From Thermococcus sp. (GTDB lineage Archaea; Methanobacteriota_B; Thermococci; Thermococcales; Thermococcaceae): a stretch of DNA of 64,000 bases. The stretch is from assembly GCF_026991495.1 (NCBI RefSeq), contig NZ_JALXBJ010000035.1, positions 2,512 through 66,511 of the forward strand, read 5' to 3'. This document shows positions 1 to 64,000 of the stretch, piece by piece. Positions within the stretch are counted from its first letter, which is position 1. Each line of letters starts with the position of its first letter. Made by a program: the position numbers and the translations under genes. The notes beneath the pieces were generated by a model. That model worked only from the letters and a program-made list of their open reading frames with translations. It did not search any database and had not been told where the DNA came from.

Positions 1-163
1 CGGCTGGAGGGCCGAACTAACGCCCTTTGCCCGCCGAACCCCGCCAGGCCCGGAAGGGAGCAGCGGTAGGCGGGACGTGCGGCGCTCCCGGGGTAGCGGG
101 GGTGAGCGAGCCCCGGTGGAAGGGCACGGTGGAGGGTTCCCACCCCCGGGCGCGCCCGCCGCC
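1..163 (+). ncRNA. ffs: SRP (7S) RNA, 3' portion (5' part is outside the window)
   Basis: Helix-8 SRP54-binding motif GCCAGGCCCGGAAGGGAGCAGC at ~44-65 in a very GC-rich structured non-coding stretch. Confidence 0.93.
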
Positions 164-207
164 ACTAAGCTTTTATCGTTTCTATCCAAGTTTTAACGGT
201 GGTTCCA

Positions 208-1206
208 ATGCACCCAAAGATAGGTTCCCTTCTCTCGCCGTTTCCACGGGTGGAACTCGTTCCATGGGAGACGCCGGTTCATTACCTACCAAAGGTGAGT
301 GAAACCGTTGGGGCTGACGTCTACGTCAAGAGAGAGGATCTGACGGGTTTTGGAATCGGAGGCAACAAAATAAGGAAGCTTGAGTTCCTTCTCGGCGACG
401 CCTTATCGAAAGGCTACGACACTGTAATAACGATGGGGGCCGTCCACTCGAACCACGCCTTCGTAACTGCATTAGCGGCAAAAAAACTCGGACTGGAGCC
501 CGTTCTCATCCTCCGCGGAAAGGAGGAACCCAAGGGCAACTACCTCTTAGACAGGCTGATGGGAATCGAGACAAGGGTCTTTGACGTCGAGAAGACCCCC
601 GACCTGATCCCAATCGCGGAGGAAGTTGCGGGGGAGCTGAGGGCCGAAGGAAAAAGGCCCTACCTGATACCGATAGGCGGAGCCTCCCCGGTCGGAACCC
701 TCGGATACGTGAGGGCCGTTGGGGAGATAACGTCCCAGTCAACGGAGCTCGGCCTGGAATTCGATACTGTGGTCGATGCGGTCGGAAGCGGCGGAACCCT
801 CGCCGGACTGACCCTCGGTCTGGGCCTCATAGGTTCCAAAGCTAAACCCGTAGGAATTGGGGTCGGAATATTCGGTGGAGACATGGAGGAGAAGGTTCTC
901 AAGCTGGCTGAAGATGCCGGAAAACTCCTTGAAGTCAGTGTAAAGCTGGAAAGGCCGAGAATATACGACTACAGCTTCGGCGCCTACGGGAAGATAGTCA
1001 AGGAAGTCGCGGAGCTCATAAAATGGGTCGGGACAAAGGAGGGCATTCTCCTTGATCCAGTCTACACCGGCAAGGCCTTCTACGGCCTGATGGAGCTGGC
1101 CAAGGCCGGAGAACTCGGTGAGAGAATCCTCTTCCTCCACACGGGTGGTTTTCCAGGGCTTTTCCACTACGGCGAGGAGATGCTGGGGCTCATGCAAAAG
1201 CCTTAA
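208..1206 (+). CDS. PLP-dependent D-cysteine desulfhydrase / ACC deaminase family protein
   Basis: KREDLTG..GGNKIRKLEF PLP-lysine motif, LDPVYTGK and FLHTGG; start set at ATG 208 (MHPKI). Confidence 0.88.
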   Translation: MHPKIGSLLSPFPRVELVPWETPVHYLPKVSETVGADVYVKREDLTGFGIGGNKIRKLEFLLGDALSKGYDTVITMGAVHSNHAFVTALAAKKLGLEPVLILRGKEEPKGNYLLDRLMGIETRVFDVEKTPDLIPIAEEVAGELRAEGKRPYLIPIGGASPVGTLGYVRAVGEITSQSTELGLEFDTVVDAVGSGGTLAGLTLGLGLIGSKAKPVGIGVGIFGGDMEEKVLKLAEDAGKLLEVSVKLERPRIYDYSFGAYGKIVKEVAELIKWVGTKEGILLDPVYTGKAFYGLMELAKAGELGERILFLHTGGFPGLFHYGEEMLGLMQKP

Positions 1207-1240
1207 GGTTCCCTACGTTTTTTGCCTTTGGGGTGTTGAG

Positions 1241-2143
1241 ATGGTTGGCCTTGAGGTCGAGCTTTTTGGAGTACGGTTTGAAAACCCGCTAATCCTCGCA
1301 TCGGGAATAAACGACAAGACCCCGGAACAGTGGATTCGGGCGCATGAAGAAGGGGCGGGGGGAGTCGTGACAAAATCCATCGGGATCGAGCCGAGGGAGG
1401 GTTACGACAACCCGACCATAGTTGAGCTCCCCTACGGCCTGATAAACGCGATGGGACTGCCAAATCCCGGCTGGAAGGGCTTTCTTGAGATGGTCGAGGG
1501 CTACACCTTCGACTTCCCGGTGATAGTGTCCATCTTCGGCGGCACAGCCGAGGAGTTCGCTTTTTTGGCGGAGAAGCTGAGTGAAGTTGCCGATGCTTTC
1601 GAGCTGAACCTCAGCTGCCCCCACGCAAAGGGCTACGGTATGGAGATCGGCCAGAAACCGGAGAACGTCTATGAGGTCGTTAAAGCCGTCAAAGACACCG
1701 CCGATAAGCCGGTTATAGCGAAGCTCACACCCAACACCGACGAGGTAACGAAGCTCGGTCTATCTGCTGAGAAAGCGGGAGCCGATGGAGTTTCGGCCAT
1801 AAACACCCTGAAGGCCATAGCGATTGACGTCTACGCGAGAAGGCCAATCCTGAGCAATAAAGTCGGTGGCTACTCCGGGCCAGGTGTTAAGCCAGTCGCG
1901 TTAAGGGCGGTCTACGACCTTGCAAAAGCTCTCGACATCCCGGTGATAGGTATAGGGGGCATAACCACATGGGAAGACGCGGTCGAGTTCCTCCTCGCTG
2001 GGGCCTCAGCTTTGCAGATAGGAACCGCCGTTTCCCTCCGGGGCTGGAAGGTCTTCAGGGAGATAAGCGAGGGGATCGAGAAGTACCTTGAAAGCGAGGG
2101 CTTTTCGAGCGTTAAAGACATCATCGGCCTCGCCCTTGAGTGA
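1241..2143 (+). CDS. pyrD: Dihydroorotate dehydrogenase (family 1, catalytic subunit)
   Basis: NPLILASG, ELNLSCPH active-site Cys loop, KLTPN, AINT, GGYSG; start at ATG 1241 after GGTG. Confidence 0.95.
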   Translation: MVGLEVELFGVRFENPLILASGINDKTPEQWIRAHEEGAGGVVTKSIGIEPREGYDNPTIVELPYGLINAMGLPNPGWKGFLEMVEGYTFDFPVIVSIFGGTAEEFAFLAEKLSEVADAFELNLSCPHAKGYGMEIGQKPENVYEVVKAVKDTADKPVIAKLTPNTDEVTKLGLSAEKAGADGVSAINTLKAIAIDVYARRPILSNKVGGYSGPGVKPVALRAVYDLAKALDIPVIGIGGITTWEDAVEFLLAGASALQIGTAVSLRGWKVFREISEGIEKYLESEGFSSVKDIIGLALE

Positions 2144-2158
2144 GAGAAAGGGTTATTT

Positions 2159-2174
2159 AGTAGGAAAATCTACT
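2159..2174. promoter_or_regulatory. Inverted repeat AGTAG-N6-CTACT overlapping the vapBC promoter (likely TA autoregulatory operator)
   Basis: AGTAG GAAAAT CTACT directly after ggttattt, just upstream of the antitoxin start. Confidence 0.5.
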
Positions 2175-2186
2175 ATACTGCGGTGA

Positions 2187-2823
<637 letters not shown>

Positions 2824-2827
<4 letters not shown>

Positions 2828-3543
2828 AGCGCGCGGTGGTTTTGTTCTCCGGCGGGTTGGACAGCACGGCCTGCCTCTACTGGGCCAAGAGGAACTACGA
2901 TGAAGTGATAATGCTCACCGTCAACTACGGAAGCAACGAGGAGCGCGTTACTAACAGGGTTACGGAGTTCTTCTCGAAAGAGCTGGACGTTCCGCTTAAG
3001 ATCGTAAAGCTGGACTTCCTTGAGGAGTTCTCCAAACTGAGGGGCACCACGCTCGTTGGTGGGGAGACGCCGAGGGTTACTGGGAAAGAACTCGAAGACA
3101 TGGAGTTTGCCCGAGAAACTGCCAAAAGCGTCTGGGTTCCAGCGCGCAACGTAGTTTTAATAGCGGTCGCCGCTTCGCTTTTGGATGCCCTCGGGGGCGG
3201 GGACATAATAGTCGGCTTCAACGCCGAGGAAGGAGCAACTTTCCCGGACAACACACCGGAGTTCGTCGAAAAGATGAACGAGATGCTCCGCTACGGGACG
3301 CTGAGAGAAGTAAAAGTGGTCGCTCCCCTCATCAACCTCGACAAGAAGGGGATAGCGAAGCTCTTGAAGGAGTTAAACGCGAAGTACGAGTACTCCAACT
3401 CCTGCTACATGCCCAAGGGCTTCACCGAGGACGGGAAGCCGATACACTGCGGCGAGTGCGAGAGCTGTGTGAGGAGGCACCGTGGCCTTATTGAGGGCAT
3501 AGGCGAGGACAGGACTGTTTACGCGGTCGAGCCGAAGATTTGA
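2824..3543 (+). CDS. queC: 7-cyano-7-deazaguanine synthase (archaeosine pathway)
   Basis: SGGLDS PP-loop, VPARN, C-terminal C..CGECESC zinc site. Confidence 0.93.
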
Positions 3544-3641
3544 ACCACATTCTTTTGTTTTCCCAATTCCAGCTGCTTTTATCATGCAAACGTTTTTATA
3601 AGAGCTGATATATCTCTAAAAGAGCATAAGGGGGTGGAAAA

Positions 3642-3890
3642 ATGAACATCGTAAAGATAAGGGCCGTTCTCTCCACGACTCTGCTTGTTGTGTTCATTGG
3701 CGTCCTGTTCGTTACGGTCGGCGTGCTCTACACCACCAAGATAGGGCATCCTTTCCTTGGAATGACCAGGTCCCAGCTCTTCAAGGTCAGGAACATTCTA
3801 GGCCCCGTGATGAACGCGCTAATAATAGTCCACCTAGGAGTTAACTGGGGGATGTATAGAAGGGAACTGAAGGTTCTCCTCAGGAAGTAA
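3642..3890 (+). CDS. Small two-helix membrane protein (DUF4405-like)
   Basis: Two hydrophobic segments, IVHLGVNW motif, GGGGTGG RBS and its own TATA (tttttata). Confidence 0.6.
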   Translation: MNIVKIRAVLSTTLLVVFIGVLFVTVGVLYTTKIGHPFLGMTRSQLFKVRNILGPVMNALIIVHLGVNWGMYRRELKVLLRK

Positions 3891-3976
3891 CCTCCGAATT
3901 GGCTGTCTGGGTGAACGGATTAAGTTGTTTCACCGCAAGCTTTATAAATCTGCTCTGGCCTTCTATCTTTTGACGT

Positions 3977-4053
3977 GGGGCGGTAGCTCAGCCTGGGAGA
4001 GCGCCGGACTGAAGATCCGGGTGTCGGGGGTTCAAATCCCCCTCGCCCCACCA
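3977..4053 (+). tRNA. tRNA-Phe (GAA)
   Basis: Cloverleaf; anticodon arm CCGGA-CT GAA GA-TCCGG; TTCAAAT loop; encoded CCA. Confidence 0.97.
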
Positions 4054-4062
4054 CTTTTGCCT

Positions 4063-4140
4063 GCGGTGGTAGTCTAGCCTGGTCCAGGACACCGGCCTCC
4101 CAAGCCGGTAACCCGGGTTCGAATCCCGGCCACCGCACCA
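4063..4140 (+). tRNA. tRNA-Gly (CCC)
   Basis: Cloverleaf; anticodon arm CCGGC-CT CCC AA-GCCGG; encoded CCA; 9 nt after tRNA-Phe. Confidence 0.97.
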
Positions 4141-4142
4141 CA

Positions 4143-4166
4143 CAAACTTCACTTGCGCGAAGTTTG
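4143..4166. repeat. Perfect 8-bp inverted repeat CAAACTTC-N8-GAAGTTTG just 3' of tRNA-Gly
   Basis: Read directly from the sequence. Confidence 0.7.
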
Positions 4167-4232
4167 ATTAAGTTGATGATCCTTTTCTGAGAGCCATTTG
4201 ACAGAATTTCTCGTTGGGCAGACTTTTGATGA

Positions 4233-4472
4233 CTATCTGTGCCACATCTCATCGATGGGTTTGAGGAGGCTTTTTCCGGTGAGTTTTTGGTATTCTTCAT
4301 CGAGCTCGAAGAGCATTGCTAAATCCTCAAGAATTTCCTCAGCTTCGGCCTTCTCAAGGAGGGGTTCCCAGTTGTTGCTCACCTCGGCGAGGTAATAAAA
4401 CCTCTGCCAGCTAACGCCGTACTTCTCCTCAATACTCTTCAAGGCTCTCTTTATCTCTCCTGAAAGGCTCAT
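4233..4472 (-). CDS. Small acidic hypothetical protein (79 aa), possibly antitoxin-like
   Basis: GGAGGT RBS before ATG 4472; IEEKYGVSWQRF..EDLAML pattern. The upstream extension in the ORF track runs through a structured non-coding region. Confidence 0.6.
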   Translation of the reverse strand: MSLSGEIKRALKSIEEKYGVSWQRFYYLAEVSNNWEPLLEKAEAEEILEDLAMLFELDEEYQKLTGKSLLKPIDEMWHR

Positions 4473-4499
4473 GGACAAACCTCCAGCAGGTAGAAGATC

Positions 4500-4712
4500 A
4501 TCGGCCCCCCGCTCGGGGCCTCTGCCTCCTTCATCAATCCGGCGGGTCTCAAACCACCCAACCCAACCCCGCCGGCTCTCTGGTGGCGATGGCCCCCTCA
4601 CGAAGGTCCGGGCCGTCATCGCGTCCTCGACCCGGGCTTCACTCGGGGGCAGGAAACGGCGTTCGCCAAGCTCACCTCACGAGGTTAAGCACCTCACTCG
4701 GCGGGCAACCCC
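4500..4712 (-). ncRNA. Candidate structured non-coding RNA or mRNA leader (unidentified)
   Basis: Several GC-rich stems with tandem GA motifs, no credible CDS, AT-rich promoter-like DNA at 4713-4800. Confidence 0.5.
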
Positions 4713-4828
4713 AAGATAAGGTACCGCTGAAAACAAATAAATGTTTCTCTAAAACATGGAAACTAATGGAAGAGGTTTATATAGCTCCACTCCAATTAAG
4801 ACCTCTATCAAATTGACTTCCCCCTCTG

Positions 4829-5656
4829 TCACCAGCTCTTCCCTAAAAGGATCCCTCCCACGATGAGGCAAAGCCCGAAGACCGTTGACGGCTCTATCCT
4901 CTCTCCCACCGCCAGCGAGATGAAGAAAAGACTCAGGAAGGGCACGAGATAGACCAAATTCGAGGCGAACTCCATCTCATCCTTTATAGCTCTGTACCAG
5001 ATGAGGAAGGTAACGCCCATCTCGAATAGGCCGACGTAGACCGCCCCGGCAAGACCCTTGATGGGTGGAAGGGTGAACCCGCCCGAGAAAGCCAAAGCTA
5101 GAAAAACGTAGGCAGAGCCGAAGAGGAAGTTCCAGAAGGTCTTCTCAACCAGAGGTCTCTCATCCTTAAGGTTCAGCACCCAGTAGGAGGCCCATACCAC
5201 CGCGCTCCCGAGGGCTAAGGCAACCCCGGCTGGGTTCGAGAAGTCCAGCCCCCTCAGGTTTCCCCTCGTGGCCACGATAAAGGCACCAAAGAAGCCGATG
5301 AAGAGCCCAATAACTACCCTTATTCCGGGCCTCTTCCCGAGGAGCGGAACCGAGAGAAGGACGAGCATCAGAGGCCAGGTGTAGTTCAAAGCCTGCGCCT
5401 CCTGAGCCGGAAGCATGTCATAGGCCGAGAAGAGGAAGGTGTAGTAGAGAACGAGGAAAAGGCCGAGGTAAGCCGAGCGGAGGTTCTGTCTCCTTATAGA
5501 GAACCCGCGGGAGTGGAGTATTCCGAAGACTATGAGGGAAGTTAGCGAGGCGTAGAATAGGAGCTGAAGTGGTGTCAAGTACCTCAGCGAGAGCTTGAAG
5601 GCGGAAGCGACAGTTGACCAGAGGAGCACCGCGAGGAGAGCGTGCCTTTTGGGCAT
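4829..5656 (-). CDS. EamA/DMT family transporter
   Basis: About ten hydrophobic helices; LNYTWP and YLVP repeat motifs. Confidence 0.88.
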   Translation of the reverse strand: MPKRHALLAVLLWSTVASAFKLSLRYLTPLQLLFYASLTSLIVFGILHSRGFSIRRQNLRSAYLGLFLVLYYTFLFSAYDMLPAQEAQALNYTWPLMLVLLSVPLLGKRPGIRVVIGLFIGFFGAFIVATRGNLRGLDFSNPAGVALALGSAVVWASYWVLNLKDERPLVEKTFWNFLFGSAYVFLALAFSGGFTLPPIKGLAGAVYVGLFEMGVTFLIWYRAIKDEMEFASNLVYLVPFLSLFFISLAVGERIEPSTVFGLCLIVGGILLGKSW

Positions 5657-5686
5657 GTCTGGAGATGGAGCGGGAGGAATAAAAAT

Positions 5687-6766
5687 CTATCCGCTCTCCT
5701 TCAGAACCCGCTCAATGACCGGGTCAACTATGCGGTACTTCCTCCTGCCATCCACGGATTCCCGGATTATCCAGCTCATCTTTTCCAGGCTGTCCAGGAG
5801 TTTTGAAAGCCTCGACTTTGGGACTTCCTGCCCCTTTACGGCTAAATACTCCCTGAGGAGCTCCCAGCGGTTGTAGCCTTTTGCAATGCCCTCAAGGATC
5901 AGGATATAACGCGGACTTCTCCTTTCGAGTTCCTTGAGCTCTCCCCTGAGGAAGCCTTCGGCCTTTTTTAAGACGCTCTCAATCGCGGATTTAAGGTTCC
6001 CCTCCTTCATATAGGCCCTCCCAAAGTCCACAAGCCAGCCAGGAATCCCGTCAAGGACGTCAACTGCCCTTTCAATGTCCATCATCGGAACTTCAACACC
6101 CGCCTCCGCGAAGCCACGTTTCAGGAACTCAATGGAGAGACTTCTCGAAAAGGGCATCAGTCTTACTTCCCCATAGCTCCTTCCGTAGAGGGGGCTCTCG
6201 TACTCGCCAAGGCCGAGGAAGTCGTGGAGGAGACCGACCTCCGAACCCGTCAGGATGAACCTGAGGTTCTCAAGGTTATCGTAGGCATAGGCAAGGAGTG
6301 CTAAAAACTCCCGTCCCCCGCGGGAACCGTAGAAGCGGAGGTATTGGGCCTCGTCCACACCTATAACAGCCCCGACCTCATTAAGGGCCTCAAGGACGTC
6401 GGAAATTTGAATGGATTTCTCGAACCTGAGCTCAATTCCCTTTACTTTCACGCCATTAATTGTCTTCATGGCCTCAATAAGAATGCTCCTAAAGTCCTTG
6501 CGCAGGGAGTTGAGGGCCCTCTCAAGTTCCCTCCGCAGGGAGTCTGCCGTTATCCAGCCACCTGAATCGAAGTACATTTTCCTGGCGTCTATGTAAACGC
6601 CGCCCTCAATCTCGTTGAGCGTTGCCCTTAGGAGGGAGCTTTTACCAACCCTCCTTATCCCGAGGAGGAGTGTTAAGGGCTCATCAGCTGAAAAGAGTGC
6701 CTCAAACTCCTCCCTTCTGTCAAATAACTCATCAATGCTTCTCTTAGGCCTCGGATCGAACAGCAT
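5687..6766 (-). CDS. Archaeal ATPase (AAA, ATPase_2-type) with C-terminal winged helix
   Basis: MLFDPRPK start, GIRRVGKSS Walker A, VDEAQYL Walker B, FILTGS. Confidence 0.88.
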   Translation of the reverse strand: MLFDPRPKRSIDELFDRREEFEALFSADEPLTLLLGIRRVGKSSLLRATLNEIEGGVYIDARKMYFDSGGWITADSLRRELERALNSLRKDFRSILIEAMKTINGVKVKGIELRFEKSIQISDVLEALNEVGAVIGVDEAQYLRFYGSRGGREFLALLAYAYDNLENLRFILTGSEVGLLHDFLGLGEYESPLYGRSYGEVRLMPFSRSLSIEFLKRGFAEAGVEVPMMDIERAVDVLDGIPGWLVDFGRAYMKEGNLKSAIESVLKKAEGFLRGELKELERRSPRYILILEGIAKGYNRWELLREYLAVKGQEVPKSRLSKLLDSLEKMSWIIRESVDGRRKYRIVDPVIERVLKESG

Positions 6767-6804
6767 AGGTAACGCCCCCATTACCAGGTAACGCCCCCAT
6801 TACC
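6767..6804. repeat. Perfect 19-bp tandem duplication (AGGTAACGCCCCCATTACC x2) abutting the ATPase start codon
   Basis: 6767-6785 is identical to 6786-6804; each unit contains the inverted repeat GGTAA-N8-TTACC. Confidence 0.9.
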
Positions 6805-6849
6805 TATAAGCCTTTGGGCGTGTGAGAAAACATGAGAGAAGGGATAAAA

Positions 6850-8046
6850 TCACTCCTCTCTAAACGCCCCGTATTTCTTGGGGTCGTAGAAGGGCGGTGA
6901 AACCGTTACAGCTTTCTTGTGCTTGCCCCTTATCTCGACCTCGATTTCAACGCCCGGTTTCGCGTATTCAGGCTTCACGAAGGCTATTCCAATCCCTATG
7001 CCGAGGAGCGGTGAGAGGGTTCCGCTGGTGACCTCGCCTATGAGCTCGCCGTTGGCGTAGACCTCGTAGCCCTCCCTTGGGATGCCCTTGTCAACCATCT
7101 TGAAGTGCACCATCTTGCTGGGTAAACCGCGCTCCCTCTGCTTCAGCAGGGCTTCCTTCCCTATGAACTCCTTGTCCCAGAAGATTGCGAACTCAAGGTT
7201 GGCCTGGAGCGGAGTGACTTCATCGATGTCGGTGCTTAGGAGTTGCTTTTCTTTTGTCTCGTTTCCGTAGAGGGTGTAGCCAGCCTCAAGGCGGAGAGTG
7301 TCCCTCGCTCCAAGTCCCGCCGGTCTTATGCCGTACTGCTCCCCTGCCTCAAGAATCGTTTTCCAGACGTGGAGGGCCTTCTCGGGTTCACCCCTCTTTG
7401 ACGGATCCGGGTGGTACGGGTTGGCGTCCTCAAAGTAGACCTCCCAGCCGTTCTCGCCGGTGTAGCCACTCCTTGAGAGGAGCATCTTTATCCCGTCGAG
7501 CTCGACCTCCTTCGCCTGGAACCACCAGAGGTCGTTGATGTCGATTCCGAAGAGGTCTCTGGCAAGGTTCCTGGCTTTAGGCCCCTGTATCGAGAACATG
7601 GCCATGTCGTAGGTCTTGTTCTCTATCTCAAGGTCTATCTCGCCGAACTTCTCTATCCCGCGCTTTATCGCGTTGAACCAGGCCTCAAGCTTCTCGAAGG
7701 CATCTGAATCGCAGACCATCATGTAGGTGTCGTTCCCGAGGTTGAAGACGAGCGTCTCGTCCTTAACTGCGCCCCTCTCGTTGAGGACGAGGGTGTAGGT
7801 TCCGCTTATTGCTGGAGGCCTTCTTATGTCGTTGGTTGTTACGTACTGGAGGAACTCTAAAGCGTCTTTACCGCGGAAGAAGATTTCCCCCATGTGGGAG
7901 ACGTCGAAGATTCCGACGCCGTTTCTTACTGCCATATGCTCCTCCTTTATGCTCGAATACCAGATGGGCATCTCCCAGCCGGCGAACTCCTCAACCTTCT
8001 TCGCGTTCTCCTCATGCCAGTCGAAGATGTGAACCCTCTTGACCAC
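6850..8046 (-). CDS. gcvT: Glycine cleavage system T protein (aminomethyltransferase)
   Basis: [38 protein letters not shown]; start set at GTG 8046. Confidence 0.95.
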
Positions 8047-8088
8047 AGCGATCACCGTTGGAACTTGAACGCGGTCGTTATAACCTTT

Positions 8089-9312
8089 TCACTCGATGTA
8101 CCTTATGGCCTCTGCCGGGTTCAGTTCAGCCGCCTTCTTGGCCGGATAGATGCTCGCGAGGAGACCTATTATCAGGGTCACTCCAAAGGCAACGGCAACG
8201 ACCCTGAGGTCAACGACCGGGCCCGGAAGGCCGGGGGTCTTAGCCCTTAAAAGCCCAACGACTATCTCCGCCATCAGGATCCCGAAGCCGAAGCCTATGA
8301 TCCCTCCAATAAGGGTCATCATCATGCCCTCAAGGAGTATCATCTCAAGGACGAACCTCTTCTTAGCTCCAAGGGCCCTGTAGGTCCCTATCTCCCTCGT
8401 CCTCTCCATAACCGATGTGAGGAGTGTGTTTATCACACCCAAGGCGCCGACGAAGAGGGCTATGCTTCCTATGCCAATGAGAAGGTTGTTGAGCATCTTC
8501 TCTATCCTGAAAACCGTCTTGACGCCCTGGCTCTCTGTTATTACCGTTGAGGAGGGCAGGCGCTTCTGAACGTCATGCTTGACCTGCTCGACGAAGGAAA
8601 CGTCGTCCACCCAGAGCTCGATGAAGCTTATCCTCCCGGGCTCGTTGTACATGGCCTGAAGGGCCTGGAGTGGAACGAAGACGCTCGTGTCAATAAAACC
8701 GCCTATGACGCTCTGACCGCTTTCCTGAAAGCTCCCCGAGACTTTAAACTCCCAGGGGCGACCGTTTTCACCGTACAGTTTTATTGTCTGGCCCGGGAGA
8801 ATGGCCCAGTTTAGATAGCCCCCGCCTTCCTTCTGTATCCTTCCGTTCGCGAGGGAGTAGCCGAGTATTGCCTTGAAGAGGGAGCCCTGTGGCATGAACT
8901 GACCCCTCTGAAGTGGGGGACCCGTCAGGGCATAGAACCTCTGGGCGTCCCGCGGGATCACCCCCATAACCGTAACGGGTATCTGCCAGCCCCTGTACTC
9001 CATCACGGTGAACTTAACGAGAACCGGATTCACCGCCTCAACGTGACCGAGCTTCCCGAGATCGGCCACAACGCTCTGGTTGAAGGTGCTCGTCCCTATG
9101 GTCCATATAGAGGCACCCATGCCCGGGAGAACGATGATAACGTTGCTGGTGCTCTGGAGCGTCTTGGAGATGGAGATCTGGAAGCCCTCGGCTATCGAGA
9201 CGAGGGCGGTTATCGAGGCTATGGCTATGATTATGCCCAACATCGTGAAGAAAGTCCTCACCTTTCTCCTGTGAAGGTTCCTGAGGGCTATCTTGAGGAG
9301 CTCCCTATCCAC
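8089..9312 (-). CDS. MacB/FtsX-type ABC transporter permease
   Basis: RTFFTMLGIIIAI, SVMERTREIGTYRALGA, YPAKKAAELNPAEAIR. Confidence 0.9.
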   Translation of the reverse strand: MDRELLKIALRNLHRRKVRTFFTMLGIIIAIASITALVSIAEGFQISISKTLQSTSNVIIVLPGMGASIWTIGTSTFNQSVVADLGKLGHVEAVNPVLVKFTVMEYRGWQIPVTVMGVIPRDAQRFYALTGPPLQRGQFMPQGSLFKAILGYSLANGRIQKEGGGYLNWAILPGQTIKLYGENGRPWEFKVSGSFQESGQSVIGGFIDTSVFVPLQALQAMYNEPGRISFIELWVDDVSFVEQVKHDVQKRLPSSTVITESQGVKTVFRIEKMLNNLLIGIGSIALFVGALGVINTLLTSVMERTREIGTYRALGAKKRFVLEMILLEGMMMTLIGGIIGFGFGILMAEIVVGLLRAKTPGLPGPVVDLRVVAVAFGVTLIIGLLASIYPAKKAAELNPAEAIRYIE

Positions 9313-11140
9313 GCCTCAGCCTCCATGCGATGAGTGCGAGCAGGAAAAGAAGCGCCCCGCCGGCGTAGTAGTAGAGGTTCTCCCTGCCACCCGAGATGCC
9401 GTTCGGTATCTGGAGGTAGACGGTCTGGTTGAGGCTTTTGAAGCTGCCGTTTATTGTCAGGTAGGTTATCCTGACTGTTATGGGATACCAACCCGCCCTA
9501 ATCGTTCTGTTCAGCACCATGAAGTTTGTGCTGTCGTAGTCCATCGACTCAACGCTGCCTATGTAGCGCTCCCCGAGGGGAAAGAGACTCAGGTATGGTG
9601 AGCTCACAGAGACCGTAACCCCGCGCGCCGGGGCCTTTCCGTCGTTGGCGACGTCAACCTCGAAGCTGTACCTCCCGTCGCTCACCCAGACGTTTCCGAC
9701 GTAGGCCTTGAGCTTCGGCCGGCCCTCAACTTGGACACCGAAGGTAGCCTGCTCCTTGTAGGAAACCCCGTTTCCGTCCTCGTAGGTTATCACAGCGTAG
9801 AGCGGATAAACACCAGCTGAAACATCCTTGACTGCAAAGAAAAGCCTGCCCTCCACCGAGCGGTTTACGGAAAGGTTCCCGAAGTAGAGGGAGCTCTGTC
9901 TTCCCACGGGATATATGGAGGGCTGCTCACCGCTTTGGGAGCTCGGCAGGAGAGAGTAAGCCTGCTGCTCCTCATTGGGCTTGGTTGGGAGCAGCTCAAC
10001 GCGAACGTGATAGGCCGGTGCGTTTCCGGTGTTCTTGACCCTGAGAACCACGGTGAAGTTCGAACCCGGCTCAGCCGGACTTGGGAGGGTTGTGAAGCCC
10101 TCGATCGAAACCTTCGGACGGGTAAAGTCGTTCACGGGAATTCCAACCTGGAACTCATCCCTCCTGATGGCACCGCCCTCGCCAGCGTACTCGATCTGGA
10201 TGTAGAGCGGATACACGTCCGGCTTCAATGTCTTCGAGGCCACGAGGCTGAAGCTCAGCTCCGCGGAATGACCCGGGAAGAGCTCCCCTGTATAGCCAAC
10301 GGGGCCCTGGAGGTAGGAGGCGAATGGAAGATCGCTCTGGAAGGAGGGAATTACTATAGTGGGCAGGAGGGACTTCCTAACGGTCTCCTGAAGGCGGAGG
10401 ACCGGGCTTGAGTACAGGTAGACCTTAACGTACTTGGCGGCATCATCCCCTATGTTGCGGAGGGCAACCTTTAGACGGAAGGGAGCGCCGACCTCCACAG
10501 GGCTGAAACTGACGTTGGCGAGGATCACAACAGGCCCCTGGAGGAGCAGGTGGGTAAAGTACTTCGGGAAGAGAACCTTCATGTAGGCTTTTGAGTCGGT
10601 CACGTTGTAGATTATGAGCTCCATATCGTGCCAGAAGTGGGTTCCGGGCCCCATGCGGGAGTAATCGGTGGTTCCGTTGCTGTAGTACCTGAGGAAAACC
10701 CTCCCATCGCTCACGTTCAGGATCGAGATGAGGGTTCTTCCGTGGGCTATCGTGGTGTTGGCGTGGATTTCGCCGTAGAAGACAGAAACCGGGGCCGAGT
10801 AGAGGGCCAAAAAAGCCTCGGGACCGGTGGAAGAGTTCTCAACGTAGATGAGTTTAACCTTAAGGTCAGGGTAGGTGTAGGACTGACCCGGGGAGAGCGA
10901 GAAGTCAGTGGAGGTGAGGTTCCGGTTGTCAACGAGCCTGAAGAGCACCACTGGCTCCGCCCCGCTGTAAACGGCGCTGAGCATTGTTAGGGTGTAGTTC
11001 CCGAGCAAGAGCGATTCTCCCATACTGATGGCCCCGTGGAACACCTCGATGTAACCCCCGCCGCTTGAGCTCACCAGGTGAAGTGGAAGGGGGGACGTGA
11101 GGAGCACAGCGATCGTAATTACCAGCAGAGATCTCCTCAA
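9305..11140 (-). CDS. Secreted membrane-anchored beta-rich protein (COG1361 / S-layer-domain-like)
   Basis: Signal peptide, repeated ..V.N.G..A..V Ig-like modules, many N-x-S/T sequons, C-terminal TM followed by RRG. Confidence 0.75.
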   Translation of the reverse strand: MRRSLLVITIAVLLTSPLPLHLVSSSGGGYIEVFHGAISMGESLLLGNYTLTMLSAVYSGAEPVVLFRLVDNRNLTSTDFSLSPGQSYTYPDLKVKLIYVENSSTGPEAFLALYSAPVSVFYGEIHANTTIAHGRTLISILNVSDGRVFLRYYSNGTTDYSRMGPGTHFWHDMELIIYNVTDSKAYMKVLFPKYFTHLLLQGPVVILANVSFSPVEVGAPFRLKVALRNIGDDAAKYVKVYLYSSPVLRLQETVRKSLLPTIVIPSFQSDLPFASYLQGPVGYTGELFPGHSAELSFSLVASKTLKPDVYPLYIQIEYAGEGGAIRRDEFQVGIPVNDFTRPKVSIEGFTTLPSPAEPGSNFTVVLRVKNTGNAPAYHVRVELLPTKPNEEQQAYSLLPSSQSGEQPSIYPVGRQSSLYFGNLSVNRSVEGRLFFAVKDVSAGVYPLYAVITYEDGNGVSYKEQATFGVQVEGRPKLKAYVGNVWVSDGRYSFEVDVANDGKAPARGVTVSVSSPYLSLFPLGERYIGSVESMDYDSTNFMVLNRTIRAGWYPITVRITYLTINGSFKSLNQTVYLQIPNGISGGRENLYYYAGGALLFLLALIAWRLRRG

Positions 11141-11826
11141 ATTTCCTTCACCTCATACAGCTTACCGTCCCTTATCCTCAAAACTCTATCTGCCTCCCTG
11201 GCCACCTCGACGTCATGGGTGACCACAACGAACGTCGTCTTCTTCTTGCGGTTGAGGTTCTTCATCAGCTTCACTATCTCCCCCGATGCCTTCGTATCGA
11301 GGTTGCCCGTCGGCTCGTCAGCCAGCACTATGCTCGGCTCGTTCGCGAGGGCCCTCGCTATCGCTACGCGCTGCTGCTGACCGCCGCTCATCTCGGAGGG
11401 CTTGTGGGATGCAATGTCAGCTATACCCACCATCCCCAACAACTCCTCAGCGCGCTTGATCCTAACATCTGGTGGCTTTCCCGCGAGTATCATGGGGAGC
11501 TCAACGTTCTCAAGTGCAGTTAGTATGGGGATCAGATTGTAGTGCTGGAACACGAAGCCGATCTTCCTCAGCCTTATTTCCGAAAGCTCGTCGTCGCTTA
11601 ACCCAACCACATTGCGCCCCTCGACGTAGAGCTCGCCCGAGTCGGGCGTGTCGAGGAGGCCCAGTATGTTGAGGAGCGTTGTCTTTCCGCTGCCGCTCGG
11701 CCCGATGATGCCCACGAACTCGCCCCTGCCAATCTCAATGTTGGCACCTCTCAATGCAGGAACCGTGATTCCCTTTCCCATCGGGTAGCTCTTGTAGATG
11801 CCGAGGGCCTTCAGGACAGTCCTCAT
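11137..11826 (-). CDS. ABC transporter ATP-binding protein (LolD/MacB-like)
   Basis: GPSGSGKTT, MSGGQQQRVAIARALAN, ADEPTGNLD. Confidence 0.93.
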   Translation of the reverse strand: MRTVLKALGIYKSYPMGKGITVPALRGANIEIGRGEFVGIIGPSGSGKTTLLNILGLLDTPDSGELYVEGRNVVGLSDDELSEIRLRKIGFVFQHYNLIPILTALENVELPMILAGKPPDVRIKRAEELLGMVGIADIASHKPSEMSGGQQQRVAIARALANEPSIVLADEPTGNLDTKASGEIVKLMKNLNRKKKTTFVVVTHDVEVAREADRVLRIRDGKLYEVKEI

Positions 11827-11910
11827 GTGTTCCACTTCCCTTTGGACTTCTTAACCCTTTGCCCGGAAGCCCTAAATACATTGAGGGAGAAAAGTATTAC
11901 GGTGGGAAGG

Positions 11911-12750
11911 ATGTTCCGGAGGATCCTCTACCCAACTGATTTCTCGGATGTTTCGCTTCAGGCCCTCAGGGAGTGCGTCGTCGAGCTCGCGAGACTTGGG
12001 GCTGGAGAGCTTCACCTGCTCCACGTCATCGACATAACCGTGGTTGACTTCGAGGCCTTTGAGCTTGAGGAGGTTTACAAGCAGAGGATAGAAGAACTCG
12101 GGGAGGAACTCGGCGGCGATGGACTGACCGTAGAGACGGAGGTCAGGGTTGGGATACCATTCACGGAGATAGCCGAGTACGCCCAGGAGAAGAAGATCGA
12201 CCTGATAGTGATCCCGAGCGTCGGTGAGAACATCTGGAGGAGAATGTTCATGGGGAGCACTGCCTCAAACCTCGCGAGGGCGGCGAAAAAACCCGTCCTG
12301 ATACTCAAATACGTGGGGGAAGGGGGGAACTACAGGCCCACTTTTGGAGAGTGTGGGGAAATCTTCAAAAAGCCCCTGGTTGCCATAGACTTTTCAAAAT
12401 GCTCTCTTAGAGTAGTGCAGGCAGTGAAAGGGTTCGAGGAGCTCATAGATGAGCTTTTACTCCTTCATTCGGTGGACTACGGGAGGGTGAAGGACATAGA
12501 GAACAACATCGAGATAGCCAAGAGGAACCTGGAAAAGACGTTGAAGGCTTTTAAAGTGAAGGGGGAAGCGGGGGTCTTCGTCGGGACTGCGAGCTCGGCA
12601 ATCTTAGGAACCGCGATAGCCCGAAAGGCCAGCCTTGTAGTGATAGGAAAGAAAGGCAGAAGCTTCCTAAAGGATCTGATCCTTGGCTCAACGGCGGAGA
12701 GGGTCATGCGGGATGCAAGGATCCCGGTTCTGCTGGTACCCTGCGGATAA
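11911..12750 (+). CDS. Universal stress protein (tandem USP domains)
   Basis: MFRRILYPTDFS, GSTASNLAR..KPVL and GSTAERVMR..PVL. Confidence 0.9.
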   Translation: MFRRILYPTDFSDVSLQALRECVVELARLGAGELHLLHVIDITVVDFEAFELEEVYKQRIEELGEELGGDGLTVETEVRVGIPFTEIAEYAQEKKIDLIVIPSVGENIWRRMFMGSTASNLARAAKKPVLILKYVGEGGNYRPTFGECGEIFKKPLVAIDFSKCSLRVVQAVKGFEELIDELLLLHSVDYGRVKDIENNIEIAKRNLEKTLKAFKVKGEAGVFVGTASSAILGTAIARKASLVVIGKKGRSFLKDLILGSTAERVMRDARIPVLLVPCG

Positions 12751-12810
12751 GACCTCAGACTGGAACGGCTTCCTCACCGATCGGTAGCTACCCTGTTGGC
12801 ATCATCGGTC
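12751..12810 (-). ncRNA. Box C/D guide sRNA
   Basis: Minus strand reads GACC GATGA tgccaacagggtagcta CCGA tcgg TGAGGA agccgttccagt CTGA GGTC: C, D', C' and D boxes, 12-nt D guide, terminal GACC/GGTC stem. Confidence 0.75.
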
Positions 12811-12841
12811 CGTCCTCAATTTTGGAGGGGGCTTAATAAAC

Positions 12842-13429
12842 CTACTCCCTCTTGCTCTCACCGGTCATCACAGCCGAGGCTATTATATGGGCAAGCCTCA
12901 GAGGCTCGGGAATCAGGCCGTTGGCGGTGGTAACGCGGACTATCTCCGCCGCGGTTTCCAGGTCAACGCCAACGGATTGGACGTAGAGCTTACCGGGGAT
13001 AAGCTCGGAGAGCGGAGGAGCGCTCCTGAGGAGTTTTATTCTCCTCTCGGAGTCAGGGAAGTGCTTTCTCAGGGCCTCTTCCATGGCCCTCAGGTTCGGT
13101 CTCTTCCTCACAACGACCACAACGGGAAGGCCCGTCTCCCTATGGAGCCTCCCGAGATCCACGATGTTGAATCCGGCGTAGGTCACGCCCTTGAGCATTA
13201 TCACCCTCAGATCCTTAAACCGCGAGTTCAGAATGGCGTCCACCATGGCCTCGGTTGCGTCCCAGCCGTCCACGCTTATCCACCTTGAGAGGACGCCGAC
13301 CACCTCAAGCGCGCCCTTCATCACAACGCCCACTAAGAGCGTCCTCCCGCCCCCGAGCTTGTCGGAGAAAGAAAAGGTCCCGTCGTCAAAGCCTATGACC
13401 CGTATCTCCCTCTTGACCTTCCTTATCAT
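12842..13429 (-). CDS. DUF99 / UPF0215 family protein (endonuclease V-like)
   Basis: [36 protein letters not shown]. Confidence 0.85.
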
Positions 13430-13737
13430 GAGAGGACTTCCTCCAGCCACTTGGCGTACTCACTGTTTACGCGGTCGACGTCTATGCGGAGTATCAGGGG
13501 GACTTCGTAGGGGTGCAACTCCCTCAGGGACTCCTTCAGCGCCTTCCACTTCTCAACCGCGGTTTTGAGTATCGCTCCAACCTCCCTCTCCTCCCTGATC
13601 TCCCCCTTCCAGGTGTAGATGGACTCGTGCTCGCGCAGGTTGGCGCAGGCTATGAGCTTCCTGTGCAGAAGCTCCCTGACGATGCCCTTGGCGGTCTCCA
13701 TATCCGGGAAGGTTGTGTAAACGAACACCATCTCCAT
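13426..13737 (-). CDS. cutA: Divalent-cation tolerance protein CutA
   Basis: [28 protein letters not shown]. Confidence 0.92.
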
Positions 13738-13806
13738 CGGCATCCCCCAACATATAACCGCGGGAAAGCTTAAATTAGTAACGGAAAAACATATATGGGA
13801 CGTGAT

Positions 13807-14088
13807 ATGGGAGAGGGAAGGATCAGAGCCCATCTAAAAATATACGGAAGGGTTCAGGGGGTTGGGTTCAGGTGGAGCATGCAGAGGGAGGCTAAGAAGC
13901 TCGGAGTCCACGGATGGGTGAGGAACCTCCCTGATGGAACAGTAGAGGCTGTGGTGGAGGGGGAGCCGGAGAGGGTTGAGGCCCTCATCGGCTGGGCCCA
14001 CCAGGGGCCCCCGATGGCAAGGGTCACGAGGGTCGAGATCAGATGGGAGGAACCGGAGGGGATCTACGGCTTCAGGGTCACTGGTTAG
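13807..14088 (+). CDS. acyP: Acylphosphatase
   Basis: [29 protein letters not shown]. Confidence 0.95.
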
Positions 14089-14668
14089 CCAGCTTCTCAA
14101 GGAGGATCCTCTTGGGACAGTACTTGACCTCGCAGTAGTTGCAGACGTACTTCTCCTTATCCCTCTCCGGGGTGCGGATTATGAGCTTCTTGAAGCCCTC
14201 TATCTCCTTTATCTTTACAAAAACCTCAACCGGGAGGGTGCCGTCCACCACAACGTAAAGCCTGCTGGGCTCTTCCCTGAGGTTTCTGCTGAAGACCTCC
14301 ACTATTGGGACCCTGTGCCTGTTTAGGAGGTCGAAGACCTGGGCGAGCGAGCTGGAGTAGCGCCCCTTGTCGAGCTCTATCTCAAGCACCTCCCATCCCA
14401 TTATAGGGGCCACGTCGATCAGCCCGGGGAGGGGGTTGAGGCTCGCGAAGATGAGCCTGAGGGGGTAGGTCTTCTCTATGTATTCTATCGTGTGGTAGAT
14501 TATCTTCCTGTTCACGCCTATGACCCTGGCCAGCTCGCTTATCGGAACCTCAACGTCCTTCAGATAGATCCTGCCGTTCTTAACCCTAAGGCCGTTCTCA
14601 AAGAGGAACTCGGCCACCTTCCTTCTCGCGGGGTAGTTCTTGAAATAATAGTCAAGTATTAGCATCAT
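14078..14668 (-). CDS. Regulator with ACT-like domain (COG2150-type) and C-terminal CxxC..C motif
   Basis: [31 protein letters not shown]-like segment, terminal CNYCEVKYC. Confidence 0.7.
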
Positions 14669-14775
14669 CTTTGTCCACCTCTTACACAAAAATGAGTAGG
14701 AGTGGATATTTAAGCTTTTCTGCCCAACGAAAGCGTTTTATTCAGGTTGCCCCCAATAAGGCCGGTGCACTCAGG

Positions 14776-15948
14776 ATGATGGATCCCTTCGGGGCGCGGG
14801 CCAGGGAGATAATAGGGGAGTTCGGTGGAATCGAGGACTTTTTGATGAAAATACCCATGTACACAACCGTAGAGGAGGCCTTAGAGAGAATAACCTGGGA
14901 GGACGAGCCTCCAGAGGAGGTCGTTGAGCTGGACGACATCAGGGACCTCATGTCCTTCTACGCGCTGTTAGGTGCCCTCTCCCACTCCCCCTACGGACTG
15001 GAGATGGAGCTCGTCAGGGATAAGAACTTGGTGATATACGTCAAAAGGCTCTCAAAGGGATCCTTTGAGGGACTCTCAATAAACGTCAGGCGGATTAAAG
15101 AGGGGGAGATACCGGAGAAGGACAGGCTCATACTCGAAAAGCTCAGGTACAGGGAGATAGGGGACGATGAGAGGGAGAAGCTCAGGATAGGCTACAAGAT
15201 GTGGCTCAGGCACTTCCTTCCCCTCTGGGATGGAAGCCTTAGGGAGATCTACATCCGCAACAGCTGGGCCTACCTCCGGCGCGAGGAGGTGATCGAGGTC
15301 TGGAAAAAGGCCTACGAGAGGAGTTTTGAGAGGGCCGTGACGATCCTCTACGACATAAGGGACGAGCTGCCCGAGTTTTATGACGAACTGTACTCCCGCA
15401 TAAAGAGCGTTGCGGAGGAGAAGTTCAAGGAGAGGTTCAAGCTCGGGGGCGTGAGCGCCGGCCCGCTGAGGTTTGACCTGTTCCCGCCCTGCGTGAAGAA
15501 AGCCCTCGAAGGCGTCGGTAGCGGCATGAGAAACTACGCCATAACCGTCCTCCTGACGAGCTTCCTGAGCTACGCGAGGATCTGCCCCACCCCCCCATCC
15601 AAGAACATCAGGGTAAAGGACTGCATAAAGGACATCTCGATCCTGGAGAAGGAGGTGCTGCCCGTTATAATCGAGGCCGGGAACCGCTGCAAGCCGCCCC
15701 TCTTCGAGGACCAGCCAAACGAGATAAAGAACATCTGGTACCACTTGGGCTTTGGCTTCACCGAGAGACCGTCCCTTGAAGACAGCGGAAACTCCACATG
15801 GTACTTCCCCCCCAACTGCGATAAGATAAGGGCCAACGCTCCGGAGCTCTGCAGACCGGACAGGTACTGCAGGGGAATAAAGAACCCCCTGACGTATTAC
15901 CTGAGGAGGCTGTACTTGGAGAGGAAGGGAGGGGGAGAGGGTGGCTGA
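14776..15948 (+). CDS. priL: DNA primase large subunit
   Basis: FPPCVK, YFPPNCDKI, LCRPDRYC..KNPL Fe-S cysteines; overlaps priS. Confidence 0.95.
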   Translation: MMDPFGARAREIIGEFGGIEDFLMKIPMYTTVEEALERITWEDEPPEEVVELDDIRDLMSFYALLGALSHSPYGLEMELVRDKNLVIYVKRLSKGSFEGLSINVRRIKEGEIPEKDRLILEKLRYREIGDDEREKLRIGYKMWLRHFLPLWDGSLREIYIRNSWAYLRREEVIEVWKKAYERSFERAVTILYDIRDELPEFYDELYSRIKSVAEEKFKERFKLGGVSAGPLRFDLFPPCVKKALEGVGSGMRNYAITVLLTSFLSYARICPTPPSKNIRVKDCIKDISILEKEVLPVIIEAGNRCKPPLFEDQPNEIKNIWYHLGFGFTERPSLEDSGNSTWYFPPNCDKIRANAPELCRPDRYCRGIKNPLTYYLRRLYLERKGGGEGG

Positions 15949-16975
15949 GCTCTTCAGGGAGATAAGCCCGGAGGAGAGGAAGCTCTTCTACAGCAGGGAA
16001 TGGAGCGAGAAGAAGATACCGGACTTCATAATCGAGACCCTTGATAAGAGGGAGTTCGGCTTCGATCACAACGGCGACGGCCCGAGCGACCGGAAGAACC
16101 AGTTCGAGGACGTTAGAGATCTCGCGGACTACATCCGGGCGGTCTCTCCCTACGCCATCTACTCGTCCGTGGCCCTCTACGAAGAACCGCGTGAGATGAG
16201 GGGGTGGCTCGGGGCGGAGCTGGTCTTTGACATCGACGCAAAGGATCTTCCCCTCAGGAGGTGCCTTGAGATTCATCCCTCGGGCCAGGTCTGTCCCCTC
16301 TGCATCGAGGATGCTAAGGAACTCGCAAGGGACACGCTGGTGATTCTGAGGGAGGACTTCGGCTTTGAGGACGTCCACGTGGTCTACTCCGGGAGGGGCT
16401 ACCACATAAGGGTGCTCGACGACTGGGCCGTGGATCTCGACTCCAAGGCCAGGGAGAAGGTGCTGGCCTACGTCACGGCATCCGAGGAGGTAACCTACGA
16501 CGACATCGAAAGCAGGAGGATAATGCTGTCGAGCGGCTACTACAGGGTGTTCAGACTGCGCTTCGGCTACTTCATAAGGAGGATAAACGCGAACCACCTC
16601 CAGAACCTGGGGTTAAACAGGGGACAGGTGCGCAGGATAATTGAGAACCGGGAGGAAATATACGAGGGTTTTGTCAAAAAAGCGCTCCTGACGGCTTTTC
16701 CAAGTGGAATCGGCTATAAAAGTCTCCTGAGGCTCTTCGCCCTATCAAGCACTTTCTCAAAGGCCTACTTCGATGGAAAGGTCACGATAGACGTGAAGAG
16801 GATACTCAGACTGCCCTCAAGCCTCCACTCCAAGGCCGGCTTTGTAACAACCCACATTGGGAGCGATGAGGGCAAACTCGAGAGGTTCAACCCGTTCAGG
16901 GACGCCGTTCCAAGGTTCAGGAGGAAGGAGGTCGGGGAGGCGTATAAGGAGTGGCTTGAGGAGCACGGCCAATGA
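15941..16975 (+). CDS. priS: DNA primase small (catalytic) subunit
   Basis: KREFGF, ELVFDIDA, YSGRGYHI, DVKRILRLPSSLH. Confidence 0.97.
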   Translation: MAELFREISPEERKLFYSREWSEKKIPDFIIETLDKREFGFDHNGDGPSDRKNQFEDVRDLADYIRAVSPYAIYSSVALYEEPREMRGWLGAELVFDIDAKDLPLRRCLEIHPSGQVCPLCIEDAKELARDTLVILREDFGFEDVHVVYSGRGYHIRVLDDWAVDLDSKAREKVLAYVTASEEVTYDDIESRRIMLSSGYYRVFRLRFGYFIRRINANHLQNLGLNRGQVRRIIENREEIYEGFVKKALLTAFPSGIGYKSLLRLFALSSTFSKAYFDGKVTIDVKRILRLPSSLHSKAGFVTTHIGSDEGKLERFNPFRDAVPRFRRKEVGEAYKEWLEEHGQ

Positions 16976-17594
16976 ACGGAAAAGCTGAAATAGCCATCTC
17001 GATGCTCATCTGGGGGAGCGTGGGCATATTCGGGCGGTTCTCTGAGCTGTCGGGGGCGGGCGTGGCCTTCGCCAGGGTTTCCCTCGGGTTCCTCCTTCTC
17101 GCCCTTATAATACGCCTGTTTGAAGGGGAGAATCTCAGTGAAATCCCAAAAACGTTAGGGGAGAGATGGAGGCCCCTTCTCGGCCTCGGCGCCGCGCTGG
17201 CCTTCAACTGGGCCTTCCTATTCACCGCCTTCAACTACACGAGCATAGCGAACGCGATCCTCGTCTACTACACCGCCCCGATACTGGCAACGCTCCTCTC
17301 GTGGCGCTTCCTTGGGGAGAGAATCTCCGGGAGAAGGTGGGCGCTCATAGGGCTGGCCTTTCTTGGATTGGCGCTGATAGTAAGCGGCCAGAGGTTAAGC
17401 CTCAACGACAGGGACTTCGTTGGGGTAATCTTGGCCTTCACAGCGGCGCTCTTCTATGCGCTGATCCCGAACTTCGGCCGCTCCCTCAGGGAAGTTGATG
17501 GAAAGCTTTTAACGCTCCTCCAGCTCGGGTTAGAACCCTAATCGGAGGGGCGCTGATACTCTTAGCTTCCGCTTTAGACGTTCTGAGAAGGTGA
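16972..17594 (+). pseudogene. EamA/DMT transporter with internal deletion and frameshift
   Basis: The ORF stops at 189 aa (..LQLGLEP*). An EamA-like C-terminal helix VRTLIGGALILLASALDVLRR* follows in another frame at 17529-17594. Confidence 0.75.
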
Positions 17595-17920
17595 GGTGAG
17601 GGGGCCGTAGCCCGCCTTCTGTATGGAGGGGGCATTCGACTGAGCGGCCTACCACGGGGCTCGCACCGGGAACTCATCGCCCCTCCCTCGGCCTTGCACC
17701 CCGCGGGACGGCCGTTTCACCGCATCCCCCGGGATAGTCTGCGGGTTAGCTCGGGCGCCGTCGCCGGGCCCTTCGCACGCGTCATCCACATCCCCCGGGG
17801 GCCGTGTCGTTTCTGCGCCGTTGCCCGGCCTCTCGGCCGGTGCCTTGCGGCACCGCGGCCCCGGTGAGGTGGGCGGAACTTCCTCGGGAGTACCCCGGGA
17901 GCCCCCGGCCCCCTCGCCAA
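17594..17920 (-). ncRNA. rnpB: RNase P RNA (archaeal type A)
   Basis: Minus strand GAGGAAGTTCCGCCC, AACGGCGCAGAAAC, GCGGTGAAACGGCC, CAGAAGGCGGGCTA; P1 pairing GGCGAGGGGGCC/GGCCCCCTCACC. Confidence 0.97.
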
Positions 17921-17952
17921 GTGATGTTTGAGGGAGGGAATAAAAAGCTTGC

Positions 17953-19569
17953 TCACTTCCTCCTCTTGGGGAGCTCCCTGTTCTCCACGAATTTAGGGAG
18001 CTTGGGCCTCTTGAACCTCCCGAGGGGAGAGCGGCGCTTAGGTTTGGGTCTTGAGCGCGGCTTCCTCGCACGCTCCCACGGATTGAGTGGCTCTTCCTTG
18101 CCCCCCGAGAAAAGGAAGATACCAATCGCCACTGCGATGGCTATTAGGGCCCCAGCTATTAAGGCCAGGCTACTCCTTCCCCCGCTCACCCCCCCTGTTG
18201 TGTTCGCTGGGCTCGTGGGGGATGTTGAGGTTACCGGAACGTTGGCCGGTGGTATGAACAGGGAGCCGTTCCAGGTGTCGAAGACCCCTTCCCTGCCAGA
18301 GAGGTAGACCGAGACACCGTAGGTCTTGTTCTTGGGGAGGACGAAGGAGAATGACTCCAAGCTGAGCCCCGGCTGGAGAGTCAGAGCCCTTGAATCGGAT
18401 ACAAGTGTCACGTTGCCGGAGGTTACAGCGTAGTAGAGGGACACCGGGAAAGGAACGGGGTTGGGGTTCATAAGGGACACGTCCATCCTCACCCTCTCTC
18501 CCCCGAAGGAGAATGAAACGTTTGCTATGGATGGGTAGCTCATGACCGTATAAGAGGCGGACGCGGTCGCTATGGTGACCCCACCGTACGCCAAGGACAC
18601 CTCAACCAGCGCGTTTCCAGAAACGTTCGTTGGCAGGGTGATCTCAAGGATCTCGGTGCCCGGGGAGACGCTCACTTTGAAAGACCGCCTGAAAACCACG
18701 CTACCAGCGGTCACCGAGTACGTGACGTTGAGGTCAATGTCTCTCTCAGCCCCCAGGGTCAGGTAGCCCTTGAGCCCGGCTCCAAGGAGGACGGTTTTCG
18801 AGCTCAGGCTGAAGTTGACGATGCCAACACCCTTAGAAACGTAGAAGGGGAACACTTTAACCTCAGAGCCCCTGAGGGAGCTCACATTAAGAACCGCCCT
18901 ATATGTGCCTGGGCTCCAGTTCCAGCCCACTGGGATCCTAAACGAGAGCGTGTGCAAGCCGGGTTCGATAACCTTAGAGCCCCCGAAGGAGAGAACCGAT
19001 GAGCCGTTCTTAATTACGGAGAGGCTGTAGGATATCCCCTCCGGATACGCGTTGAGGTTCACGACCTCGGCGGTTAGAAGGAGGGTCTCGCCGTTAAAGG
19101 GGTTTTTAGAATCCGGTCTCTGGAGAACGTAGCCGCTGAGCTTTCTGAGCTCCACGGGGTTTTTCTTCACCACTACTGGAACGGTGAGGACGAGGCTGAG
19201 TATTGAGCCGTTCTCTGCCATCGCCCGGAATCTGAGACTGAGGGAGTAACGACCGGGCGAGGCGTCAGCTGGAACCCGTATCCGGTAGGGAACAACCTGG
19301 GACTCCCCGGCCTTCCAGTTGTTGAAGATCGTGTAGCCCAAGGAGAGCGAGAGGTTCAGGGAGCCGTTGACGGAATAACCCGTGTAAACGACCACGGAGA
19401 GGTTCAGGCCTGCGCTGTTCACGACGGTCATGTTGCCGGATAGAAGCTCTCCCGGCACCAGCACAAGGCGCTCACCAGTATAGAGGCCCGACGACTGTAA
19501 AGCACTGGTTCCGGGGGCTAAGATGGTGAGAAAGAGCAGAAGCGTTATCAGGGAGCCCCTCAGCCTCAT
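17953..19569 (-). CDS. Large secreted membrane-anchored beta-sheet protein with a basic cytoplasmic tail
   Basis: Signal peptide, many N-glycosylation sequons, S/T linker, TM, then PWERARKP..KRRSPLGRFKRPKLPK tail. Confidence 0.7.
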   Translation of the reverse strand: MRLRGSLITLLLFLTILAPGTSALQSSGLYTGERLVLVPGELLSGNMTVVNSAGLNLSVVVYTGYSVNGSLNLSLSLGYTIFNNWKAGESQVVPYRIRVPADASPGRYSLSLRFRAMAENGSILSLVLTVPVVVKKNPVELRKLSGYVLQRPDSKNPFNGETLLLTAEVVNLNAYPEGISYSLSVIKNGSSVLSFGGSKVIEPGLHTLSFRIPVGWNWSPGTYRAVLNVSSLRGSEVKVFPFYVSKGVGIVNFSLSSKTVLLGAGLKGYLTLGAERDIDLNVTYSVTAGSVVFRRSFKVSVSPGTEILEITLPTNVSGNALVEVSLAYGGVTIATASASYTVMSYPSIANVSFSFGGERVRMDVSLMNPNPVPFPVSLYYAVTSGNVTLVSDSRALTLQPGLSLESFSFVLPKNKTYGVSVYLSGREGVFDTWNGSLFIPPANVPVTSTSPTSPANTTGGVSGGRSSLALIAGALIAIAVAIGIFLFSGGKEEPLNPWERARKPRSRPKPKRRSPLGRFKRPKLPKFVENRELPKRRK

Positions 19570-19630
19570 ACTACCACCCAAGAGTCTTAACGGCTCTCTT
19601 TGAGTCCAGGAGCTTAAAAAAGTTTCGAGA

Positions 19631-19924
19631 TTAGAAAAACCCGCGGAGAGTCTTCAGGAGGAGAAAGGCCCCGATTCCAGTGAGGAGCGTGGAGCCCAAG
19701 AGACCAAGCCTGTAGAGAAGTTCTCGCCGGAACTGGGGGTAAACGATGACGTGAATTATGAGGAGCATGATGCCGTAGAGGAGCGCGAAAAGGCTGAGGG
19801 CAAGTTCCACCTTTACACCAAGCACGAAGAGGACGCCGAGTATGGAGCCGGCCAGTATGGAGATGTTGGGCACGGTAAAGGCGTAGTACTTCAGGAGCAC
19901 CTTCCCCTCTTTCATAGGCCTCAC
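19631..19924 (-). CDS. Small membrane protein (3 TM)
   Basis: Hydrophobic 97-aa ORF overlapping the upstream gene by 4 nt. Confidence 0.65.
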   Translation of the reverse strand: MRPMKEGKVLLKYYAFTVPNISILAGSILGVLFVLGVKVELALSLFALLYGIMLLIIHVIVYPQFRRELLYRLGLLGSTLLTGIGAFLLLKTLRGFF

Positions 19925-20328
19925 TCCGGGATGAATGCGTAAGTTGTTGTAGTGGGGAGGGCCCTCCGGAGCTTGGGGAGCAGGTACCTTGGGTAGAGCT
20001 TCTCAACTCTCTCGTCGAGGGGATCGTAGGTGTTGAGGATTTTGTCCACGACCTTAACAGCAACCCTGCCCCTAACTCTGAAGTGGGCCTTGTCGAGGGG
20101 CCCTATCTCGAGTATTATCGGGAGCAGCAGGGAGTCCATCTCCTCCTCGTCAACGAGTGAGGCTATGAACTCAAGCTCACTCCGCTTAAAACCGTGAACC
20201 TCGCCGTCCCTGAGCACGACGCCCGGCTCCCGCTGATTGAGGAGAGAACTTAGGGGAATCCTCCTCTTAGGCAGGTGAATGTTTATCCGCCCTATCTCGT
20301 GCTGAATTATCCTGTCCACGGATGTCAT
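19921..20328 (-). CDS. DUF61 / UPF0216 family protein
   Basis: INIHLPKRRIPLSSLL..LRDGEVHGF.RSELE..LPIILE. Confidence 0.75.
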   Translation of the reverse strand: MTSVDRIIQHEIGRINIHLPKRRIPLSSLLNQREPGVVLRDGEVHGFKRSELEFIASLVDEEEMDSLLLPIILEIGPLDKAHFRVRGRVAVKVVDKILNTYDPLDERVEKLYPRYLLPKLRRALPTTTTYAFIPE

Positions 20329-20534
20329 ATAGACAGTTCGAGCTCGGGTTGAAAAACGTTGGTTTGCATGTCTATGTTAAAATACCCAAGATAATCGCCA
20401 TTAAATAACCAAAATTATGTTAAAAATCCAAGGTGCGCTTTCACCGCCCGTCAGAGTGACGAAGTTCAGAACATAAAGGTTAAATTATAAATTTATTCAG
20501 CAATATGCGAATTAACTGCATAAAAGTTCAATAG

Positions 20535-21872
20535 GTGATGAAAGAGATGAACGATATTAAGAAGATTGGGGGAGCAGAGGAGATGGGAAAACCGCGTTTT
20601 ATTCAGCTGCTCTTCGTGGACATAAACGGGGCCGCAAAGGGGATGGAGCTTCCAATCTCACGGTACGAAGAGGCAGTGGAGGACGGCATCTCCTTCGACG
20701 GCTCCTCCATACCCGGTTTCCAGGGCATAGAGGACAGCGACCTCATATTCAAGGCCGATCCATCCACCTACGCCGAGGTTCCGTGGGAGGGGATAGCGAG
20801 GGTTTACGGATATATCTACAAGGACGACAAGCCGTATCACGCGGACCCGAGGGGCGTCCTGAAGAAAGCCATAGAAACCCTGGCAAAGGAAGGCTTTAAA
20901 GCCTATATCGGGCCGGAACCTGAGTTTTACCTGTTCAAAAAAGATGGTACCTGGGAACTCCAGATACCGGACAGCGGGGGTTACTTCGACCTCGTAACAC
21001 TCGACAGGGCAAGGGAGATAAGGAGGGAGATAGCACTCTACATGCCCCACCTCGGTCTAACACCAGAGGTCCTCCACCACGAGGTCGGAAGGGCCCAGCA
21101 CGAGATCGACTTCCGCTACGACGAGGCCCTCAGAACTGCCGACAACATAGTCAGCTTCAAGTACGTTGTCAAAGCGGTCGCGGAGCTGCACGGCCTCTAC
21201 GGAACCTTCCTGCCCAAGCCAATATACGGCTTCCCGGGAAACGGCATGCACCTCCACATAAGCCTCTGGAAGGACGGAGAAAACGCCTTCATGGGTGAGG
21301 ACGGGATCAGCGAGACAGCCCTCCACTTTATAGGGGGCATCCTGAAGCACGCGCGGGCCTTGGCGGCCCTCACGAACCCCACCGTCAACAGCTACAAGCG
21401 CCTCGTCCCGGGTTACGAGGCACCGGTCTACGTCAGCTGGGGCTACCGCAACAGGAGCGCGCTGATACGCGTTCCGGCCTTCTGGGGCAACGGCGCGAGG
21501 ATAGAATACCGCTGTCCTGACCCGAGCGCGAACCCGTACCTGGCCTTCGCCGGGATCCTAATGGCCGGCTTGGACGGCATAAAGAGGAAGCTCGAACCTG
21601 ACGCATACGTTGAGACCAACGTCTACGAGATGAGCGAAGGCGAGAGGGAGAGGCTCGGCATCGAGACGCTTCCCGGGAGCCTTGAGGAAGCCCTGGAGGA
21701 GCTCAAGGCGGACAGGGTCGTGAGGGAGAGCCTCGGAAAGGCCTATCACAACTTCGCGGCCCACAAGGAAAGGGAGTGGGAGGAGTACAGCTGCTATATT
21801 GCTGATAGGGGACTGCCGCCGGACACCAAGAAGGTCACGGAGTGGGAGCTGGAGAGGTACTTTTACGTTTAA
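20535..21872 (+). CDS. glnA: Glutamine synthetase type I (exact start uncertain, 20535-20547)
   Basis: FDGSSI, GPEPEFY, HHEVG..QHEI, NGMHLH, RNRSALIRVP, RIEYRCPDPSANPY. Confidence 0.97.
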   Translation: MMKEMNDIKKIGGAEEMGKPRFIQLLFVDINGAAKGMELPISRYEEAVEDGISFDGSSIPGFQGIEDSDLIFKADPSTYAEVPWEGIARVYGYIYKDDKPYHADPRGVLKKAIETLAKEGFKAYIGPEPEFYLFKKDGTWELQIPDSGGYFDLVTLDRAREIRREIALYMPHLGLTPEVLHHEVGRAQHEIDFRYDEALRTADNIVSFKYVVKAVAELHGLYGTFLPKPIYGFPGNGMHLHISLWKDGENAFMGEDGISETALHFIGGILKHARALAALTNPTVNSYKRLVPGYEAPVYVSWGYRNRSALIRVPAFWGNGARIEYRCPDPSANPYLAFAGILMAGLDGIKRKLEPDAYVETNVYEMSEGERERLGIETLPGSLEEALEELKADRVVRESLGKAYHNFAAHKEREWEEYSCYIADRGLPPDTKKVTEWELERYFYV

Positions 21873-22744
21873 TGAACCTCCTCCAAGGAGGCTTCCTCCG
21901 GTTTCTCCCCCTTCTTAACGTGCACGACAACCGAGCCGCCTATTATTAGAACCGCCCCAAGGATCTGGGGGATGGTCAGCTCTTCACCGAAGAGGACGTA
22001 AGCCAGCGCTATGGCAACGACTGGCTCAACGGTTGCCACTATGCTCGCCCTGCTAACCTCAACTTCCCTGAGGGCGTGGTTGTAGAGGACGTAGCCGAGA
22101 AAGGTCGGGAAGAAGGCCAGCCCGAGGAGGTAGGGAACCGCGCCGGAGGGGATGGAGAACTTCGAGAAGGGGGCCAGGTAGAGCAGCCCAAAGAACAGCG
22201 TCATGAAGAGAACCCTCTCCGGTCTCTCGTCCCTGACCCCGAACTTCGCCATGATACCGTACAGTGAGTAGACGAAGCCGGTACTTATTCCAGTGGCAAG
22301 GGGGAGCAGTCCGACGTTGAAGTCAACGTCCCCGGCGACGAGGACGACCCCGAGCAGAACCATGAGAAGGGCGATGGCTTTCTCAAGGGTCACCGGCTCC
22401 CCAAATACAAGCCGGCCGAGAACCACAGAGAAGGCTGGAGCGGTGTAGACGAGGAGAACGGCGAAGCCCACCGAGGATATCTTGACCGTGTAGAAGTAGA
22501 GCGTGTAGAAGGCGAAGACCCCAATGAGGCCGTAGACAGCGTAGAAGGAGATCCTCCTCCTTGTGAAGGGATTCTCGCGGAGGAACAGGGCTATATAAGA
22601 GCCGAGGATCATGAGGGCGAAGAGAACCCTCCAGAAGACCATCGTGAAGGAGTCAACGCCGTAGCGGTAGATGTAGGTGGCGAATATTCCAAGGGTTCCC
22701 CACATGCTCGCAGCGAGAAAAACCAAAAGGTAGCCGCGTTTCAT
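21869..22744 (-). CDS. EamA/DMT family transporter
   Basis: AASMWGTLGIF, LLVYTAP, VATVEPVVA duplicated EamA architecture. Confidence 0.9.
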   Translation of the reverse strand: MKRGYLLVFLAASMWGTLGIFATYIYRYGVDSFTMVFWRVLFALMILGSYIALFLRENPFTRRRISFYAVYGLIGVFAFYTLYFYTVKISSVGFAVLLVYTAPAFSVVLGRLVFGEPVTLEKAIALLMVLLGVVLVAGDVDFNVGLLPLATGISTGFVYSLYGIMAKFGVRDERPERVLFMTLFFGLLYLAPFSKFSIPSGAVPYLLGLAFFPTFLGYVLYNHALREVEVSRASIVATVEPVVAIALAYVLFGEELTIPQILGAVLIIGGSVVVHVKKGEKPEEASLEEVH

Positions 22745-22753
22745 GGGTTCACC

Positions 22754-23518
22754 TCAGAAGGAGGGGCCGAGGGGAAGCCTTCTCTTGTGCTCGCTTTCCT
22801 TTACGAGCCTCTCGACGTGCTCGACGGTTTCAGCGCCTATGCCGAGTTCTTCCGCGATCTTATCCCTTGGCATCTTGAGGTCAACGAGGCGCCAGAGGAT
22901 CTCATCAAGCAGGCGGTAGCTTATTCCGAGCTCGTCCTCATCAGTCTGCCCCTCCCAGAGGCCAGCAGTGGGCTTCTTCTCAATTATCCTCCCCGGAACG
23001 CCGAGTAGCTTCGCCATCTCCCAGACCTCGGTTTTGTACAGGTTTATAAGCGGCGCGTAATCGCTCGCACCATCGCCCCACTTCGTGAAGTAGCCCGTGA
23101 GCAGTTCGCTCCTGTTGCTCGTTCCCAAAACCAATCGGTTCATCTGGTTGGCGTGGGCGTAGAGGAGGACCATCCTCGTCCTGACCATTACGTTGCCCAA
23201 AGCCTTTTTATCAAGCTGGAAGCCGAGGCTCTCCACGAATGCGTTGACGATGGGTTTTATGCTTATCAGCCTGCACTCTATCCCAAGGCTCTCGCAGACG
23301 AGCTTGGCATCTTCAACGTCTCCGTTCGCGTAGTAAGGCATTATGAGGCCGAGGACGCGGCCCTTCCCGAGCGCCCTCACCGCTAAGTAAGCCGTCGTCG
23401 CGCTGTCTATTCCACCGCTTATCCCCACGACAACGCCTTCCGCGCCGGCCTCTTCAACCTTCCGCGAGATAAAACCCGTTATCTTCTCTAAGGCTTCCCC
23501 ATAGTTGAGGGTCCTCAA
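22754..23518 (-). CDS. nadE: NH3-dependent NAD+ synthetase
   Basis: [48 protein letters not shown]. Confidence 0.96.
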
Positions 23519-23522
23519 AGTA

Positions 23523-23978
23523 TCACCCCCTCAGGGCTTTTTCAAGTCCAAGCCAAGCTAATATGGTGCCGACTATCGCGAGAACGAAAGCCGGGATAGC
23601 CAGTGAGGAGTAGGGGTAGTCAAGGGCGCTAACCCTGTAGGTGTAGGTAACGCATCCGCTCAGCACGTCAACGTAGGGCCTTCCATTGGGATGGAGGGTA
23701 AGGTTGCCCGTTATGTTGTAGGCGGTGTAGTGTCCGTTCACGACTACTTCTACGCTGGCGTTTTTTGAGCTCAGTTTGAGCGTCCTGTTGGTTACCGTGG
23801 CCCCTTCGAGCGTCGAGTTGCCGAGCAGGTACTGGCCGCTCCTCATGGTTCCGGTCTTTGAGTACTCAAGCGGGGTGAAGTGAAACACGGCAACGGCGGA
23901 CATCAGGAGGGCCAGCAGGATGAAGGAGAAGCCGAGGAGGAAAACCCTCGACCGAAAAACGGTGGAAAAAGAAACCAT
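23523..23978 (-). CDS. Hypothetical membrane protein (N- and C-terminal TM around a beta domain)
   Basis: Start set at ATG 23978 after GGTGG; hydrophobic termini. Confidence 0.6.
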
Positions 23979-23991
23979 TGGGGGCCACCGC

Positions 23992-24999
23992 TCAGAATTT
24001 TCCGACGAGGTGGCACTCGGCCCAGTGGTTGTGCTCGTACTCAACGAGCTTTGGCTGCTCAACGTCGCAGAGCCCCTTCTGGGCGTAGATGCACCTCGGG
24101 TGGAAGCGGCAGCCGGGCGGGATCTCAACGGCGCTCGGAACCTCACCCCTGATCGGAAGCTCCTTGATGACGTTCCTCCTCTCTGGCTTCGGCTCCGGAA
24201 CGGCCGCCAAGAGCGCCCTCGTGTAGGGATGGAGCGGGTTGTCGATGATCCTCTTGGCCGGGCCCATCTCCACTATCCTTCCAAGGTACATCACGGCTAT
24301 CCAGTCCGCGAAGTACCTGGCCGTTGAGAGGTCGTGGGTGATGTAGAGGTAGGTAACGCCCATCCTGTCCTTGAGGTCCTTCATGAGTTCGAGGATCTCG
24401 GCACGGATCGAGACGTCGAGCATCGAAACAGGCTCGTCGGCAACTATGAAGGTCGGGTTCAGGATGAGGGCCCTCGCTATCGCAACGCGCTGCCTCTGAC
24501 CGCCGGAGAGCATGTGCGGGAACCTGCTGACGTAGTCCTCGGGTGGGGTGACCTTGACCATTTCGAGGGCCTTGTAGATGAGCTCCTCGCGCTCCGCCCT
24601 GGTCTCACCGATGCCGTGGATGAGGAGCGGCTCTTCGAGGACGTCGAATATTCTGAAGCGCGGGTTGAGGGAAGCAAAGGGATCCTGGAAGATCATCTGA
24701 ACCTTTCTCCTGTAGGCGAGCACCTCCTCCTTTGTCCTGACCTCCGTAACGTCCTGTCCTTCGAGGTATATCTTACCGTCCGTGGGCTCAAGGAGCTTTA
24801 CTATGAGCCTGCCCGTGGTTGACTTTCCACAGCCGCTCTCGCCGACGAGGGCGAAGACCTGCTGCTTGTATATCTCGAAGTTGACCCCATCAACGGCGTG
24901 AACAAAGCGCTCCGGCTCGCCGCGGAGGCTCGCTAAGAGGCCCCTCTTGAGCGGGAAGTACTTCTTGAGGTTTTCAACCTTGAGTATCGGCTCCGCCAT
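23992..24999 (-). CDS. dppF: Oligo/dipeptide ABC transporter ATP-binding subunit
   Basis: GESGCGKST, LSGGQRQR, PLHPYTRALL, CRFHPRC. Confidence 0.93.
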   Translation of the reverse strand: MAEPILKVENLKKYFPLKRGLLASLRGEPERFVHAVDGVNFEIYKQQVFALVGESGCGKSTTGRLIVKLLEPTDGKIYLEGQDVTEVRTKEEVLAYRRKVQMIFQDPFASLNPRFRIFDVLEEPLLIHGIGETRAEREELIYKALEMVKVTPPEDYVSRFPHMLSGGQRQRVAIARALILNPTFIVADEPVSMLDVSIRAEILELMKDLKDRMGVTYLYITHDLSTARYFADWIAVMYLGRIVEMGPAKRIIDNPLHPYTRALLAAVPEPKPERRNVIKELPIRGEVPSAVEIPPGCRFHPRCIYAQKGLCDVEQPKLVEYEHNHWAECHLVGKF

Positions 25000-25009
25000 C
25001 GTTCACACC

Positions 25010-25969
25010 TCACAGCAGCCAGCATGCGGCGTAGTGATCCTTATCAATCTCCTTAAGCTCGGGCTCCTGCTCCCTGCAGACGTCCATGGCATAGGGGCAC
25101 CTTGGATGGAAGCGGCACCCCTTTGGCGGGTTGATGAGGTTAGGCGGCTGTCCCGGGATGAACTCAAGCTTCTCAACGTCCTCGTGCAGTCTCGGTATTG
25201 CCGCGAGGAGCTTCTGAGTGTACGGGTGTGCCGGCTCGTAGTAGATCTTCTCGCTGTCGCCGATCTCGACGATCTTTCCGGCGTACATTATGGCCACCTT
25301 GTCGCTTATCTCCGCGAGTATGCTGAGGTCATGGGTGATGAATATCATTGAGAGGCCGAGCTCCTTCTTAAGACGCTTCATGAGGTTGATTATCTGGGCC
25401 TGGACGACAACGTCCAAGGCGGTCGTGGGCTCGTCCGCTATGACGACGCTCGGCTCCATGAGGAGGGCCATTGCTATGATGACGCGCTGCTTCATACCCC
25501 CGCTGAGCTCATGCGGGTAGCGGTAGACCACCTCCGGGTCGAGGCCCACGAGCTCGAGGTACTTCTGCGCCCTGTCGAGGGCTTCTTCCTGCTTCATGCC
25601 CTTGTGGTAGATGAGGGGCTCCGTCATCTGGTAGCCGACTGTGAAGACAGGGTTGAGGGCGTTCATCGCACCCTGAAAGATCATGGAGATCTTTTCCCAC
25701 CTTACCTCCTTCCTGAGAACGTCCTCGGGGAGGCCGACTATCTCCCTCCCGTCCACCTTGATGCTACCGTCCACTATCTTGCCGGGGGGAGTTGGCATGC
25801 CCAAAAGGGTAAAGCCGAGGGAGGACTTACCGCAGCCGCTCTCGCCGGCAAGCCCCATGACCTCTCCCTTCTTGAGGTCGAAGGAGACGTCGTCCACTGC
25901 CTTGACGACGCCCTTGCTGGTGAAGTAATACATCTTGAGGTTCTTAACCTCGAGTACTGTCTTGGCCAT
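25010..25969 (-). CDS. dppD: Oligo/dipeptide ABC transporter ATP-binding subunit
   Basis: GESGCGKSS, YPHELSGGMKQR, HPYTQKLL, CRFHPRC. Confidence 0.93.
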   Translation of the reverse strand: MAKTVLEVKNLKMYYFTSKGVVKAVDDVSFDLKKGEVMGLAGESGCGKSSLGFTLLGMPTPPGKIVDGSIKVDGREIVGLPEDVLRKEVRWEKISMIFQGAMNALNPVFTVGYQMTEPLIYHKGMKQEEALDRAQKYLELVGLDPEVVYRYPHELSGGMKQRVIIAMALLMEPSVVIADEPTTALDVVVQAQIINLMKRLKKELGLSMIFITHDLSILAEISDKVAIMYAGKIVEIGDSEKIYYEPAHPYTQKLLAAIPRLHEDVEKLEFIPGQPPNLINPPKGCRFHPRCPYAMDVCREQEPELKEIDKDHYAACWLL

Positions 25970-25979
25970 TCAAACCACC

Positions 25980-27530
25980 TCACGCACGCTTGAGCCTCGG
26001 GTTCAGGACTGTGTCGAGGGACACACCTATCAGGACGAATATGAGTCCGACTGTGGCTATTGCGAGTCCGGGCGGGATAACCTGCCACCAGTAGCCGTTT
26101 ATTGTTGCACCGTTCGCATGGGCATCGTTCAGCATCCTGCCCCAGCTTATCATGTTCGGGTTGGTGAGGCCGAGGAAGCTCAGTCCAGCTTCGCTGAGTA
26201 TTGCCCCGGGAACGCTGAGGGCTATGTTGGCGAAGGCGTACGGGAGGAGCTGCGGGACGATGTGCTTGAAGACTATCCTACCTGTCCCAGCACCGAGGGA
26301 TCTGGCGGCTTCAATGTAGGTCTGCTCCTTGATCTGCAGTGCCATACTTCTGGCTACTTTGGCCGTCCCCATCCAGCCGAAGAGGACGAGGATCCCAACG
26401 AGCTGGGCAAGGGAGATCTTGCCGCCGAAGTAGAGCGAGAGCAGGATGAGCATCGGAAGCACTGGGAGAGTCATCATGAACTCATTGAACCTCTGGAGAA
26501 ACTCATCCACCCAGCCGCCTACGTAGGCGCTCGTAACACCGTAGAGGATACCTATTAAGACAGTGCTTATGGCAACTGAAAGGCCTATGGCCATGGCTAT
26601 TCTAATGCCCCACAGGAGTCCAATGGCTATAGGCCTTCCGTACTGATCTGTCCCGAGGAGCCCATACGTTCTTCCGACCATTACAACCTCAAGGTTGTTG
26701 AGATTAACACTCACACCCTTCGGAGCGCTTATGAGCAATGTAAACTTGTAATTCCCCATTAGCCCTGTCGTGTTGTAAATGATCCTTCTAAGGGGAAGCA
26801 GGTGACCCTTGCCATCGGTTATCTGGCCGAAGAGTATCTTCATCGGATCAGCGCTCTGGAAGTAGCCGTAGAGGGTGTTGTTCATCTGGAGCTGCTGGTT
26901 GAGCTGCAGTAGCCTTATGTTGAGTGGTAGCTGGGGCTGCAGCGGCATCAGGAGGTGGAAGACGCCGTTCTCGTAGAGCCAGTAGAACAGCAGGGTCTTG
27001 ACCTGTGGGGTGTAGCTGAGCTGTATTGAACCGCCGTTGGGAAAGGGTGAGTCCTGGAGAAGCAGTATGTTCTCGTACTTAACCCCCTTCTCCTTCGGCC
27101 TCTGAACCATGATGGAGACCTTGGGGTTGTCCTTCGGGGTGGATGCGTTGGATGAGATACCCATGATAGCTATGTCTTTTGGTGGAACGTTGTACCTCAT
27201 ATCATAATTGAAGGTGATGGTGTAGACATTCTGGCTGCCGTTTACCTGGTGCTTCACCTGCATATCCCCGAGCTTGAAGACCTTTTGAGGAGCCTTCTTA
27301 ACGCTGCTGAAGTAGTTCTCCCATGAGGGGGGGGCGTTCTTCGGGTTGGTAATCCACGCATGCCCTCCAGGTTGCCATTCCTTGGGGATGTTTGGGCTCG
27401 TGAGGACTGGGGCCGCGAAGGCCAGGACAACGAGGATAATCAGCAAAGCCAGCCCCACCATACCCGACGTCTGGTGCTTGTACTCGCTCCAGAACCTCTT
27501 GACGCTGTCCTTGAAGTCAACCCACCTCAT
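25980..27530 (-). CDS. dppC: Peptide ABC transporter permease with a large extracellular domain
   Basis: LGTDQYGR, YIEAARSLGA EAA loop, SWGRML. Confidence 0.9.
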   Translation of the reverse strand: MRWVDFKDSVKRFWSEYKHQTSGMVGLALLIILVVLAFAAPVLTSPNIPKEWQPGGHAWITNPKNAPPSWENYFSSVKKAPQKVFKLGDMQVKHQVNGSQNVYTITFNYDMRYNVPPKDIAIMGISSNASTPKDNPKVSIMVQRPKEKGVKYENILLLQDSPFPNGGSIQLSYTPQVKTLLFYWLYENGVFHLLMPLQPQLPLNIRLLQLNQQLQMNNTLYGYFQSADPMKILFGQITDGKGHLLPLRRIIYNTTGLMGNYKFTLLISAPKGVSVNLNNLEVVMVGRTYGLLGTDQYGRPIAIGLLWGIRIAMAIGLSVAISTVLIGILYGVTSAYVGGWVDEFLQRFNEFMMTLPVLPMLILLSLYFGGKISLAQLVGILVLFGWMGTAKVARSMALQIKEQTYIEAARSLGAGTGRIVFKHIVPQLLPYAFANIALSVPGAILSEAGLSFLGLTNPNMISWGRMLNDAHANGATINGYWWQVIPPGLAIATVGLIFVLIGVSLDTVLNPRLKRA

Positions 27531-27540
27531 TCAAACCACC

Positions 27541-28581
27541 TCACGACCTCGCTGCGGCACCGACCCTGACGCGCGGGTCAAGGTAGCCGTAGAGTATGTC
27601 TGCCAGCACCATTGAGAACACGAACAGGAAGGCGAACATGTAGTTGAGCGCCATCATAGTCCTCACTGCGTTAAGCCCAAGTGCTTCCCAGTACAGACGC
27701 CCCATCCCCGGCCAGTTGAAAACTATCTCCGTGATTATTGCACCGTTCATTGAGCCCAACATTGCGAAGATGATCATTGTGACTATTGGAGGAGCCGCCG
27801 CCTTGAGTGCGTGCCCGTAGATGACCTTCCTCTCGGGGACACCCTTTGCCCTGGCGACCATTATGAAGTCCTCCTGCATCGTGCCTATCATTATGTTCCT
27901 GATGATCCAAGACCAGCCCCCGAAGGAGACCGTGACTATGGTCAGCACTGGGAGGCTCATTTTCTTGAGTATGTTGACCCATCCCGAAACCGCCACCTGC
28001 GAGTACAGGGTTATTGGCAGCCAGCCGAGGTAGACTACGAAGAGCAGTATCATGAGCATTCCCAGCCACCACATCGGAAGGCTTGTTGTGAGCATTGCCA
28101 GTATGGAGATCGTTCTGTCTAAGAGACTCCCCGGTATCTGGGCGCTTTTAACCCCGAGGGCAAGGCCTATGAGGATTATGATCACCTGTGCAGTTGTGAA
28201 TAGCAGTATGGTTCGCGCGAGCGCACCCTCTATCTGTTTAACCACGCTATGGGTTCCAAAAACCGGCGGGATGGAATTGCCCCATCTGAAGAGTAGCGTG
28301 TCCACCGTGTACATCCAGGTTCTTCCCCAGTAGGATTTGTCGAGTCCATATTGGTGCATCAGCTGCGCCTTGTAGCTCAGGATCTGCTCCTGGGTCGGGG
28401 CCCTGTGGTGGGCCTTGAAATAGCTTTGAACCCACATTTGAACATCCGAATCAACCTGCGCAGTGTACTGAATCGTGGCCAGTTTGGTGAAGAGGGCCGA
28501 CATCAGCAACACTGCGAGGAACAAAATAATTACAGCATTTACAATCCTGTAAGCCACGTATTTTCCGAAGCCCATTGCCAT
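27541..28581 (-). CDS. dppB: Peptide ABC transporter permease
   Basis: YGLDKSY, EDFIMVARAKGVPE, TEIVFNWPGMG, YGYLDPRVR. Confidence 0.92.
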   Translation of the reverse strand: MAMGFGKYVAYRIVNAVIILFLAVLLMSALFTKLATIQYTAQVDSDVQMWVQSYFKAHHRAPTQEQILSYKAQLMHQYGLDKSYWGRTWMYTVDTLLFRWGNSIPPVFGTHSVVKQIEGALARTILLFTTAQVIIILIGLALGVKSAQIPGSLLDRTISILAMLTTSLPMWWLGMLMILLFVVYLGWLPITLYSQVAVSGWVNILKKMSLPVLTIVTVSFGGWSWIIRNIMIGTMQEDFIMVARAKGVPERKVIYGHALKAAAPPIVTMIIFAMLGSMNGAIITEIVFNWPGMGRLYWEALGLNAVRTMMALNYMFAFLFVFSMVLADILYGYLDPRVRVGAAARS

Positions 28582-28736
28582 TTTAACCCCTCCAGACGTT
28601 GCCAGCTATGCTCGTCAAGGGTCAAGTTTTACGTGAAAGTTAAAGTTTAAATAGTTTTCCCAAAGGAGCACATGCGTACAAATGAATACATCCGGGCTAA
28701 GAGGTACATAAGAGAAAAGACAAAAGGGAAAAGGAT

Positions 28737-31385
28737 TCACTTCTTCCTTCTGAGGAGGAGTGGGAGTGCTGCGAGGCCTATTATTGCGGCCGGCCCGCAA
28801 ATGCCCTTCTTCTTCTTACTGCTACTGCTCGAGGGAGTGGTTGATGGGGTTGAACTACTGCTCGAACTGCTCGAAGGAGTACTGCTCGAAACCGTGCTCG
28901 AAGAACTCGAAGTTGAAGAAGTTGACGTAGTACTGCTAGACGAGGAAGTTGAAGTAGTGCTACTGCTTGAAGAGCTCGAACTGCTTGAGGATGAGGTGGT
29001 ACTGCTCGACGAGGAAGAGGTACTGCTACTCGAAGAGCTTGAGGAGCTTGAGCTGCCCGTGCTGGTGCCGCTTGGGTAGACAGACCTGGCCGCGAGGAAG
29101 CTTCCAAGGCCGCTGATCGGGTCGGGCATGCCTACTGTTATCTTCTTGTTGGTCAGGAAGAAGTTCCAGGTCTCGGCGGTGTAGACACGTGGTGAGTTGA
29201 GTATGTGGGTTCCGTAGGCGAGCTTGTAGAGGTCCCAGAACTGATTGAGGTTCTCTATGCTGACGGTGGTGTTGCCTGGTCCCTTCCAGCTGTTGTAGGC
29301 GAGAACCATTGCGAGGTCATAGCCAGTCCACTTGAGGAGCTTCGCAAGCTTGTCCGGGGTGTTGTAGTACTTGAGTTTGAGGGTGCTTATAAACTTGTTG
29401 AGGTCGCCGTTAGAGATGGTCTGGACGAGGTCGTTGACGGTCATCGGGTTGTGGTAGTTGGTGGCCCAGTTCGGGTCGACGTAGTAGTCGAAGAACCAGA
29501 AGTCCCACGCCATGCTCGCGACGGTCTGGACTCCGCTGACAACCCAGCCCTCAGTGTAGACGTGCCACTGGAGTGTGTGTGGATCATCACCGTAAACGAT
29601 TTTGTTGGCCTGGCTCCTCTGCCTCTGGAGGAGGTTGACCTGGAAGCCGGCCTTCTGGAGAACTCTGGCCAGGTACTGCCCTTCATCAAGCCTCCTGTCC
29701 TCCACACGGGCGATGAGGTTGATGGTAACGGGCTTACCGTCGTAGTTCCAGACGCCGTTCACCTTCTTCAGGGTGTGGCCCTTGGCCGCGAGGGCCTGGG
29801 CGGCGCTGTTCATGGCGTTGTCTATGAGCTTGATAGCGTACTGCTCGTCACCCTGCGGTGTGAAGCCGAGGGCGTTTGCAACCGTCATTATCCTCGTGTA
29901 CGCGTCGATCTGCCCGCTGACCTCTGGCCCGAACATCGGGGCGCCTCCACCCTGGAGGATCTGGCTGACGATGTACTGCCTGTTGATGAGCCAGTTCATG
30001 GCGTACCTCACGCCCCTGAGGGCCATCGGGTTGAACTTGATGGCTCCTGAGGAGTTGACGAGACCCGTTGTCGGGTCGCCGACGAGGTTGAGGTCAACTG
30101 ACCACCAGACGGCAATGGTCTTGAGCGGGTTGAGACTACTGCCGTACTGCTGCAGAACCTTCGCTATGTCGCTGTATGGTGTAGCGTACCAGTAGAAGTC
30201 GTACTCGCCCTTGGCAACCGCGAGGATCGCGGTGTCCTTGTTGAGGGTGCCGTAGAGGTCGATCTCCTTCCAGTACGGGTTCCACGGAAGGGGCTTGCCG
30301 TTGATCTTGTCGGTGGCGAAGCCTATCCTCTTGTTGTTGGCGAGCTTCATTATGACCTTCATTGCCTTCGGGTCGTAGCTGGCGACGTAGTACGGGCCGT
30401 CGCCGATGAGGACGTTCTTGTATTTGTCAACCCAGTTGATAATGCCCTGGTAGCCGGCCTTGGCGAGGTCGGTGGTTATTCCAGCCTGGGACTCACTTAC
30501 GCCCCACTTCTGGAGCCATTCTCCGAGGTTGCTGCTGAGCCAGACCGGAATCGGGTTGTTCATAAGCGCCTGGGCCTCCGCCTTGAAGTACTGGGCCTGC
30601 TCCGGGTCGATCATGTTAAGCTGGTAGCCGTTCTGCGGGGTGGTACTCCAGGAGAAGGCCTTACCGTTAACGCCTTTTGCGACCATCTCGCTCATAACGT
30701 TGTAGAGCTCCCACGGGAAGGACGGCTTCTCCATTAAGTTGCCGATGGCGGTGCTCCACATGTCGTAGGGGACGACGAAGTCCTGGTAGATGGTGTACTC
30801 AATGTAGTCGTTTGTGACCTTGTCCACCTTGAGGCCCATGACGAGCTGGAGGGTGCCCTGGTAGTTGTTGGCGTAGGTAGTGCTGTAGTACTTGTCGTTC
30901 TTGCCGTCCTGGTAGCTCCACTCCCAGGTCATGGCGTAGTCGAAGAGGTAGTCGGCGAGGGTTATCGGCTGGCCGTCGACCCAGGTTCCAAGGCCGCACT
31001 TCCAGGTGACGGCGCTCTTGGCGGTCTTGCCCGCATCGGGGGCTATCCACTTCTTCTGGGTTCCGTTCCAGATTATGGCATCGTCAGGAACCTGGACGTT
31101 GTACTTTATGCCAACGAGCTGGCAGCGGTAGTTGTGGTACTGGGCGTCGGGTCCCATTGTCACCGCTGGATCATTGAGGAAGTACCAAACGCGGAGGGTA
31201 TAAACGTCCGTCATCCCACTTGGTGACGGATTGAAGACACCCATGAAGAGGCTGCCCTGGGCGGCGAGCTGAACGATCTTAAGGGTGTTCCCAGGCACTT
31301 CTGCAGCACTGGCTGGCTTTGCAACAAAAAATACACTAAACAACATCAAGCCCATGACGAACAGGCTTAGGGCTTTCCGATTCAT
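28737..31385 (-). CDS. dppA: Peptide ABC transporter substrate-binding protein with Ser/Thr linker and CGP-CTERM-type anchor
   Basis: Signal peptide, family-5 SBP motifs (GDGPYY, VRYAMNWLINR), ~80-aa poly-S/T, KKKKGICGPAAIIGLAALPLLLRRKK. Confidence 0.9.
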   Translation of the reverse strand: MNRKALSLFVMGLMLFSVFFVAKPASAAEVPGNTLKIVQLAAQGSLFMGVFNPSPSGMTDVYTLRVWYFLNDPAVTMGPDAQYHNYRCQLVGIKYNVQVPDDAIIWNGTQKKWIAPDAGKTAKSAVTWKCGLGTWVDGQPITLADYLFDYAMTWEWSYQDGKNDKYYSTTYANNYQGTLQLVMGLKVDKVTNDYIEYTIYQDFVVPYDMWSTAIGNLMEKPSFPWELYNVMSEMVAKGVNGKAFSWSTTPQNGYQLNMIDPEQAQYFKAEAQALMNNPIPVWLSSNLGEWLQKWGVSESQAGITTDLAKAGYQGIINWVDKYKNVLIGDGPYYVASYDPKAMKVIMKLANNKRIGFATDKINGKPLPWNPYWKEIDLYGTLNKDTAILAVAKGEYDFYWYATPYSDIAKVLQQYGSSLNPLKTIAVWWSVDLNLVGDPTTGLVNSSGAIKFNPMALRGVRYAMNWLINRQYIVSQILQGGGAPMFGPEVSGQIDAYTRIMTVANALGFTPQGDEQYAIKLIDNAMNSAAQALAAKGHTLKKVNGVWNYDGKPVTINLIARVEDRRLDEGQYLARVLQKAGFQVNLLQRQRSQANKIVYGDDPHTLQWHVYTEGWVVSGVQTVASMAWDFWFFDYYVDPNWATNYHNPMTVNDLVQTISNGDLNKFISTLKLKYYNTPDKLAKLLKWTGYDLAMVLAYNSWKGPGNTTVSIENLNQFWDLYKLAYGTHILNSPRVYTAETWNFFLTNKKITVGMPDPISGLGSFLAARSVYPSGTSTGSSSSSSSSSSSTSSSSSSTTSSSSSSSSSSSSTTSTSSSSSTTSTSSTSSSSSTVSSSTPSSSSSSSSTPSTTPSSSSSKKKKGICGPAAIIGLAALPLLLRRKK
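28818..29069 (-). repeat. Low-complexity Ser/Thr-coding tract in dppA
   Basis: Imperfect AGCAGT/TCGAGC-type repeats encoding poly-Ser/Thr. Confidence 0.9.
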
Positions 31386-31536
31386 ACCTTACTGCCTCCT
31401 TCAGGTTTTGGCAACGTTGCCACATACACCGTATAATGGCATGAATCTATACACACGAGCCATATTTAAGGCTTACTATTTAAAACGCCAAGCAAAAGTC
31501 TTAAAATGAATCGATGTCAACACCGGGCGGGCACCC

Positions 31537-32781
31537 ATGCACGAGCTCGTGATTGAAGGGCGGTTTTTCTACTTTGGAAAGCTCATCAAGGGGGGCATTG
31601 CCGTTGATGAAAAGAAAATAAGCGCCATATCGACGGGTTCGCTTAAAGGGGAGAGAACCGTCAGGCTCAGAAGGAAGGAAATCCTTCTGCCGGGCCTCAT
31701 AGATACCCACGTCCACCTCAGGGACTTCGAAGAGCGGAAAAAAGAGACCGTGGAAAGCGGCACTATGGCGGCAGTTCACGGCGGCTTAACGGCAGTTTTC
31801 GACATGCCCAACACCAGGCCGCCGGTAGACGATGGGAAAACATTCAGGAAGAGGCTCCGCTCCTTCACCGGAAGGGCCTACTCGAACTACGCCCTCGGGT
31901 TTTTAGTAGCAGGCAACTGCAGCGAGGCCATGAAAGCTGGAGCGGATTTTTACAAAATCTTCATGGCACCATCAACGGGCGGTCTGTACTCGGAGAACTT
32001 TGAGGAGGACTACTCCTGCTCCCCTGGAGCGGTAAGCGTGCACGCCGAGGACGCCGACATCTTAAAGGCCGACCCAACGAGGCCGCCCGAGGCCGAGGTC
32101 AAGGCCGTTAGGAGGGCTTTAAACGCCGCCCGGAGGCTGAAAAAGCCAATTAACATCTGCCACATCTCAACCGGGGAGGCGCTGAGGGAGCTCGTGAACT
32201 CAAGATTACCACGGCTGAGCTTCGAGGTCACACCCCACCACCTCCTCCTTACGAAGAAAGACTACAGGAGAAACCCCATGCTCAAGGTCTACCCTCCCCT
32301 TCGGCCAGAGGCTGATAGAAGGGTCCTATGGAAAAACCTACCGAGGATACCTATAATAGCGAGCGACCACGCCCCGCACACGATCGAAGACAAGGCCGCT
32401 GGGGCCGCCGGCATACCGGGGCTTGAGACCGAGGTGGCACTGCTCCTGGACGCCGTCAACAGGGGCCTGATGGAACTTGGAGACATAGTTGAGAAGATGC
32501 ACTCAAACCCCGTGAGGTTCTTCGGGATAGCTGGGGTGGGTCTGAGACCAGGGGCGTGGGCGGACTTCACGGTCGTGGACATTGGGAGGGAGTGGGTTGT
32601 GAAGCCCGAGGACTTCTACTCAAAGGCCCGCTGGAGCCCATGGGAAGGCAGGAGGCTCAGGGGAAAGGTAAGTAGGACGGTCATCCGGGGGGAGGTCGTT
32701 ATGGAGGACGATGAGATCGTATCGAAAGCCGTGGGGGTGAGGCTCGATGTTGAGGGCGGTGGACATAAGGGAGACCTTTGA
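31537..32781 (+). CDS. pyrC: Dihydroorotase
   Basis: PGLIDTHVHLR, DMPNTRP, EVTPHHL, KVYPPLR, SDHAPH. Confidence 0.93.
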   Translation: MHELVIEGRFFYFGKLIKGGIAVDEKKISAISTGSLKGERTVRLRRKEILLPGLIDTHVHLRDFEERKKETVESGTMAAVHGGLTAVFDMPNTRPPVDDGKTFRKRLRSFTGRAYSNYALGFLVAGNCSEAMKAGADFYKIFMAPSTGGLYSENFEEDYSCSPGAVSVHAEDADILKADPTRPPEAEVKAVRRALNAARRLKKPINICHISTGEALRELVNSRLPRLSFEVTPHHLLLTKKDYRRNPMLKVYPPLRPEADRRVLWKNLPRIPIIASDHAPHTIEDKAAGAAGIPGLETEVALLLDAVNRGLMELGDIVEKMHSNPVRFFGIAGVGLRPGAWADFTVVDIGREWVVKPEDFYSKARWSPWEGRRLRGKVSRTVIRGEVVMEDDEIVSKAVGVRLDVEGGGHKGDL

Positions 32782-33460
32782 CGTCGCGGACAACGTCCGG
32801 GTCTTCAGACTAGCGGAGAGGCTCGATTTCACGCCGGGCCAGTTCCTGATGCTCTGGATTCCCGGGGTCGGTGAGAAGCCCTTCAGCTTAGCTGGGGAGG
32901 ACGCGCTTATGGTGAAGAGGAGGGGGCCCTTCACGTCGAGGCTTTTTGAGCTCGGGGAGGGCGACAGGGTATGGATTAGGGGGCCCTATGGGAAAGGCTT
33001 TAGGGCTAAAGGGAAGAGGGTGGCCCTCGTGGCCGGCGGCATCGGGATACCTCCACTCCGTGCGCTCGCCAGACTCTGGGGGAGGAAGTTCGAGGAGGTA
33101 ACGCTTATATACGGGGCGAGGAGGAGGGAAGAGCTGGCCCTGTGGGACATCGGGGACTACGTCGGAGAGGTGATACTCACGACGGAGGACGGCTCCGCCG
33201 GAAGGATGGGCTACCCCACCGACGTCCTCAGGGAGACGGCGGCCGACTTTGACCAGGTCTACACGTGCGGCCCCGAGGGGATGATAATCGAGGTTCTCAA
33301 GATAATGAGGTACAGAAACGTTCAGGCTTCCATGGAGCGCTATATGAAGTGCGGGATAGGCATCTGCGGGAGTTGCGCCCTCGGAAGGTACCTGGTCTGC
33401 CGAGACGGCCCGGTGTTCGATGGGAGGACACTGGAAGAGGTTTACAAACCCAACGTTTAA
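32747..33460 (+). CDS. pyrK: Dihydroorotate dehydrogenase electron-transfer subunit
   Basis: PGQFLM, KPFS, GPYGKGF, AGGIG, CGP, MERYMKCGIGICGSC..VCRDGPVF [2Fe-2S] motif. Confidence 0.92.
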   Translation: MLRAVDIRETFDVADNVRVFRLAERLDFTPGQFLMLWIPGVGEKPFSLAGEDALMVKRRGPFTSRLFELGEGDRVWIRGPYGKGFRAKGKRVALVAGGIGIPPLRALARLWGRKFEEVTLIYGARRREELALWDIGDYVGEVILTTEDGSAGRMGYPTDVLRETAADFDQVYTCGPEGMIIEVLKIMRYRNVQASMERYMKCGIGICGSCALGRYLVCRDGPVFDGRTLEEVYKPNV

Positions 33461-33496
33461 ATCGGGGAACGCGGAATAAAGATCCCGGGGAGAGCC

Positions 33497-34990
33497 ATGG
33501 GCGTCGGGGAGATAGTCGTGGAGAAGGAGGGTATCAGGGAAGACCTTCTGAAATGGAAGGTAAAGGAAGTCACAAAGCTCGCAGCATTGTATGACGATGC
33601 GTTCCATGTCGTTGTGGAGCTCTTGGAGGACAAGGACCCCCAGGTCAGGGCCAACGCACTTCAGGTCATAAAAGACCTAATAAAGGCCGGCAACCTGCCG
33701 CCGGAGAGGGTTGGCCAAGTCCTGAAAAGGGTTATAGAGCTGACCGGGGATGAGGAAAAGGTCGCGCTGAAGGCCATAGAGGTTCTGAACGAGCTCCTCG
33801 CGCGAGGCGAGCTGAGCGACGATGAGTACGAGATGGTAACGCAGGCCCTGATGGACGTCGTTAAGAGGGGCATGCCGATACTGAGCGAATATGCGGCGGA
33901 GGGACTTGGAAAGCTTGGCTCCGTTGCGGTTAAGATCGCGAGGAGGATCATAGGGTGGCTCTTCAACATTGTCCGCTCCTCAAAGGACAGGGAAGTCCAG
34001 AGTGCCGCGATAGCGACTCTAACGGAGATGGCTTATCAAACCGAGGACAGGGCCCTTTTCAACGAGATCGCCGACAAGATGGCCGATTTGATAGAACACC
34101 CGGACCCGTACATCAGGGAAAGGGCGCTTATGTCCATTGACAGGCTGCTCTCGAAGGCCCACCTCCTGACGAAGAGGAGCCGCATTAAAGTACTCAAAAA
34201 GAGCCAGAGCGTCTCCGGGGACGTTAAGCTCGCCGCTATGGCAAACCTCATCAGGGAGAAGCTGGAAAAGGTAGAGGAAACAGGGGAGGAAGTCATTACA
34301 AAGGAAGAACTGAAGAAAAAGCTTGAAATAAGCGAATACGGGCCAGAGGACGTTGAAAGACTTCTCGATGCAGGGAAGACGGAAGTTGTAGTAGAGCTCG
34401 CCAAGATAGACCAGGTGGTTCTTTCAAAGATCCTCGACATGCTCAGCTCAGAGGATCCGATGAGGAGGGCGGACGCCCTCTGGGTGGTGTCGAGGCTCAC
34501 GACCCACCTGACCCCCTCCGATGCCTACAGTGTTCTCCCGGCCTTAGGGGAGTTCCTGAAGAGCAACAATCCCTGGATGCAGAAAACAGCAGCTGAGACC
34601 ATGGCGGATATATACACACTCTACCCGGGGACATCCCAGTTCTTCACGTCCCTCTTGGACGTGCTCCTTAAGTCGAAGAAGAAGAGGGACGCGGAGGGGG
34701 CCCTTGAGCTTATAAGCTCCCTCTGGAAGCGCATGCCGACACCGGAGTTCTCAAAGGCGATAATGCTCGTGGTGAAAGACCTCTTGGAGGAGCCCTCAAC
34801 GAGGGGCGTAACCCTGAGGTACCTCGCGAGGGAGGCGGAGAGACTGCTTGAGATGGACGTCGAGACATTAAAGGGCCTTGAGGAAGTCCTTAAAGGAATC
34901 TACGGGGTGGAAGGCGGAAAGCACGACAACATAATCGCGGCCCTCATAGACGCGATATCAGGGATAATCCAGATGAAATCAACCGCCTGA
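33497..34990 (+). CDS. HEAT/ARM-repeat protein
   Basis: Repeated LL.D.DP.VR..AL units (DKDPQVRANAL, HPDPYIRERAL, SEDPMRRADAL, SNNPWMQKTAA). Confidence 0.8.
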   Translation: MGVGEIVVEKEGIREDLLKWKVKEVTKLAALYDDAFHVVVELLEDKDPQVRANALQVIKDLIKAGNLPPERVGQVLKRVIELTGDEEKVALKAIEVLNELLARGELSDDEYEMVTQALMDVVKRGMPILSEYAAEGLGKLGSVAVKIARRIIGWLFNIVRSSKDREVQSAAIATLTEMAYQTEDRALFNEIADKMADLIEHPDPYIRERALMSIDRLLSKAHLLTKRSRIKVLKKSQSVSGDVKLAAMANLIREKLEKVEETGEEVITKEELKKKLEISEYGPEDVERLLDAGKTEVVVELAKIDQVVLSKILDMLSSEDPMRRADALWVVSRLTTHLTPSDAYSVLPALGEFLKSNNPWMQKTAAETMADIYTLYPGTSQFFTSLLDVLLKSKKKRDAEGALELISSLWKRMPTPEFSKAIMLVVKDLLEEPSTRGVTLRYLAREAERLLEMDVETLKGLEEVLKGIYGVEGGKHDNIIAALIDAISGIIQMKSTA

Positions 34991-35053
34991 ACCTATGGTT
35001 GCCATACTTTGGTTCAAAAAAGGCCTTTAAACCCGCCATCTCATCATTAGACG

Positions 35054-35422
35054 GTGATGCGTGTGGATTCGGAAGGAGTTGAGGTCAAGCTTAGGGAGAT
35101 AGAGGAGCTCCTCGAAAAGCTCGGGAAGGAGCACCCAAAGGAGATAGCGGCCTTCTCAAGGTTCCTGCGCGAGACCCTCGACAACAAAGCGCTCACGACG
35201 AGGGAGAAGGAGCTCATTGCACTCGCCCTTGGGATAGCGGCGGGCTGTGAATGGTGCATCTACCTCCACACGAGGAAGGCCCTTGAGGCGGGCGCAAAGC
35301 CCCCGGAGCTCGTGGAGGCGGGCCTCGTCGCGGTCTTAATGGCCGGGGGACCGGCTCTGATGCATCTCATACCCCTCGTCAAGGCCATAAACGCCTTCGA
35401 GGAGGAGCACGGGGGGCTGTAG
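35054..35422 (+). CDS. Carboxymuconolactone decarboxylase / AhpD family protein
   Basis: LTTREKELIALALGIAAGCEWCIYLH CxxC motif. Confidence 0.88.
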   Translation: MMRVDSEGVEVKLREIEELLEKLGKEHPKEIAAFSRFLRETLDNKALTTREKELIALALGIAAGCEWCIYLHTRKALEAGAKPPELVEAGLVAVLMAGGPALMHLIPLVKAINAFEEEHGGL

Positions 35423-35424
35423 TT

Positions 35425-35760
35425 TCAGCCCTCCGTGAGCTTCAGTATGGCCTCTGCGAGGTCGCCTCCTGACTCCTCCAGGGCTTTTTTCGCAGTTTCC
35501 CTATCGACCCCTGCCTGCTCCATGACGAGCTCCACATCCTCCTCCGAGATCCTCAGGATGGGCTTAACTTCCTCCGAGCCCGGAACGATCTGATAGGTCT
35601 TCTCCCCCTGGACTGTCATTATTGTTACGGTAGGATCCCGAATTATCACTTCCCTGTCAGGGAGCCTGATTACCACCTCGCTCACGCCCTCAAGCTCCTC
35701 CATCTTTATGCCCATCTGACGCATGAGCTTCTTCATCTGCCTCGGGTTCATCCCCATCAT
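35425..35760 (-). CDS. nac: Nascent polypeptide-associated complex protein
   Basis: [15 protein letters not shown] and C-terminal UBA-like [22 protein letters not shown]. Confidence 0.95.
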
Positions 35761-35792
35761 CGCCTGCCACCGGAGGTGGTTCTCCTCAGGTT

Positions 35793-36950
35793 TTAAAAAT
35801 GTTGAGACCGTCCGCTTCTGAAGGCAGCTTTCAGGAGGGTGGGCGTGACGAGCGTGCTCAGGAATATCATCGTCACCACGACCAGGTAGGCGTCTGGGCC
35901 CACTATGCCCTCTTTGAGGGCTATCGCGAGCATTGCCAACTCAACTCCCATCCTCGGTATCATCCCGACGCCTATCCTGAGTGATGCCCCCCTCCCGAGA
36001 CCGCCCAAGAGGGCACCGAGGGAGCAGCCTATCACCTTGCTGAGGATAGCCACCAAACTGAAGAGCAGCGCGAAGACGCCCGCTGAGGAGAGGCCCCTGA
36101 GGGGGATGTTCATCCCCACGTCCACGAAGAAGAGCGGCACGAAGAGGGAATGGGCTATAACCCTCGTGTGGTCAAATATGGGCTTCCTGAACTCCGTCTC
36201 GCTGAGGGCAAGGCCGAAGAGGTAGGAGCCGAGGATGGAGGCGAGGTTCATGTGCTCCGCGAGGTAGGCGAAGGCAAAGAGGGCCGCCATCGAAAGCGTT
36301 ACCGTGGAGTCAGCGAAGCCGAGCCTCACGACCCGCCTGAGGAAGTAGTCCATGAGGGGGGGAACCGCGTAGACCATGACCGCGAGGAAAACCCCCACGA
36401 GGAGCAGGATGAGGGATACGCTGAGGATACTAACCCCTCCAGAGCCGAGGGAGGAGATGACTATAGTGAGCACGATTATGCCGAGGATATCGTCGACTAT
36501 GGCCGCCGTCAGTATGGTGTTCCCCTCAACGGTTTTGAGAGCGTCGAGCTCCATCAGCACCCTGACAGTTAGGCTGACGCTGGTTGGCGTCGTCAGGGCG
36601 CCGTAGAGGAGCGCCTCCTGGAAGCCCTTGAAGGGGTAGGCGATGCCGAAGCCCATCAGAAAAGCGACGAGAACTCCCACCCCGGCCACGGACACGCCCG
36701 CCTTACCCGCTTCCCTGAGCTCCTCAACGCTGCTCTCAAGGCCGGCCATGAAGAGGAGGAGGAGAACCCCTATCATGGAGATGTCCTTAACTTCTTCCGT
36801 GGGCGGCATCGCCAGGCCGAGGAGGATACCACCTACTATCTGACCTAAGACGACCGGCTGGTTTATCCTCGCGAACACCCAGCCGAAGACCTCCGCAACC
36901 GTAAGCATGGCGGCTATGTAAAGGATCAGCTCGGGCTCCACTGCCATCAC
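35793..36950 (-). CDS. Cation:proton antiporter (CPA2, NapA-like)
   Basis: [38 protein letters not shown]. Confidence 0.88.
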
Positions 36951-37417
36951 CGCGCGAAGACCCTCAGGAGCCTTATGACGCTTTGGGCGGAGAAGGTTCC
37001 AACGACCTTCTTCCCCTCCACGACCGGGAACTGCCTCACGCCAGTTTCGAGCATCATCCCTAAGGCGTAGCCGAGGGGATCGTTGGGGGAGAGGGTTATC
37101 GGCTTCGGGTTCATTATCTCCCTCACAGGCCTGTTCCAGTCGAAGTGCGCTTCCTTGAGGGCGTCTATCCCGACGAGGACGTAATCCGTTGGCGGAACGA
37201 TGAGGTTTATTATCTCGTCCACGGATATGAAGCCGAGCAACCTTCCGGCCTCGTCAGCAACGACCGCACAGGTTCTGTGCTCAATTCCCTTTATCAGGTC
37301 TTCTATCCTGTCGTCCGGGGAGAGCTTGAGGAACTTCTCGTCCATCACAAGCCTCAGAGGCATCTTCGAGAGCTTGGCGATGTTGAGCTTGGGCTTCTCC
37401 TCCTCACCGGCGGGCAA
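36947..37417 (-). CDS. CBS-domain protein (tandem pair), coupled to the antiporter
   Basis: VADEAGRLLGFIS and IMNPKPITLSP..FPVVEG; 4-nt overlap. Confidence 0.85.
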   Translation of the reverse strand: MPAGEEEKPKLNIAKLSKMPLRLVMDEKFLKLSPDDRIEDLIKGIEHRTCAVVADEAGRLLGFISVDEIINLIVPPTDYVLVGIDALKEAHFDWNRPVREIMNPKPITLSPNDPLGYALGMMLETGVRQFPVVEGKKVVGTFSAQSVIRLLRVFAR

Positions 37418-37484
37418 GACACCACCTCCGTATAGTTAATTTCCTCGATGTTTAAAACCTTTTAAGGAGAGCACCAGATTTCCC

Positions 37485-37694
37485 ATGGGGTGGAAAATGC
37501 CGATCCCGGTACCGGCACCCGGGGGAGTCAGTACTCCAACCACTTGGCGCTTTCTTGAAGGGCTGGGAGCCCTCATAGCCCTGGCGCTGCTCCTGTGGGG
37601 CATCTCAAGTTACATAGGAAGGGAGGCCGAAAGAAAGGAGCGGGAGCTGGAGGAAGAGCTTAAAGAAGAGGAGGAAAGAGGGGGTTTATATTGA
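37485..37694 (+). CDS. Small single-TM hypothetical protein
   Basis: One hydrophobic helix followed by a charged tail; TTTAAA promoter upstream. Confidence 0.55.
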   Translation: MGWKMPIPVPAPGGVSTPTTWRFLEGLGALIALALLLWGISSYIGREAERKERELEEELKEEEERGGLY

Positions 37695-37735
37695 GGAATC
37701 AAAGTACCAAAAAATATATTTTCCAATAAACTGCC

Positions 37736-37987
37736 ATGACGGTTGAAGTTGCAAGACTCGACGATAACGGCAGGCTCTACCTCCCCGCCAGCATCAGAAA
37801 GAAGCTTCGCTCCAGGGAATTCTACATCGAGGAGAGAAACGGAGAGATAGTTCTCGTTCCAGTAAGGAAGAAGATAGAAAAGTACTGGGGCATCTTCAAG
37901 GGCGAGAACCTAACCGCCGAGGAGATGGACAGGATAGTTGAAGAAGAAACCGAAGAGCTCCTTTTTAAAGAGCCACAAGTGAAATAA
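37736..37987 (+). CDS. AbrB/SpoVT-fold antitoxin-like protein with no adjacent toxin
   Basis: RLDDNGRLYLPASIRKKL..EIVLVP. Confidence 0.75.
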   Translation: MTVEVARLDDNGRLYLPASIRKKLRSREFYIEERNGEIVLVPVRKKIEKYWGIFKGENLTAEEMDRIVEEETEELLFKEPQVK

Positions 37988-37993
37988 ATTAGC

Positions 37994-39022
37994 TCACTCC
38001 CCTTTCTCCTCGGGGAAGTTCGAGGTCTCCTCGTTAGACTTCATGATCCTCTGTCTGTACTCCTCGTACTTCTTCCTCGCCTCTTCTGCCTTCTCCTTCT
38101 CGCCGAGGTACTCGTAGGCCTCAGCAACGTGCTTCCACCACATCGGGTCTTCTTGAGCTTCCTTCAGGCAGTATTCGAGGAACTTCCCGTAAGCTTCCCT
38201 CGCGAGCTCTTCCATGCCGAGCTTACGAGCGATGTTGCCGACGTCCTCGTAAAACACGCCCTCCTCCTCGGCTTCCTTTTTGTAGTACTCTAACGCTTTC
38301 TCCCAGGCTTCTTTAGCTTTCTCCTCGTTTCCCAACTCTTCATAGAGCTTTGCAACGTCCTCCCAGAACCAGGGCTCCTCCTCGGCGTAGCGCTCAAGGG
38401 CTTTAGCTGCCTTCTCCATGTTTCCGGCTTTCTTCCAGTACTCGTGGGCCTCCTTGAGGTAGTAGGTGTCCTTCTCCTTCTCGTACAGTTGCTCGTAGAT
38501 TTCAGCAGCTTTCTCGTACTTCTCGGCCTTTTCGTAGGCCCATGCGGCGCTCTCCATCCAGCCGAGCTTCTCGTACATCTCAGCGGCCTTCATGTAGTTC
38601 CCGGCCTTCTCGTACTTTTTAGCAGCCTGTCTGTACTTGCCCATCCGCTCCAGCGTCTGGGCAGAGCGGAAGCGGTCAACGAGACCGAGGTCTGGCTCGC
38701 TGACGTACCAGACCCCAAAGGCAAGGAAGAGGACGAAAAACGCCACGATCGCCCAGACAACCCAGAGGTGCCGCCAGATTATCACGAGGTACGTGCCGTA
38801 GGCGCTTACTGCGCTCAGGACTGAGAGCATGGCCCCGTACTTCCAGCTCTCGGCGTAGAGAGTTAGAGCCGTGAAGAACAGAAGGCCGAGCGTCAGGGTT
38901 ATGAAACCTATCCCGAGGACGACCTGGAGAAGGAGCCTCCAGCCACCGTACCACACTATGCCGGCCGCTATGGCGAGCAGAACAATGATCAGACCGATGA
39001 TGTACGCCTTTAGTTTGTTCAT
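37994..39022 (-). CDS. Membrane protein with a cytoplasmic TPR/SNAP-like alpha-solenoid
   Basis: About four N-terminal TMs, then repeated KAA..YEK.G..E.A units. Confidence 0.75.
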   Translation of the reverse strand: MNKLKAYIIGLIIVLLAIAAGIVWYGGWRLLLQVVLGIGFITLTLGLLFFTALTLYAESWKYGAMLSVLSAVSAYGTYLVIIWRHLWVVWAIVAFFVLFLAFGVWYVSEPDLGLVDRFRSAQTLERMGKYRQAAKKYEKAGNYMKAAEMYEKLGWMESAAWAYEKAEKYEKAAEIYEQLYEKEKDTYYLKEAHEYWKKAGNMEKAAKALERYAEEEPWFWEDVAKLYEELGNEEKAKEAWEKALEYYKKEAEEEGVFYEDVGNIARKLGMEELAREAYGKFLEYCLKEAQEDPMWWKHVAEAYEYLGEKEKAEEARKKYEEYRQRIMKSNEETSNFPEEKGE

Positions 39023-39534
39023 AACTCCACCCCCTCGATTTCGAGCAGGAAGGCCTTTTCATCGACTCCCGAGCTGTAGTAGCCGATGCCCCCCTTCGAG
39101 ACAACCCTGTGGCAGGGCACCACTATCGGGTAGGGATTCCTCCTCATCGCACCGCCCACGGCCCGCGGGGAGGTTCCGAGGGCCCTTGCAAGCGCACCAT
39201 ATGTTATGACGGAACCTCTTTTAACGTTTTTCGTGAGCCATTCGTAAACCCTCCTTTCGAAGGGCGTAAGACCTTCAAAGGAAAGCTCCCCGAGGAGCTC
39301 ACGGTTGTCAAGCCCTCCGATTAAGACGCGGTAGACCATCTCAGGGTACTCACTGGGCTCCACATCGAGGGAAACCTTCACTCCCCTCCTCCCGAGGAAA
39401 GCCGCAACCCGCTTGATCCTCCCTAAGAGGGTTCTTCTGTCGAAGGCAAAGGCGATCCCCTGAACCCTGCCCGCGGAGATGACACCTATCCAGAGAACCC
39501 TCCTCCCAACCTGAAACCTCTCGACGCCTAACAT
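39019..39534 (-). CDS. ogt: Methylated-DNA--protein-cysteine methyltransferase (MGMT)
   Basis: TYGALA..RAVGGAMRRNP..VPCHRVV active-site motif. Confidence 0.95.
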   Translation of the reverse strand: MLGVERFQVGRRVLWIGVISAGRVQGIAFAFDRRTLLGRIKRVAAFLGRRGVKVSLDVEPSEYPEMVYRVLIGGLDNRELLGELSFEGLTPFERRVYEWLTKNVKRGSVITYGALARALGTSPRAVGGAMRRNPYPIVVPCHRVVSKGGIGYYSSGVDEKAFLLEIEGVEL

Positions 39535-39615
39535 CACCATCCCCCTTGAGCCCGCTCCCGGCATCGGTGACGTGAAAGGATTTAAGGGGAAGTGTTAAAG
39601 GGTTTCCGGTGGGAG

Positions 39616-40170
39616 ATGGGCAGGAGATTAGAGCTGATTCCGCTCGCCGTTGCACTGCTGCTAACGGTCTACCTGACGGCAGGACTTCCGAGCGACAGCC
39701 TACCCCCTGTACTGCTCTACTGCCTGCTCGCTCTGGCGGCGCTTAAAGAGAGGGCGCTTCCCTACGGGGCGGCAGCGGTGGCAAGCGGTTTGCTGTTTGA
39801 GTGGCTCTCGAGCGGCGGCTACCTCGCGATCGCGGGGATTGGAGCGGCGGTCTCAGCGGTGCCCTTCAGGATGGAGAAGCAGCCGGTGAAGATGTGGGAG
39901 AGGCTCTTAAACGCCGCAGTGGCTGGAACCCTGACCTATGCGTCCCTGATGTTGGCCAAAACAGGGTTCAAAATCGCGGGGGTCATCGCGGCCCTCTCCA
40001 CGCTCTCCGGCAACAGGGGCATCTCAAGCGGTGGGATCTTAGCGGGTTCAGCGGTTCTCTTAGCCATTCCGGCGGCCAATTTGAACGGTATGAACCCCGA
40101 CGTATTCTTCACCGCATCGGCCCTGCTGATGCTCTACTCCCTCCACCACCTTAGGAAGTTGCTGAGGTGA
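39616..40170 (+). CDS. Hypothetical integral membrane protein
   Basis: Highly hydrophobic ORF at the head of the panE operon. Confidence 0.65.
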
Positions 40171-40174
40171 TAGC

Positions 40175-41089
40175 GTGAAGGTCTACGTGCTCGGGGCCGG
40201 CTCGATAGGTTCCATCTTCGGTGCTCTTCTCGCCAGAGCGGGTCACGACGTGACTCTGATCGGCAGAGAAGAGCACGTAAAGGCCGTAAGGGAGAAAGGA
40301 CTTACGATAACCGGCGTTGAGGAGTTCACGGTCTACCCCAAGGCTGAGGTCTACGCCCCTGAGGAACCGCCCGATTTGCTCCTCCTCACAGTCAAGTCCT
40401 ACTCGACTAAGAGGGCTCTGGAATGCGCCAGGCACTGCATAGGCGAGAACACTTGGATACTCAGTTTACAGAACGGCCTTGGGAACGAGGAGCTTGCGCT
40501 TAAGATTACCGACAAGGTTATCGGCGGGATAACGACGAACGGGGCCATGCTCACCGAGTGGGGGAAGGTCAGGTGGACTGGGAAGGGGATAACGGTGATA
40601 GGGAAGTATCCGAAGGGGAAGCACAAGTTCGTTGAAAAAGTTGCCGATGCCTTCAGAAACGCCGGACTGGAGACAAAGCTTACCGAGAACTCCCTCGGAT
40701 GGAAGTGGGCAAAGGTCATAGTCAACTCCGTCATAAACGGTCTTGGAACAGTTTTAGAAGTTAAAAACGGCCTCCTCCGCGAAATCCCGGAGCTGGAGGG
40801 CATAGCTGTTGAGGTCGCTCGGGAGGGCTGTATCGTTGCCCAGCAACTTGGAGTGGAGTTTGAGGTTCATCCCCTTGAGCTCCTCTGGGATACCATAGAG
40901 AGAACCTGGGAGAACTACAACTCAACTCTCCAGGACATAATGCGCGGGAAAAAGAGTGAGGTTGACTACATAAACGGCAAGATAGTTGAATACGCTTCCT
41001 CGGTCGGTTTGGAGGCCCCGAGGAACGAGCTCCTCTGGGTTCTCGTAAAGGCGAAGGAAAAGCTAAATAGGGGTTCGGGCAATACCTGA
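40175..41089 (+). CDS. panE: Ketopantoate reductase
   Basis: [43 protein letters not shown]. Confidence 0.95.
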
Positions 41090-41096
41090 GCGGGGG

Positions 41097-41750
41097 ATGA
41101 AGATGGCACTCTTTGGGGGAAAGGAGAGCGATGTCTTCGATGCGATTGAGGAGCACCTGAAGGTCGTTGAGGAGACGATAAAGGCCTTCAGGGAGCTCGT
41201 GGCGACGTACATAGACGGGAACTTGGAGGAGGCCAAGAAGTACGAGGAGCTCGTCGGAGACCTCGAAACAAAGGCGGACGGACTGAGAAGGAGCATAGAG
41301 ATGATGCTCTACGAGGGTGCCTTCCTGCCCGCGAACAGGGGAGACTACGCGAGGCTGAGCGAACTCATAGACCAGGTCGCAGACGCCGCCGAGAGCGCCG
41401 CCCACACGATAATCCTTGCAAAGCCCAAGATCCCGGCTGACATGGGGAAGGACGTGCTCACCCTCGTGGACTCCACGATGGAAACCTACAAAAAGCTGAG
41501 GAAGTCTGTGGAGGCCCTGAACACCGACGTTGACATGGCGATGAAGCTCGCCAAGGAGACGGAAGACGCGGAGGAACGGGCCGACGAGGTTGAGTACAGG
41601 CTCAAAAAGGCTGTTTTCGACAGCGAAGATGTCACCACATACGCGAAGTTGATCTGGAATCAGATCCTCACCAAGATCGGCGACATAGCCGACCGCGCGG
41701 AAGATGCCTCTGATCAGGTTCTCCTGATGTCAGTTAAGAGGAGGGGATGA
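41097..41750 (+). CDS. DUF47 / TIGR00153 PhoU-like protein
   Basis: LETKADGLRR, GAFLPANR.DY, EERADEVE, IGDIADRAED. Confidence 0.85.
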   Translation: MKMALFGGKESDVFDAIEEHLKVVEETIKAFRELVATYIDGNLEEAKKYEELVGDLETKADGLRRSIEMMLYEGAFLPANRGDYARLSELIDQVADAAESAAHTIILAKPKIPADMGKDVLTLVDSTMETYKKLRKSVEALNTDVDMAMKLAKETEDAEERADEVEYRLKKAVFDSEDVTTYAKLIWNQILTKIGDIADRAEDASDQVLLMSVKRRG

Positions 41751-42667
41751 AGATGAAGGTTCTCGTTGCCGCGCCACTCCATGAGAGGGCGATAGAGGTT
41801 TTGAAGAAAGCCGGCTTTGAGGTGGTTTACGAGGAGTACCCGGACGAGGAGACGCTGGTAGAGCTCGTAAAAGATGTGGACGCGATAATAGTGAGGAGCA
41901 AGCCGAAAGTGACAAGAAGGGTCATCGAGAGCGCACCGAAGCTGAAGGTCATAGCGAGAGCGGGAGTTGGACTCGACAACATAGACCTCGACGCCGCGAA
42001 GGAGAGGGGTATTAAAGTCGTCAACAGCCCGGCCGCATCGAACAGGAGCGTCGCTGAGCTCGCCACAGCCCTGATCTTCAACGTCGCCAGAAAGATAGCC
42101 TTCGCCGACAGGAAGATGAGGGAAGGCATCTGGGCCAAAAAGCAGTGCGTGGGAATCGAGCTCGAAGGAAAAACTCTTGGCATCGTCGGCTTTGGCAGGA
42201 TAGGCTACCAGATAGCAAAGATCGCTAAGGCCCTCGGGATGAAGGTTCTTCTCTACGACCCGTATCCAAACGAGGAGCGCGCAAAGGAGGTTGGCGGAAA
42301 GTTCGTCGACCTCGAGACCCTTCTTAGGGAGAGCGACGTCGTTACCCTGCATGTCCCACTCGTCGAGGCAACCTACCACATGATAAACGAGGAGAGGCTT
42401 AAGCTGATGAAGAAAACGGCGATACTCATCAACGCGGCGAGGGGAGCTGTTGTAGATACCAACGCCCTCGTCAAGGCTCTGCAAGAGGGCTGGATCGCTG
42501 GAGCCGGGCTGGACGTCTACGAGGAAGAACCCCTGCCAAAGAACCACCCGCTCACGAAGCTCGACAACGTTGTTCTGACGCCGCATATCGGAGCTTCCAC
42601 CGTCGAGGCCCAGATGAGGGCCGGCGTTCAGGTGGCGGAGCAGATAGTCGAGATCCTGAAGGGCTGA
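41747..42667 (+). CDS. serA: D-isomer-specific 2-hydroxyacid dehydrogenase (phosphoglycerate dehydrogenase-like)
   Basis: RAGVGLDNID, GFGRIG, INAARG, GLDVYEEEP, TPHIGAST. Confidence 0.85.
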   Translation: MKMKVLVAAPLHERAIEVLKKAGFEVVYEEYPDEETLVELVKDVDAIIVRSKPKVTRRVIESAPKLKVIARAGVGLDNIDLDAAKERGIKVVNSPAASNRSVAELATALIFNVARKIAFADRKMREGIWAKKQCVGIELEGKTLGIVGFGRIGYQIAKIAKALGMKVLLYDPYPNEERAKEVGGKFVDLETLLRESDVVTLHVPLVEATYHMINEERLKLMKKTAILINAARGAVVDTNALVKALQEGWIAGAGLDVYEEEPLPKNHPLTKLDNVVLTPHIGASTVEAQMRAGVQVAEQIVEILKG

Positions 42668-42696
42668 GCTTTCCTTTCCATTTTCCTCTCGGAAAC

Positions 42697-42751
42697 TTTT
42701 CCAGTATGGTGGTGAATTTTCCTGGGAAAATTTACCAGTATGCTGGTAAAC
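42697..42751. promoter_or_regulatory. Paired palindromic sites upstream of the ATPase
   Basis: Perfect TTTACCAG-TATG-CTGGTAAA (~42731-42750) and degenerate TTTTCCAG-TATG-GTGGTGAA upstream, next to the TATA-like tttatta. Confidence 0.55.
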
Positions 42752-42781
42752 TTTATTAAGAACTTCCTCCCAGTTTAGAGC

Positions 42782-44056
42782 ATGAACGTTGAGGAACTCA
42801 AGAGGGTGTTGGCGGATCAGCATGAGGTTCTGAGCGAGAAACTCGAAAGGGAACGGATAGTGGAGAGGGAACTGAGGGAGAGAATAGTTAGGAACTTTAA
42901 GCCGACCGCCCACATAATAACGGGACCAAGGCGTTCCGGTAAGTCCGTTCTCTCGGCAACCCTCCCCGGTAAGGCCTTCTACGTGAACTTTGAGGATCCT
43001 GCGATGGCTGGCTTTTCAATCACCGACTACAAAAAGTTGCTCCAAGCCGGATACGAGCTTTTTGGGGAGTTCGACTACATCGTTCTTGATGAAGTCCAGG
43101 AAGTTGAGGGCTGGGAAAGGATTGTCTCGGCCCTTAGGGAAAGTTATCCGACGGTGGTGACGGGGAGCAACGCCCGCCTGCTCTCGCGTGAGTTCTCGAC
43201 GTATTTAACCGGCAGATACCTAAGCTATGCTCTCCTCCCCTTCTCCTTCCGGGAGTTCTTAGCGTATAAGAGGACAAAGCCAGAGGTGACCACTACCAAG
43301 GACGAGGCGAGGATAAAGAGGGCCCTGCTTGAGTACATCAGGCGCGGGGGCTTTCCCGAGGCCCTGCGCTTTGGCAGGGAGTATCTGGTGAACCTCTACA
43401 ACGACATCATCAACAGAGACGTTGTAGTCCGCTACGGCATCAGGAACGTCCGCGAGCTCAAGGAGGTTGCCTTCTACCTCTTCTCGAATTTTGCGGGGCG
43501 GATCACATACAGCAAGATTAAGAACGTCATCGGAATTGGGAACGTTGAGACCGTCAAGAACTACGTTGAGTACCTTGAGTCCGCATACCTCGTCTTCGAG
43601 CTCCCGAAGTTCTCGTTCAAACCAAAGGAAGTCCTGAGGGGAGATAGAAAGGTATACGCCGTTGATACCGGCATGGTGGACACAATCGTTCCAAAAACCT
43701 TCGAAAACATCGACAGGCTGATGGAAAACGCCGTTTTCCTTGAGCTCCTCAGGCTCAGGCACTACAGGAAGCCAAGCGTTGAAATTTATCACTACAGGGA
43801 CGGCAAAAGCGAGATAGATTTCGTTGTAAAGGAGGGGGAGAGGATAGGGCTTATTCAGGTTACCTACGCCTCCGGAAGGGACGAAATAGCTGAGAGAGAA
43901 GTTAAAGGGCTGTTCAGGGCTATGGAGCTCTTCCACCTGAGAAGCGGGACGCTGATAACATGGGGCTACTCGGGCAAAATTGAAGCCGGAGGAAAGAGTA
44001 TAGATGCGGTTCCGCTCTGGAAATGGCTGCTGAGAGCACTCTCGGGCATCAGTTAA
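42782..44056 (+). CDS. AAA+ ATP-binding protein (COG1373 / DUF4143 type) with C-terminal PD-(D/E)XK-like domain
   Basis: GPRRSGKS, LDEVQ, VTGSN, LTGRY, GGFPE, KVYAVDTG, ENAVF, EIDFVV..IQVT. Confidence 0.88.
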   Translation: MNVEELKRVLADQHEVLSEKLERERIVERELRERIVRNFKPTAHIITGPRRSGKSVLSATLPGKAFYVNFEDPAMAGFSITDYKKLLQAGYELFGEFDYIVLDEVQEVEGWERIVSALRESYPTVVTGSNARLLSREFSTYLTGRYLSYALLPFSFREFLAYKRTKPEVTTTKDEARIKRALLEYIRRGGFPEALRFGREYLVNLYNDIINRDVVVRYGIRNVRELKEVAFYLFSNFAGRITYSKIKNVIGIGNVETVKNYVEYLESAYLVFELPKFSFKPKEVLRGDRKVYAVDTGMVDTIVPKTFENIDRLMENAVFLELLRLRHYRKPSVEIYHYRDGKSEIDFVVKEGERIGLIQVTYASGRDEIAEREVKGLFRAMELFHLRSGTLITWGYSGKIEAGGKSIDAVPLWKWLLRALSGIS

Positions 44057-44176
44057 TTGCCATTTTTCCGTTAAAATCTCACTGTTTCCACCGGAAAATA
44101 AACTCAAATCTGTCCAACGATGAACACTCCCATACCAAAACTTTTTAAACCTCTCTCCCCTTCACTACTACCGGAT

Positions 44177-44254
44177 GGGCCGGTAGCTCAGCCTGGTACG
44201 AGCGCCGCCCTCGCAAGGCGGAGGCCGCGGGTTCAAATCCCGCCCGGTCCACCA
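44177..44254 (+). tRNA. tRNA-Ala (CGC)
   Basis: Cloverleaf; anticodon arm CCGCC-CT CGC AA-GGCGG; encoded CCA. Confidence 0.97.
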
Positions 44255-44355
44255 TCTTCTCGAACGCCTTTCAAAGCCTTTTAGAGCAACTCAACATGAG
44301 TAAAGGAAGGCGAAAATTTTTAAACTATCCTAATCATGCTCAAGTGGGGGGAGAC

Positions 44356-45366
44356 ATGAGGGGCCTGAAGGAATTCAACCCCGCCCTATTCTCAAGCGTC
44401 ATGGGGACGGGAGCCGTTGCCATAGCGACGTACAAGTACTCCTCCTACTGGTCTCCGCTGGGGGGAGTTGGGAGGGGGCTTACCTACCTCAACCTGGCCC
44501 TGTACATCCTCCTCCTCATCCCGTGGCTCCTCAGATGGCTTCTCAACAGGGATGAAGCGTTGAATGACCTAAGGCACCCATCAAAGGGGCATTTTTACGG
44601 GACGATAGGAGCGGCCACGGTGGTGCTCTCGGCCCAGCTTCTCCTCATCCTCGGGGATGAGAAGTTAGCGTGGTACTTCTGGCTCTGGGGCGCGGCCCTA
44701 ACAATTCTCTTCGCGTTCTGGATGTCCTACGAGGTCTACATAGCAGCGGAGGTCAATTTGAGGCACCTCTCACCCGCCTGGTACATTCCCCCGGTAGCCC
44801 TCATAATCCTCCCCTTCGGCGCCCCCTTTATGAACTCCACAAGTGGGTACACGAGGGAGCTGGTGACCGTGGTGAACTACATGGGGTGGGGTGCCGGCTT
44901 CTTCCTCTACTTAGCACTCTACGCCGTCGTAACGCTTCGCTTCATCAGGCATGAGCTCATGCCACCCCAGATGGCGCCCCTGATATGGATGAACTTGGGC
45001 CCCATCGGGGCTGGGGTAAGTGCCCTCTTCGCACTCTTAGAGGCGGTTAACCTGCCGTCGAAGGAGCCCCTTTTCGTCTTCGCCTTCTTCCTCTGGGGCC
45101 TCGGCTTCTGGTGGTTGATCATGGCGACCGCGATGACACTGCACTATCTAAGGAATCTCCACCTGCCTTACAGCGAATCATGGTGGGCCTTCATCTTCCC
45201 CCTCGGTGCCTTCACCAACGCGACGAGAGACATAGGGGCGGTGTTCAGCCTGAGGATCCTCAGCCACTTAGGATTCCTTCTCCTCTGGCCCCTCTTAGCT
45301 ATGTGGACGGTGGTCTTTCTGAAGTCCTTCGTCCTCTTGGCGAGGGCAATGAAGTCGGAAGATTAA
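44356..45366 (+). CDS. TDT (tellurite/dicarboxylate/sulfite, SLAC1-like) family transporter
   Basis: FSSVMGTG, SPAWYIPPV, WMNLGPIG, WWAFIFPLGAF; about ten TMs. Confidence 0.88.
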   Translation: MRGLKEFNPALFSSVMGTGAVAIATYKYSSYWSPLGGVGRGLTYLNLALYILLLIPWLLRWLLNRDEALNDLRHPSKGHFYGTIGAATVVLSAQLLLILGDEKLAWYFWLWGAALTILFAFWMSYEVYIAAEVNLRHLSPAWYIPPVALIILPFGAPFMNSTSGYTRELVTVVNYMGWGAGFFLYLALYAVVTLRFIRHELMPPQMAPLIWMNLGPIGAGVSALFALLEAVNLPSKEPLFVFAFFLWGLGFWWLIMATAMTLHYLRNLHLPYSESWWAFIFPLGAFTNATRDIGAVFSLRILSHLGFLLLWPLLAMWTVVFLKSFVLLARAMKSED

Positions 45367-45400
45367 TATTCACGATGGGGTTAGTGAAGCCGGTGGTTCC

Positions 45401-45814
45401 ATGGAGAGGCTTGAGTACGTAGCCGAACTGAAATGGGACGGCAACGTCGGGAGCACCGCGAGGGTTAGGGAGTTCACCTTCAAAATAGACACGAACACCG
45501 ATGGCCGCAACGCCGGCCCGAACCCGACTGAATACCTCCTCTCCGCCATAGGGGGCTGTTTGACCGTCAACTGGGGAAGGCTCATAAAGAAGATGCGCCT
45601 CAACGTCGAGGAGATGAACGTCGAAGTTAAGGGCTGGAGAAACCTCAGGGAGCCCCAGCTCCAGGAGATAACCTACCGCGTTAGGGTTGTGACGGACGAG
45701 CCCGAAAAGAAGATACTCCGCGTCAAGGAATTAGCCGAGAAGTACGGCACAGTCTTCAACACCGTCGGGAAGGAGAAGATAAAGGGGGAAGTCGAGATAG
45801 TCAGGCCTAAGTGA
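45401..45814 (+). CDS. OsmC-like protein (single Cys)
   Basis: GPNPTEYLLSAIGGC; the second family Cys position reads KYGTV. Confidence 0.8.
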   Translation: MERLEYVAELKWDGNVGSTARVREFTFKIDTNTDGRNAGPNPTEYLLSAIGGCLTVNWGRLIKKMRLNVEEMNVEVKGWRNLREPQLQEITYRVRVVTDEPEKKILRVKELAEKYGTVFNTVGKEKIKGEVEIVRPK

Positions 45815-46556
45815 ACCTCTTTTCCAGCACTCTTTTGTGGACGGCCACGCCGGCGAAGAAGAAAGCTATTCCGAAGAGAACCAGCATCCCGAGGTCAATC
45901 CACAGTGGAAGGTAGCCCCTCCCGAGCGAGTGCCTGAGCGCGTCGACGTAGTAGGTTAAAGGCGAGATGTAGGAGACGAGCCTTCCATAAGAGGGCAGTT
46001 TCTCAAGGGGAACGAAGATTCCGCTTATGAAGAGGAGCGAGAACTTTGCCAGGGAGGTGAGCATCATCACATCCGCCGGGACGTCGGTTGGCGGGTATGA
46101 TGAGAGAAGCACCGTCATAGCTGAGAAGGTTCCGACCGCGAGGAGCGTAGCCGTAATGAAGATCACCCACCCTAAGCCGAGCGAGAAGTAGAGCACCGCG
46201 GGAACCGCTATCGCGAAGGTTATCGCCAGTCCAAAGTAGAGCGAAGCCTGAAAGTCGCCGAGGAGAACGGTTGTGAGCGATACTGGAGCGGTTATGAGCC
46301 TCTCGAAGGTTCTTCCGCGGCACTCCCAGGGGATTATAGTGGGGCCGACGGCTGTCGAGGTGAAGAAGGCCGTCATTGCGGTTAGGCCGACGAAAAGCTG
46401 CTCATCCGGTAGGTTCCTGCCGATGAGGAAAGCCAAGAAGAGGAAAAAGGGAAAGAGAAGGCCCATTATAACCACAGGCCCCTTGAGGTAGAAGATGAGC
46501 ATGTCCTTCTTTGCTACCGCGAAGGAGCGCTTCAGCTGGTCAATCATTTCTACCAC
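45807..46556 (-). CDS. ABC-2 type exporter permease
   Basis: GRTFERLITAPVS, FISGIFVPLEKLP..SPLTYYVDALR. Confidence 0.9.
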   Translation of the reverse strand: MVEMIDQLKRSFAVAKKDMLIFYLKGPVVIMGLLFPFFLFLAFLIGRNLPDEQLFVGLTAMTAFFTSTAVGPTIIPWECRGRTFERLITAPVSLTTVLLGDFQASLYFGLAITFAIAVPAVLYFSLGLGWVIFITATLLAVGTFSAMTVLLSSYPPTDVPADVMMLTSLAKFSLLFISGIFVPLEKLPSYGRLVSYISPLTYYVDALRHSLGRGYLPLWIDLGMLVLFGIAFFFAGVAVHKRVLEKRFT

Positions 46557-47469
46557 CCACTAGCTCCATGAATACATCTTCCAGCGAGGGCGAGAGCGTT
46601 CTTAAGCTGACTATTCTCAGCTTCTCCCTCTCTGCGTAGCGGACGAGTTCCTTAACGGTTTTATCGGGATCCTTGGTGTAGATTTTCACCTTGTCGCCCA
46701 TGGGTTCAACTTTCAACGCCGAGGAGAGGACAGAAGGGTCAAACTTCATCGGCTCGAAGCTTACTTCAACCGAAACGCGTCCTTTAACGAGCTGCTTCAG
46801 CTTCTCGGGCGTGTCTATGGCTATCAGCTTGCCCCTCCTGATTATGCCAATCCTCTCGCACAGCTCGTTCGCGTCGTCCATGTTGTGGGTTGTGAGGAAG
46901 ATCGTCTTCCCGGCCCTCTTCTCCTCCCTGATAACGTCCTTTATGAGGCGGGCGCTTATGACATCGAGGCCGCTCGTCGGCTCGTCTAAGAAGTAGAGCT
47001 CTGGATCCGCTACCATCGCCATCGCGATTATTAAACGCTGCCTCATGCCCTTCGAGAAGCCCCTAACCTTAACGTTCCGCTTCTCGTAGAGGCCAAACTC
47101 CCTGAGGAGTTCAAGCGAGCGCTTCTCTATCTCAGCCTTAGACATGCCGTAAAGCTCGCCCATAAGCCTGAGGTTCTGCATCGCGGTTAAATCGACGTAA
47201 GGATTGGCCATCTCGGGGACTATGCCCGTCTTTTCCCTCGCCCTTATCTTCTCGCGCTCGTCGAGCATATTGCAACCGAGAACCCTTACCTCGCCTGAGT
47301 TCGGCCTCAAAAGCCCCGTAACCATCCTTATCGTCGTGGTCTTTCCCGCCCCGTTGGGCCCGAGGAAGCCAAAGACCTCACCGGACTTAACGGAGAAGCT
47401 CACGCCATCAACGGCCAAGAATGAGCCATAGTACTTTGTTAGGTTGACCGCCTCTATGGCCTTCTCCAT
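46540..47469 (-). CDS. ABC-2 type exporter ATP-binding protein
   Basis: GPNGAGKTT, FSKGMRQR, LDEPTSGLD, SLEDVFM. Confidence 0.93.
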   Translation of the reverse strand: MEKAIEAVNLTKYYGSFLAVDGVSFSVKSGEVFGFLGPNGAGKTTTIRMVTGLLRPNSGEVRVLGCNMLDEREKIRAREKTGIVPEMANPYVDLTAMQNLRLMGELYGMSKAEIEKRSLELLREFGLYEKRNVKVRGFSKGMRQRLIIAMAMVADPELYFLDEPTSGLDVISARLIKDVIREEKRAGKTIFLTTHNMDDANELCERIGIIRRGKLIAIDTPEKLKQLVKGRVSVEVSFEPMKFDPSVLSSALKVEPMGDKVKIYTKDPDKTVKELVRYAEREKLRIVSLRTLSPSLEDVFMELVGGRND

Positions 47470-47629
47470 CCCTCACACCGGAATGAAGATCTTTTCAGGA
47501 GTTAAAAAGGTTGAGGTGGCCCTGAGACCGGAAGTCCTTCGAGCCCGCACAAATACGCGGGATGTATTTCGCATAAAAGGCGTCTCAATTGAAATAAAGC
47601 TTATATACCCGGGGGGAAGGGGACTTTAG

Positions 47630-49468
47630 GTGAGCCTAATGAAGGAAGATTACCCGAAGTTGTTCGAGCCTATAAACATCGGAAAGGTCCAGCTCATGAA
47701 CAGGGCGGTATTCCCGCCGATATCGACGAACTTCGCCCTGGAGAACGGCAGACTGACGGAGAAGTTCGTCAAACACTACGAGAGGCGCGCGAGGGGCGGC
47801 GTCGGCCTGATAATCGTCGAGAACACTTCCATAGACTTCCCGGAAGGAAAGCACATGCCCTTCCAACCGAGGATAGACTCAAAGGCCGTCCTCAAGGACT
47901 GGGAGTGGTTAGCTTTTGAGGTGCACAAGCACGAGGGGGTTAAGCTCTCCATCGAGCTCGCCCACGAAGGGTGGAAGAAGATAGGCGTCGACTACCTCTC
48001 ACCCGAGAAGGTGGAGGAGCTTGTGGAGAAGTTTGTCTATTCCGCGAGATTGGCTATGGAAGCGGGATTCGACATGGTTGAGATTCAGGGCGCTCACGGT
48101 CTCCTCGTGAACCAGTTTCTGTCGCCTCTGACCAACCACCGCGACGACGAGTGGGGTAAGCCGACGAGGTTCGCGGTTGAGGTGAGGAAGCGCATAGCGG
48201 AGGAATGCGGCCGGGACTTCCCGGTTACGATAAGGCTCGCGGTGGACGATTTCCTTGAGGGTGGAATAAACCTGAGAATGGGGCGCGAGATAGCCCTGGA
48301 GCTTGCCAAAGCGGGCTACGACATGATACAGGCCGATATTGGATTAGGCCCAAAGGAGAAGCGCCTTGAGCCGATGCACTATCCCCAGGCATGGCGCGCC
48401 TATTTAGCGGAAAAGATAAGGCCCCTACCGGTTCCGGTGGCGGCGGTGGGAATGATAAGGGAGCCAAAAGTTGCGGAGAGGGTTCTTGAGACTCAAGCTG
48501 ATCTCGTTGTCCTCGGAAGGACGCTCATAGCGGACCCGGACTGGGTGAAGAAGGTCGCCGAGGGGAAGGAGCACCTCATAAGGCGCTGCATAGGCTGCAG
48601 CGAGTGCATCAAGGCAGTCCACGACGAGAAGGGGCCGATAAGGTGCGGTGCCAACGCCAACGTCGGGAACGAGGAAGATATACCAAATGCTCCGAGGAAG
48701 CGCGTTTTGGCGATAATCGGTGCAGGCCCAGGAGGACTAGAAGCAACGAGGGTGGCGGCGCTCAGGGGGCACGAGGTTCACCTCTTCTACGAGGTCTTCG
48801 GCGGCCAGCTCGTCCTCGCGAAGGTGCCGCCGGGAAAGGAGAAGATAGGCTGGCTCATCGAATACTACCGGAACGTCCTCTCGGAGATGCCCAACGTCCA
48901 CCTCCACGAGGGGAAGGCTGCCAAGGAGGGCGTCATGAAGCTCAACCCGGAGGCCGTGATAATAGCCACCGGCGCGAACCCGATACTCCCCTGCTCCGGC
49001 GAGAGGGGTCTAATAATCCCCTTCGACAGAATCCTCCGGGGAGAGGTGAAGGTCGAGGGCAAAGAAGTCCTCATCGGCGGTGGGGGGCTCGTGGGAGTGG
49101 AGACGGCCCTCTACTTAGCCCAGTTCAACAACCGCGTGAAGATAATCAAGCGCAGTCCCGCGGTGCTTCCAAACGTCGAGAGGATAACCCGCGGCTACCT
49201 CCTGAGGGAGCTTGAGGAGAAGGGGATTCCGATTTTGACCGGCAGGAGCTTCGTCAGTGCCGGAGACGGCTACGCCATCGTCGAGAACACCGAGACCGGG
49301 GAGAAGGAGATGATAAAGTGCGACGTCATCGTTGGGGCCTTCGGCATGAGACCGTATGTTCCCTTCGTCATAGACGGCGTTGAGTACCACATAATCGGGG
49401 ACGCCAAGTCCGTGAGGAACATAGCGAGCGCCGTCAGGGAAGGCTACGAGGTCGGGAGGAAGCTCTGA
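47630..49468 (+). CDS. NADH:flavin oxidoreductase, Fe-S flavoenzyme (enoate / 2,4-dienoyl-CoA reductase family)
   Basis: TIM-barrel start LFEPINIG, AGFDMVEIQGAHG, NHRDDEWG, CIGCSEC..C cluster motif, GAGPGG FAD site, GGGLVG. Confidence 0.9.
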   Translation: MSLMKEDYPKLFEPINIGKVQLMNRAVFPPISTNFALENGRLTEKFVKHYERRARGGVGLIIVENTSIDFPEGKHMPFQPRIDSKAVLKDWEWLAFEVHKHEGVKLSIELAHEGWKKIGVDYLSPEKVEELVEKFVYSARLAMEAGFDMVEIQGAHGLLVNQFLSPLTNHRDDEWGKPTRFAVEVRKRIAEECGRDFPVTIRLAVDDFLEGGINLRMGREIALELAKAGYDMIQADIGLGPKEKRLEPMHYPQAWRAYLAEKIRPLPVPVAAVGMIREPKVAERVLETQADLVVLGRTLIADPDWVKKVAEGKEHLIRRCIGCSECIKAVHDEKGPIRCGANANVGNEEDIPNAPRKRVLAIIGAGPGGLEATRVAALRGHEVHLFYEVFGGQLVLAKVPPGKEKIGWLIEYYRNVLSEMPNVHLHEGKAAKEGVMKLNPEAVIIATGANPILPCSGERGLIIPFDRILRGEVKVEGKEVLIGGGGLVGVETALYLAQFNNRVKIIKRSPAVLPNVERITRGYLLRELEEKGIPILTGRSFVSAGDGYAIVENTETGEKEMIKCDVIVGAFGMRPYVPFVIDGVEYHIIGDAKSVRNIASAVREGYEVGRKL

Positions 49469-49546
49469 GCTTTCCCTCCGCTTTTTAATTCTCCATTTCA
49501 TGGAAAAGCTGATTAACCCTTCCTACCAAAGGCCACCGTGGTCGAG

Positions 49547-49828
49547 ATGCGCCGGGTCTGGTGTGGTGAAAACGGGGCCGGGATTAGCAGTGAGGCCCTA
49601 CAGGAAAGGGTCAGGGAAATCCTCTCAAGGGCAGAACTCGTCAGGAGGGGAGGGAAGGTACTCATCCTCGTGGATGGGGAAAGGGTTGGAAAGCTGAGGT
49701 TCGAGACACCATTAGAGGAGCTTGAGGTCGAGAGCGCATGGAAGAGTCCCTTCGGGATAAAGGTCGAGCTGAGCTGGCGCGGAAGGTTCGCAGGGACGCT
49801 CCTCCTGAGGGAGTGGCATGAAAGCTAA
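49547..49828 (+). CDS. Uncharacterised small beta-rich protein, paralog of 60762-61076
   Basis: Overlaps the MFS gene start; visible similarity to the 60762-61076 product. Confidence 0.65.
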   Translation: MRRVWCGENGAGISSEALQERVREILSRAELVRRGGKVLILVDGERVGKLRFETPLEELEVESAWKSPFGIKVELSWRGRFAGTLLLREWHES

Positions 49829-50954
49829 GGAGCTCCTGAAGTTCGAGTTCCTGAGTCAGGGGAGCATAGGGGCCGCTGAAGGGCTTGCCGAGGCCTTCTT
49901 CGGCGTGATTATGACAAGGATGGGCGCTTCAGCCTTCATGCTGGGCCTTCTCGGTAGTTCAGCCTACGTCTCGAACCTCTTCTCACCCATCTGGGCGAAA
50001 GGTTCGCGAAAGACCGGGGCAAAGAAGCTCGTTATGGGCTCTTTAATCCTCGCCTCGCTGTTTCTTCTCATGAGCGCCTTCACCGAAAGCGCGGTTCCCT
50101 TCCTGATCTTCGTCTTCCTCTACTACATCGCCTACGGCGTCAGGGAAGTCCTCTACCCTTTGATAGTCGAGAGGGTCTACGGCTACCTTGAGGCCCTCGG
50201 GCACGCTGAGGTGGCCTACACGATAGCCTACACCGTTGCCGCTGGGATAGCGGGCTACGTGATGGACTCGTGGGGCCATAGAATAGCTTTCTTCGCCGCC
50301 TCACTTCTTCTCCTCCTCGCGGCGCTCTCTCGACTTCCCTTCCCGGACGTTAAGAGCGACGCCGAGGAAAAGGTCGAGCCACCCTACAGGGACAAGCTAA
50401 TCCTCAGGATGGTCGCGATGTTCATGGTAGCTGGAACCGGCATGCTGATGATGCTCCCAGCAATTCCAATCCTTGAGGTTAGGGCCTTGGGCCTCTCCAA
50501 CGGGGTCATAGGCATCGCTATAGCAATCAACAGCCTCTCCTACGTGCTCTTCTCAGAGCTGTGGAGCAGACTCATAAAGAGACCATCACACGTGGTCAGG
50601 GTCTTTCAGGCGGGCTTTACGGCGCTCTTCCTTATGGCACTCACCTACTACCTCAGCAGTTCAGCCCTCTATATCTACCTCGCGGGGGTTCTCTGCGGCC
50701 TCGGCGGTTCCGCCGTTTCAATAGGCTGGCAGGCCTTCTCGATGGGCGTTCCCGATTACAGGACTGAGGACTTATCGGCCCTCCACCTGACGACCTGCGG
50801 GATAAGGGGCCTCTACGCGCCCATCTTAGGTGCGGTCTTTATAAGGTGGCTCGGCCTCAGGGAGACCTTTCTTTTGGCAGGTTTGCTCTTAATTGGGGGA
50901 ATAATTTTAACGGAGAGCGTGATCAGGCCCCTCAGGGAGGAGTTTGAGCTTTAA
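49818..50954 (+). CDS. MFS transporter
   Basis: About 12 TMs; GYVMDSWGHR motif-A-like loop. Confidence 0.8.
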   Translation: MKAKELLKFEFLSQGSIGAAEGLAEAFFGVIMTRMGASAFMLGLLGSSAYVSNLFSPIWAKGSRKTGAKKLVMGSLILASLFLLMSAFTESAVPFLIFVFLYYIAYGVREVLYPLIVERVYGYLEALGHAEVAYTIAYTVAAGIAGYVMDSWGHRIAFFAASLLLLLAALSRLPFPDVKSDAEEKVEPPYRDKLILRMVAMFMVAGTGMLMMLPAIPILEVRALGLSNGVIGIAIAINSLSYVLFSELWSRLIKRPSHVVRVFQAGFTALFLMALTYYLSSSALYIYLAGVLCGLGGSAVSIGWQAFSMGVPDYRTEDLSALHLTTCGIRGLYAPILGAVFIRWLGLRETFLLAGLLLIGGIILTESVIRPLREEFEL

Positions 50955-51036
50955 TGAGTTCCCATTTCTGTCCACAACCTTTGGTTTGTGAAAACCTTTT
51001 ATATGGAAAAATTTTCATAAAATTAGGTGAGTCGTA

Positions 51037-51489
51037 ATGCCCTACCTGATAGTCCACGAGGAGGGATGTATAGGCTGCCACACCTGCGAAATGGTCTGCT
51101 CCCTGAGCCATGAAGGGGTAATAAACCCAGACCTCTCAAGAATCCACGTCTTAGGCTACAAGGGCGAGAAGTTCCCGGTAATGTGCCTCCAGTGCGAGGA
51201 CGCCCCCTGTGAGCTCGTCTGCCCGATGGAAGCAATCCACATGCAGAACGGCGTGAGGATGGTGGACGACGAGAAGTGCATAAGGTGCAAGATGTGCACA
51301 CTCGTCTGCCCGGTTGGGGGCGTTCTCTACGACTACATCAACAACAAGATGATAAGGTGCGACCTCTGCGGCGGCGACCCCCAGTGCGCCAAGTACTGCC
51401 CGATGAACGTTATAGAAGTCGTGCAGGATGAGAAAGTTCCCGAGGCGAGGAAGAGGGGAGTTAGGGTTCTCTACGGGGAGGCCGATTAA
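51037..51489 (+). CDS. 4x[4Fe-4S] polyferredoxin (DmsB/HydN-like small subunit)
   Basis: CIGCHTCEMVC, CLQCEDAPCELVCP, CIRCKMCTLVCP, CDLC..PQCAKYCP. Confidence 0.93.
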   Translation: MPYLIVHEEGCIGCHTCEMVCSLSHEGVINPDLSRIHVLGYKGEKFPVMCLQCEDAPCELVCPMEAIHMQNGVRMVDDEKCIRCKMCTLVCPVGGVLYDYINNKMIRCDLCGGDPQCAKYCPMNVIEVVQDEKVPEARKRGVRVLYGEAD

Positions 51490-51490
51490 A

Positions 51491-53296
51491 ATGTTCGGCT
51501 ACGCCGGGAAAATACTCTTTATAGACCTGACCTCCCGGGTCGTTAGAACAGAACCCACGGAGAAGTACGCCGCGGACTTTCTCGGCGGGAGGGGGATAGC
51601 GACAAAGATAGCCTACGACCTCATACCAGCCGAGGCAGACGCCTTCGACCCCGAAAATGCCCTCGTAATGATGACCGGTCCCCTGACTGGAGCCGCTCCC
51701 TCAAGTTCGAGGATAGACGTCGTCTCCCTCTCCCCGGTCACCAACCTCCTCGGCGGGAGCAGTGCTGGAGGCGACTTCGGGGCGGTTCTCAAGTTCGCCG
51801 GCTACGACGGGATAGTCATCACTGGAAAGGCCGAAAAGCCCACTGGAATCCGCATCATAGACGACGAGGTCACCTTCCACGATGCCGAGCACTGCTGGGA
51901 GTACGACGTTTACGACACCGTTGACTGCATCAAGAGGCTCGGCAGGGAGGACGTCCAGGTTGCGTGCATAGGAAAGGCCGGGGCAAACCTCGTAAAAACA
52001 GCAGGGATAAGCTTCTCAAAGCGCAACCTCGCGGCCAGAGGTGGCCTTGGGGCTGTAATGGGGAGCAAGAACCTCAAGGCGATAGCGGTCGCCGGAACGA
52101 AGGGAATAAAGGTCCGGGACACGAAAAGGCTGATGGAGACCAACCTCGAAATCGAACGGAGGATGCTCGAAAGCCCCTCCTTCAAGAAGTACGAGAGCTG
52201 GCACGCGAACATCTCGCTCTCCCTTCTCAAGGCACGGAGACCTTATTTCGGCGACTACGAGGAGGAGTTCTGGGAGGAAGCGGAGGAGGCAGCCAAGAAC
52301 GCCAAGAGGTTCTTCGAGGAGATGGCAAAGGTGAGGCCCAACAGCTGCTTCGCCTGCCCGCTGAGGTGCTGGGCGTGGGTGGAGTATAAAGGCGAAGAGG
52401 CTCCCATGGTGGCCTGTCAGGGAACTTTTCCCGCGATAATCTTCATCCTCAAGATAAAGGACCCCGAGCTGGCCTGGAAGGTCTATCTAAGGCTCCAGAA
52501 GGAAGGACTGGACATAATGAGCACCGCTGCCGTTATAGCCTACGCATCAAGGGTCGGCCTCGTCAGGCTCGGGAGCGGGGAGATACTGAAGCTCATAGAC
52601 GAGATAGTGAACCGCGAGGGGCCGGGCAACGTCTTAGCTGAAGGCGTCAAGAAGGCGAGCGAGCACTTTGGAGTTCCAGCGGTCTACGTCAAGGGCGGAA
52701 TGGAGTCGTGGAGCAGCGACGTAAGGCCTTTCAGGGGCGTCTCCCTCGCCGGAGCGGTCTCTGAGAGCGGGAGCATCAGCAGGGCCATACACGGCTTCCC
52801 GGAGTCCTCCTACTACACGAAGCCGGAGAAGGCCAAGAAGGTCGCGAAGGAGATAGTCGGTGACGAGAGCGCCGCCGAACCAAGCAGTTACCGGGGCAAG
52901 GCCAAGCTCGTGGCCTACTTCGAGGACGAGCACATAATAGCGGACTCCCTCGGCGTCTGCGACACCCCTATGCTCTCAATCCCCTTAGAGCTGTGGGCGG
53001 AGGCACTGAGCGCTGCAACCGGGATGGAGTTCACACCGGAGAAGCTCCACTTCTACGCCGGGAAGATAAGGACGCTTGAGAGGATGTTCAACGTGCGCAG
53101 GGGCGTTGACCGGGAGAAGGACACCCTCTCGGAGAGGCTCTTCAGGAGCGTAATCCGCTCCGGCCCCTGGGCCGGAGTTGGCATAGACAGGGAGAAGTTC
53201 GAGGAGATGAAGCTTGAGTACTACGGGCTGAGGGGCTGGGACGAGAACGGAATCCCGACAGAGGAGACGCTTGAGAGGTACGGCCTTGAATGGTGA
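51491..53296 (+). CDS. Tungsten aldehyde:ferredoxin oxidoreductase (AOR/WOR) family large subunit, copy 1
   Basis: MFGYAGKILFIDL, FLGGRG, TGPLTG, SPVT, RGGLGAVMGSKNLKAI, CFACPLRC, DSLGVC, YYGLRGWDENGIPT. Confidence 0.93.
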   Translation: MFGYAGKILFIDLTSRVVRTEPTEKYAADFLGGRGIATKIAYDLIPAEADAFDPENALVMMTGPLTGAAPSSSRIDVVSLSPVTNLLGGSSAGGDFGAVLKFAGYDGIVITGKAEKPTGIRIIDDEVTFHDAEHCWEYDVYDTVDCIKRLGREDVQVACIGKAGANLVKTAGISFSKRNLAARGGLGAVMGSKNLKAIAVAGTKGIKVRDTKRLMETNLEIERRMLESPSFKKYESWHANISLSLLKARRPYFGDYEEEFWEEAEEAAKNAKRFFEEMAKVRPNSCFACPLRCWAWVEYKGEEAPMVACQGTFPAIIFILKIKDPELAWKVYLRLQKEGLDIMSTAAVIAYASRVGLVRLGSGEILKLIDEIVNREGPGNVLAEGVKKASEHFGVPAVYVKGGMESWSSDVRPFRGVSLAGAVSESGSISRAIHGFPESSYYTKPEKAKKVAKEIVGDESAAEPSSYRGKAKLVAYFEDEHIIADSLGVCDTPMLSIPLELWAEALSAATGMEFTPEKLHFYAGKIRTLERMFNVRRGVDREKDTLSERLFRSVIRSGPWAGVGIDREKFEEMKLEYYGLRGWDENGIPTEETLERYGLEW

Positions 53297-55047
53297 TGGC
53301 GATGTTCGGCTACACTGGAAGGATACTCTTCGTTGATTTGAGCTCGAAGACGGTAAAAACCGAACCCACCGGGAAGTACGCGGGGGACTTCCTCGGCGGA
53401 AGGGGAATAGCGACGAGAATACTCCACGAGGACCCCGATGCCCTAATTTTCATGACCGGCCCGCTGACTTCGTTCGTGCCCTCAGGCTCAAGGATGGATG
53501 TAGTTGCAGTATCCCCTGTTACGGGACTTATCGGCGGAAGCAGCACCGGCGGGGAGTTTCCCTCCGCCCTGAAGTTCGCAGGCTACGACGGAGTTGTGGT
53601 GACGGGAAAGGCTGAGAAACCCGTCTACCTGAGGATAGAAAACGAGGAGGTCTCGATAGAGAGCGCCGATGGAATATGGGGCCTCAGTGCCTTCGAGACG
53701 ATAGATGTCCTAACCAGGGGACACCCAGACCTCAAGGTGGCCTGCATAGGCAGGGCAGGGGAGAACGGCGTGAAGTTCGCGGGGATTTCCTTCTCCCACA
53801 GGAACCTCGCCTCCCGCGGCGGCCTCGGGGCCGTGATGGGTGCCAAGAAGCTCAAGGCCATCCTCGTCCACGGGACGAGGGGAGCGAGCCCTTATAACCC
53901 GCTGGAGCTCATGTCGGTCTTCGAGGAGATACAGGAGAGCATAACCAACAGCGGAGAGTTCCTCCGCTTCAAGAACTGGCACGTGGACTTTGTACCTGTA
54001 ATACTCCAGCTTAGAATGCCCTACTTCGGGGACTACGAGAGGGAGTGGGAGAAGGCGGAAGAGGCTGCCATGAAGGCTAAGAAGTTCTTTGAGGAGCACA
54101 CCGTTGGGAGGGCGAGCTGTTTCTCCTGTCCGCTGAGGTGCTGGGGAATCGTCAGCTACAGAGGTGAGACGCTCCCAATAAACCTCTGTCAGGGGACTTT
54201 TCCAGCGGTGACTTTCACGCTGAAGGTGGAGGATCCAGAGCTGGCCTGGAGAATATACCGGAAGTGCCAGAGCGAAGGGCTTGACATGATGGCCACGGTT
54301 GCCGTTGTAGCCTACGCATCGAGGCTCGGAAAGGTGAGGCTCGGGAGCGAAGAAATCCTCGACTTCATCGAGAGGATCGTGAAGAGGGAAGGAGAAGGCG
54401 ACGTTTTTGCAGAGGGAGTTAAGAAGGCGAGCGAGCACTTTGGAGTTCCAGCGGTCTACGTCAAGGGCGGAATGGAGTCGTGGAGCAGCGACGTAAGGCC
54501 GTTCGTTGGCTCCGCTCTCATCTCTGCCGTTGCCGACTCGGGTGGAGTTAACAGGGCCCTCTACGGATTCCCCGAGTTCTACTACTACGTCAAAAAAGAG
54601 CAGGCCGAGAAGATGGCCAGGATGTTCGTCGGAGACGTTGAGGCAGCATATCCGTGGAGCTATTCTGAAAGTAAGGTCCGCTTCGCGGTCCTCTGGGAGA
54701 ACCTGCACATAATAGCGGATTCCCTTGGGGTCTGCGTCATAGCGCTTTTGACGACCCCACTCAAGCTCTGGGCCAAAGCCTTCAAGGCAGTAACCGGGGA
54801 AGGCATAACCGAGGACGAGTTTATGAGAACCGCCGAGAGGATAAGAACCCTTGAGAGGCTCTTCAACCTCAGGCACGGGGACGGAAGGGACGACCTGTCG
54901 CCGAGGCTCTTCAAAGGCGAGGTGAAGCTCGATAGGGAGAAGCTTGAGGGGATGAAGAGGCTTTATTATTCACTCCGGGGATGGGACGAGAACGGCGTCC
55001 CGACCCGGGAAACCCTTGAAAAGCTCGGGCTGGGTGATTTGGCATGA
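53296..55047 (+). CDS. Tungsten aldehyde:ferredoxin oxidoreductase (AOR/WOR) family large subunit, copy 2
   Basis: MFGYTGRILFVDL, RGGLGAVMGAKKLKAI, CFSCPLRC, DSLGVC, YYSLRGWDENGVPT; start overlaps the copy-1 stop. Confidence 0.93.
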   Translation: MAMFGYTGRILFVDLSSKTVKTEPTGKYAGDFLGGRGIATRILHEDPDALIFMTGPLTSFVPSGSRMDVVAVSPVTGLIGGSSTGGEFPSALKFAGYDGVVVTGKAEKPVYLRIENEEVSIESADGIWGLSAFETIDVLTRGHPDLKVACIGRAGENGVKFAGISFSHRNLASRGGLGAVMGAKKLKAILVHGTRGASPYNPLELMSVFEEIQESITNSGEFLRFKNWHVDFVPVILQLRMPYFGDYEREWEKAEEAAMKAKKFFEEHTVGRASCFSCPLRCWGIVSYRGETLPINLCQGTFPAVTFTLKVEDPELAWRIYRKCQSEGLDMMATVAVVAYASRLGKVRLGSEEILDFIERIVKREGEGDVFAEGVKKASEHFGVPAVYVKGGMESWSSDVRPFVGSALISAVADSGGVNRALYGFPEFYYYVKKEQAEKMARMFVGDVEAAYPWSYSESKVRFAVLWENLHIIADSLGVCVIALLTTPLKLWAKAFKAVTGEGITEDEFMRTAERIRTLERLFNLRHGDGRDDLSPRLFKGEVKLDREKLEGMKRLYYSLRGWDENGVPTRETLEKLGLGDLA

Positions 55048-56258
55048 GGCACGTTATTATAGGCGCAGGCGGGGCTGGAACCGCCGCGGCTGAGACGATA
55101 AGGGCCAACTCCGAGGACGAGGTTGTGGTCATAAACAGGGAGAAGACCCTTCCTTACTCGCCGGCGGCCCTGCCCTACTACATAGAGGGGACGGTAAAGG
55201 GAAACGAGCTCTTCATCTGGAACTGGCACTTCGTCCGCTCCAACGGCATAGACTACATCATGGGCAGGGAGGTCGTTAAGGTTGACACGGAGGCCAAGAA
55301 GGTCATCCTCGACAACGGGGAGGAGATAGACTACGACAGGCTCCTCATATCGAGCGGTGCAAAGCCCAACATAATCCCTCAGTTCAGGAGGGAGAACGTC
55401 ATAGGCGTCAGAACCCTAGAAGACGCCGAGAGGCTCAGGAAGGTGCGCGGGAGGGCGATAATAATCGGCGCCGGTCCTGTGGCTGTTGAGACCGCGATAG
55501 CCCTGAAAAGGCTCGGGGCCGATCCCGTGATAATCTGCCGTTCGAGGATCCTCAGGAGGCTCTTCGACGAGGACATCTCGGACATCATAAGGGACGTGAT
55601 GATACTGAACGGCGTCAAGGTTCTCTTCGAGAAGAGCATAGACCTAGTGGGCGACCCGGTTGAAGGTGTTAAGGCCCCCTGCGGTGTCATCTACGGCGAC
55701 ATCGTGGTCGCGGCGATCGGCGTGAGGCCCAACCTGAGCTTTCTCGACGGAAGGATAGCCCTGGGAGACAGAGGCGGCATACTCACTGACGAGAGGATGA
55801 GGACGAACGTGGAAGATGTGTACGCAGCGGGGGACTGCGCCGAGACGCGCGACCTGGTAACCGGTCGCTACGGCATCTTCGCCATCTGGCCGCTTGCGAG
55901 GGAGCAGGGAAGGGTTGCCGGCTACAACATGCTCGGCGTTGAGAAGCGCTACCGCGGTTCGATAAACATGAACATAATAACCATATTCGACAGGGTCTTC
56001 GCGTCCATAGGAACTTTCATCGGGGCAAGGAAGGAAGTGTGGCACGGCTCGCACATAGCAAAGCTCTTCATCGAGAACGGCAGGCTGAACGGGGCACAGC
56101 TCGTCGGCAAATACGCCCTCCAGTACGCGGGGGCCGTCGAGTACCTCGTCAGGACGAGGAGGCCAGTCAAGATAGACTCGATGAGCGACACGAAGTCCTT
56201 CGTGAGGGAAGTCTGGGAGCAGGTCGGGGCGGAGGTCAGTCAAAGGACGCCGTCTTGA
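55044..56258 (+). CDS. FAD-dependent pyridine nucleotide-disulfide oxidoreductase family protein (NAD(P)H electron-transfer subunit)
   Basis: GAGGAG FAD site, YDRLLISSGA, GAGPVAVE, VYAAGDCAE; no NADH-oxidase/CoADR redox Cys (PYSPAALPY). Confidence 0.9.
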   Translation: MRHVIIGAGGAGTAAAETIRANSEDEVVVINREKTLPYSPAALPYYIEGTVKGNELFIWNWHFVRSNGIDYIMGREVVKVDTEAKKVILDNGEEIDYDRLLISSGAKPNIIPQFRRENVIGVRTLEDAERLRKVRGRAIIIGAGPVAVETAIALKRLGADPVIICRSRILRRLFDEDISDIIRDVMILNGVKVLFEKSIDLVGDPVEGVKAPCGVIYGDIVVAAIGVRPNLSFLDGRIALGDRGGILTDERMRTNVEDVYAAGDCAETRDLVTGRYGIFAIWPLAREQGRVAGYNMLGVEKRYRGSINMNIITIFDRVFASIGTFIGARKEVWHGSHIAKLFIENGRLNGAQLVGKYALQYAGAVEYLVRTRRPVKIDSMSDTKSFVREVWEQVGAEVSQRTPS

Positions 56259-57669
56259 CCGGGAGTTTTGAGAGCTCTCCCTTTCTTTTTCCGCCGTAGT
56301 AGATGTTGAGTACCCCTCTGATGGCCCTTTTGAATATGAAGCCATGTCTCTCAATGAGGTCTTTCAGGAGAACCTTAGGCCTCAGGTAGAAGGAGAGATA
56401 AGCCCTCCTCAGCATCTTTGCTATGCCCTCGGGGGTGAAGTGCTCAAGCTTCATCACGGGATCCACGGTTGTGTACCTCCTCCAGTTTCTCGTTAGGAGG
56501 AGGTTCCTCTGGACGGCGTATGTCCAGAGCCGCGTCCCTGGGTAGGGGGTCGCTATGGTGAACTGGGCAAAATCAACGCCAACTTTTTTGGCGAAGGCTA
56601 TGGTGGTGTCAACTTCCTCCCTCGTCTCGTCCGGAAAGCCTATTATGAAGGAGCCAAGCGCCCTCAGGCCTGCCTTTTTAGCTGTCTTAACTGCATCAAT
56701 GGCCTGCTGTGGGGTTATGCCCTTCCCTATGAAGTCCAGTATCCTCTGGGTCCCGGACTCTACCCCGAAGTAGACCGTGTGACAGCCCCCTGCCTTCATC
56801 GCCTTCGCAACCTTCTCGTTGAAGGTATTGACCCTTGAGGAAGCGGTCCAGTGGATGTCAAGGCCCTCCCTCTCTATGGCCTCGGCTATCTCAACGGCCC
56901 TGACCTTGTTGAGGGTGAAGGTGTCGTCGAGGAACTCTATCTCCCTCCTACCGTACTCGTAGCGGAGGATCGAGAGCTCCTCTATAACGCGCTCAACGCT
57001 GTGACCGCGCCACCTCTTGCCGAACTGGAGCGAGGAGGAGCAGAAGACGCAGTTGAATGGGCAACCCCTGCTCGTCATCACAGTTCCGAAGGGCGTTCCG
57101 TCGGCGACGTATTTGTCCATCGGGAGGAGGTCGTAGGAGGGAATTGGAATCTCGTCCACGTTCTTTATTAGGGGCCTCGGGGCCTCGTTCCGTATCTTGC
57201 CGTTCTCCTCGCGGTAGGACAGCCCGAGGATGCCCTTCAACGGACGGCCCTTATCGAGTGCCTCAACGAGCTCCTTGAAGGTTATCTCGCCCTCGCCCCT
57301 GACAACTGCATCGATGCAGGGACACTCCCTCATCGTCAGCTCAGGTGTGAACGTGACGTGAGGGCCGCCCATGACGACGAAGACGTTTTCGTTGAGGTTC
57401 TTGGCTATCTTCGCAACCGCATATGCATCGTACATCGCTGAGGTAGTCGCGGTTATCCCAACCATGTCCGGGTCGTAGCGTTTTATTATCTTCATGACGT
57501 CCTCAAACGTCAGCTCCTCGGCTATGCCGTCGATTATCCTGACGTCGTGCTCCTCGCGAACCATCGAGGCGAGGTAGGCAAGGCCTAAGGGGGGACCGGT
57601 AGTCCCCACGATCCTTTTTATGGCGCTCTCAGTTGGGGACATCACGAGGAGAATCCTCAATTCCATCAT
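56236..57669 (-). CDS. Cobalamin-binding radical SAM protein
   Basis: PPLGLAYLAS, GGPHVT B12-binding domain; TSRGCPFNCVFC; GVESG. Confidence 0.92.
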   Translation of the reverse strand: MMELRILLVMSPTESAIKRIVGTTGPPLGLAYLASMVREEHDVRIIDGIAEELTFEDVMKIIKRYDPDMVGITATTSAMYDAYAVAKIAKNLNENVFVVMGGPHVTFTPELTMRECPCIDAVVRGEGEITFKELVEALDKGRPLKGILGLSYREENGKIRNEAPRPLIKNVDEIPIPSYDLLPMDKYVADGTPFGTVMTSRGCPFNCVFCSSSLQFGKRWRGHSVERVIEELSILRYEYGRREIEFLDDTFTLNKVRAVEIAEAIEREGLDIHWTASSRVNTFNEKVAKAMKAGGCHTVYFGVESGTQRILDFIGKGITPQQAIDAVKTAKKAGLRALGSFIIGFPDETREEVDTTIAFAKKVGVDFAQFTIATPYPGTRLWTYAVQRNLLLTRNWRRYTTVDPVMKLEHFTPEGIAKMLRRAYLSFYLRPKVLLKDLIERHGFIFKRAIRGVLNIYYGGKRKGELSKLPVKTASFD

Positions 57670-57718
57670 CCCCAGACGTCCGGTTATAGGGTTTGGAAAG
57701 GGGTAAAAAAAGTTTGGG

Positions 57719-58744
57719 TTAAGCTGGAACCTCGATTTCCTCCCCAGTTATCTCGCACTTCCAGAGCGAGGCGATTTTCCTCCACGCCTTGACGTAGCCG
57801 ACAAGGAAAGGTATCTGAACTATTGGAGTCACCGCTGGAGCGATTGCCATGAGGCCAGTTCCAGCAGCCAAAGCGATTGCCATAGCGGTTCCCTCGTTCT
57901 TTCCGACCGAGGTGAAGGTTATCGCCATGTGGTCTTTGTAGGGCACCCCAGCCCCCTTGTCAACGAAGGTCATGAAGAGGAGGGCGATTACGTAGTAGAG
58001 GACCAGCGGGATTAACGCTAATCCGACGATGCTGGGCTTGCTGGCTATGAGCCTCGCCTTCTCCATGAAGATGAGGAAGACGATGGTGTACATGCCGAGG
58101 AGGGAAATGGCCGGGAAGGCTGGCTTGATCCTGAGGAAACCCTCGGGGCCGAGCTTGCTCATCAGGTAGGCCCTCGTGAGGACGCCGAGTATCATCGGCG
58201 TTATGACGACTATGAGGATTGTCTTGACGAGGAGCCAGACCGAGATTGAGACGTGGTAGCTCGATGCAAAGATCTTAAGCCACGCCGGGACGGTGACGAT
58301 AGCTAAGGTGAAGCTCAAAGCTACAACGATGGTTGCGAGCTCGATGTTACCCCTTGTGAAGCCCGTGTAGGCTATGCTCATCGAGGAGCAGGGGACGACT
58401 ACCGCTAAGAGAAGTCCGAGGGCGAGCATGTGGTTAACCGGGTGGAAGAGCTCTGTCAGCCATATCGCACCGTACATGATGAGCGGGGAAATTACAAGCC
58501 CCATGGTGAGGGCTATGGCTAACTGCTTTCCGAGCTTGGCGCTGTTCTTGAGCTCGCCGAGGCGGAGGTTTATCATCATCGGGTATATCATGCTGATGAC
58601 TACGAGCATGTTGAGGGTCTTGAGCGTTCCCTTGTAGGCCTCTACGTTGGCGTGAGTTCCTACGTAGAAGCCCGCTATCATGGCGAGCGTCACGTAGACC
58701 GGGAGGTACTTGTCGAGGTGGTTCTTAAGCCTGAGCCAGTTCAT
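57719..58744 (-). CDS. acr3: ACR3 family (arsenite-efflux-like) transporter, Cys-retaining
   Basis: MIYPMMINL, VVPCSSMSIAYTG..GN, KNEGTAMAIA, PIVQIP. Confidence 0.75.
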   Translation of the reverse strand: MNWLRLKNHLDKYLPVYVTLAMIAGFYVGTHANVEAYKGTLKTLNMLVVISMIYPMMINLRLGELKNSAKLGKQLAIALTMGLVISPLIMYGAIWLTELFHPVNHMLALGLLLAVVVPCSSMSIAYTGFTRGNIELATIVVALSFTLAIVTVPAWLKIFASSYHVSISVWLLVKTILIVVITPMILGVLTRAYLMSKLGPEGFLRIKPAFPAISLLGMYTIVFLIFMEKARLIASKPSIVGLALIPLVLYYVIALLFMTFVDKGAGVPYKDHMAITFTSVGKNEGTAMAIALAAGTGLMAIAPAVTPIVQIPFLVGYVKAWRKIASLWKCEITGEEIEVPA

Positions 58745-59229
58745 CTCCTACCACCCCCGCACCTGCACCTGGTCTTTATTATCAGGACGGGCCTGAAGGT
58801 CTTCTTCAGCACGCGCATCGTCGTCGAACCGAAGAGCTCGTGCGAGAAGCCCATCTTCCCGTGGCTCGGGAGGATTATGAGGGAGACGTCCTCTTCCTCC
58901 GCGACCCTGACTATCTCCTCCCAGGGCTCCCCAAACCTCACAATCGGGGTCACCTTAGCGGCGTTGAACGTCCTCTTGACGTCCTCGACCTTCGCCTGGA
59001 GCTTTTCCATTGCCTTCTCCCTGAGCTTTTCCTTTATCTCCTCAAGCTCCATCTCCCCGTTCTTGTAGAGGAGGGAGTAGCCGTTCATGAGCTCCTCCAT
59101 GGTTCCCTCATCAATGACGTGGAGGAGGACAACTTCACCCACAAGCATCTCGTTGATGCTTTCGAAGCGCTTGGCGGCCTTGTAAGCCCCCTCGCTGAAG
59201 TCCGTTGGAAAGAGCACCTTTCTAAACAT
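58741..59229 (-). CDS. Universal stress protein
   Basis: MFRKVLFPTDFS, GEPWEEI, SHGKMG..GSTTMRVLK..PVL. Confidence 0.92.
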   Translation of the reverse strand: MFRKVLFPTDFSEGAYKAAKRFESINEMLVGEVVLLHVIDEGTMEELMNGYSLLYKNGEMELEEIKEKLREKAMEKLQAKVEDVKRTFNAAKVTPIVRFGEPWEEIVRVAEEEDVSLIILPSHGKMGFSHELFGSTTMRVLKKTFRPVLIIKTRCRCGGGRR

Positions 59230-59279
59230 CTCGCATCACCTCATATGTTTATTTTTTCATTTTAAAGTGAGTTCACCGA

Positions 59280-59293
59280 TTAGGAGCACCTAA
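59280..59293. promoter_or_regulatory. Inverted repeat TTAGG-N4-CCTAA just downstream of the usp-acr3 TATA box
   Basis: TTAGG AGCA CCTAA, a few nt 3' (minus strand) of TTTAAAAA. Confidence 0.5.
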
Positions 59294-59337
59294 CCATTTT
59301 TAAACTTTTTTGGTCAAAATTGGGTAATAAAGTACAC

Positions 59338-59694
59338 TCAACTCCCGAGCATCCCTTCAACTTCCTTCACAATGCGCGCCGCCGCAAGGCCTATGTCCTC
59401 AACAACGTTAACATCGGGATGTTCGTAACACTGGGAGGCCCCCAGCTCCTCTTCGAGGTTTATGTACTCGTCGTAGCGGATGCCGAGCTTTTCGGCGGTC
59501 TCCTTAGCGCAGTCCTTGGAGCAGGCGTCTATCAGAAGCACCTTTGAGCGGCCTTCAAGGCACTCCGGCTGGCTCTCCCCAAGCCTCTCAAGGACGACGG
59601 CCTTTGCCCTCTCCCCGAGAACCTTGAGCGCCTCCCTAACCACGATCTCCGCGAGGGAGTTGGAGCAGACGAATATGCAGACGGCAGTGCTCAT
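59338..59694 (-). CDS. DGC-domain putative zinc-binding protein
   Basis: CIFVCSN, LIDACSKDCAK (DGC-like, reads DAC), EYINLEEELG. Confidence 0.7.
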   Translation of the reverse strand: MSTAVCIFVCSNSLAEIVVREALKVLGERAKAVVLERLGESQPECLEGRSKVLLIDACSKDCAKETAEKLGIRYDEYINLEEELGASQCYEHPDVNVVEDIGLAAARIVKEVEGMLGS

Positions 59695-60707
59695 TCTCCA
59701 TCACCCCCTGCAACGGCGGGAGTACCTGCTGTAACCCTACCCCTGAGGATGTTGAAGAGCCTGACGAAGAATATCATGAGCAGCATGTCGCTGAAGGGTC
59801 CGCCGAGGGCGGTTCCAACTGCGGCGAGAGGGCCGAAGGTTCCAATCGCTATCGCCGTCGCCAGCGTCATGTTAGAGCCGGTTGAATAGACGAGGGAGAC
59901 GTTCTGGTCGAAGGGGAAGCCGAGGGACTTTCCGGAGAAGTAAGCTATGGCCGCGCGCAGGATGAAGTAGACGTTCATTATCACCGCCCCGGCCAGTATG
60001 AACTCGGGTCTCTCGGCTATCATCTTTCCATTTATTCCGAAGACTATGGGAAGCATCAGGTACATGCCGAGGAGCGAAACCCCAACGAGCGGTTCTTTGA
60101 GCCTCATAAAGGCATCAACCCCTTTCCAGCGCAGAACGGCGTATTTGGTGAGCTGGCCTACGACCAGGGGGGTTATTATGTAAAGGACGAGGGACTTGAG
60201 AAGGACCACCATCGGGACCTCAATGACCGTGTGGAGTATGAGCTTCGCGTAAACCGGCATGACGAAGAGCGACAGCAGGAACGTCCAGATGACGCCGACG
60301 AGAGTGAGCTGGAACTTGCCGCCGGCCAAATTCGTGAACGCTGGGGCCGAACTCGGGAGCGGTGCGAGGCTTATGAGGACCATCCCCGCGACGAGTCTCG
60401 GGTCGCTGTTCGGCAGGAGGGCCAGCCAGAGCTTCAGGAACGCCCACGTCAATGTCGGAAACAGGGCTATGTAAAATAGCGTCACGAGGATGAGATACTT
60501 CTTCTTCACTTCGGTGCTCTTCGTGAAGGCCTTCCTTATGTCCATGTAGACCATCGGCTGGAACAGCATCATGAACAGCGAAACGGGGAGCAGCCACTTC
60601 AGCGAGATGAAAAGTTCTCTGTGGTAAACCCCCGCATAGCTCGACAGGGCTATGAGGACAAAGACTATGTAAACCATCTTATCCCTCATGAAGGCAACGA
60701 CTCCCAT
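59691..60707 (-). CDS. ACR3 / bile acid:Na+ symporter family transporter, lacking the Cys
   Basis: FMMLFQPMV, LAPLPSSAPAFTNLAGG, GSNMTLATAIA. Confidence 0.72.
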   Translation of the reverse strand: MGVVAFMRDKMVYIVFVLIALSSYAGVYHRELFISLKWLLPVSLFMMLFQPMVYMDIRKAFTKSTEVKKKYLILVTLFYIALFPTLTWAFLKLWLALLPNSDPRLVAGMVLISLAPLPSSAPAFTNLAGGKFQLTLVGVIWTFLLSLFVMPVYAKLILHTVIEVPMVVLLKSLVLYIITPLVVGQLTKYAVLRWKGVDAFMRLKEPLVGVSLLGMYLMLPIVFGINGKMIAERPEFILAGAVIMNVYFILRAAIAYFSGKSLGFPFDQNVSLVYSTGSNMTLATAIAIGTFGPLAAVGTALGGPFSDMLLMIFFVRLFNILRGRVTAGTPAVAGGDGE

Positions 60708-60761
60708 CTAAACCACCACCTGAGACATTTTTCATACATCCGGTCGAAAAAAATAAAGGGC

Positions 60762-61076
60762 TCATGCGAGCCAGATGAAGCCGACGACCCTCCCGTCTTT
60801 AACGAGCTGGACCTTCGTCCCCCACTTCCCGAACCAGTAGCTGCCGACCTCAAGCTCCTTCGGGTCGAGGTCTTCCCACAGCTCTCCGACTATCTGGTTC
60901 TCCACCACGAGGGGAACGTGGAGCACTCCCCTTGGGTTTCTCCATGCGTTGCCCTTGACAGCCTTTTCGAGCAGTTCCTTTGTTTTTGCCTTTATCTCCT
61001 CGTAGTCCGGCTCTTTTTCCATCACATAGCCGAACCTCCCAACCTTCCACTTCCATCCGGGAGCACCGAACGGCAT
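60762..61076 (-). CDS. Uncharacterised small beta-rich protein, paralog of 49547-49828
   Basis: GAGGTGG RBS before ATG 61076; first gene of the minus-strand unit. Confidence 0.7.
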   Translation of the reverse strand: MPFGAPGWKWKVGRFGYVMEKEPDYEEIKAKTKELLEKAVKGNAWRNPRGVLHVPLVVENQIVGELWEDLDPKELEVGSYWFGKWGTKVQLVKDGRVVGFIWLA

Positions 61077-61115
61077 CTCAACCACCTCACCGCTTTCTTC
61101 AATTTGTAATATCAC

Positions 61116-61135
61116 AAAACTATTTATAAAGTTTT
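61116..61135. promoter_or_regulatory. Palindrome AAAACT-ATTTATAA-AGTTTT spanning a TATA element in the divergent promoter region
   Basis: Read directly; lies between the 61076 start and the ArsR-like gene. Confidence 0.5.
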
Positions 61136-61207
61136 CTATAATATCCTGATTATCAGCCACCAGAAGCGATAAAATTATAAGGATTAACGGGGAAGTATTA
61201 AGCGAAG

Positions 61208-61546
61208 GTGTTGGGAATGCCGAGGTGGATGAGGGCTGATAAAAGCAACCTGAAGGCCCTCATGATGGCGCTCAAGCCCCTTTTGGCTGAGCCTAAGAGG
61301 AGCATAATCAGAATTCTGAGTGAAGGCGTGAAGGGCACGAACGAACTATATGAAGCTTTAAAGGAGCGCGGGCTTGAGATGCCGCGTTCAACGCTCTACT
61401 ACCACCTCTCGGCCCTCGAAGACGCAGGGATAATCGAGATGGCCGGCTACCGCGAGGAGGGCGGCGGCGCCCCGGAAAAGCTCTGGAAGCTGAAGGTCAG
61501 GAAGATGGGGATAGACCTCGTTACAGGAAAAATTTTCAAGGAGTGA
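61208..61546 (+). CDS. ArsR-like winged-helix transcriptional regulator (no Cys)
   Basis: PKRSIIRILSEG..ELYEAL..RSTLYYHLSALEDAGII..G.PEKLWKL. Confidence 0.85.
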   Translation: MLGMPRWMRADKSNLKALMMALKPLLAEPKRSIIRILSEGVKGTNELYEALKERGLEMPRSTLYYHLSALEDAGIIEMAGYREEGGGAPEKLWKLKVRKMGIDLVTGKIFKE

Positions 61547-61603
61547 GCGTGCATATGCACAAGGTTTATATTTGAAAAGACATTCATGAGTGTGGTGGTG
61601 AAG

Positions 61604-61999
61604 ATGAGGATCGCGATCCCCGCTGAGGACGATAGAGGTCTTGAGAGCAGCGTCAGCGGCCACTTCGGAAGGGCAAAGTACTTCGTCTTCGTTGATATCG
61701 AGGACAACGAGATTAAGGGCCATGAGGTCGTTGAGGTTCCCTTCGAGGAGCACGGACCCGGAGACCTACCGGGCTTCGTGAAGGAGCACGGCGGAGAGGT
61801 CGTCTTAGCCTACGGCATGGGAAGGAAGGCTGTGGGCTACTTCAACGACTTTGGAATAGCGGTCGTTACCGGTGCCTACGGACCGATTAAGGACGTTGTT
61901 AAGGCCTTTATAGAGCAGGTTCTCGAAGTCGACCCCAACTGGAGGGAAAAGATAGAACGGGAGAAAAAGCACGGGGGAAACTGCGAAAAGCGAGAATAG
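61604..61999 (+). CDS. NifB/NifX (dinitrogenase Fe-Mo cofactor-binding fold) family protein
   Basis: RIAIP..SGHFGRAKYF..VLAYGMGRKA..F..GI.V. Confidence 0.88.
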   Translation: MRIAIPAEDDRGLESSVSGHFGRAKYFVFVDIEDNEIKGHEVVEVPFEEHGPGDLPGFVKEHGGEVVLAYGMGRKAVGYFNDFGIAVVTGAYGPIKDVVKAFIEQVLEVDPNWREKIEREKKHGGNCEKRE

Positions 62000-62950
62000 T
62001 CACTCCCCTAAAAGTCCCTTTATGATCAGCTCCGCCGCTTCCTCTTCCGTTAGTCCCTTCGCCATCAGCTGGACGAGCTGGGCCTCGTTTATCCTCCCTA
62101 TCGAGGCCTCGTGCGTGAGTTCCGCTTTATCGTTCCTCACCCTCAACAGCGGGATCGTCTGGACGTCAGCTTCCCCCTTCACGACCTCGTGGCACTCTAC
62201 GTGGCCCTTCGCGTAATCTCCCAGACCATAGGCCTCGTTCACGACGTTGACCTTTGAGTTGTCAAACGCTATCACCGTGCTCTTCAGGTCGCCCCTTGAG
62301 TGTGCCCCTTCCAGCTGGAGGACTTCCCTTATCTCGACCGAGTCGTCTTTTACAGCTTTAACCTTTGAGGTCATCTCGGCAACGGCCCCATCGCCTAATT
62401 TTGCCGTCATCTCAAGCTTAAGCTCCCTCGCGCGCTGCTTCGTGAGCGAGAACTTCCCGGTGTAGCGACCCCCTTTCCCGACTTCCACCTCGGTCCTGCT
62501 TATCATCCTGACCCCTTCGCCGTGTATGTGCTCGTCGTCGTAGAGCACAGAGGAGTTCTCGCCGACGCTTATCCTCGATATCGCCTCGTGGGTGAAGTCC
62601 TTCGCGTAGGGAAAGATGCAGTGGGAGGTGAACCTCGCCTTCGAGTTCTTTCCAACGGTGATGTTGAACTCAACCCGCTGGTAGCCCTCGCTCTTGAGAT
62701 AGCCGGTGCAGAGATGGATCGGGAAGGGGAGCTCCACCCCGTCTGCTATCCTTACGTCGGCCCTAACCCCGTTCTCTATCTCCTCGCCCTTTATCTCAAC
62801 CCCCGGAACGTTGTTGAGGCCGATTATCCTGTCCCCGCTGATGATTATCGCGGCGACCCTGTCCCCGAAGAGCGACGTGTCAAGGCCCTCGCGCTCGTAT
62901 ATATCGAGCAAAGCCTCGTACTCCTTCACGCGATCCACTTTTATCGTCAT
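62000..62950 (-). CDS. SufB/SufD-family Fe-S scaffold (SmsB-like)
   Basis: PIHLCTG, GHVECHEVV, P.L.V....AELTHEASIGRI...L..LMAKGL.EEEA..LI..G. Confidence 0.85.
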   Translation of the reverse strand: MTIKVDRVKEYEALLDIYEREGLDTSLFGDRVAAIIISGDRIIGLNNVPGVEIKGEEIENGVRADVRIADGVELPFPIHLCTGYLKSEGYQRVEFNITVGKNSKARFTSHCIFPYAKDFTHEAISRISVGENSSVLYDDEHIHGEGVRMISRTEVEVGKGGRYTGKFSLTKQRARELKLEMTAKLGDGAVAEMTSKVKAVKDDSVEIREVLQLEGAHSRGDLKSTVIAFDNSKVNVVNEAYGLGDYAKGHVECHEVVKGEADVQTIPLLRVRNDKAELTHEASIGRINEAQLVQLMAKGLTEEEAAELIIKGLLGE

Positions 62951-63657
62951 GGCGACCCCTCCACGAAGAGGCACCTTCCGCAGGTTTTTCTGTAGTAATC
63001 AACGACCTCCCGCGAGAAGCCCTTCTTGACGAGCCTGCCGGCGCAGACGAAGTAGGCGAAGTCGGTTTTTCCAGCGATTTCTTCGTGGTGCGTGATTATG
63101 ATGACTGTCGTCCCGGCCTTTCTAAAGCGGTTTAAGAGCTCCTCGATGAGCTCGCCGGCGGTTATGTCTAAGCCTGAATCGGGCTCGTCTAAGATAGCGT
63201 ATCTCGGCTTCAGGAGGAGGAGTGAAGCCAATTCAACCCTCTTCCTCTCGCCCCCGCTGAGGCTTTTATCAATGAACCTGCCGGCGTAGAGTTCGTAAGG
63301 AAGGCCGACGAGCTCAAGTGCCTCCTTTATCTCGTCTCCATCAACCTTCAGCTTTCCGCCTAGGGTAAGGTACTCCCTGATCCTTATCCCCTCGTAGCGC
63401 GCCGGCTCCTGCCAGGCCATGCTCATCCCTAATTTCGCCCTCTCGGTGACGCCAAGTTCCGTTATGTCCCTTCCATCGAGGAGAACCTGCCCTGATGTTG
63501 GCTTCAGCTCACCCATCAGGATCCTCGCTATCGTTGATTTTCCCGCGCCGTTGGGCCCGAGTATCGAGTAGGTCATGCCCTCCCTGAAGGTCATGTTTAT
63601 CCCCTGGAGGATTCTCCTCCCTTCCCGTGAGTAGTCAACGTTTCTCAGGCACAGCAT
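62947..63657 (-). CDS. SufC-like ABC ATPase (SmsC-like)
   Basis: GPNGAGKST, WQEP, LSGGERKRVE, LDEPDSGLD, C-terminal CGRC; overlaps the scaffold gene. Confidence 0.85.
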   Translation of the reverse strand: MLCLRNVDYSREGRRILQGINMTFREGMTYSILGPNGAGKSTIARILMGELKPTSGQVLLDGRDITELGVTERAKLGMSMAWQEPARYEGIRIREYLTLGGKLKVDGDEIKEALELVGLPYELYAGRFIDKSLSGGERKRVELASLLLLKPRYAILDEPDSGLDITAGELIEELLNRFRKAGTTVIIITHHEEIAGKTDFAYFVCAGRLVKKGFSREVVDYYRKTCGRCLFVEGSP

Positions 63658-63696
63658 TCCCATCAAAGGGGAATAATATGAATTTAATTTAAGATT

Positions 63697-63733
63697 TTCT
63701 GGACAGAACCGTCCAGAACCTGAGGTTTAGAAC
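63697..63733 (-). promoter_or_regulatory. Operator region of the sufC/B-like operon: 8-bp inverted repeat plus extended SurR-type site
   Basis: TTCTGGAC-N6-GTCCAGAA (63697-63718); minus strand GTT-CTA-AAC-CTCAG-GTT (63733-63717) matches GTTn3AACn5GTT. Confidence 0.6.
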
Positions 63734-63765
63734 CCACTCCAAAAAAGTGCTGCGGGCCGACGCAT

Positions 63766-64000
63766 TCACTTGCAGTCAGCCCTTTCCTCAACCTCGATTA
63801 TCTTCCTGAGGATGCACTCAAGGTTCCTGAGGTTCTGAAGGAGGCCCTGAAGATGCCTCTTCCTCTCCGGGTCGTTCGCTGAGGATATCATTGACTCGAC
63901 TATCTCTTCGAGGGGCACGATTTCACGTTCAAGTGTTGCCCTCGGCTGCTTCATAAAGCTCTCAAGGAAAGCCGGGACGGCGGAGAAGTACTTTGTCCTG
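63766..64000 (-). CDS. 3' part of a probable transcriptional regulator (GbsR/MarR-like); start is outside the window
   Basis: Frame is open to the window edge: RTKYFSAVPAFLESFMKQPR... Confidence 0.55.
   Translation of the reverse strand, partial: RTKYFSAVPAFLESFMKQPRATLEREIVPLEEIVESMISSANDPERKRHLQGLLQNLRNLECILRKIIEVEERADCK

What the first reader, a model, noticed from the sequence alone, without database searches (positions are those of the whole stretch)
51037..56258. Four-gene tungstoenzyme operon with two tandem WOR subunits that both replace the AOR 'EYE' motif with Cys
Seen: polyferredoxin - WOR1 - WOR2 - FAD/NAD(P) reductase, joined by 1-nt gaps or stop/start overlaps. Both large subunits keep CxxCxxxC and DSLGVC, but 16 residues after the third Cys both read C-Q-G-T-F (MVACQGTF, INLCQGTF) and neither has a GPEYE motif. 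The first DxxGLD motif is QxxGLD in both. Known: Pyrococcus AOR has a catalytic Glu in this region; class II benzoyl-CoA reductase BamB has a Cys ligand to tungsten; an FeS+WOR+FAD-subunit layout is known from bacterial NAD-linked AOR. Inference: this is a heteromeric, NAD(P)-linked, possibly Cys-ligated tungstoenzyme distinct from the classical AOR/FOR/GAPOR/WOR4/WOR5 set, and probably not a plain aldehyde oxidase. It is the best candidate for an undescribed system here.
Basis: partly seen in the sequence, partly recalled or inferred. Interest (0 to 1): 0.85.

Follow-up and report, generated by a model that had tools for sequence, protein, structure and literature searches.

The report
Cysteine-type tandem tungsten oxidoreductase operon
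This is a conserved four-gene operon from a hydrothermal-vent Thermococcus that encodes an uncharacterised tungsten-type enzyme: its two duplicated catalytic subunits carry the metal-binding cysteine of benzoyl-CoA reductase instead of the aldehyde-oxidising residues, so it probably acts on something other than aldehydes.

Summary
Window 51037-56258 holds four co-directional genes:
- a 4x[4Fe-4S] polyferredoxin;
- two paralogous AOR/WOR-family large subunits, A (601 aa) and B (581 aa), 57-59% identical;
- an FAD/NAD(P) reductase.

Both large subunits keep the four cluster cysteines and the pterin-binding residues. Both lack all four aldehyde-oxidase second-shell residues (Thr243, Glu313, Tyr427, His448 in PfAOR numbering).

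Both have a Cys exactly 16 residues after the third cluster Cys. Spacing, a 175-sequence MAFFT alignment and profile-profile alignment all place it on BamB Cys322, the tungsten ligand.

The proteins form a small, tight clade (bootstrap 100, about 61 clusters at 90% identity). That clade lies inside a Cys-bearing branch that includes BamB (58 of 59 with Cys, versus 0 of 116 elsewhere). They lack BamB's proton/Zn motif and its bifurcation partners. Their accessory subunits are instead AorA- and AorC-like.

The tandem large-subunit pair occurs only in this subclade. All four genes are under purifying selection.

Neighbours recur across archaea and bacteria: DGC-domain proteins, ArsR regulators, ACR3/SBF-like and ArsP-like permeases, ABC-2 exporters, Usp and Suf-like genes.

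Best reading: an NAD(P)(H)-linked, Cys-ligated tungstoenzyme for a non-aldehyde substrate, probably within a toxic-anion or metalloid stress island. The substrate is unknown. I rate it a new variant of a known kind.

The parts
50973..50990 (.). Conserved imperfect inverted repeat CACAACCTTTGGTTTGTG just upstream of the promoter; candidate regulator-binding site
   Evidence: Read directly. The core AAC(C/T)TT(T/A)GGTTT recurs at the same place upstream of the polyferredoxin gene in L002, L003, L170 (P. horikoshii) and L171 (T. profundus), even where the preceding gene differs. Function is inferred.
50990..51006 (+). Archaeal BRE/TATA-like promoter GAAAACCTTTTATATGG, about 30-45 nt upstream of the polyferredoxin ATG; AGGTGA ribosome site at 51025-51030
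   Evidence: Read directly. Conserved in four related loci. No transcript data could be found.
51037..51489 (+). WorS/AorA-type polyferredoxin, 150 aa, 16 Cys in four CxxCx(2-5)CxxxC motifs (four [4Fe-4S] clusters); no Tat signal
   Evidence: Pfam Fer4 families. Best solved relatives are AorA 8c0z_C (118 bits) and AmWOR1 WorS 9mqx_E (113 bits); BamC scores only 31 bits. Motifs listed. dN/dS 0.107 against L002.
51491..53296 (+). WorL-A, 601 aa: AOR/WOR-family pterin subunit with cluster Cys286/289/293/490, candidate metal-ligand Cys309 (codon 52415-52417), Gln310, QKEGLD and DSLGVC
   Evidence: Pfam AFOR_N + AFOR_C. PDB hits. AlphaFold model pLDDT 94.4 and pTM 0.94. TM-score 0.88-0.91 to AORs and 0.84 to BamB. 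Cys309 pairs with BamB Cys322. dN/dS 0.057.
53302..55047 (+). WorL-B, 581 aa (alternative ATG at 53290): paralogue of WorL-A (57-59% identical) with cluster Cys273/276/280/478, candidate ligand Cys296 (codon 54187-54189), QSEGLD and DSLGVC; an 11-residue N-domain loop is missing relative to A
   Evidence: Pfam. PDB alignments including BamB. A and B are sister groups, bootstrap 100. dN/dS 0.083. The B type occurs alone with a polyferredoxin in T. profundus.
55044..56258 (+). WorN/AorC-type FAD/NAD(P)(H) reductase, 404 aa. The redox-active Cys of NADH oxidase/CoA-disulfide reductase is replaced by Ala (SPAALPYY). A conserved CR[ST]R..LRR follows the second Rossmann strand.
   Evidence: Pfam Pyr_redox_2. 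NCBIfam best hit is PadH. PDB: AorC 8c0z_E 150 bits, level with NADH oxidase 6ruz. Motif conservation. dN/dS 0.064.
49538..50954 (+). Small conserved ORF (96 aa, 49538-49828) overlapping the start of an MFS transporter gene (378 aa, 49818-50954), directly upstream; possibly associated
   Evidence: Pfam MFS_1. The same small-ORF + MFS pair lies upstream of the cassette in L002, P. horikoshii and T. profundus, and 3 kb upstream in L004.
47630..49468 (+). FMN/[4Fe-4S]/FAD flavoenzyme of the 2,4-dienoyl-CoA reductase / enoate reductase (OYE-FadH) family, 612 aa; variable neighbour
   Evidence: Pfam Oxidored_FMN + Pyr_redox_2. NCBIfam hits (bilirubin reductase, BaiCD, FadH-like) are all below cut-off. 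Present near the cassette in 4 of 19 loci: window, L002, L085, L171.
57719..60707 (-). Recurrent neighbour block: ACR3/SBF-like transporter (57719-58744), universal stress protein (58741-59229), DGC-domain protein (59338-59694), second ACR3/SBF-like transporter (59691-60707)
   Evidence: NCBIfam acr3 gives only 111 and 76 bits against a cut-off of 283. DGC is Pfam PF08859. The same families recur next to the cassette in other genomes.
61217..63663 (.). ArsR-family regulator (61217-61543, +), NifX-like Nitro_FeMo-Co protein (61586-61996, +), SufD-like (62003-62950, -) and SufC-like ABC ATPase (62950-63663, -)
   Evidence: Pfam. Membership of clusters that recur beside the cassette in 3-9 of the 17 loci (ArsR type 3, NifX-like 5, SufD-like 5, ABC ATPase 9). 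In the single-copy relatives these genes sit in the same + strand run as the WOR cassette.

Best explanation
The four genes form one operon for a soluble multi-subunit pterin oxidoreductase built like the NAD-linked AorABC enzyme. An FAD subunit exchanges electrons with NAD(P)(H), possibly NADPH. A polyferredoxin with four [4Fe-4S] clusters wires it to two paralogous catalytic subunits. Each catalytic subunit carries one [4Fe-4S] cluster and a bis-pterin metal centre, with tungsten expected in a Thermococcus.

The catalytic subunits are not of the aldehyde-oxidising type. They belong to the branch that contains the benzoyl-CoA reductase subunit BamB. They carry a cysteine at the position of its tungsten ligand, followed by an invariant Gln-Gly-Thr. 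They have none of the Thr/Glu/Tyr/His residues used for aldehyde oxidation. They also lack BamB's proton-relay/Zn residues and its electron-bifurcating partners, so benzene-ring reduction is not expected either.

The most likely role is NAD(P)H-driven reduction, or NAD(P)+-linked oxidation, of a small non-aldehyde substrate. The recurrent neighbours are ArsR regulators, ACR3-like, ArsP-like, TauE and TehA-like anion exporters, ABC-2 exporters, DGC-domain proteins, Usp, OsmC and Suf-like genes. These point to a toxic oxyanion, metalloid or sulfur species handled as part of a stress or detoxification island.

**Shown:** gene content, motifs, homology, clade placement, synteny and purifying selection.
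**Inferred:** complex formation, the metal, Cys ligation, nucleotide use, direction of the reaction and substrate class.
For: - **Domains and motifs:**
- **Cys on the BamB Cys322 position:** equal 16-residue spacing; same MAFFT column; hhalign probability 100.
- **Second-shell residues:** absent in 19/19 clade members, while cofactor-binding residues are kept.
- **Tree:** the clade has bootstrap 100 and lies inside a 59-sequence group with BamB, 58 of which carry the Cys (bootstrap 54). None of 116 other family members carries it.
- **Isolation of the clade:** bit scores drop from 566 to 376 outside it.
- **Accessory subunits:** closest to AorA/WorS and AorC. The flavoprotein lacks the redox Cys.
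- **Fold:** confident AOR fold, pLDDT 94.
- **Selection:** dN/dS 0.06-0.11 for all four genes.
- **Cassette conservation:** found in Thermococcus, DHVE2/Aciduliprofundum, P. horikoshii and another lineage. A single-L version occurs in Hadarchaeaceae and Thermodesulfobacteriota-type contigs.
- **Neighbour families, 253 ORFs in 17 loci:** DGC 17, ABC_tran 16, ArsP_1 11, SBF 11, HTH_5 9, PF04060 9, Usp 7. TauE and SLAC1/TehA-like genes occur in P. horikoshii and T. profundus.
- **Literature:** a Cys-type clade-41 WOR showed no activity on 46 aldehydes (PMC13328260).
Against: - No biochemical, structural or expression data exist for any member. No RNA run was found.
- The link to BamB rests on a neighbour-joining tree with only 54% bootstrap, plus the shared Cys.
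- The overall fold is slightly closer to AORs (TM 0.88-0.91) than to BamB (0.84).
- The ACR3-like proteins score far below the ACR3 cut-off (111 and 76 bits against 283). ArsR, ArsP_1 and SBF are broad families, so the 'metalloid/oxyanion' reading is circumstantial.
- Neighbours also include Fe-S assembly genes, OsmC and an OYE-type flavoenzyme, which fit other stories.
- Some aldehyde-active family members deviate from the canonical second shell: GAPOR keeps only Thr and Glu (PMC12096430).
Confidence: 0.55

Rival explanations
1. It is an ordinary NAD(P)+-linked aldehyde oxidoreductase (a Class III WOR like Aromatoleum AorABC) with a divergent active site, detoxifying aldehydes or other electrophiles alongside the neighbouring OYE-type flavoenzyme and OsmC.
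For: - Same subunit set, with AorA- and AorC-like partners.
- Fold closest to AORs.
- An OYE/FadH-type enzyme and OsmC lie nearby in some loci.
- Nearly all characterised family members oxidise aldehydes (PMC13328260, PMC12096430).
Against: - All four second-shell residues are missing in 19/19 members, and a Cys occupies the BamB ligand position.
- The Cys-type clade-41 enzyme had no activity on 46 aldehydes (PMC13328260).
- The OYE gene is present in only 4 of 19 loci.
Confidence: 0.15
2. It is a BamB-like dearomatising or enoyl reductase acting on an activated aromatic, heteroaromatic or CoA-ester substrate, with the adjacent OYE/dienoyl-CoA-reductase-type flavoenzyme handling the diene product.
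For: - It groups with BamB and shares its Cys.
- The nearest outgroup clade sits beside HdrA/MvhD/hydrogenase-like modules, as BamB does.
- An OYE/FadH-family enzyme lies upstream in the window, L002, L085 and T. profundus.
Against: - BamB's invariant Glu251/His255/Glu257/His260 are not conserved (PMC12096430).
- There is no bifurcation module, and NAD(P)H is too weak a reductant for benzoyl-CoA (-622 mV; PMC12096430).
- No CoA ligase, hydratase or other ring-pathway family reached the 25 most frequent Pfam families in either half of the 253 neighbouring ORFs.
Confidence: 0.08
3. The complex serves Fe-S cluster or metal-cofactor biogenesis, for example by supplying sulfide or electrons. In the single-copy relatives the cassette lies in one gene run with IscA-like, Mrp/ParA, NifX-like, DGC, SufC and SufD genes.
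For: - Gene order in L081 and L087: IscA-like, DGC, DGC, ParA/NUBPL, NifX-like, polyFd, WOR, FAD reductase, DUF3335, SufC, SufD, all on one strand.
- SufCD-like and NifX-like genes also lie near the cassette in the window, and SufCD-like genes in P. horikoshii.
Against: - No known Fe-S assembly pathway needs a pterin enzyme.
- The Suf-like genes could equally be there to mature this cluster-rich enzyme, or to repair clusters damaged by the same stress.
- In Thermococcus they are on the opposite strand, 5 kb away.
Confidence: 0.1
4. Only one of the two large subunits is catalytic; the other is a structural or electron-relay paralogue.
For: - The two copies differ at about 41-43% of positions.
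- B lacks an 11-residue loop in the N-terminal domain.
- The window has only one polyferredoxin gene for two large subunits, whereas the 95%-identical relative L002 has two.
Against: - Both keep all four cluster Cys, the ligand Cys, R76/D343/D489 equivalents and the CQGT motif.
- Both are under equally strong purifying selection.
- The B type occurs alone with a polyferredoxin in T. profundus, and single-copy relatives are equidistant from both.
Confidence: 0.1

Closest known systems
AorABC, the NAD+-linked tungsten aldehyde oxidoreductase of Aromatoleum aromaticum (PDB 8C0Z; 'Class III WOR', WorL-WorS-WorN)
   Same: Same three kinds of subunit in one operon. The polyferredoxin and the FAD subunit are the nearest or near-nearest solved relatives of AorA (118 bits) and AorC (150 bits). 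It is likely to use the same electron path: NAD(P) - FAD - [4Fe-4S] chain - W.
   Different: - The catalytic subunits belong to another branch. They lack Thr243/Glu313/Tyr427/His448 and carry a Cys at the BamB ligand position.
- There are two different large subunits rather than one.
- The genomic context is ArsR/anion exporter/DGC rather than phenylalanine catabolism.
[quoted passage not shown]
   Same: Shares the Cys at the W-ligand position with identical spacing from the cluster motif, the loss of the aldehyde-oxidase second shell and a non-Asp residue at the first pterin motif. It groups in the same Cys-bearing branch.
   Different: - Only about 27% identity and TM 0.84.
- The Glu251/His255/Glu257/His260 motif is absent.
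- The partner polyferredoxin is AorA-like, not BamC-like.
- There are no Hdr-like or bifurcating subunits, and an NAD(P) flavoprotein takes their place.
YdhV (E. coli) / CsWOR41, 'Class V' Mo/W enzymes of unknown function with a Cys ligand
   Same: A Cys ligand and absence of the AOR second shell. There is no aldehyde activity in the one member tested (PMC12096430, PMC13328260).
   Different: - YdhV is 700 aa, with its Cys 22 rather than 16 residues after the cluster motif.
- It is not grouped with this clade with any support.
- Class V has a Tat-signal small subunit and membrane partners. Here the polyferredoxin has no Tat signal and the partner is a soluble flavoprotein.
Pyrococcus furiosus AOR (PDB 1AOR) and the classical Thermococcales set (FOR, GAPOR, WOR4, WOR5/ASOR)
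   Same: Same fold (TM 0.91), the same [4Fe-4S] ligands and pterin-binding residues, and the same kind of host.
   Different: About 30% identity. Different active-site residues, extra subunits, NAD(P) rather than ferredoxin as the likely partner, and tandem paralogues.

Membership tests
AOR/WOR family of pterin oxidoreductases | N-terminal and C-terminal AOR domains (Pfam PF02730 + PF01314; IPR013983 + IPR001203) | tested here: met
   Both large ORFs match both domains over their full length. The model has TM 0.82-0.91 to all solved family members.
AOR/WOR family of pterin oxidoreductases | Four Cys ligands of the [4Fe-4S] cluster and the pterin/Mg-binding residues (PfAOR C288/C291/C295/C494, R76, D343, D489) | tested here: met
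   Conserved in 19/19 clade members including A and B. D338 is Gln.
AOR/WOR family of pterin oxidoreductases | Bound W (or Mo) bis-pyranopterin cofactor | not testable with these tools
   Needs metal analysis of purified protein.
Aldehyde-oxidising AORs (AOR sensu stricto and relatives) | Second-shell Thr243, Glu313, Tyr427, His448 (PMC12096430, PMC13328260) | tested here: not met
   The columns read His, Gln, Ser/Met and variable in the clade. The rest of the family sample has Thr 91/116, Glu 72/116 and His448 105/116.
Class III WOR (WorL + WorS + WorN; PMC13328260) | Adjacent genes for a four-cluster polyferredoxin (IPR017896) and an FAD/NAD(P)-binding subunit (IPR023753) | tested here: met
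   16 Cys in four motifs. Pyr_redox_2. AorA- and AorC-like. The extra feature is a second WorL.
Class III WOR (WorL + WorS + WorN; PMC13328260) | NAD(P)+ as electron carrier; subunits co-purify | not testable with these tools
   Inference only. The Arg-rich motif after the NAD(P) beta-strand hints at NADPH.
Class II benzoyl-CoA reductase catalytic subunit BamB | Cys322 ligand to tungsten | tested here: met
   C309 (A) and C296 (B) align with C322 by spacing, MAFFT and hhalign. Actual ligation is not testable here.
Class II benzoyl-CoA reductase catalytic subunit BamB | Invariant Glu251/His255/Glu257/His260 (Zn site and proton conduit; PMC12096430) | tested here: not met
   The columns hold hydrophobic, Lys/Ser and Tyr/Phe residues in the clade.
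Class II benzoyl-CoA reductase catalytic subunit BamB | BamC (three-cluster) partner and BamDEFGHI bifurcation module encoded nearby | tested here: not met
   The polyferredoxin has four clusters and scores only 31 bits to BamC. No Hdr/Nuo-like module was called in the loci with per-gene Pfam annotation, and none reached the most frequent neighbour families. The 631-aa outgroup clade does have one.
Class V WOR (YdhV type) | Small subunit with a Tat signal and/or membrane partners | tested here: not met
   The polyferredoxin starts MPYLIVHEEGC, with no twin-arginine motif. No membrane anchor gene is in the operon.

The most novel reading that the evidence does not exclude
This clade is a third, unrecognised line of Cys-ligated tungsten enzymes besides BamB and YdhV. 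Its members would be NADPH-driven reductases of an inorganic oxyanion or metalloid (arsenate, antimonate, selenate, tellurate or a sulfur oxyanion). That would supply the reductase missing from ars-like islands in which no classical arsenate reductase was noted, in vent archaea and some anaerobic bacteria. It would be the first AOR-fold enzyme acting on an inorganic substrate. The A/B pair might give two substrate specificities on one electron wire.
Probability: 0.15. Interest if true: 0.85.

Novelty: new variant of a known kind. Interest (0 to 1): 0.62.

Why it matters
Only a handful of the 92 published WOR clades have a known role, and all but one of the characterised enzymes oxidise aldehydes. 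A 2025 review states that the metal-binding cysteine is confined to the BamB and YdhV clades.

This operon shows a further, well-separated Cys-bearing clade. It combines that catalytic type with the simple NAD-linked AorA/AorC module, and it has duplicated its catalytic subunit. That makes it a tractable entry point to non-aldehyde chemistry in this family: four genes, a soluble enzyme, and a version present in the culturable P. horikoshii and T. peptonophilus.

Its fixed association with regulators and exporters typical of metalloid and anion stress gives a concrete, testable list of candidate substrates.

Tried and rejected
- **Literature.**
  - The 'WOR83' search found nothing relevant.
  - The Schut 2021 tree paper is not held, by DOI or PMC id.
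  - The supplements of PMC13328260 hold none of the UniProt accessions or organism names, so the published clade number (13, 67 or other) could not be fixed.
  - Searches linking AOR-family enzymes with ACR3/ArsR/arsenic or DGC domains returned nothing useful.
  - No 'WOR6/WOR7' naming exists.
  - The Wolframiiraptor paper does not discuss this clade.
- **Tungsten storage idea.** I checked whether the NifX-like neighbour might be a tungstate store like Tub. Tub is a TOBE protein, so it is unrelated.
- **Transcription.** No RNA run holds the locus. DNA runs only show a hydrothermal-vent origin.
- **True ACR3.** Rejected as a firm call: 111 and 76 bits against a cut-off of 283.
- **Classical arsenate reductase nearby.** No ArsC, LMW-phosphatase, ArsA or ArsM family appeared among the most frequent neighbour families. 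Only the 25 most frequent families per half are returned, so single occurrences could be hidden.
- **Fold comparison.** It does not separate BamB-like from AOR-like proteins, because all have TM above 0.8.
- **Apparent tandem AOR genes in L011 and L062.** These are split fragments of single genes.

Full report
**1. What is in the sequence**

The window carries four co-directional ORFs on the + strand between 51037 and 56258.
- 51037-51489: a 150-aa protein with ferredoxin dicluster domains.
- The two large ORFs: complete AFOR_N + AFOR_C architectures.
- 55044-56258: a pyridine-nucleotide-disulfide-type flavoprotein (Pfam).

The small protein has 16 cysteines in four CxxCx(2-5)CxxxC motifs, enough for four [4Fe-4S] clusters, and it has no Tat signal.

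The longest ORF for the first large subunit starts at 51428. All homologues begin MFGY..., which puts the start at 51491, one base after the polyferredoxin stop. A GGAGG lies 11 nt upstream.

The second large subunit most likely starts at 53302 (MFGYTG). GGTGA lies 5 nt upstream, and the start is five bases after the WOR-A stop. The in-frame ATG at 53290 would overlap WOR-A by 7 nt.

The flavoprotein ATG overlaps the WOR-B stop as ATGA. A B12-binding radical-SAM gene converges on the 3' end and overlaps it by 23 bp, so the unit ends at 56258.

Upstream of the polyferredoxin there is a BRE/TATA-like GAAAACCTTTTATATGG (50990-51006) and an imperfect inverted repeat CACAACCTTTGGTTTGTG (50973-50990). 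Both are conserved in four related loci, even where the preceding gene differs. The four genes therefore look like a self-contained operon. No transcript data could be found.

**2.

All are present.

| Feature | WOR-A | WOR-B |
|---|---|---|
| Cluster motif | CFACPLRC at 286 | CFSCPLRC at 273 |
| Cys 16 residues after the third cluster Cys | Cys309 (MVACQGTF) | Cys296 (INLCQGTF) |
| First pterin motif | QKEGLD | QSEGLD |
| Second pterin motif | DSLGVC | DSLGVC |

Neither protein contains EYE.

**3. Where the cysteine falls**

I rebuilt reference sequences from the HMMER alignments to solved structures. I then checked them against published numbering. PfAOR E313, T243, Y427, H448 and C288/291/295/494 all come out right, as does BamB C322.

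- In BamB the tungsten-ligand Cys322 lies exactly 16 residues after the third cluster cysteine (C306). This is the same spacing as in WOR-A and WOR-B.
- A MAFFT alignment of 175 family members puts the WOR-A and WOR-B cysteines in the same column as BamB Cys322.
- That column is PfAOR Tyr312. The next column, PfAOR Glu313, is Gln in both proteins.
- A profile-profile alignment of the clade against BamB and its relatives pairs V-A-C309 with M-K-C322 at probability 100.

**4. The rest of the active site**

Across the 19 clade members in the sample:
- the four cluster cysteines and the R76, G95, D343 and D489 equivalents are invariant;
- D338 is always Gln;
- Thr243 is His in 17/19;
- Glu313 is Gln in 19/19;
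- Tyr427 is Ser or Met in 18 of 19 (Thr in one);
- His448 is variable.

In the 116 family members outside the Cys branch:
- Thr is present in 91;
- Glu is present in 72;
- His448 is present in 105;
- none has Cys at the ligand column.

BamB's invariant Glu251/His255/Glu257/His260 form its Zn site and proton conduit (PMC12096430, section 17). In this clade they are replaced by hydrophobic, Lys/Ser and Tyr/Phe residues.

The proteins thus share with BamB and YdhV the Cys and the loss of the aldehyde-oxidase second shell. They do not share BamB's specific catalytic residues.

**5. Phylogenetic position**

- A full HMMER scan of 1.84 billion representatives found 9,489 family members.
- After the WOR-B-type cluster (710 bits) and one 618-aa cluster (566 bits), scores fall to 376 bits and then decline smoothly.
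- In the 90%-identity database the clade amounts to about 61 clusters and about 250 sequences.
- A neighbour-joining tree (623 columns, 100 bootstraps) gives 100% support for the clade.
- Within it, support is 100% for WOR-A-type plus WOR-B-type as sisters. This means a tandem duplication after the split from the single-copy 618-aa form.
- The clade nests in a 59-sequence group that includes BamB, 58 of which carry the Cys. That grouping has only 54% support. YdhV is not placed with any support.
- The nearest outgroup is a 631-aa clade at about 36% identity. One representative lies beside HdrA-, MvhD- and hydrogenase-like genes, which is a BamB-style context.

[quoted passage not shown] This clade extends that picture.

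**6. Structure**

- An AlphaFold2 model of WOR-A built on a 66-sequence alignment is confident: pLDDT 94.4 and pTM 0.94. Cys309 sits between a strand (302-307) and a helix (312-319).
- Foldseek finds every solved family member. TM-scores are 0.91 for C. autoethanogenum AOR and PfAOR, 0.89 for AorB, 0.88 for AmWOR1 and 0.84 for BamB.
- The fold is ordinary and does not discriminate between subfamilies. I could not measure distances in the model.

**7. Accessory subunits**

- The polyferredoxin's best solved relatives are AorA (8c0z_C, 118 bits) and the AmWOR1 small subunit (113 bits). BamC scores 31 bits.
- The flavoprotein matches AorC (8c0z_E, 150 bits) as well as it matches NADH oxidases and CoA-disulfide reductases.
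- The redox-active Cys of those enzymes is Ala here (SPAALPYY). The flavoprotein is therefore an electron-transfer flavoprotein rather than a disulfide reductase.
- Its best NCBIfam hit is PadH, the NADH-reducing FAD subunit of phenylglyoxylate dehydrogenase, below cut-off.
- A CR[ST]R..LRR motif follows the second Rossmann strand throughout the clade. By the usual Rossmann-fold rule this hints at NADPH. That is an inference only.

The operon meets the gene-level definition of a 'Class III WOR' (WorL + WorS + WorN) in PMC13328260. That paper lists Class III in clades 13, 67 and 87, with AaAOR as the only characterised example, and it does not mention tandem large subunits. I could not map this clade to a published clade number.

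**8. Conservation of the cassette**

| Loci | Organism | Arrangement |
|---|---|---|
| L001-L003 | Thermococcus MAGs (82-96% identity) | polyFd-A-B-FAD |
| L004-L006 | DHVE2/Aciduliprofundum MAGs (about 72% identity, a different phylum) | polyFd-A-B-FAD |
| L085 | a further lineage | polyFd-A-B-FAD |
| L170 | P. horikoshii | polyFd-A-B-FAD |
| - | T. peptonophilus | adjacent accession numbers for A and B |
| L171 | T. profundus | polyFd + a B-type subunit only |
| L081-L083, L087-L094 | single-copy 618-aa form; related proteins are labelled Hadarchaeaceae and Thermodesulfobacteriota | polyFd-WOR-FAD |

- Among 166 fetched loci with an AOR-family gene, two adjacent full-length genes occur only in this subclade, in 7 loci. 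Two other apparent cases are split genes.
- dN/dS between the window and its 95% relative is 0.107 (S), 0.057 (A), 0.083 (B) and 0.064 (N).
- Both paralogues are therefore maintained.
- The B type can evidently work without A.

**9. Neighbourhood**

I clustered ORFs from 17 clade loci and scanned 253 neighbours within 9 kb.

| Family | Count |
|---|---|
| DGC-domain proteins | 17 |
| ABC ATPases | 16 |
| ArsP_1 permeases | 11 |
| SBF/ACR3-like transporters | 11 |
| ArsR-type HTH_5 regulators | 9 |
| PF04060 Fe-S proteins | 9 |
| Usp | 7 |
| ABC-2 membrane proteins | 7 |
| SufBD-like | 5 |
| OsmC | 5 |

NifX-like proteins, DsbD, thioredoxin and DUF169 also recur.

- The window itself has the following:
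  - two ACR3/SBF-like genes;
  - Usp;
  - a DGC protein (57719-60707, minus strand);
  - an ArsR-type regulator;
  - a NifX-like protein;
  - SufD- and SufC-like genes (61217-63663).
- P. horikoshii and T. profundus add TauE (sulfite-exporter family) and SLAC1/TehA-like anion channels.
- Some ArsR neighbours of the single-copy form carry a CxC motif (…DLCPCVL…) before the DNA-binding helix. From my own knowledge, this resembles the metalloid-binding site of ArsR/CadC-type sensors.
- No ArsC, LMW-phosphatase, ArsA or ArsM family appeared among the most frequent neighbour families. Only the 25 most frequent families per half are listed.

The caveats are real.
- The ACR3-like proteins score 111 and 76 bits against a cut-off of 283.
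- These are broad families.
- In the single-copy form the cassette is embedded in a run of Fe-S-assembly-like genes.
- An OYE/FadH-type flavoenzyme and an MFS transporter with a small conserved ORF accompany it in some Thermococcales.

**10. Interpretation**

Shown:
- a conserved, selected operon for polyferredoxin, two Cys-type WOR large subunits and an AorC-like flavoprotein;
- a position in the BamB-related Cys branch, outside all characterised aldehyde-oxidising clades;
- absence of both the aldehyde-oxidase residues and the BamB-specific residues;
- a recurrent regulator/exporter/stress neighbourhood.

Inferred:
- an AorABC-like complex in which NAD(P)(H), FAD, the four-cluster wire and the subunit cluster connect to two Cys-ligated W centres;
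- a non-aldehyde, non-benzoyl-CoA substrate.

The potential of NAD(P)H and the lack of a bifurcation module argue against ring reduction. The neighbours make a toxic oxyanion, metalloid or sulfur species the leading guess.

My rough probabilities:
- about 0.3 for that whole substrate class, of which about 0.15 for a specifically inorganic oxyanion or metalloid;
- 0.15 for a plain aldehyde oxidoreductase;
- 0.08 for a BamB-like organic reductase;
- 0.10 for a role in Fe-S or cofactor biogenesis;
- the remainder for some other, unidentified substrate.

The 0.10 I give to the rival 'only one large subunit is catalytic' is a separate question and is compatible with any of these substrates.

**11. 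Novelty and verdict**

The subunit scheme (Class III WOR) and the Cys ligand (BamB, YdhV) are each known. Three things appear undescribed in the literature I could reach:
- the combination of the two in a distinct, rare clade;
- the tandem A/B pair;
- the conserved stress-island context.

I rate this a new variant of a known kind, and interesting because it is a compact system for finding non-aldehyde chemistry in the family.

Noticed in passing
L002:6920-7465 (also L001:280-888), compared with window 50955-51036: The 95-96% identical Thermococcus relatives carry an extra polyferredoxin paralogue (about 40% identical to the operon's) between the MFS gene and the operon. The window has only an 82-bp spacer there. 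Subunit stoichiometry (one or two polyferredoxins for two large subunits) therefore varies between close strains.
   Followed up: partly
L171:8460-10761 (Thermococcus profundus): This cultured species has only a polyferredoxin and a WOR-B-type subunit, with no WOR-A and no FAD reductase. It still has the same upstream OsmC-OYE-small ORF-MFS genes and the same downstream ABC-2, SBF, Usp, DGC, TauE, ArsR, NifX-like and SLAC1 genes.
   Followed up: partly
window 47630-49468 (+): A 612-aa FMN/[4Fe-4S]/FAD enzyme of the 2,4-dienoyl-CoA reductase / enoate reductase family. Its best NCBIfam hits (bilirubin reductase, BaiCD, mycofactocin FadH/OYE) are all far below cut-off. It recurs next to the cassette in L002, L085 and T. 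profundus. Its substrate is unknown.
   Followed up: partly
window 49538-49828 and 49818-50954 (+): A 96-aa ORF with no family match overlaps the start of an MFS transporter gene by 11 nt. The pair is conserved upstream of the cassette in P. horikoshii, T. profundus and L002, and nearby in a DHVE2 contig (L004).
   Followed up: partly
window 56236-57669 (-): A B12-binding radical-SAM protein (closest models HpnJ/BchE-type, below cut-off) converges on the operon and overlaps the FAD-reductase 3' end by 23 bp. It is also present in L002 but not in the more distant loci.
   Followed up: no
L004-L006 (DHVE2/Aciduliprofundum MAGs) compared with window 51037-56258: The whole four-gene cassette is about 70-80% identical in protein between Thermococcus and DHVE2 archaea of another phylum. 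This suggests lateral transfer among vent archaea.
   Followed up: no
L081:4447-13879 and L087 equivalent: In the single-copy relatives the cassette lies in one strand-consistent run: IscA-like, DGC, DGC, ParA/NUBPL-type ATPase, NifX-like, polyFd, WOR, FAD reductase, DUF3335 (peptidase C39-like), SufC-like, SufD-like. It is unclear why a pterin enzyme travels with an Fe-S assembly set.
   Followed up: partly
L169:164-8914: The nearest outgroup clade (631-637 aa, Cys in a T-[ST]-C-E-P motif) sits downstream of HdrA-like, MvhD, hydrogenase small and large subunit-like genes and a polyferredoxin. This is a BamB-style bifurcating context in an uncharacterised clade.
   Followed up: no
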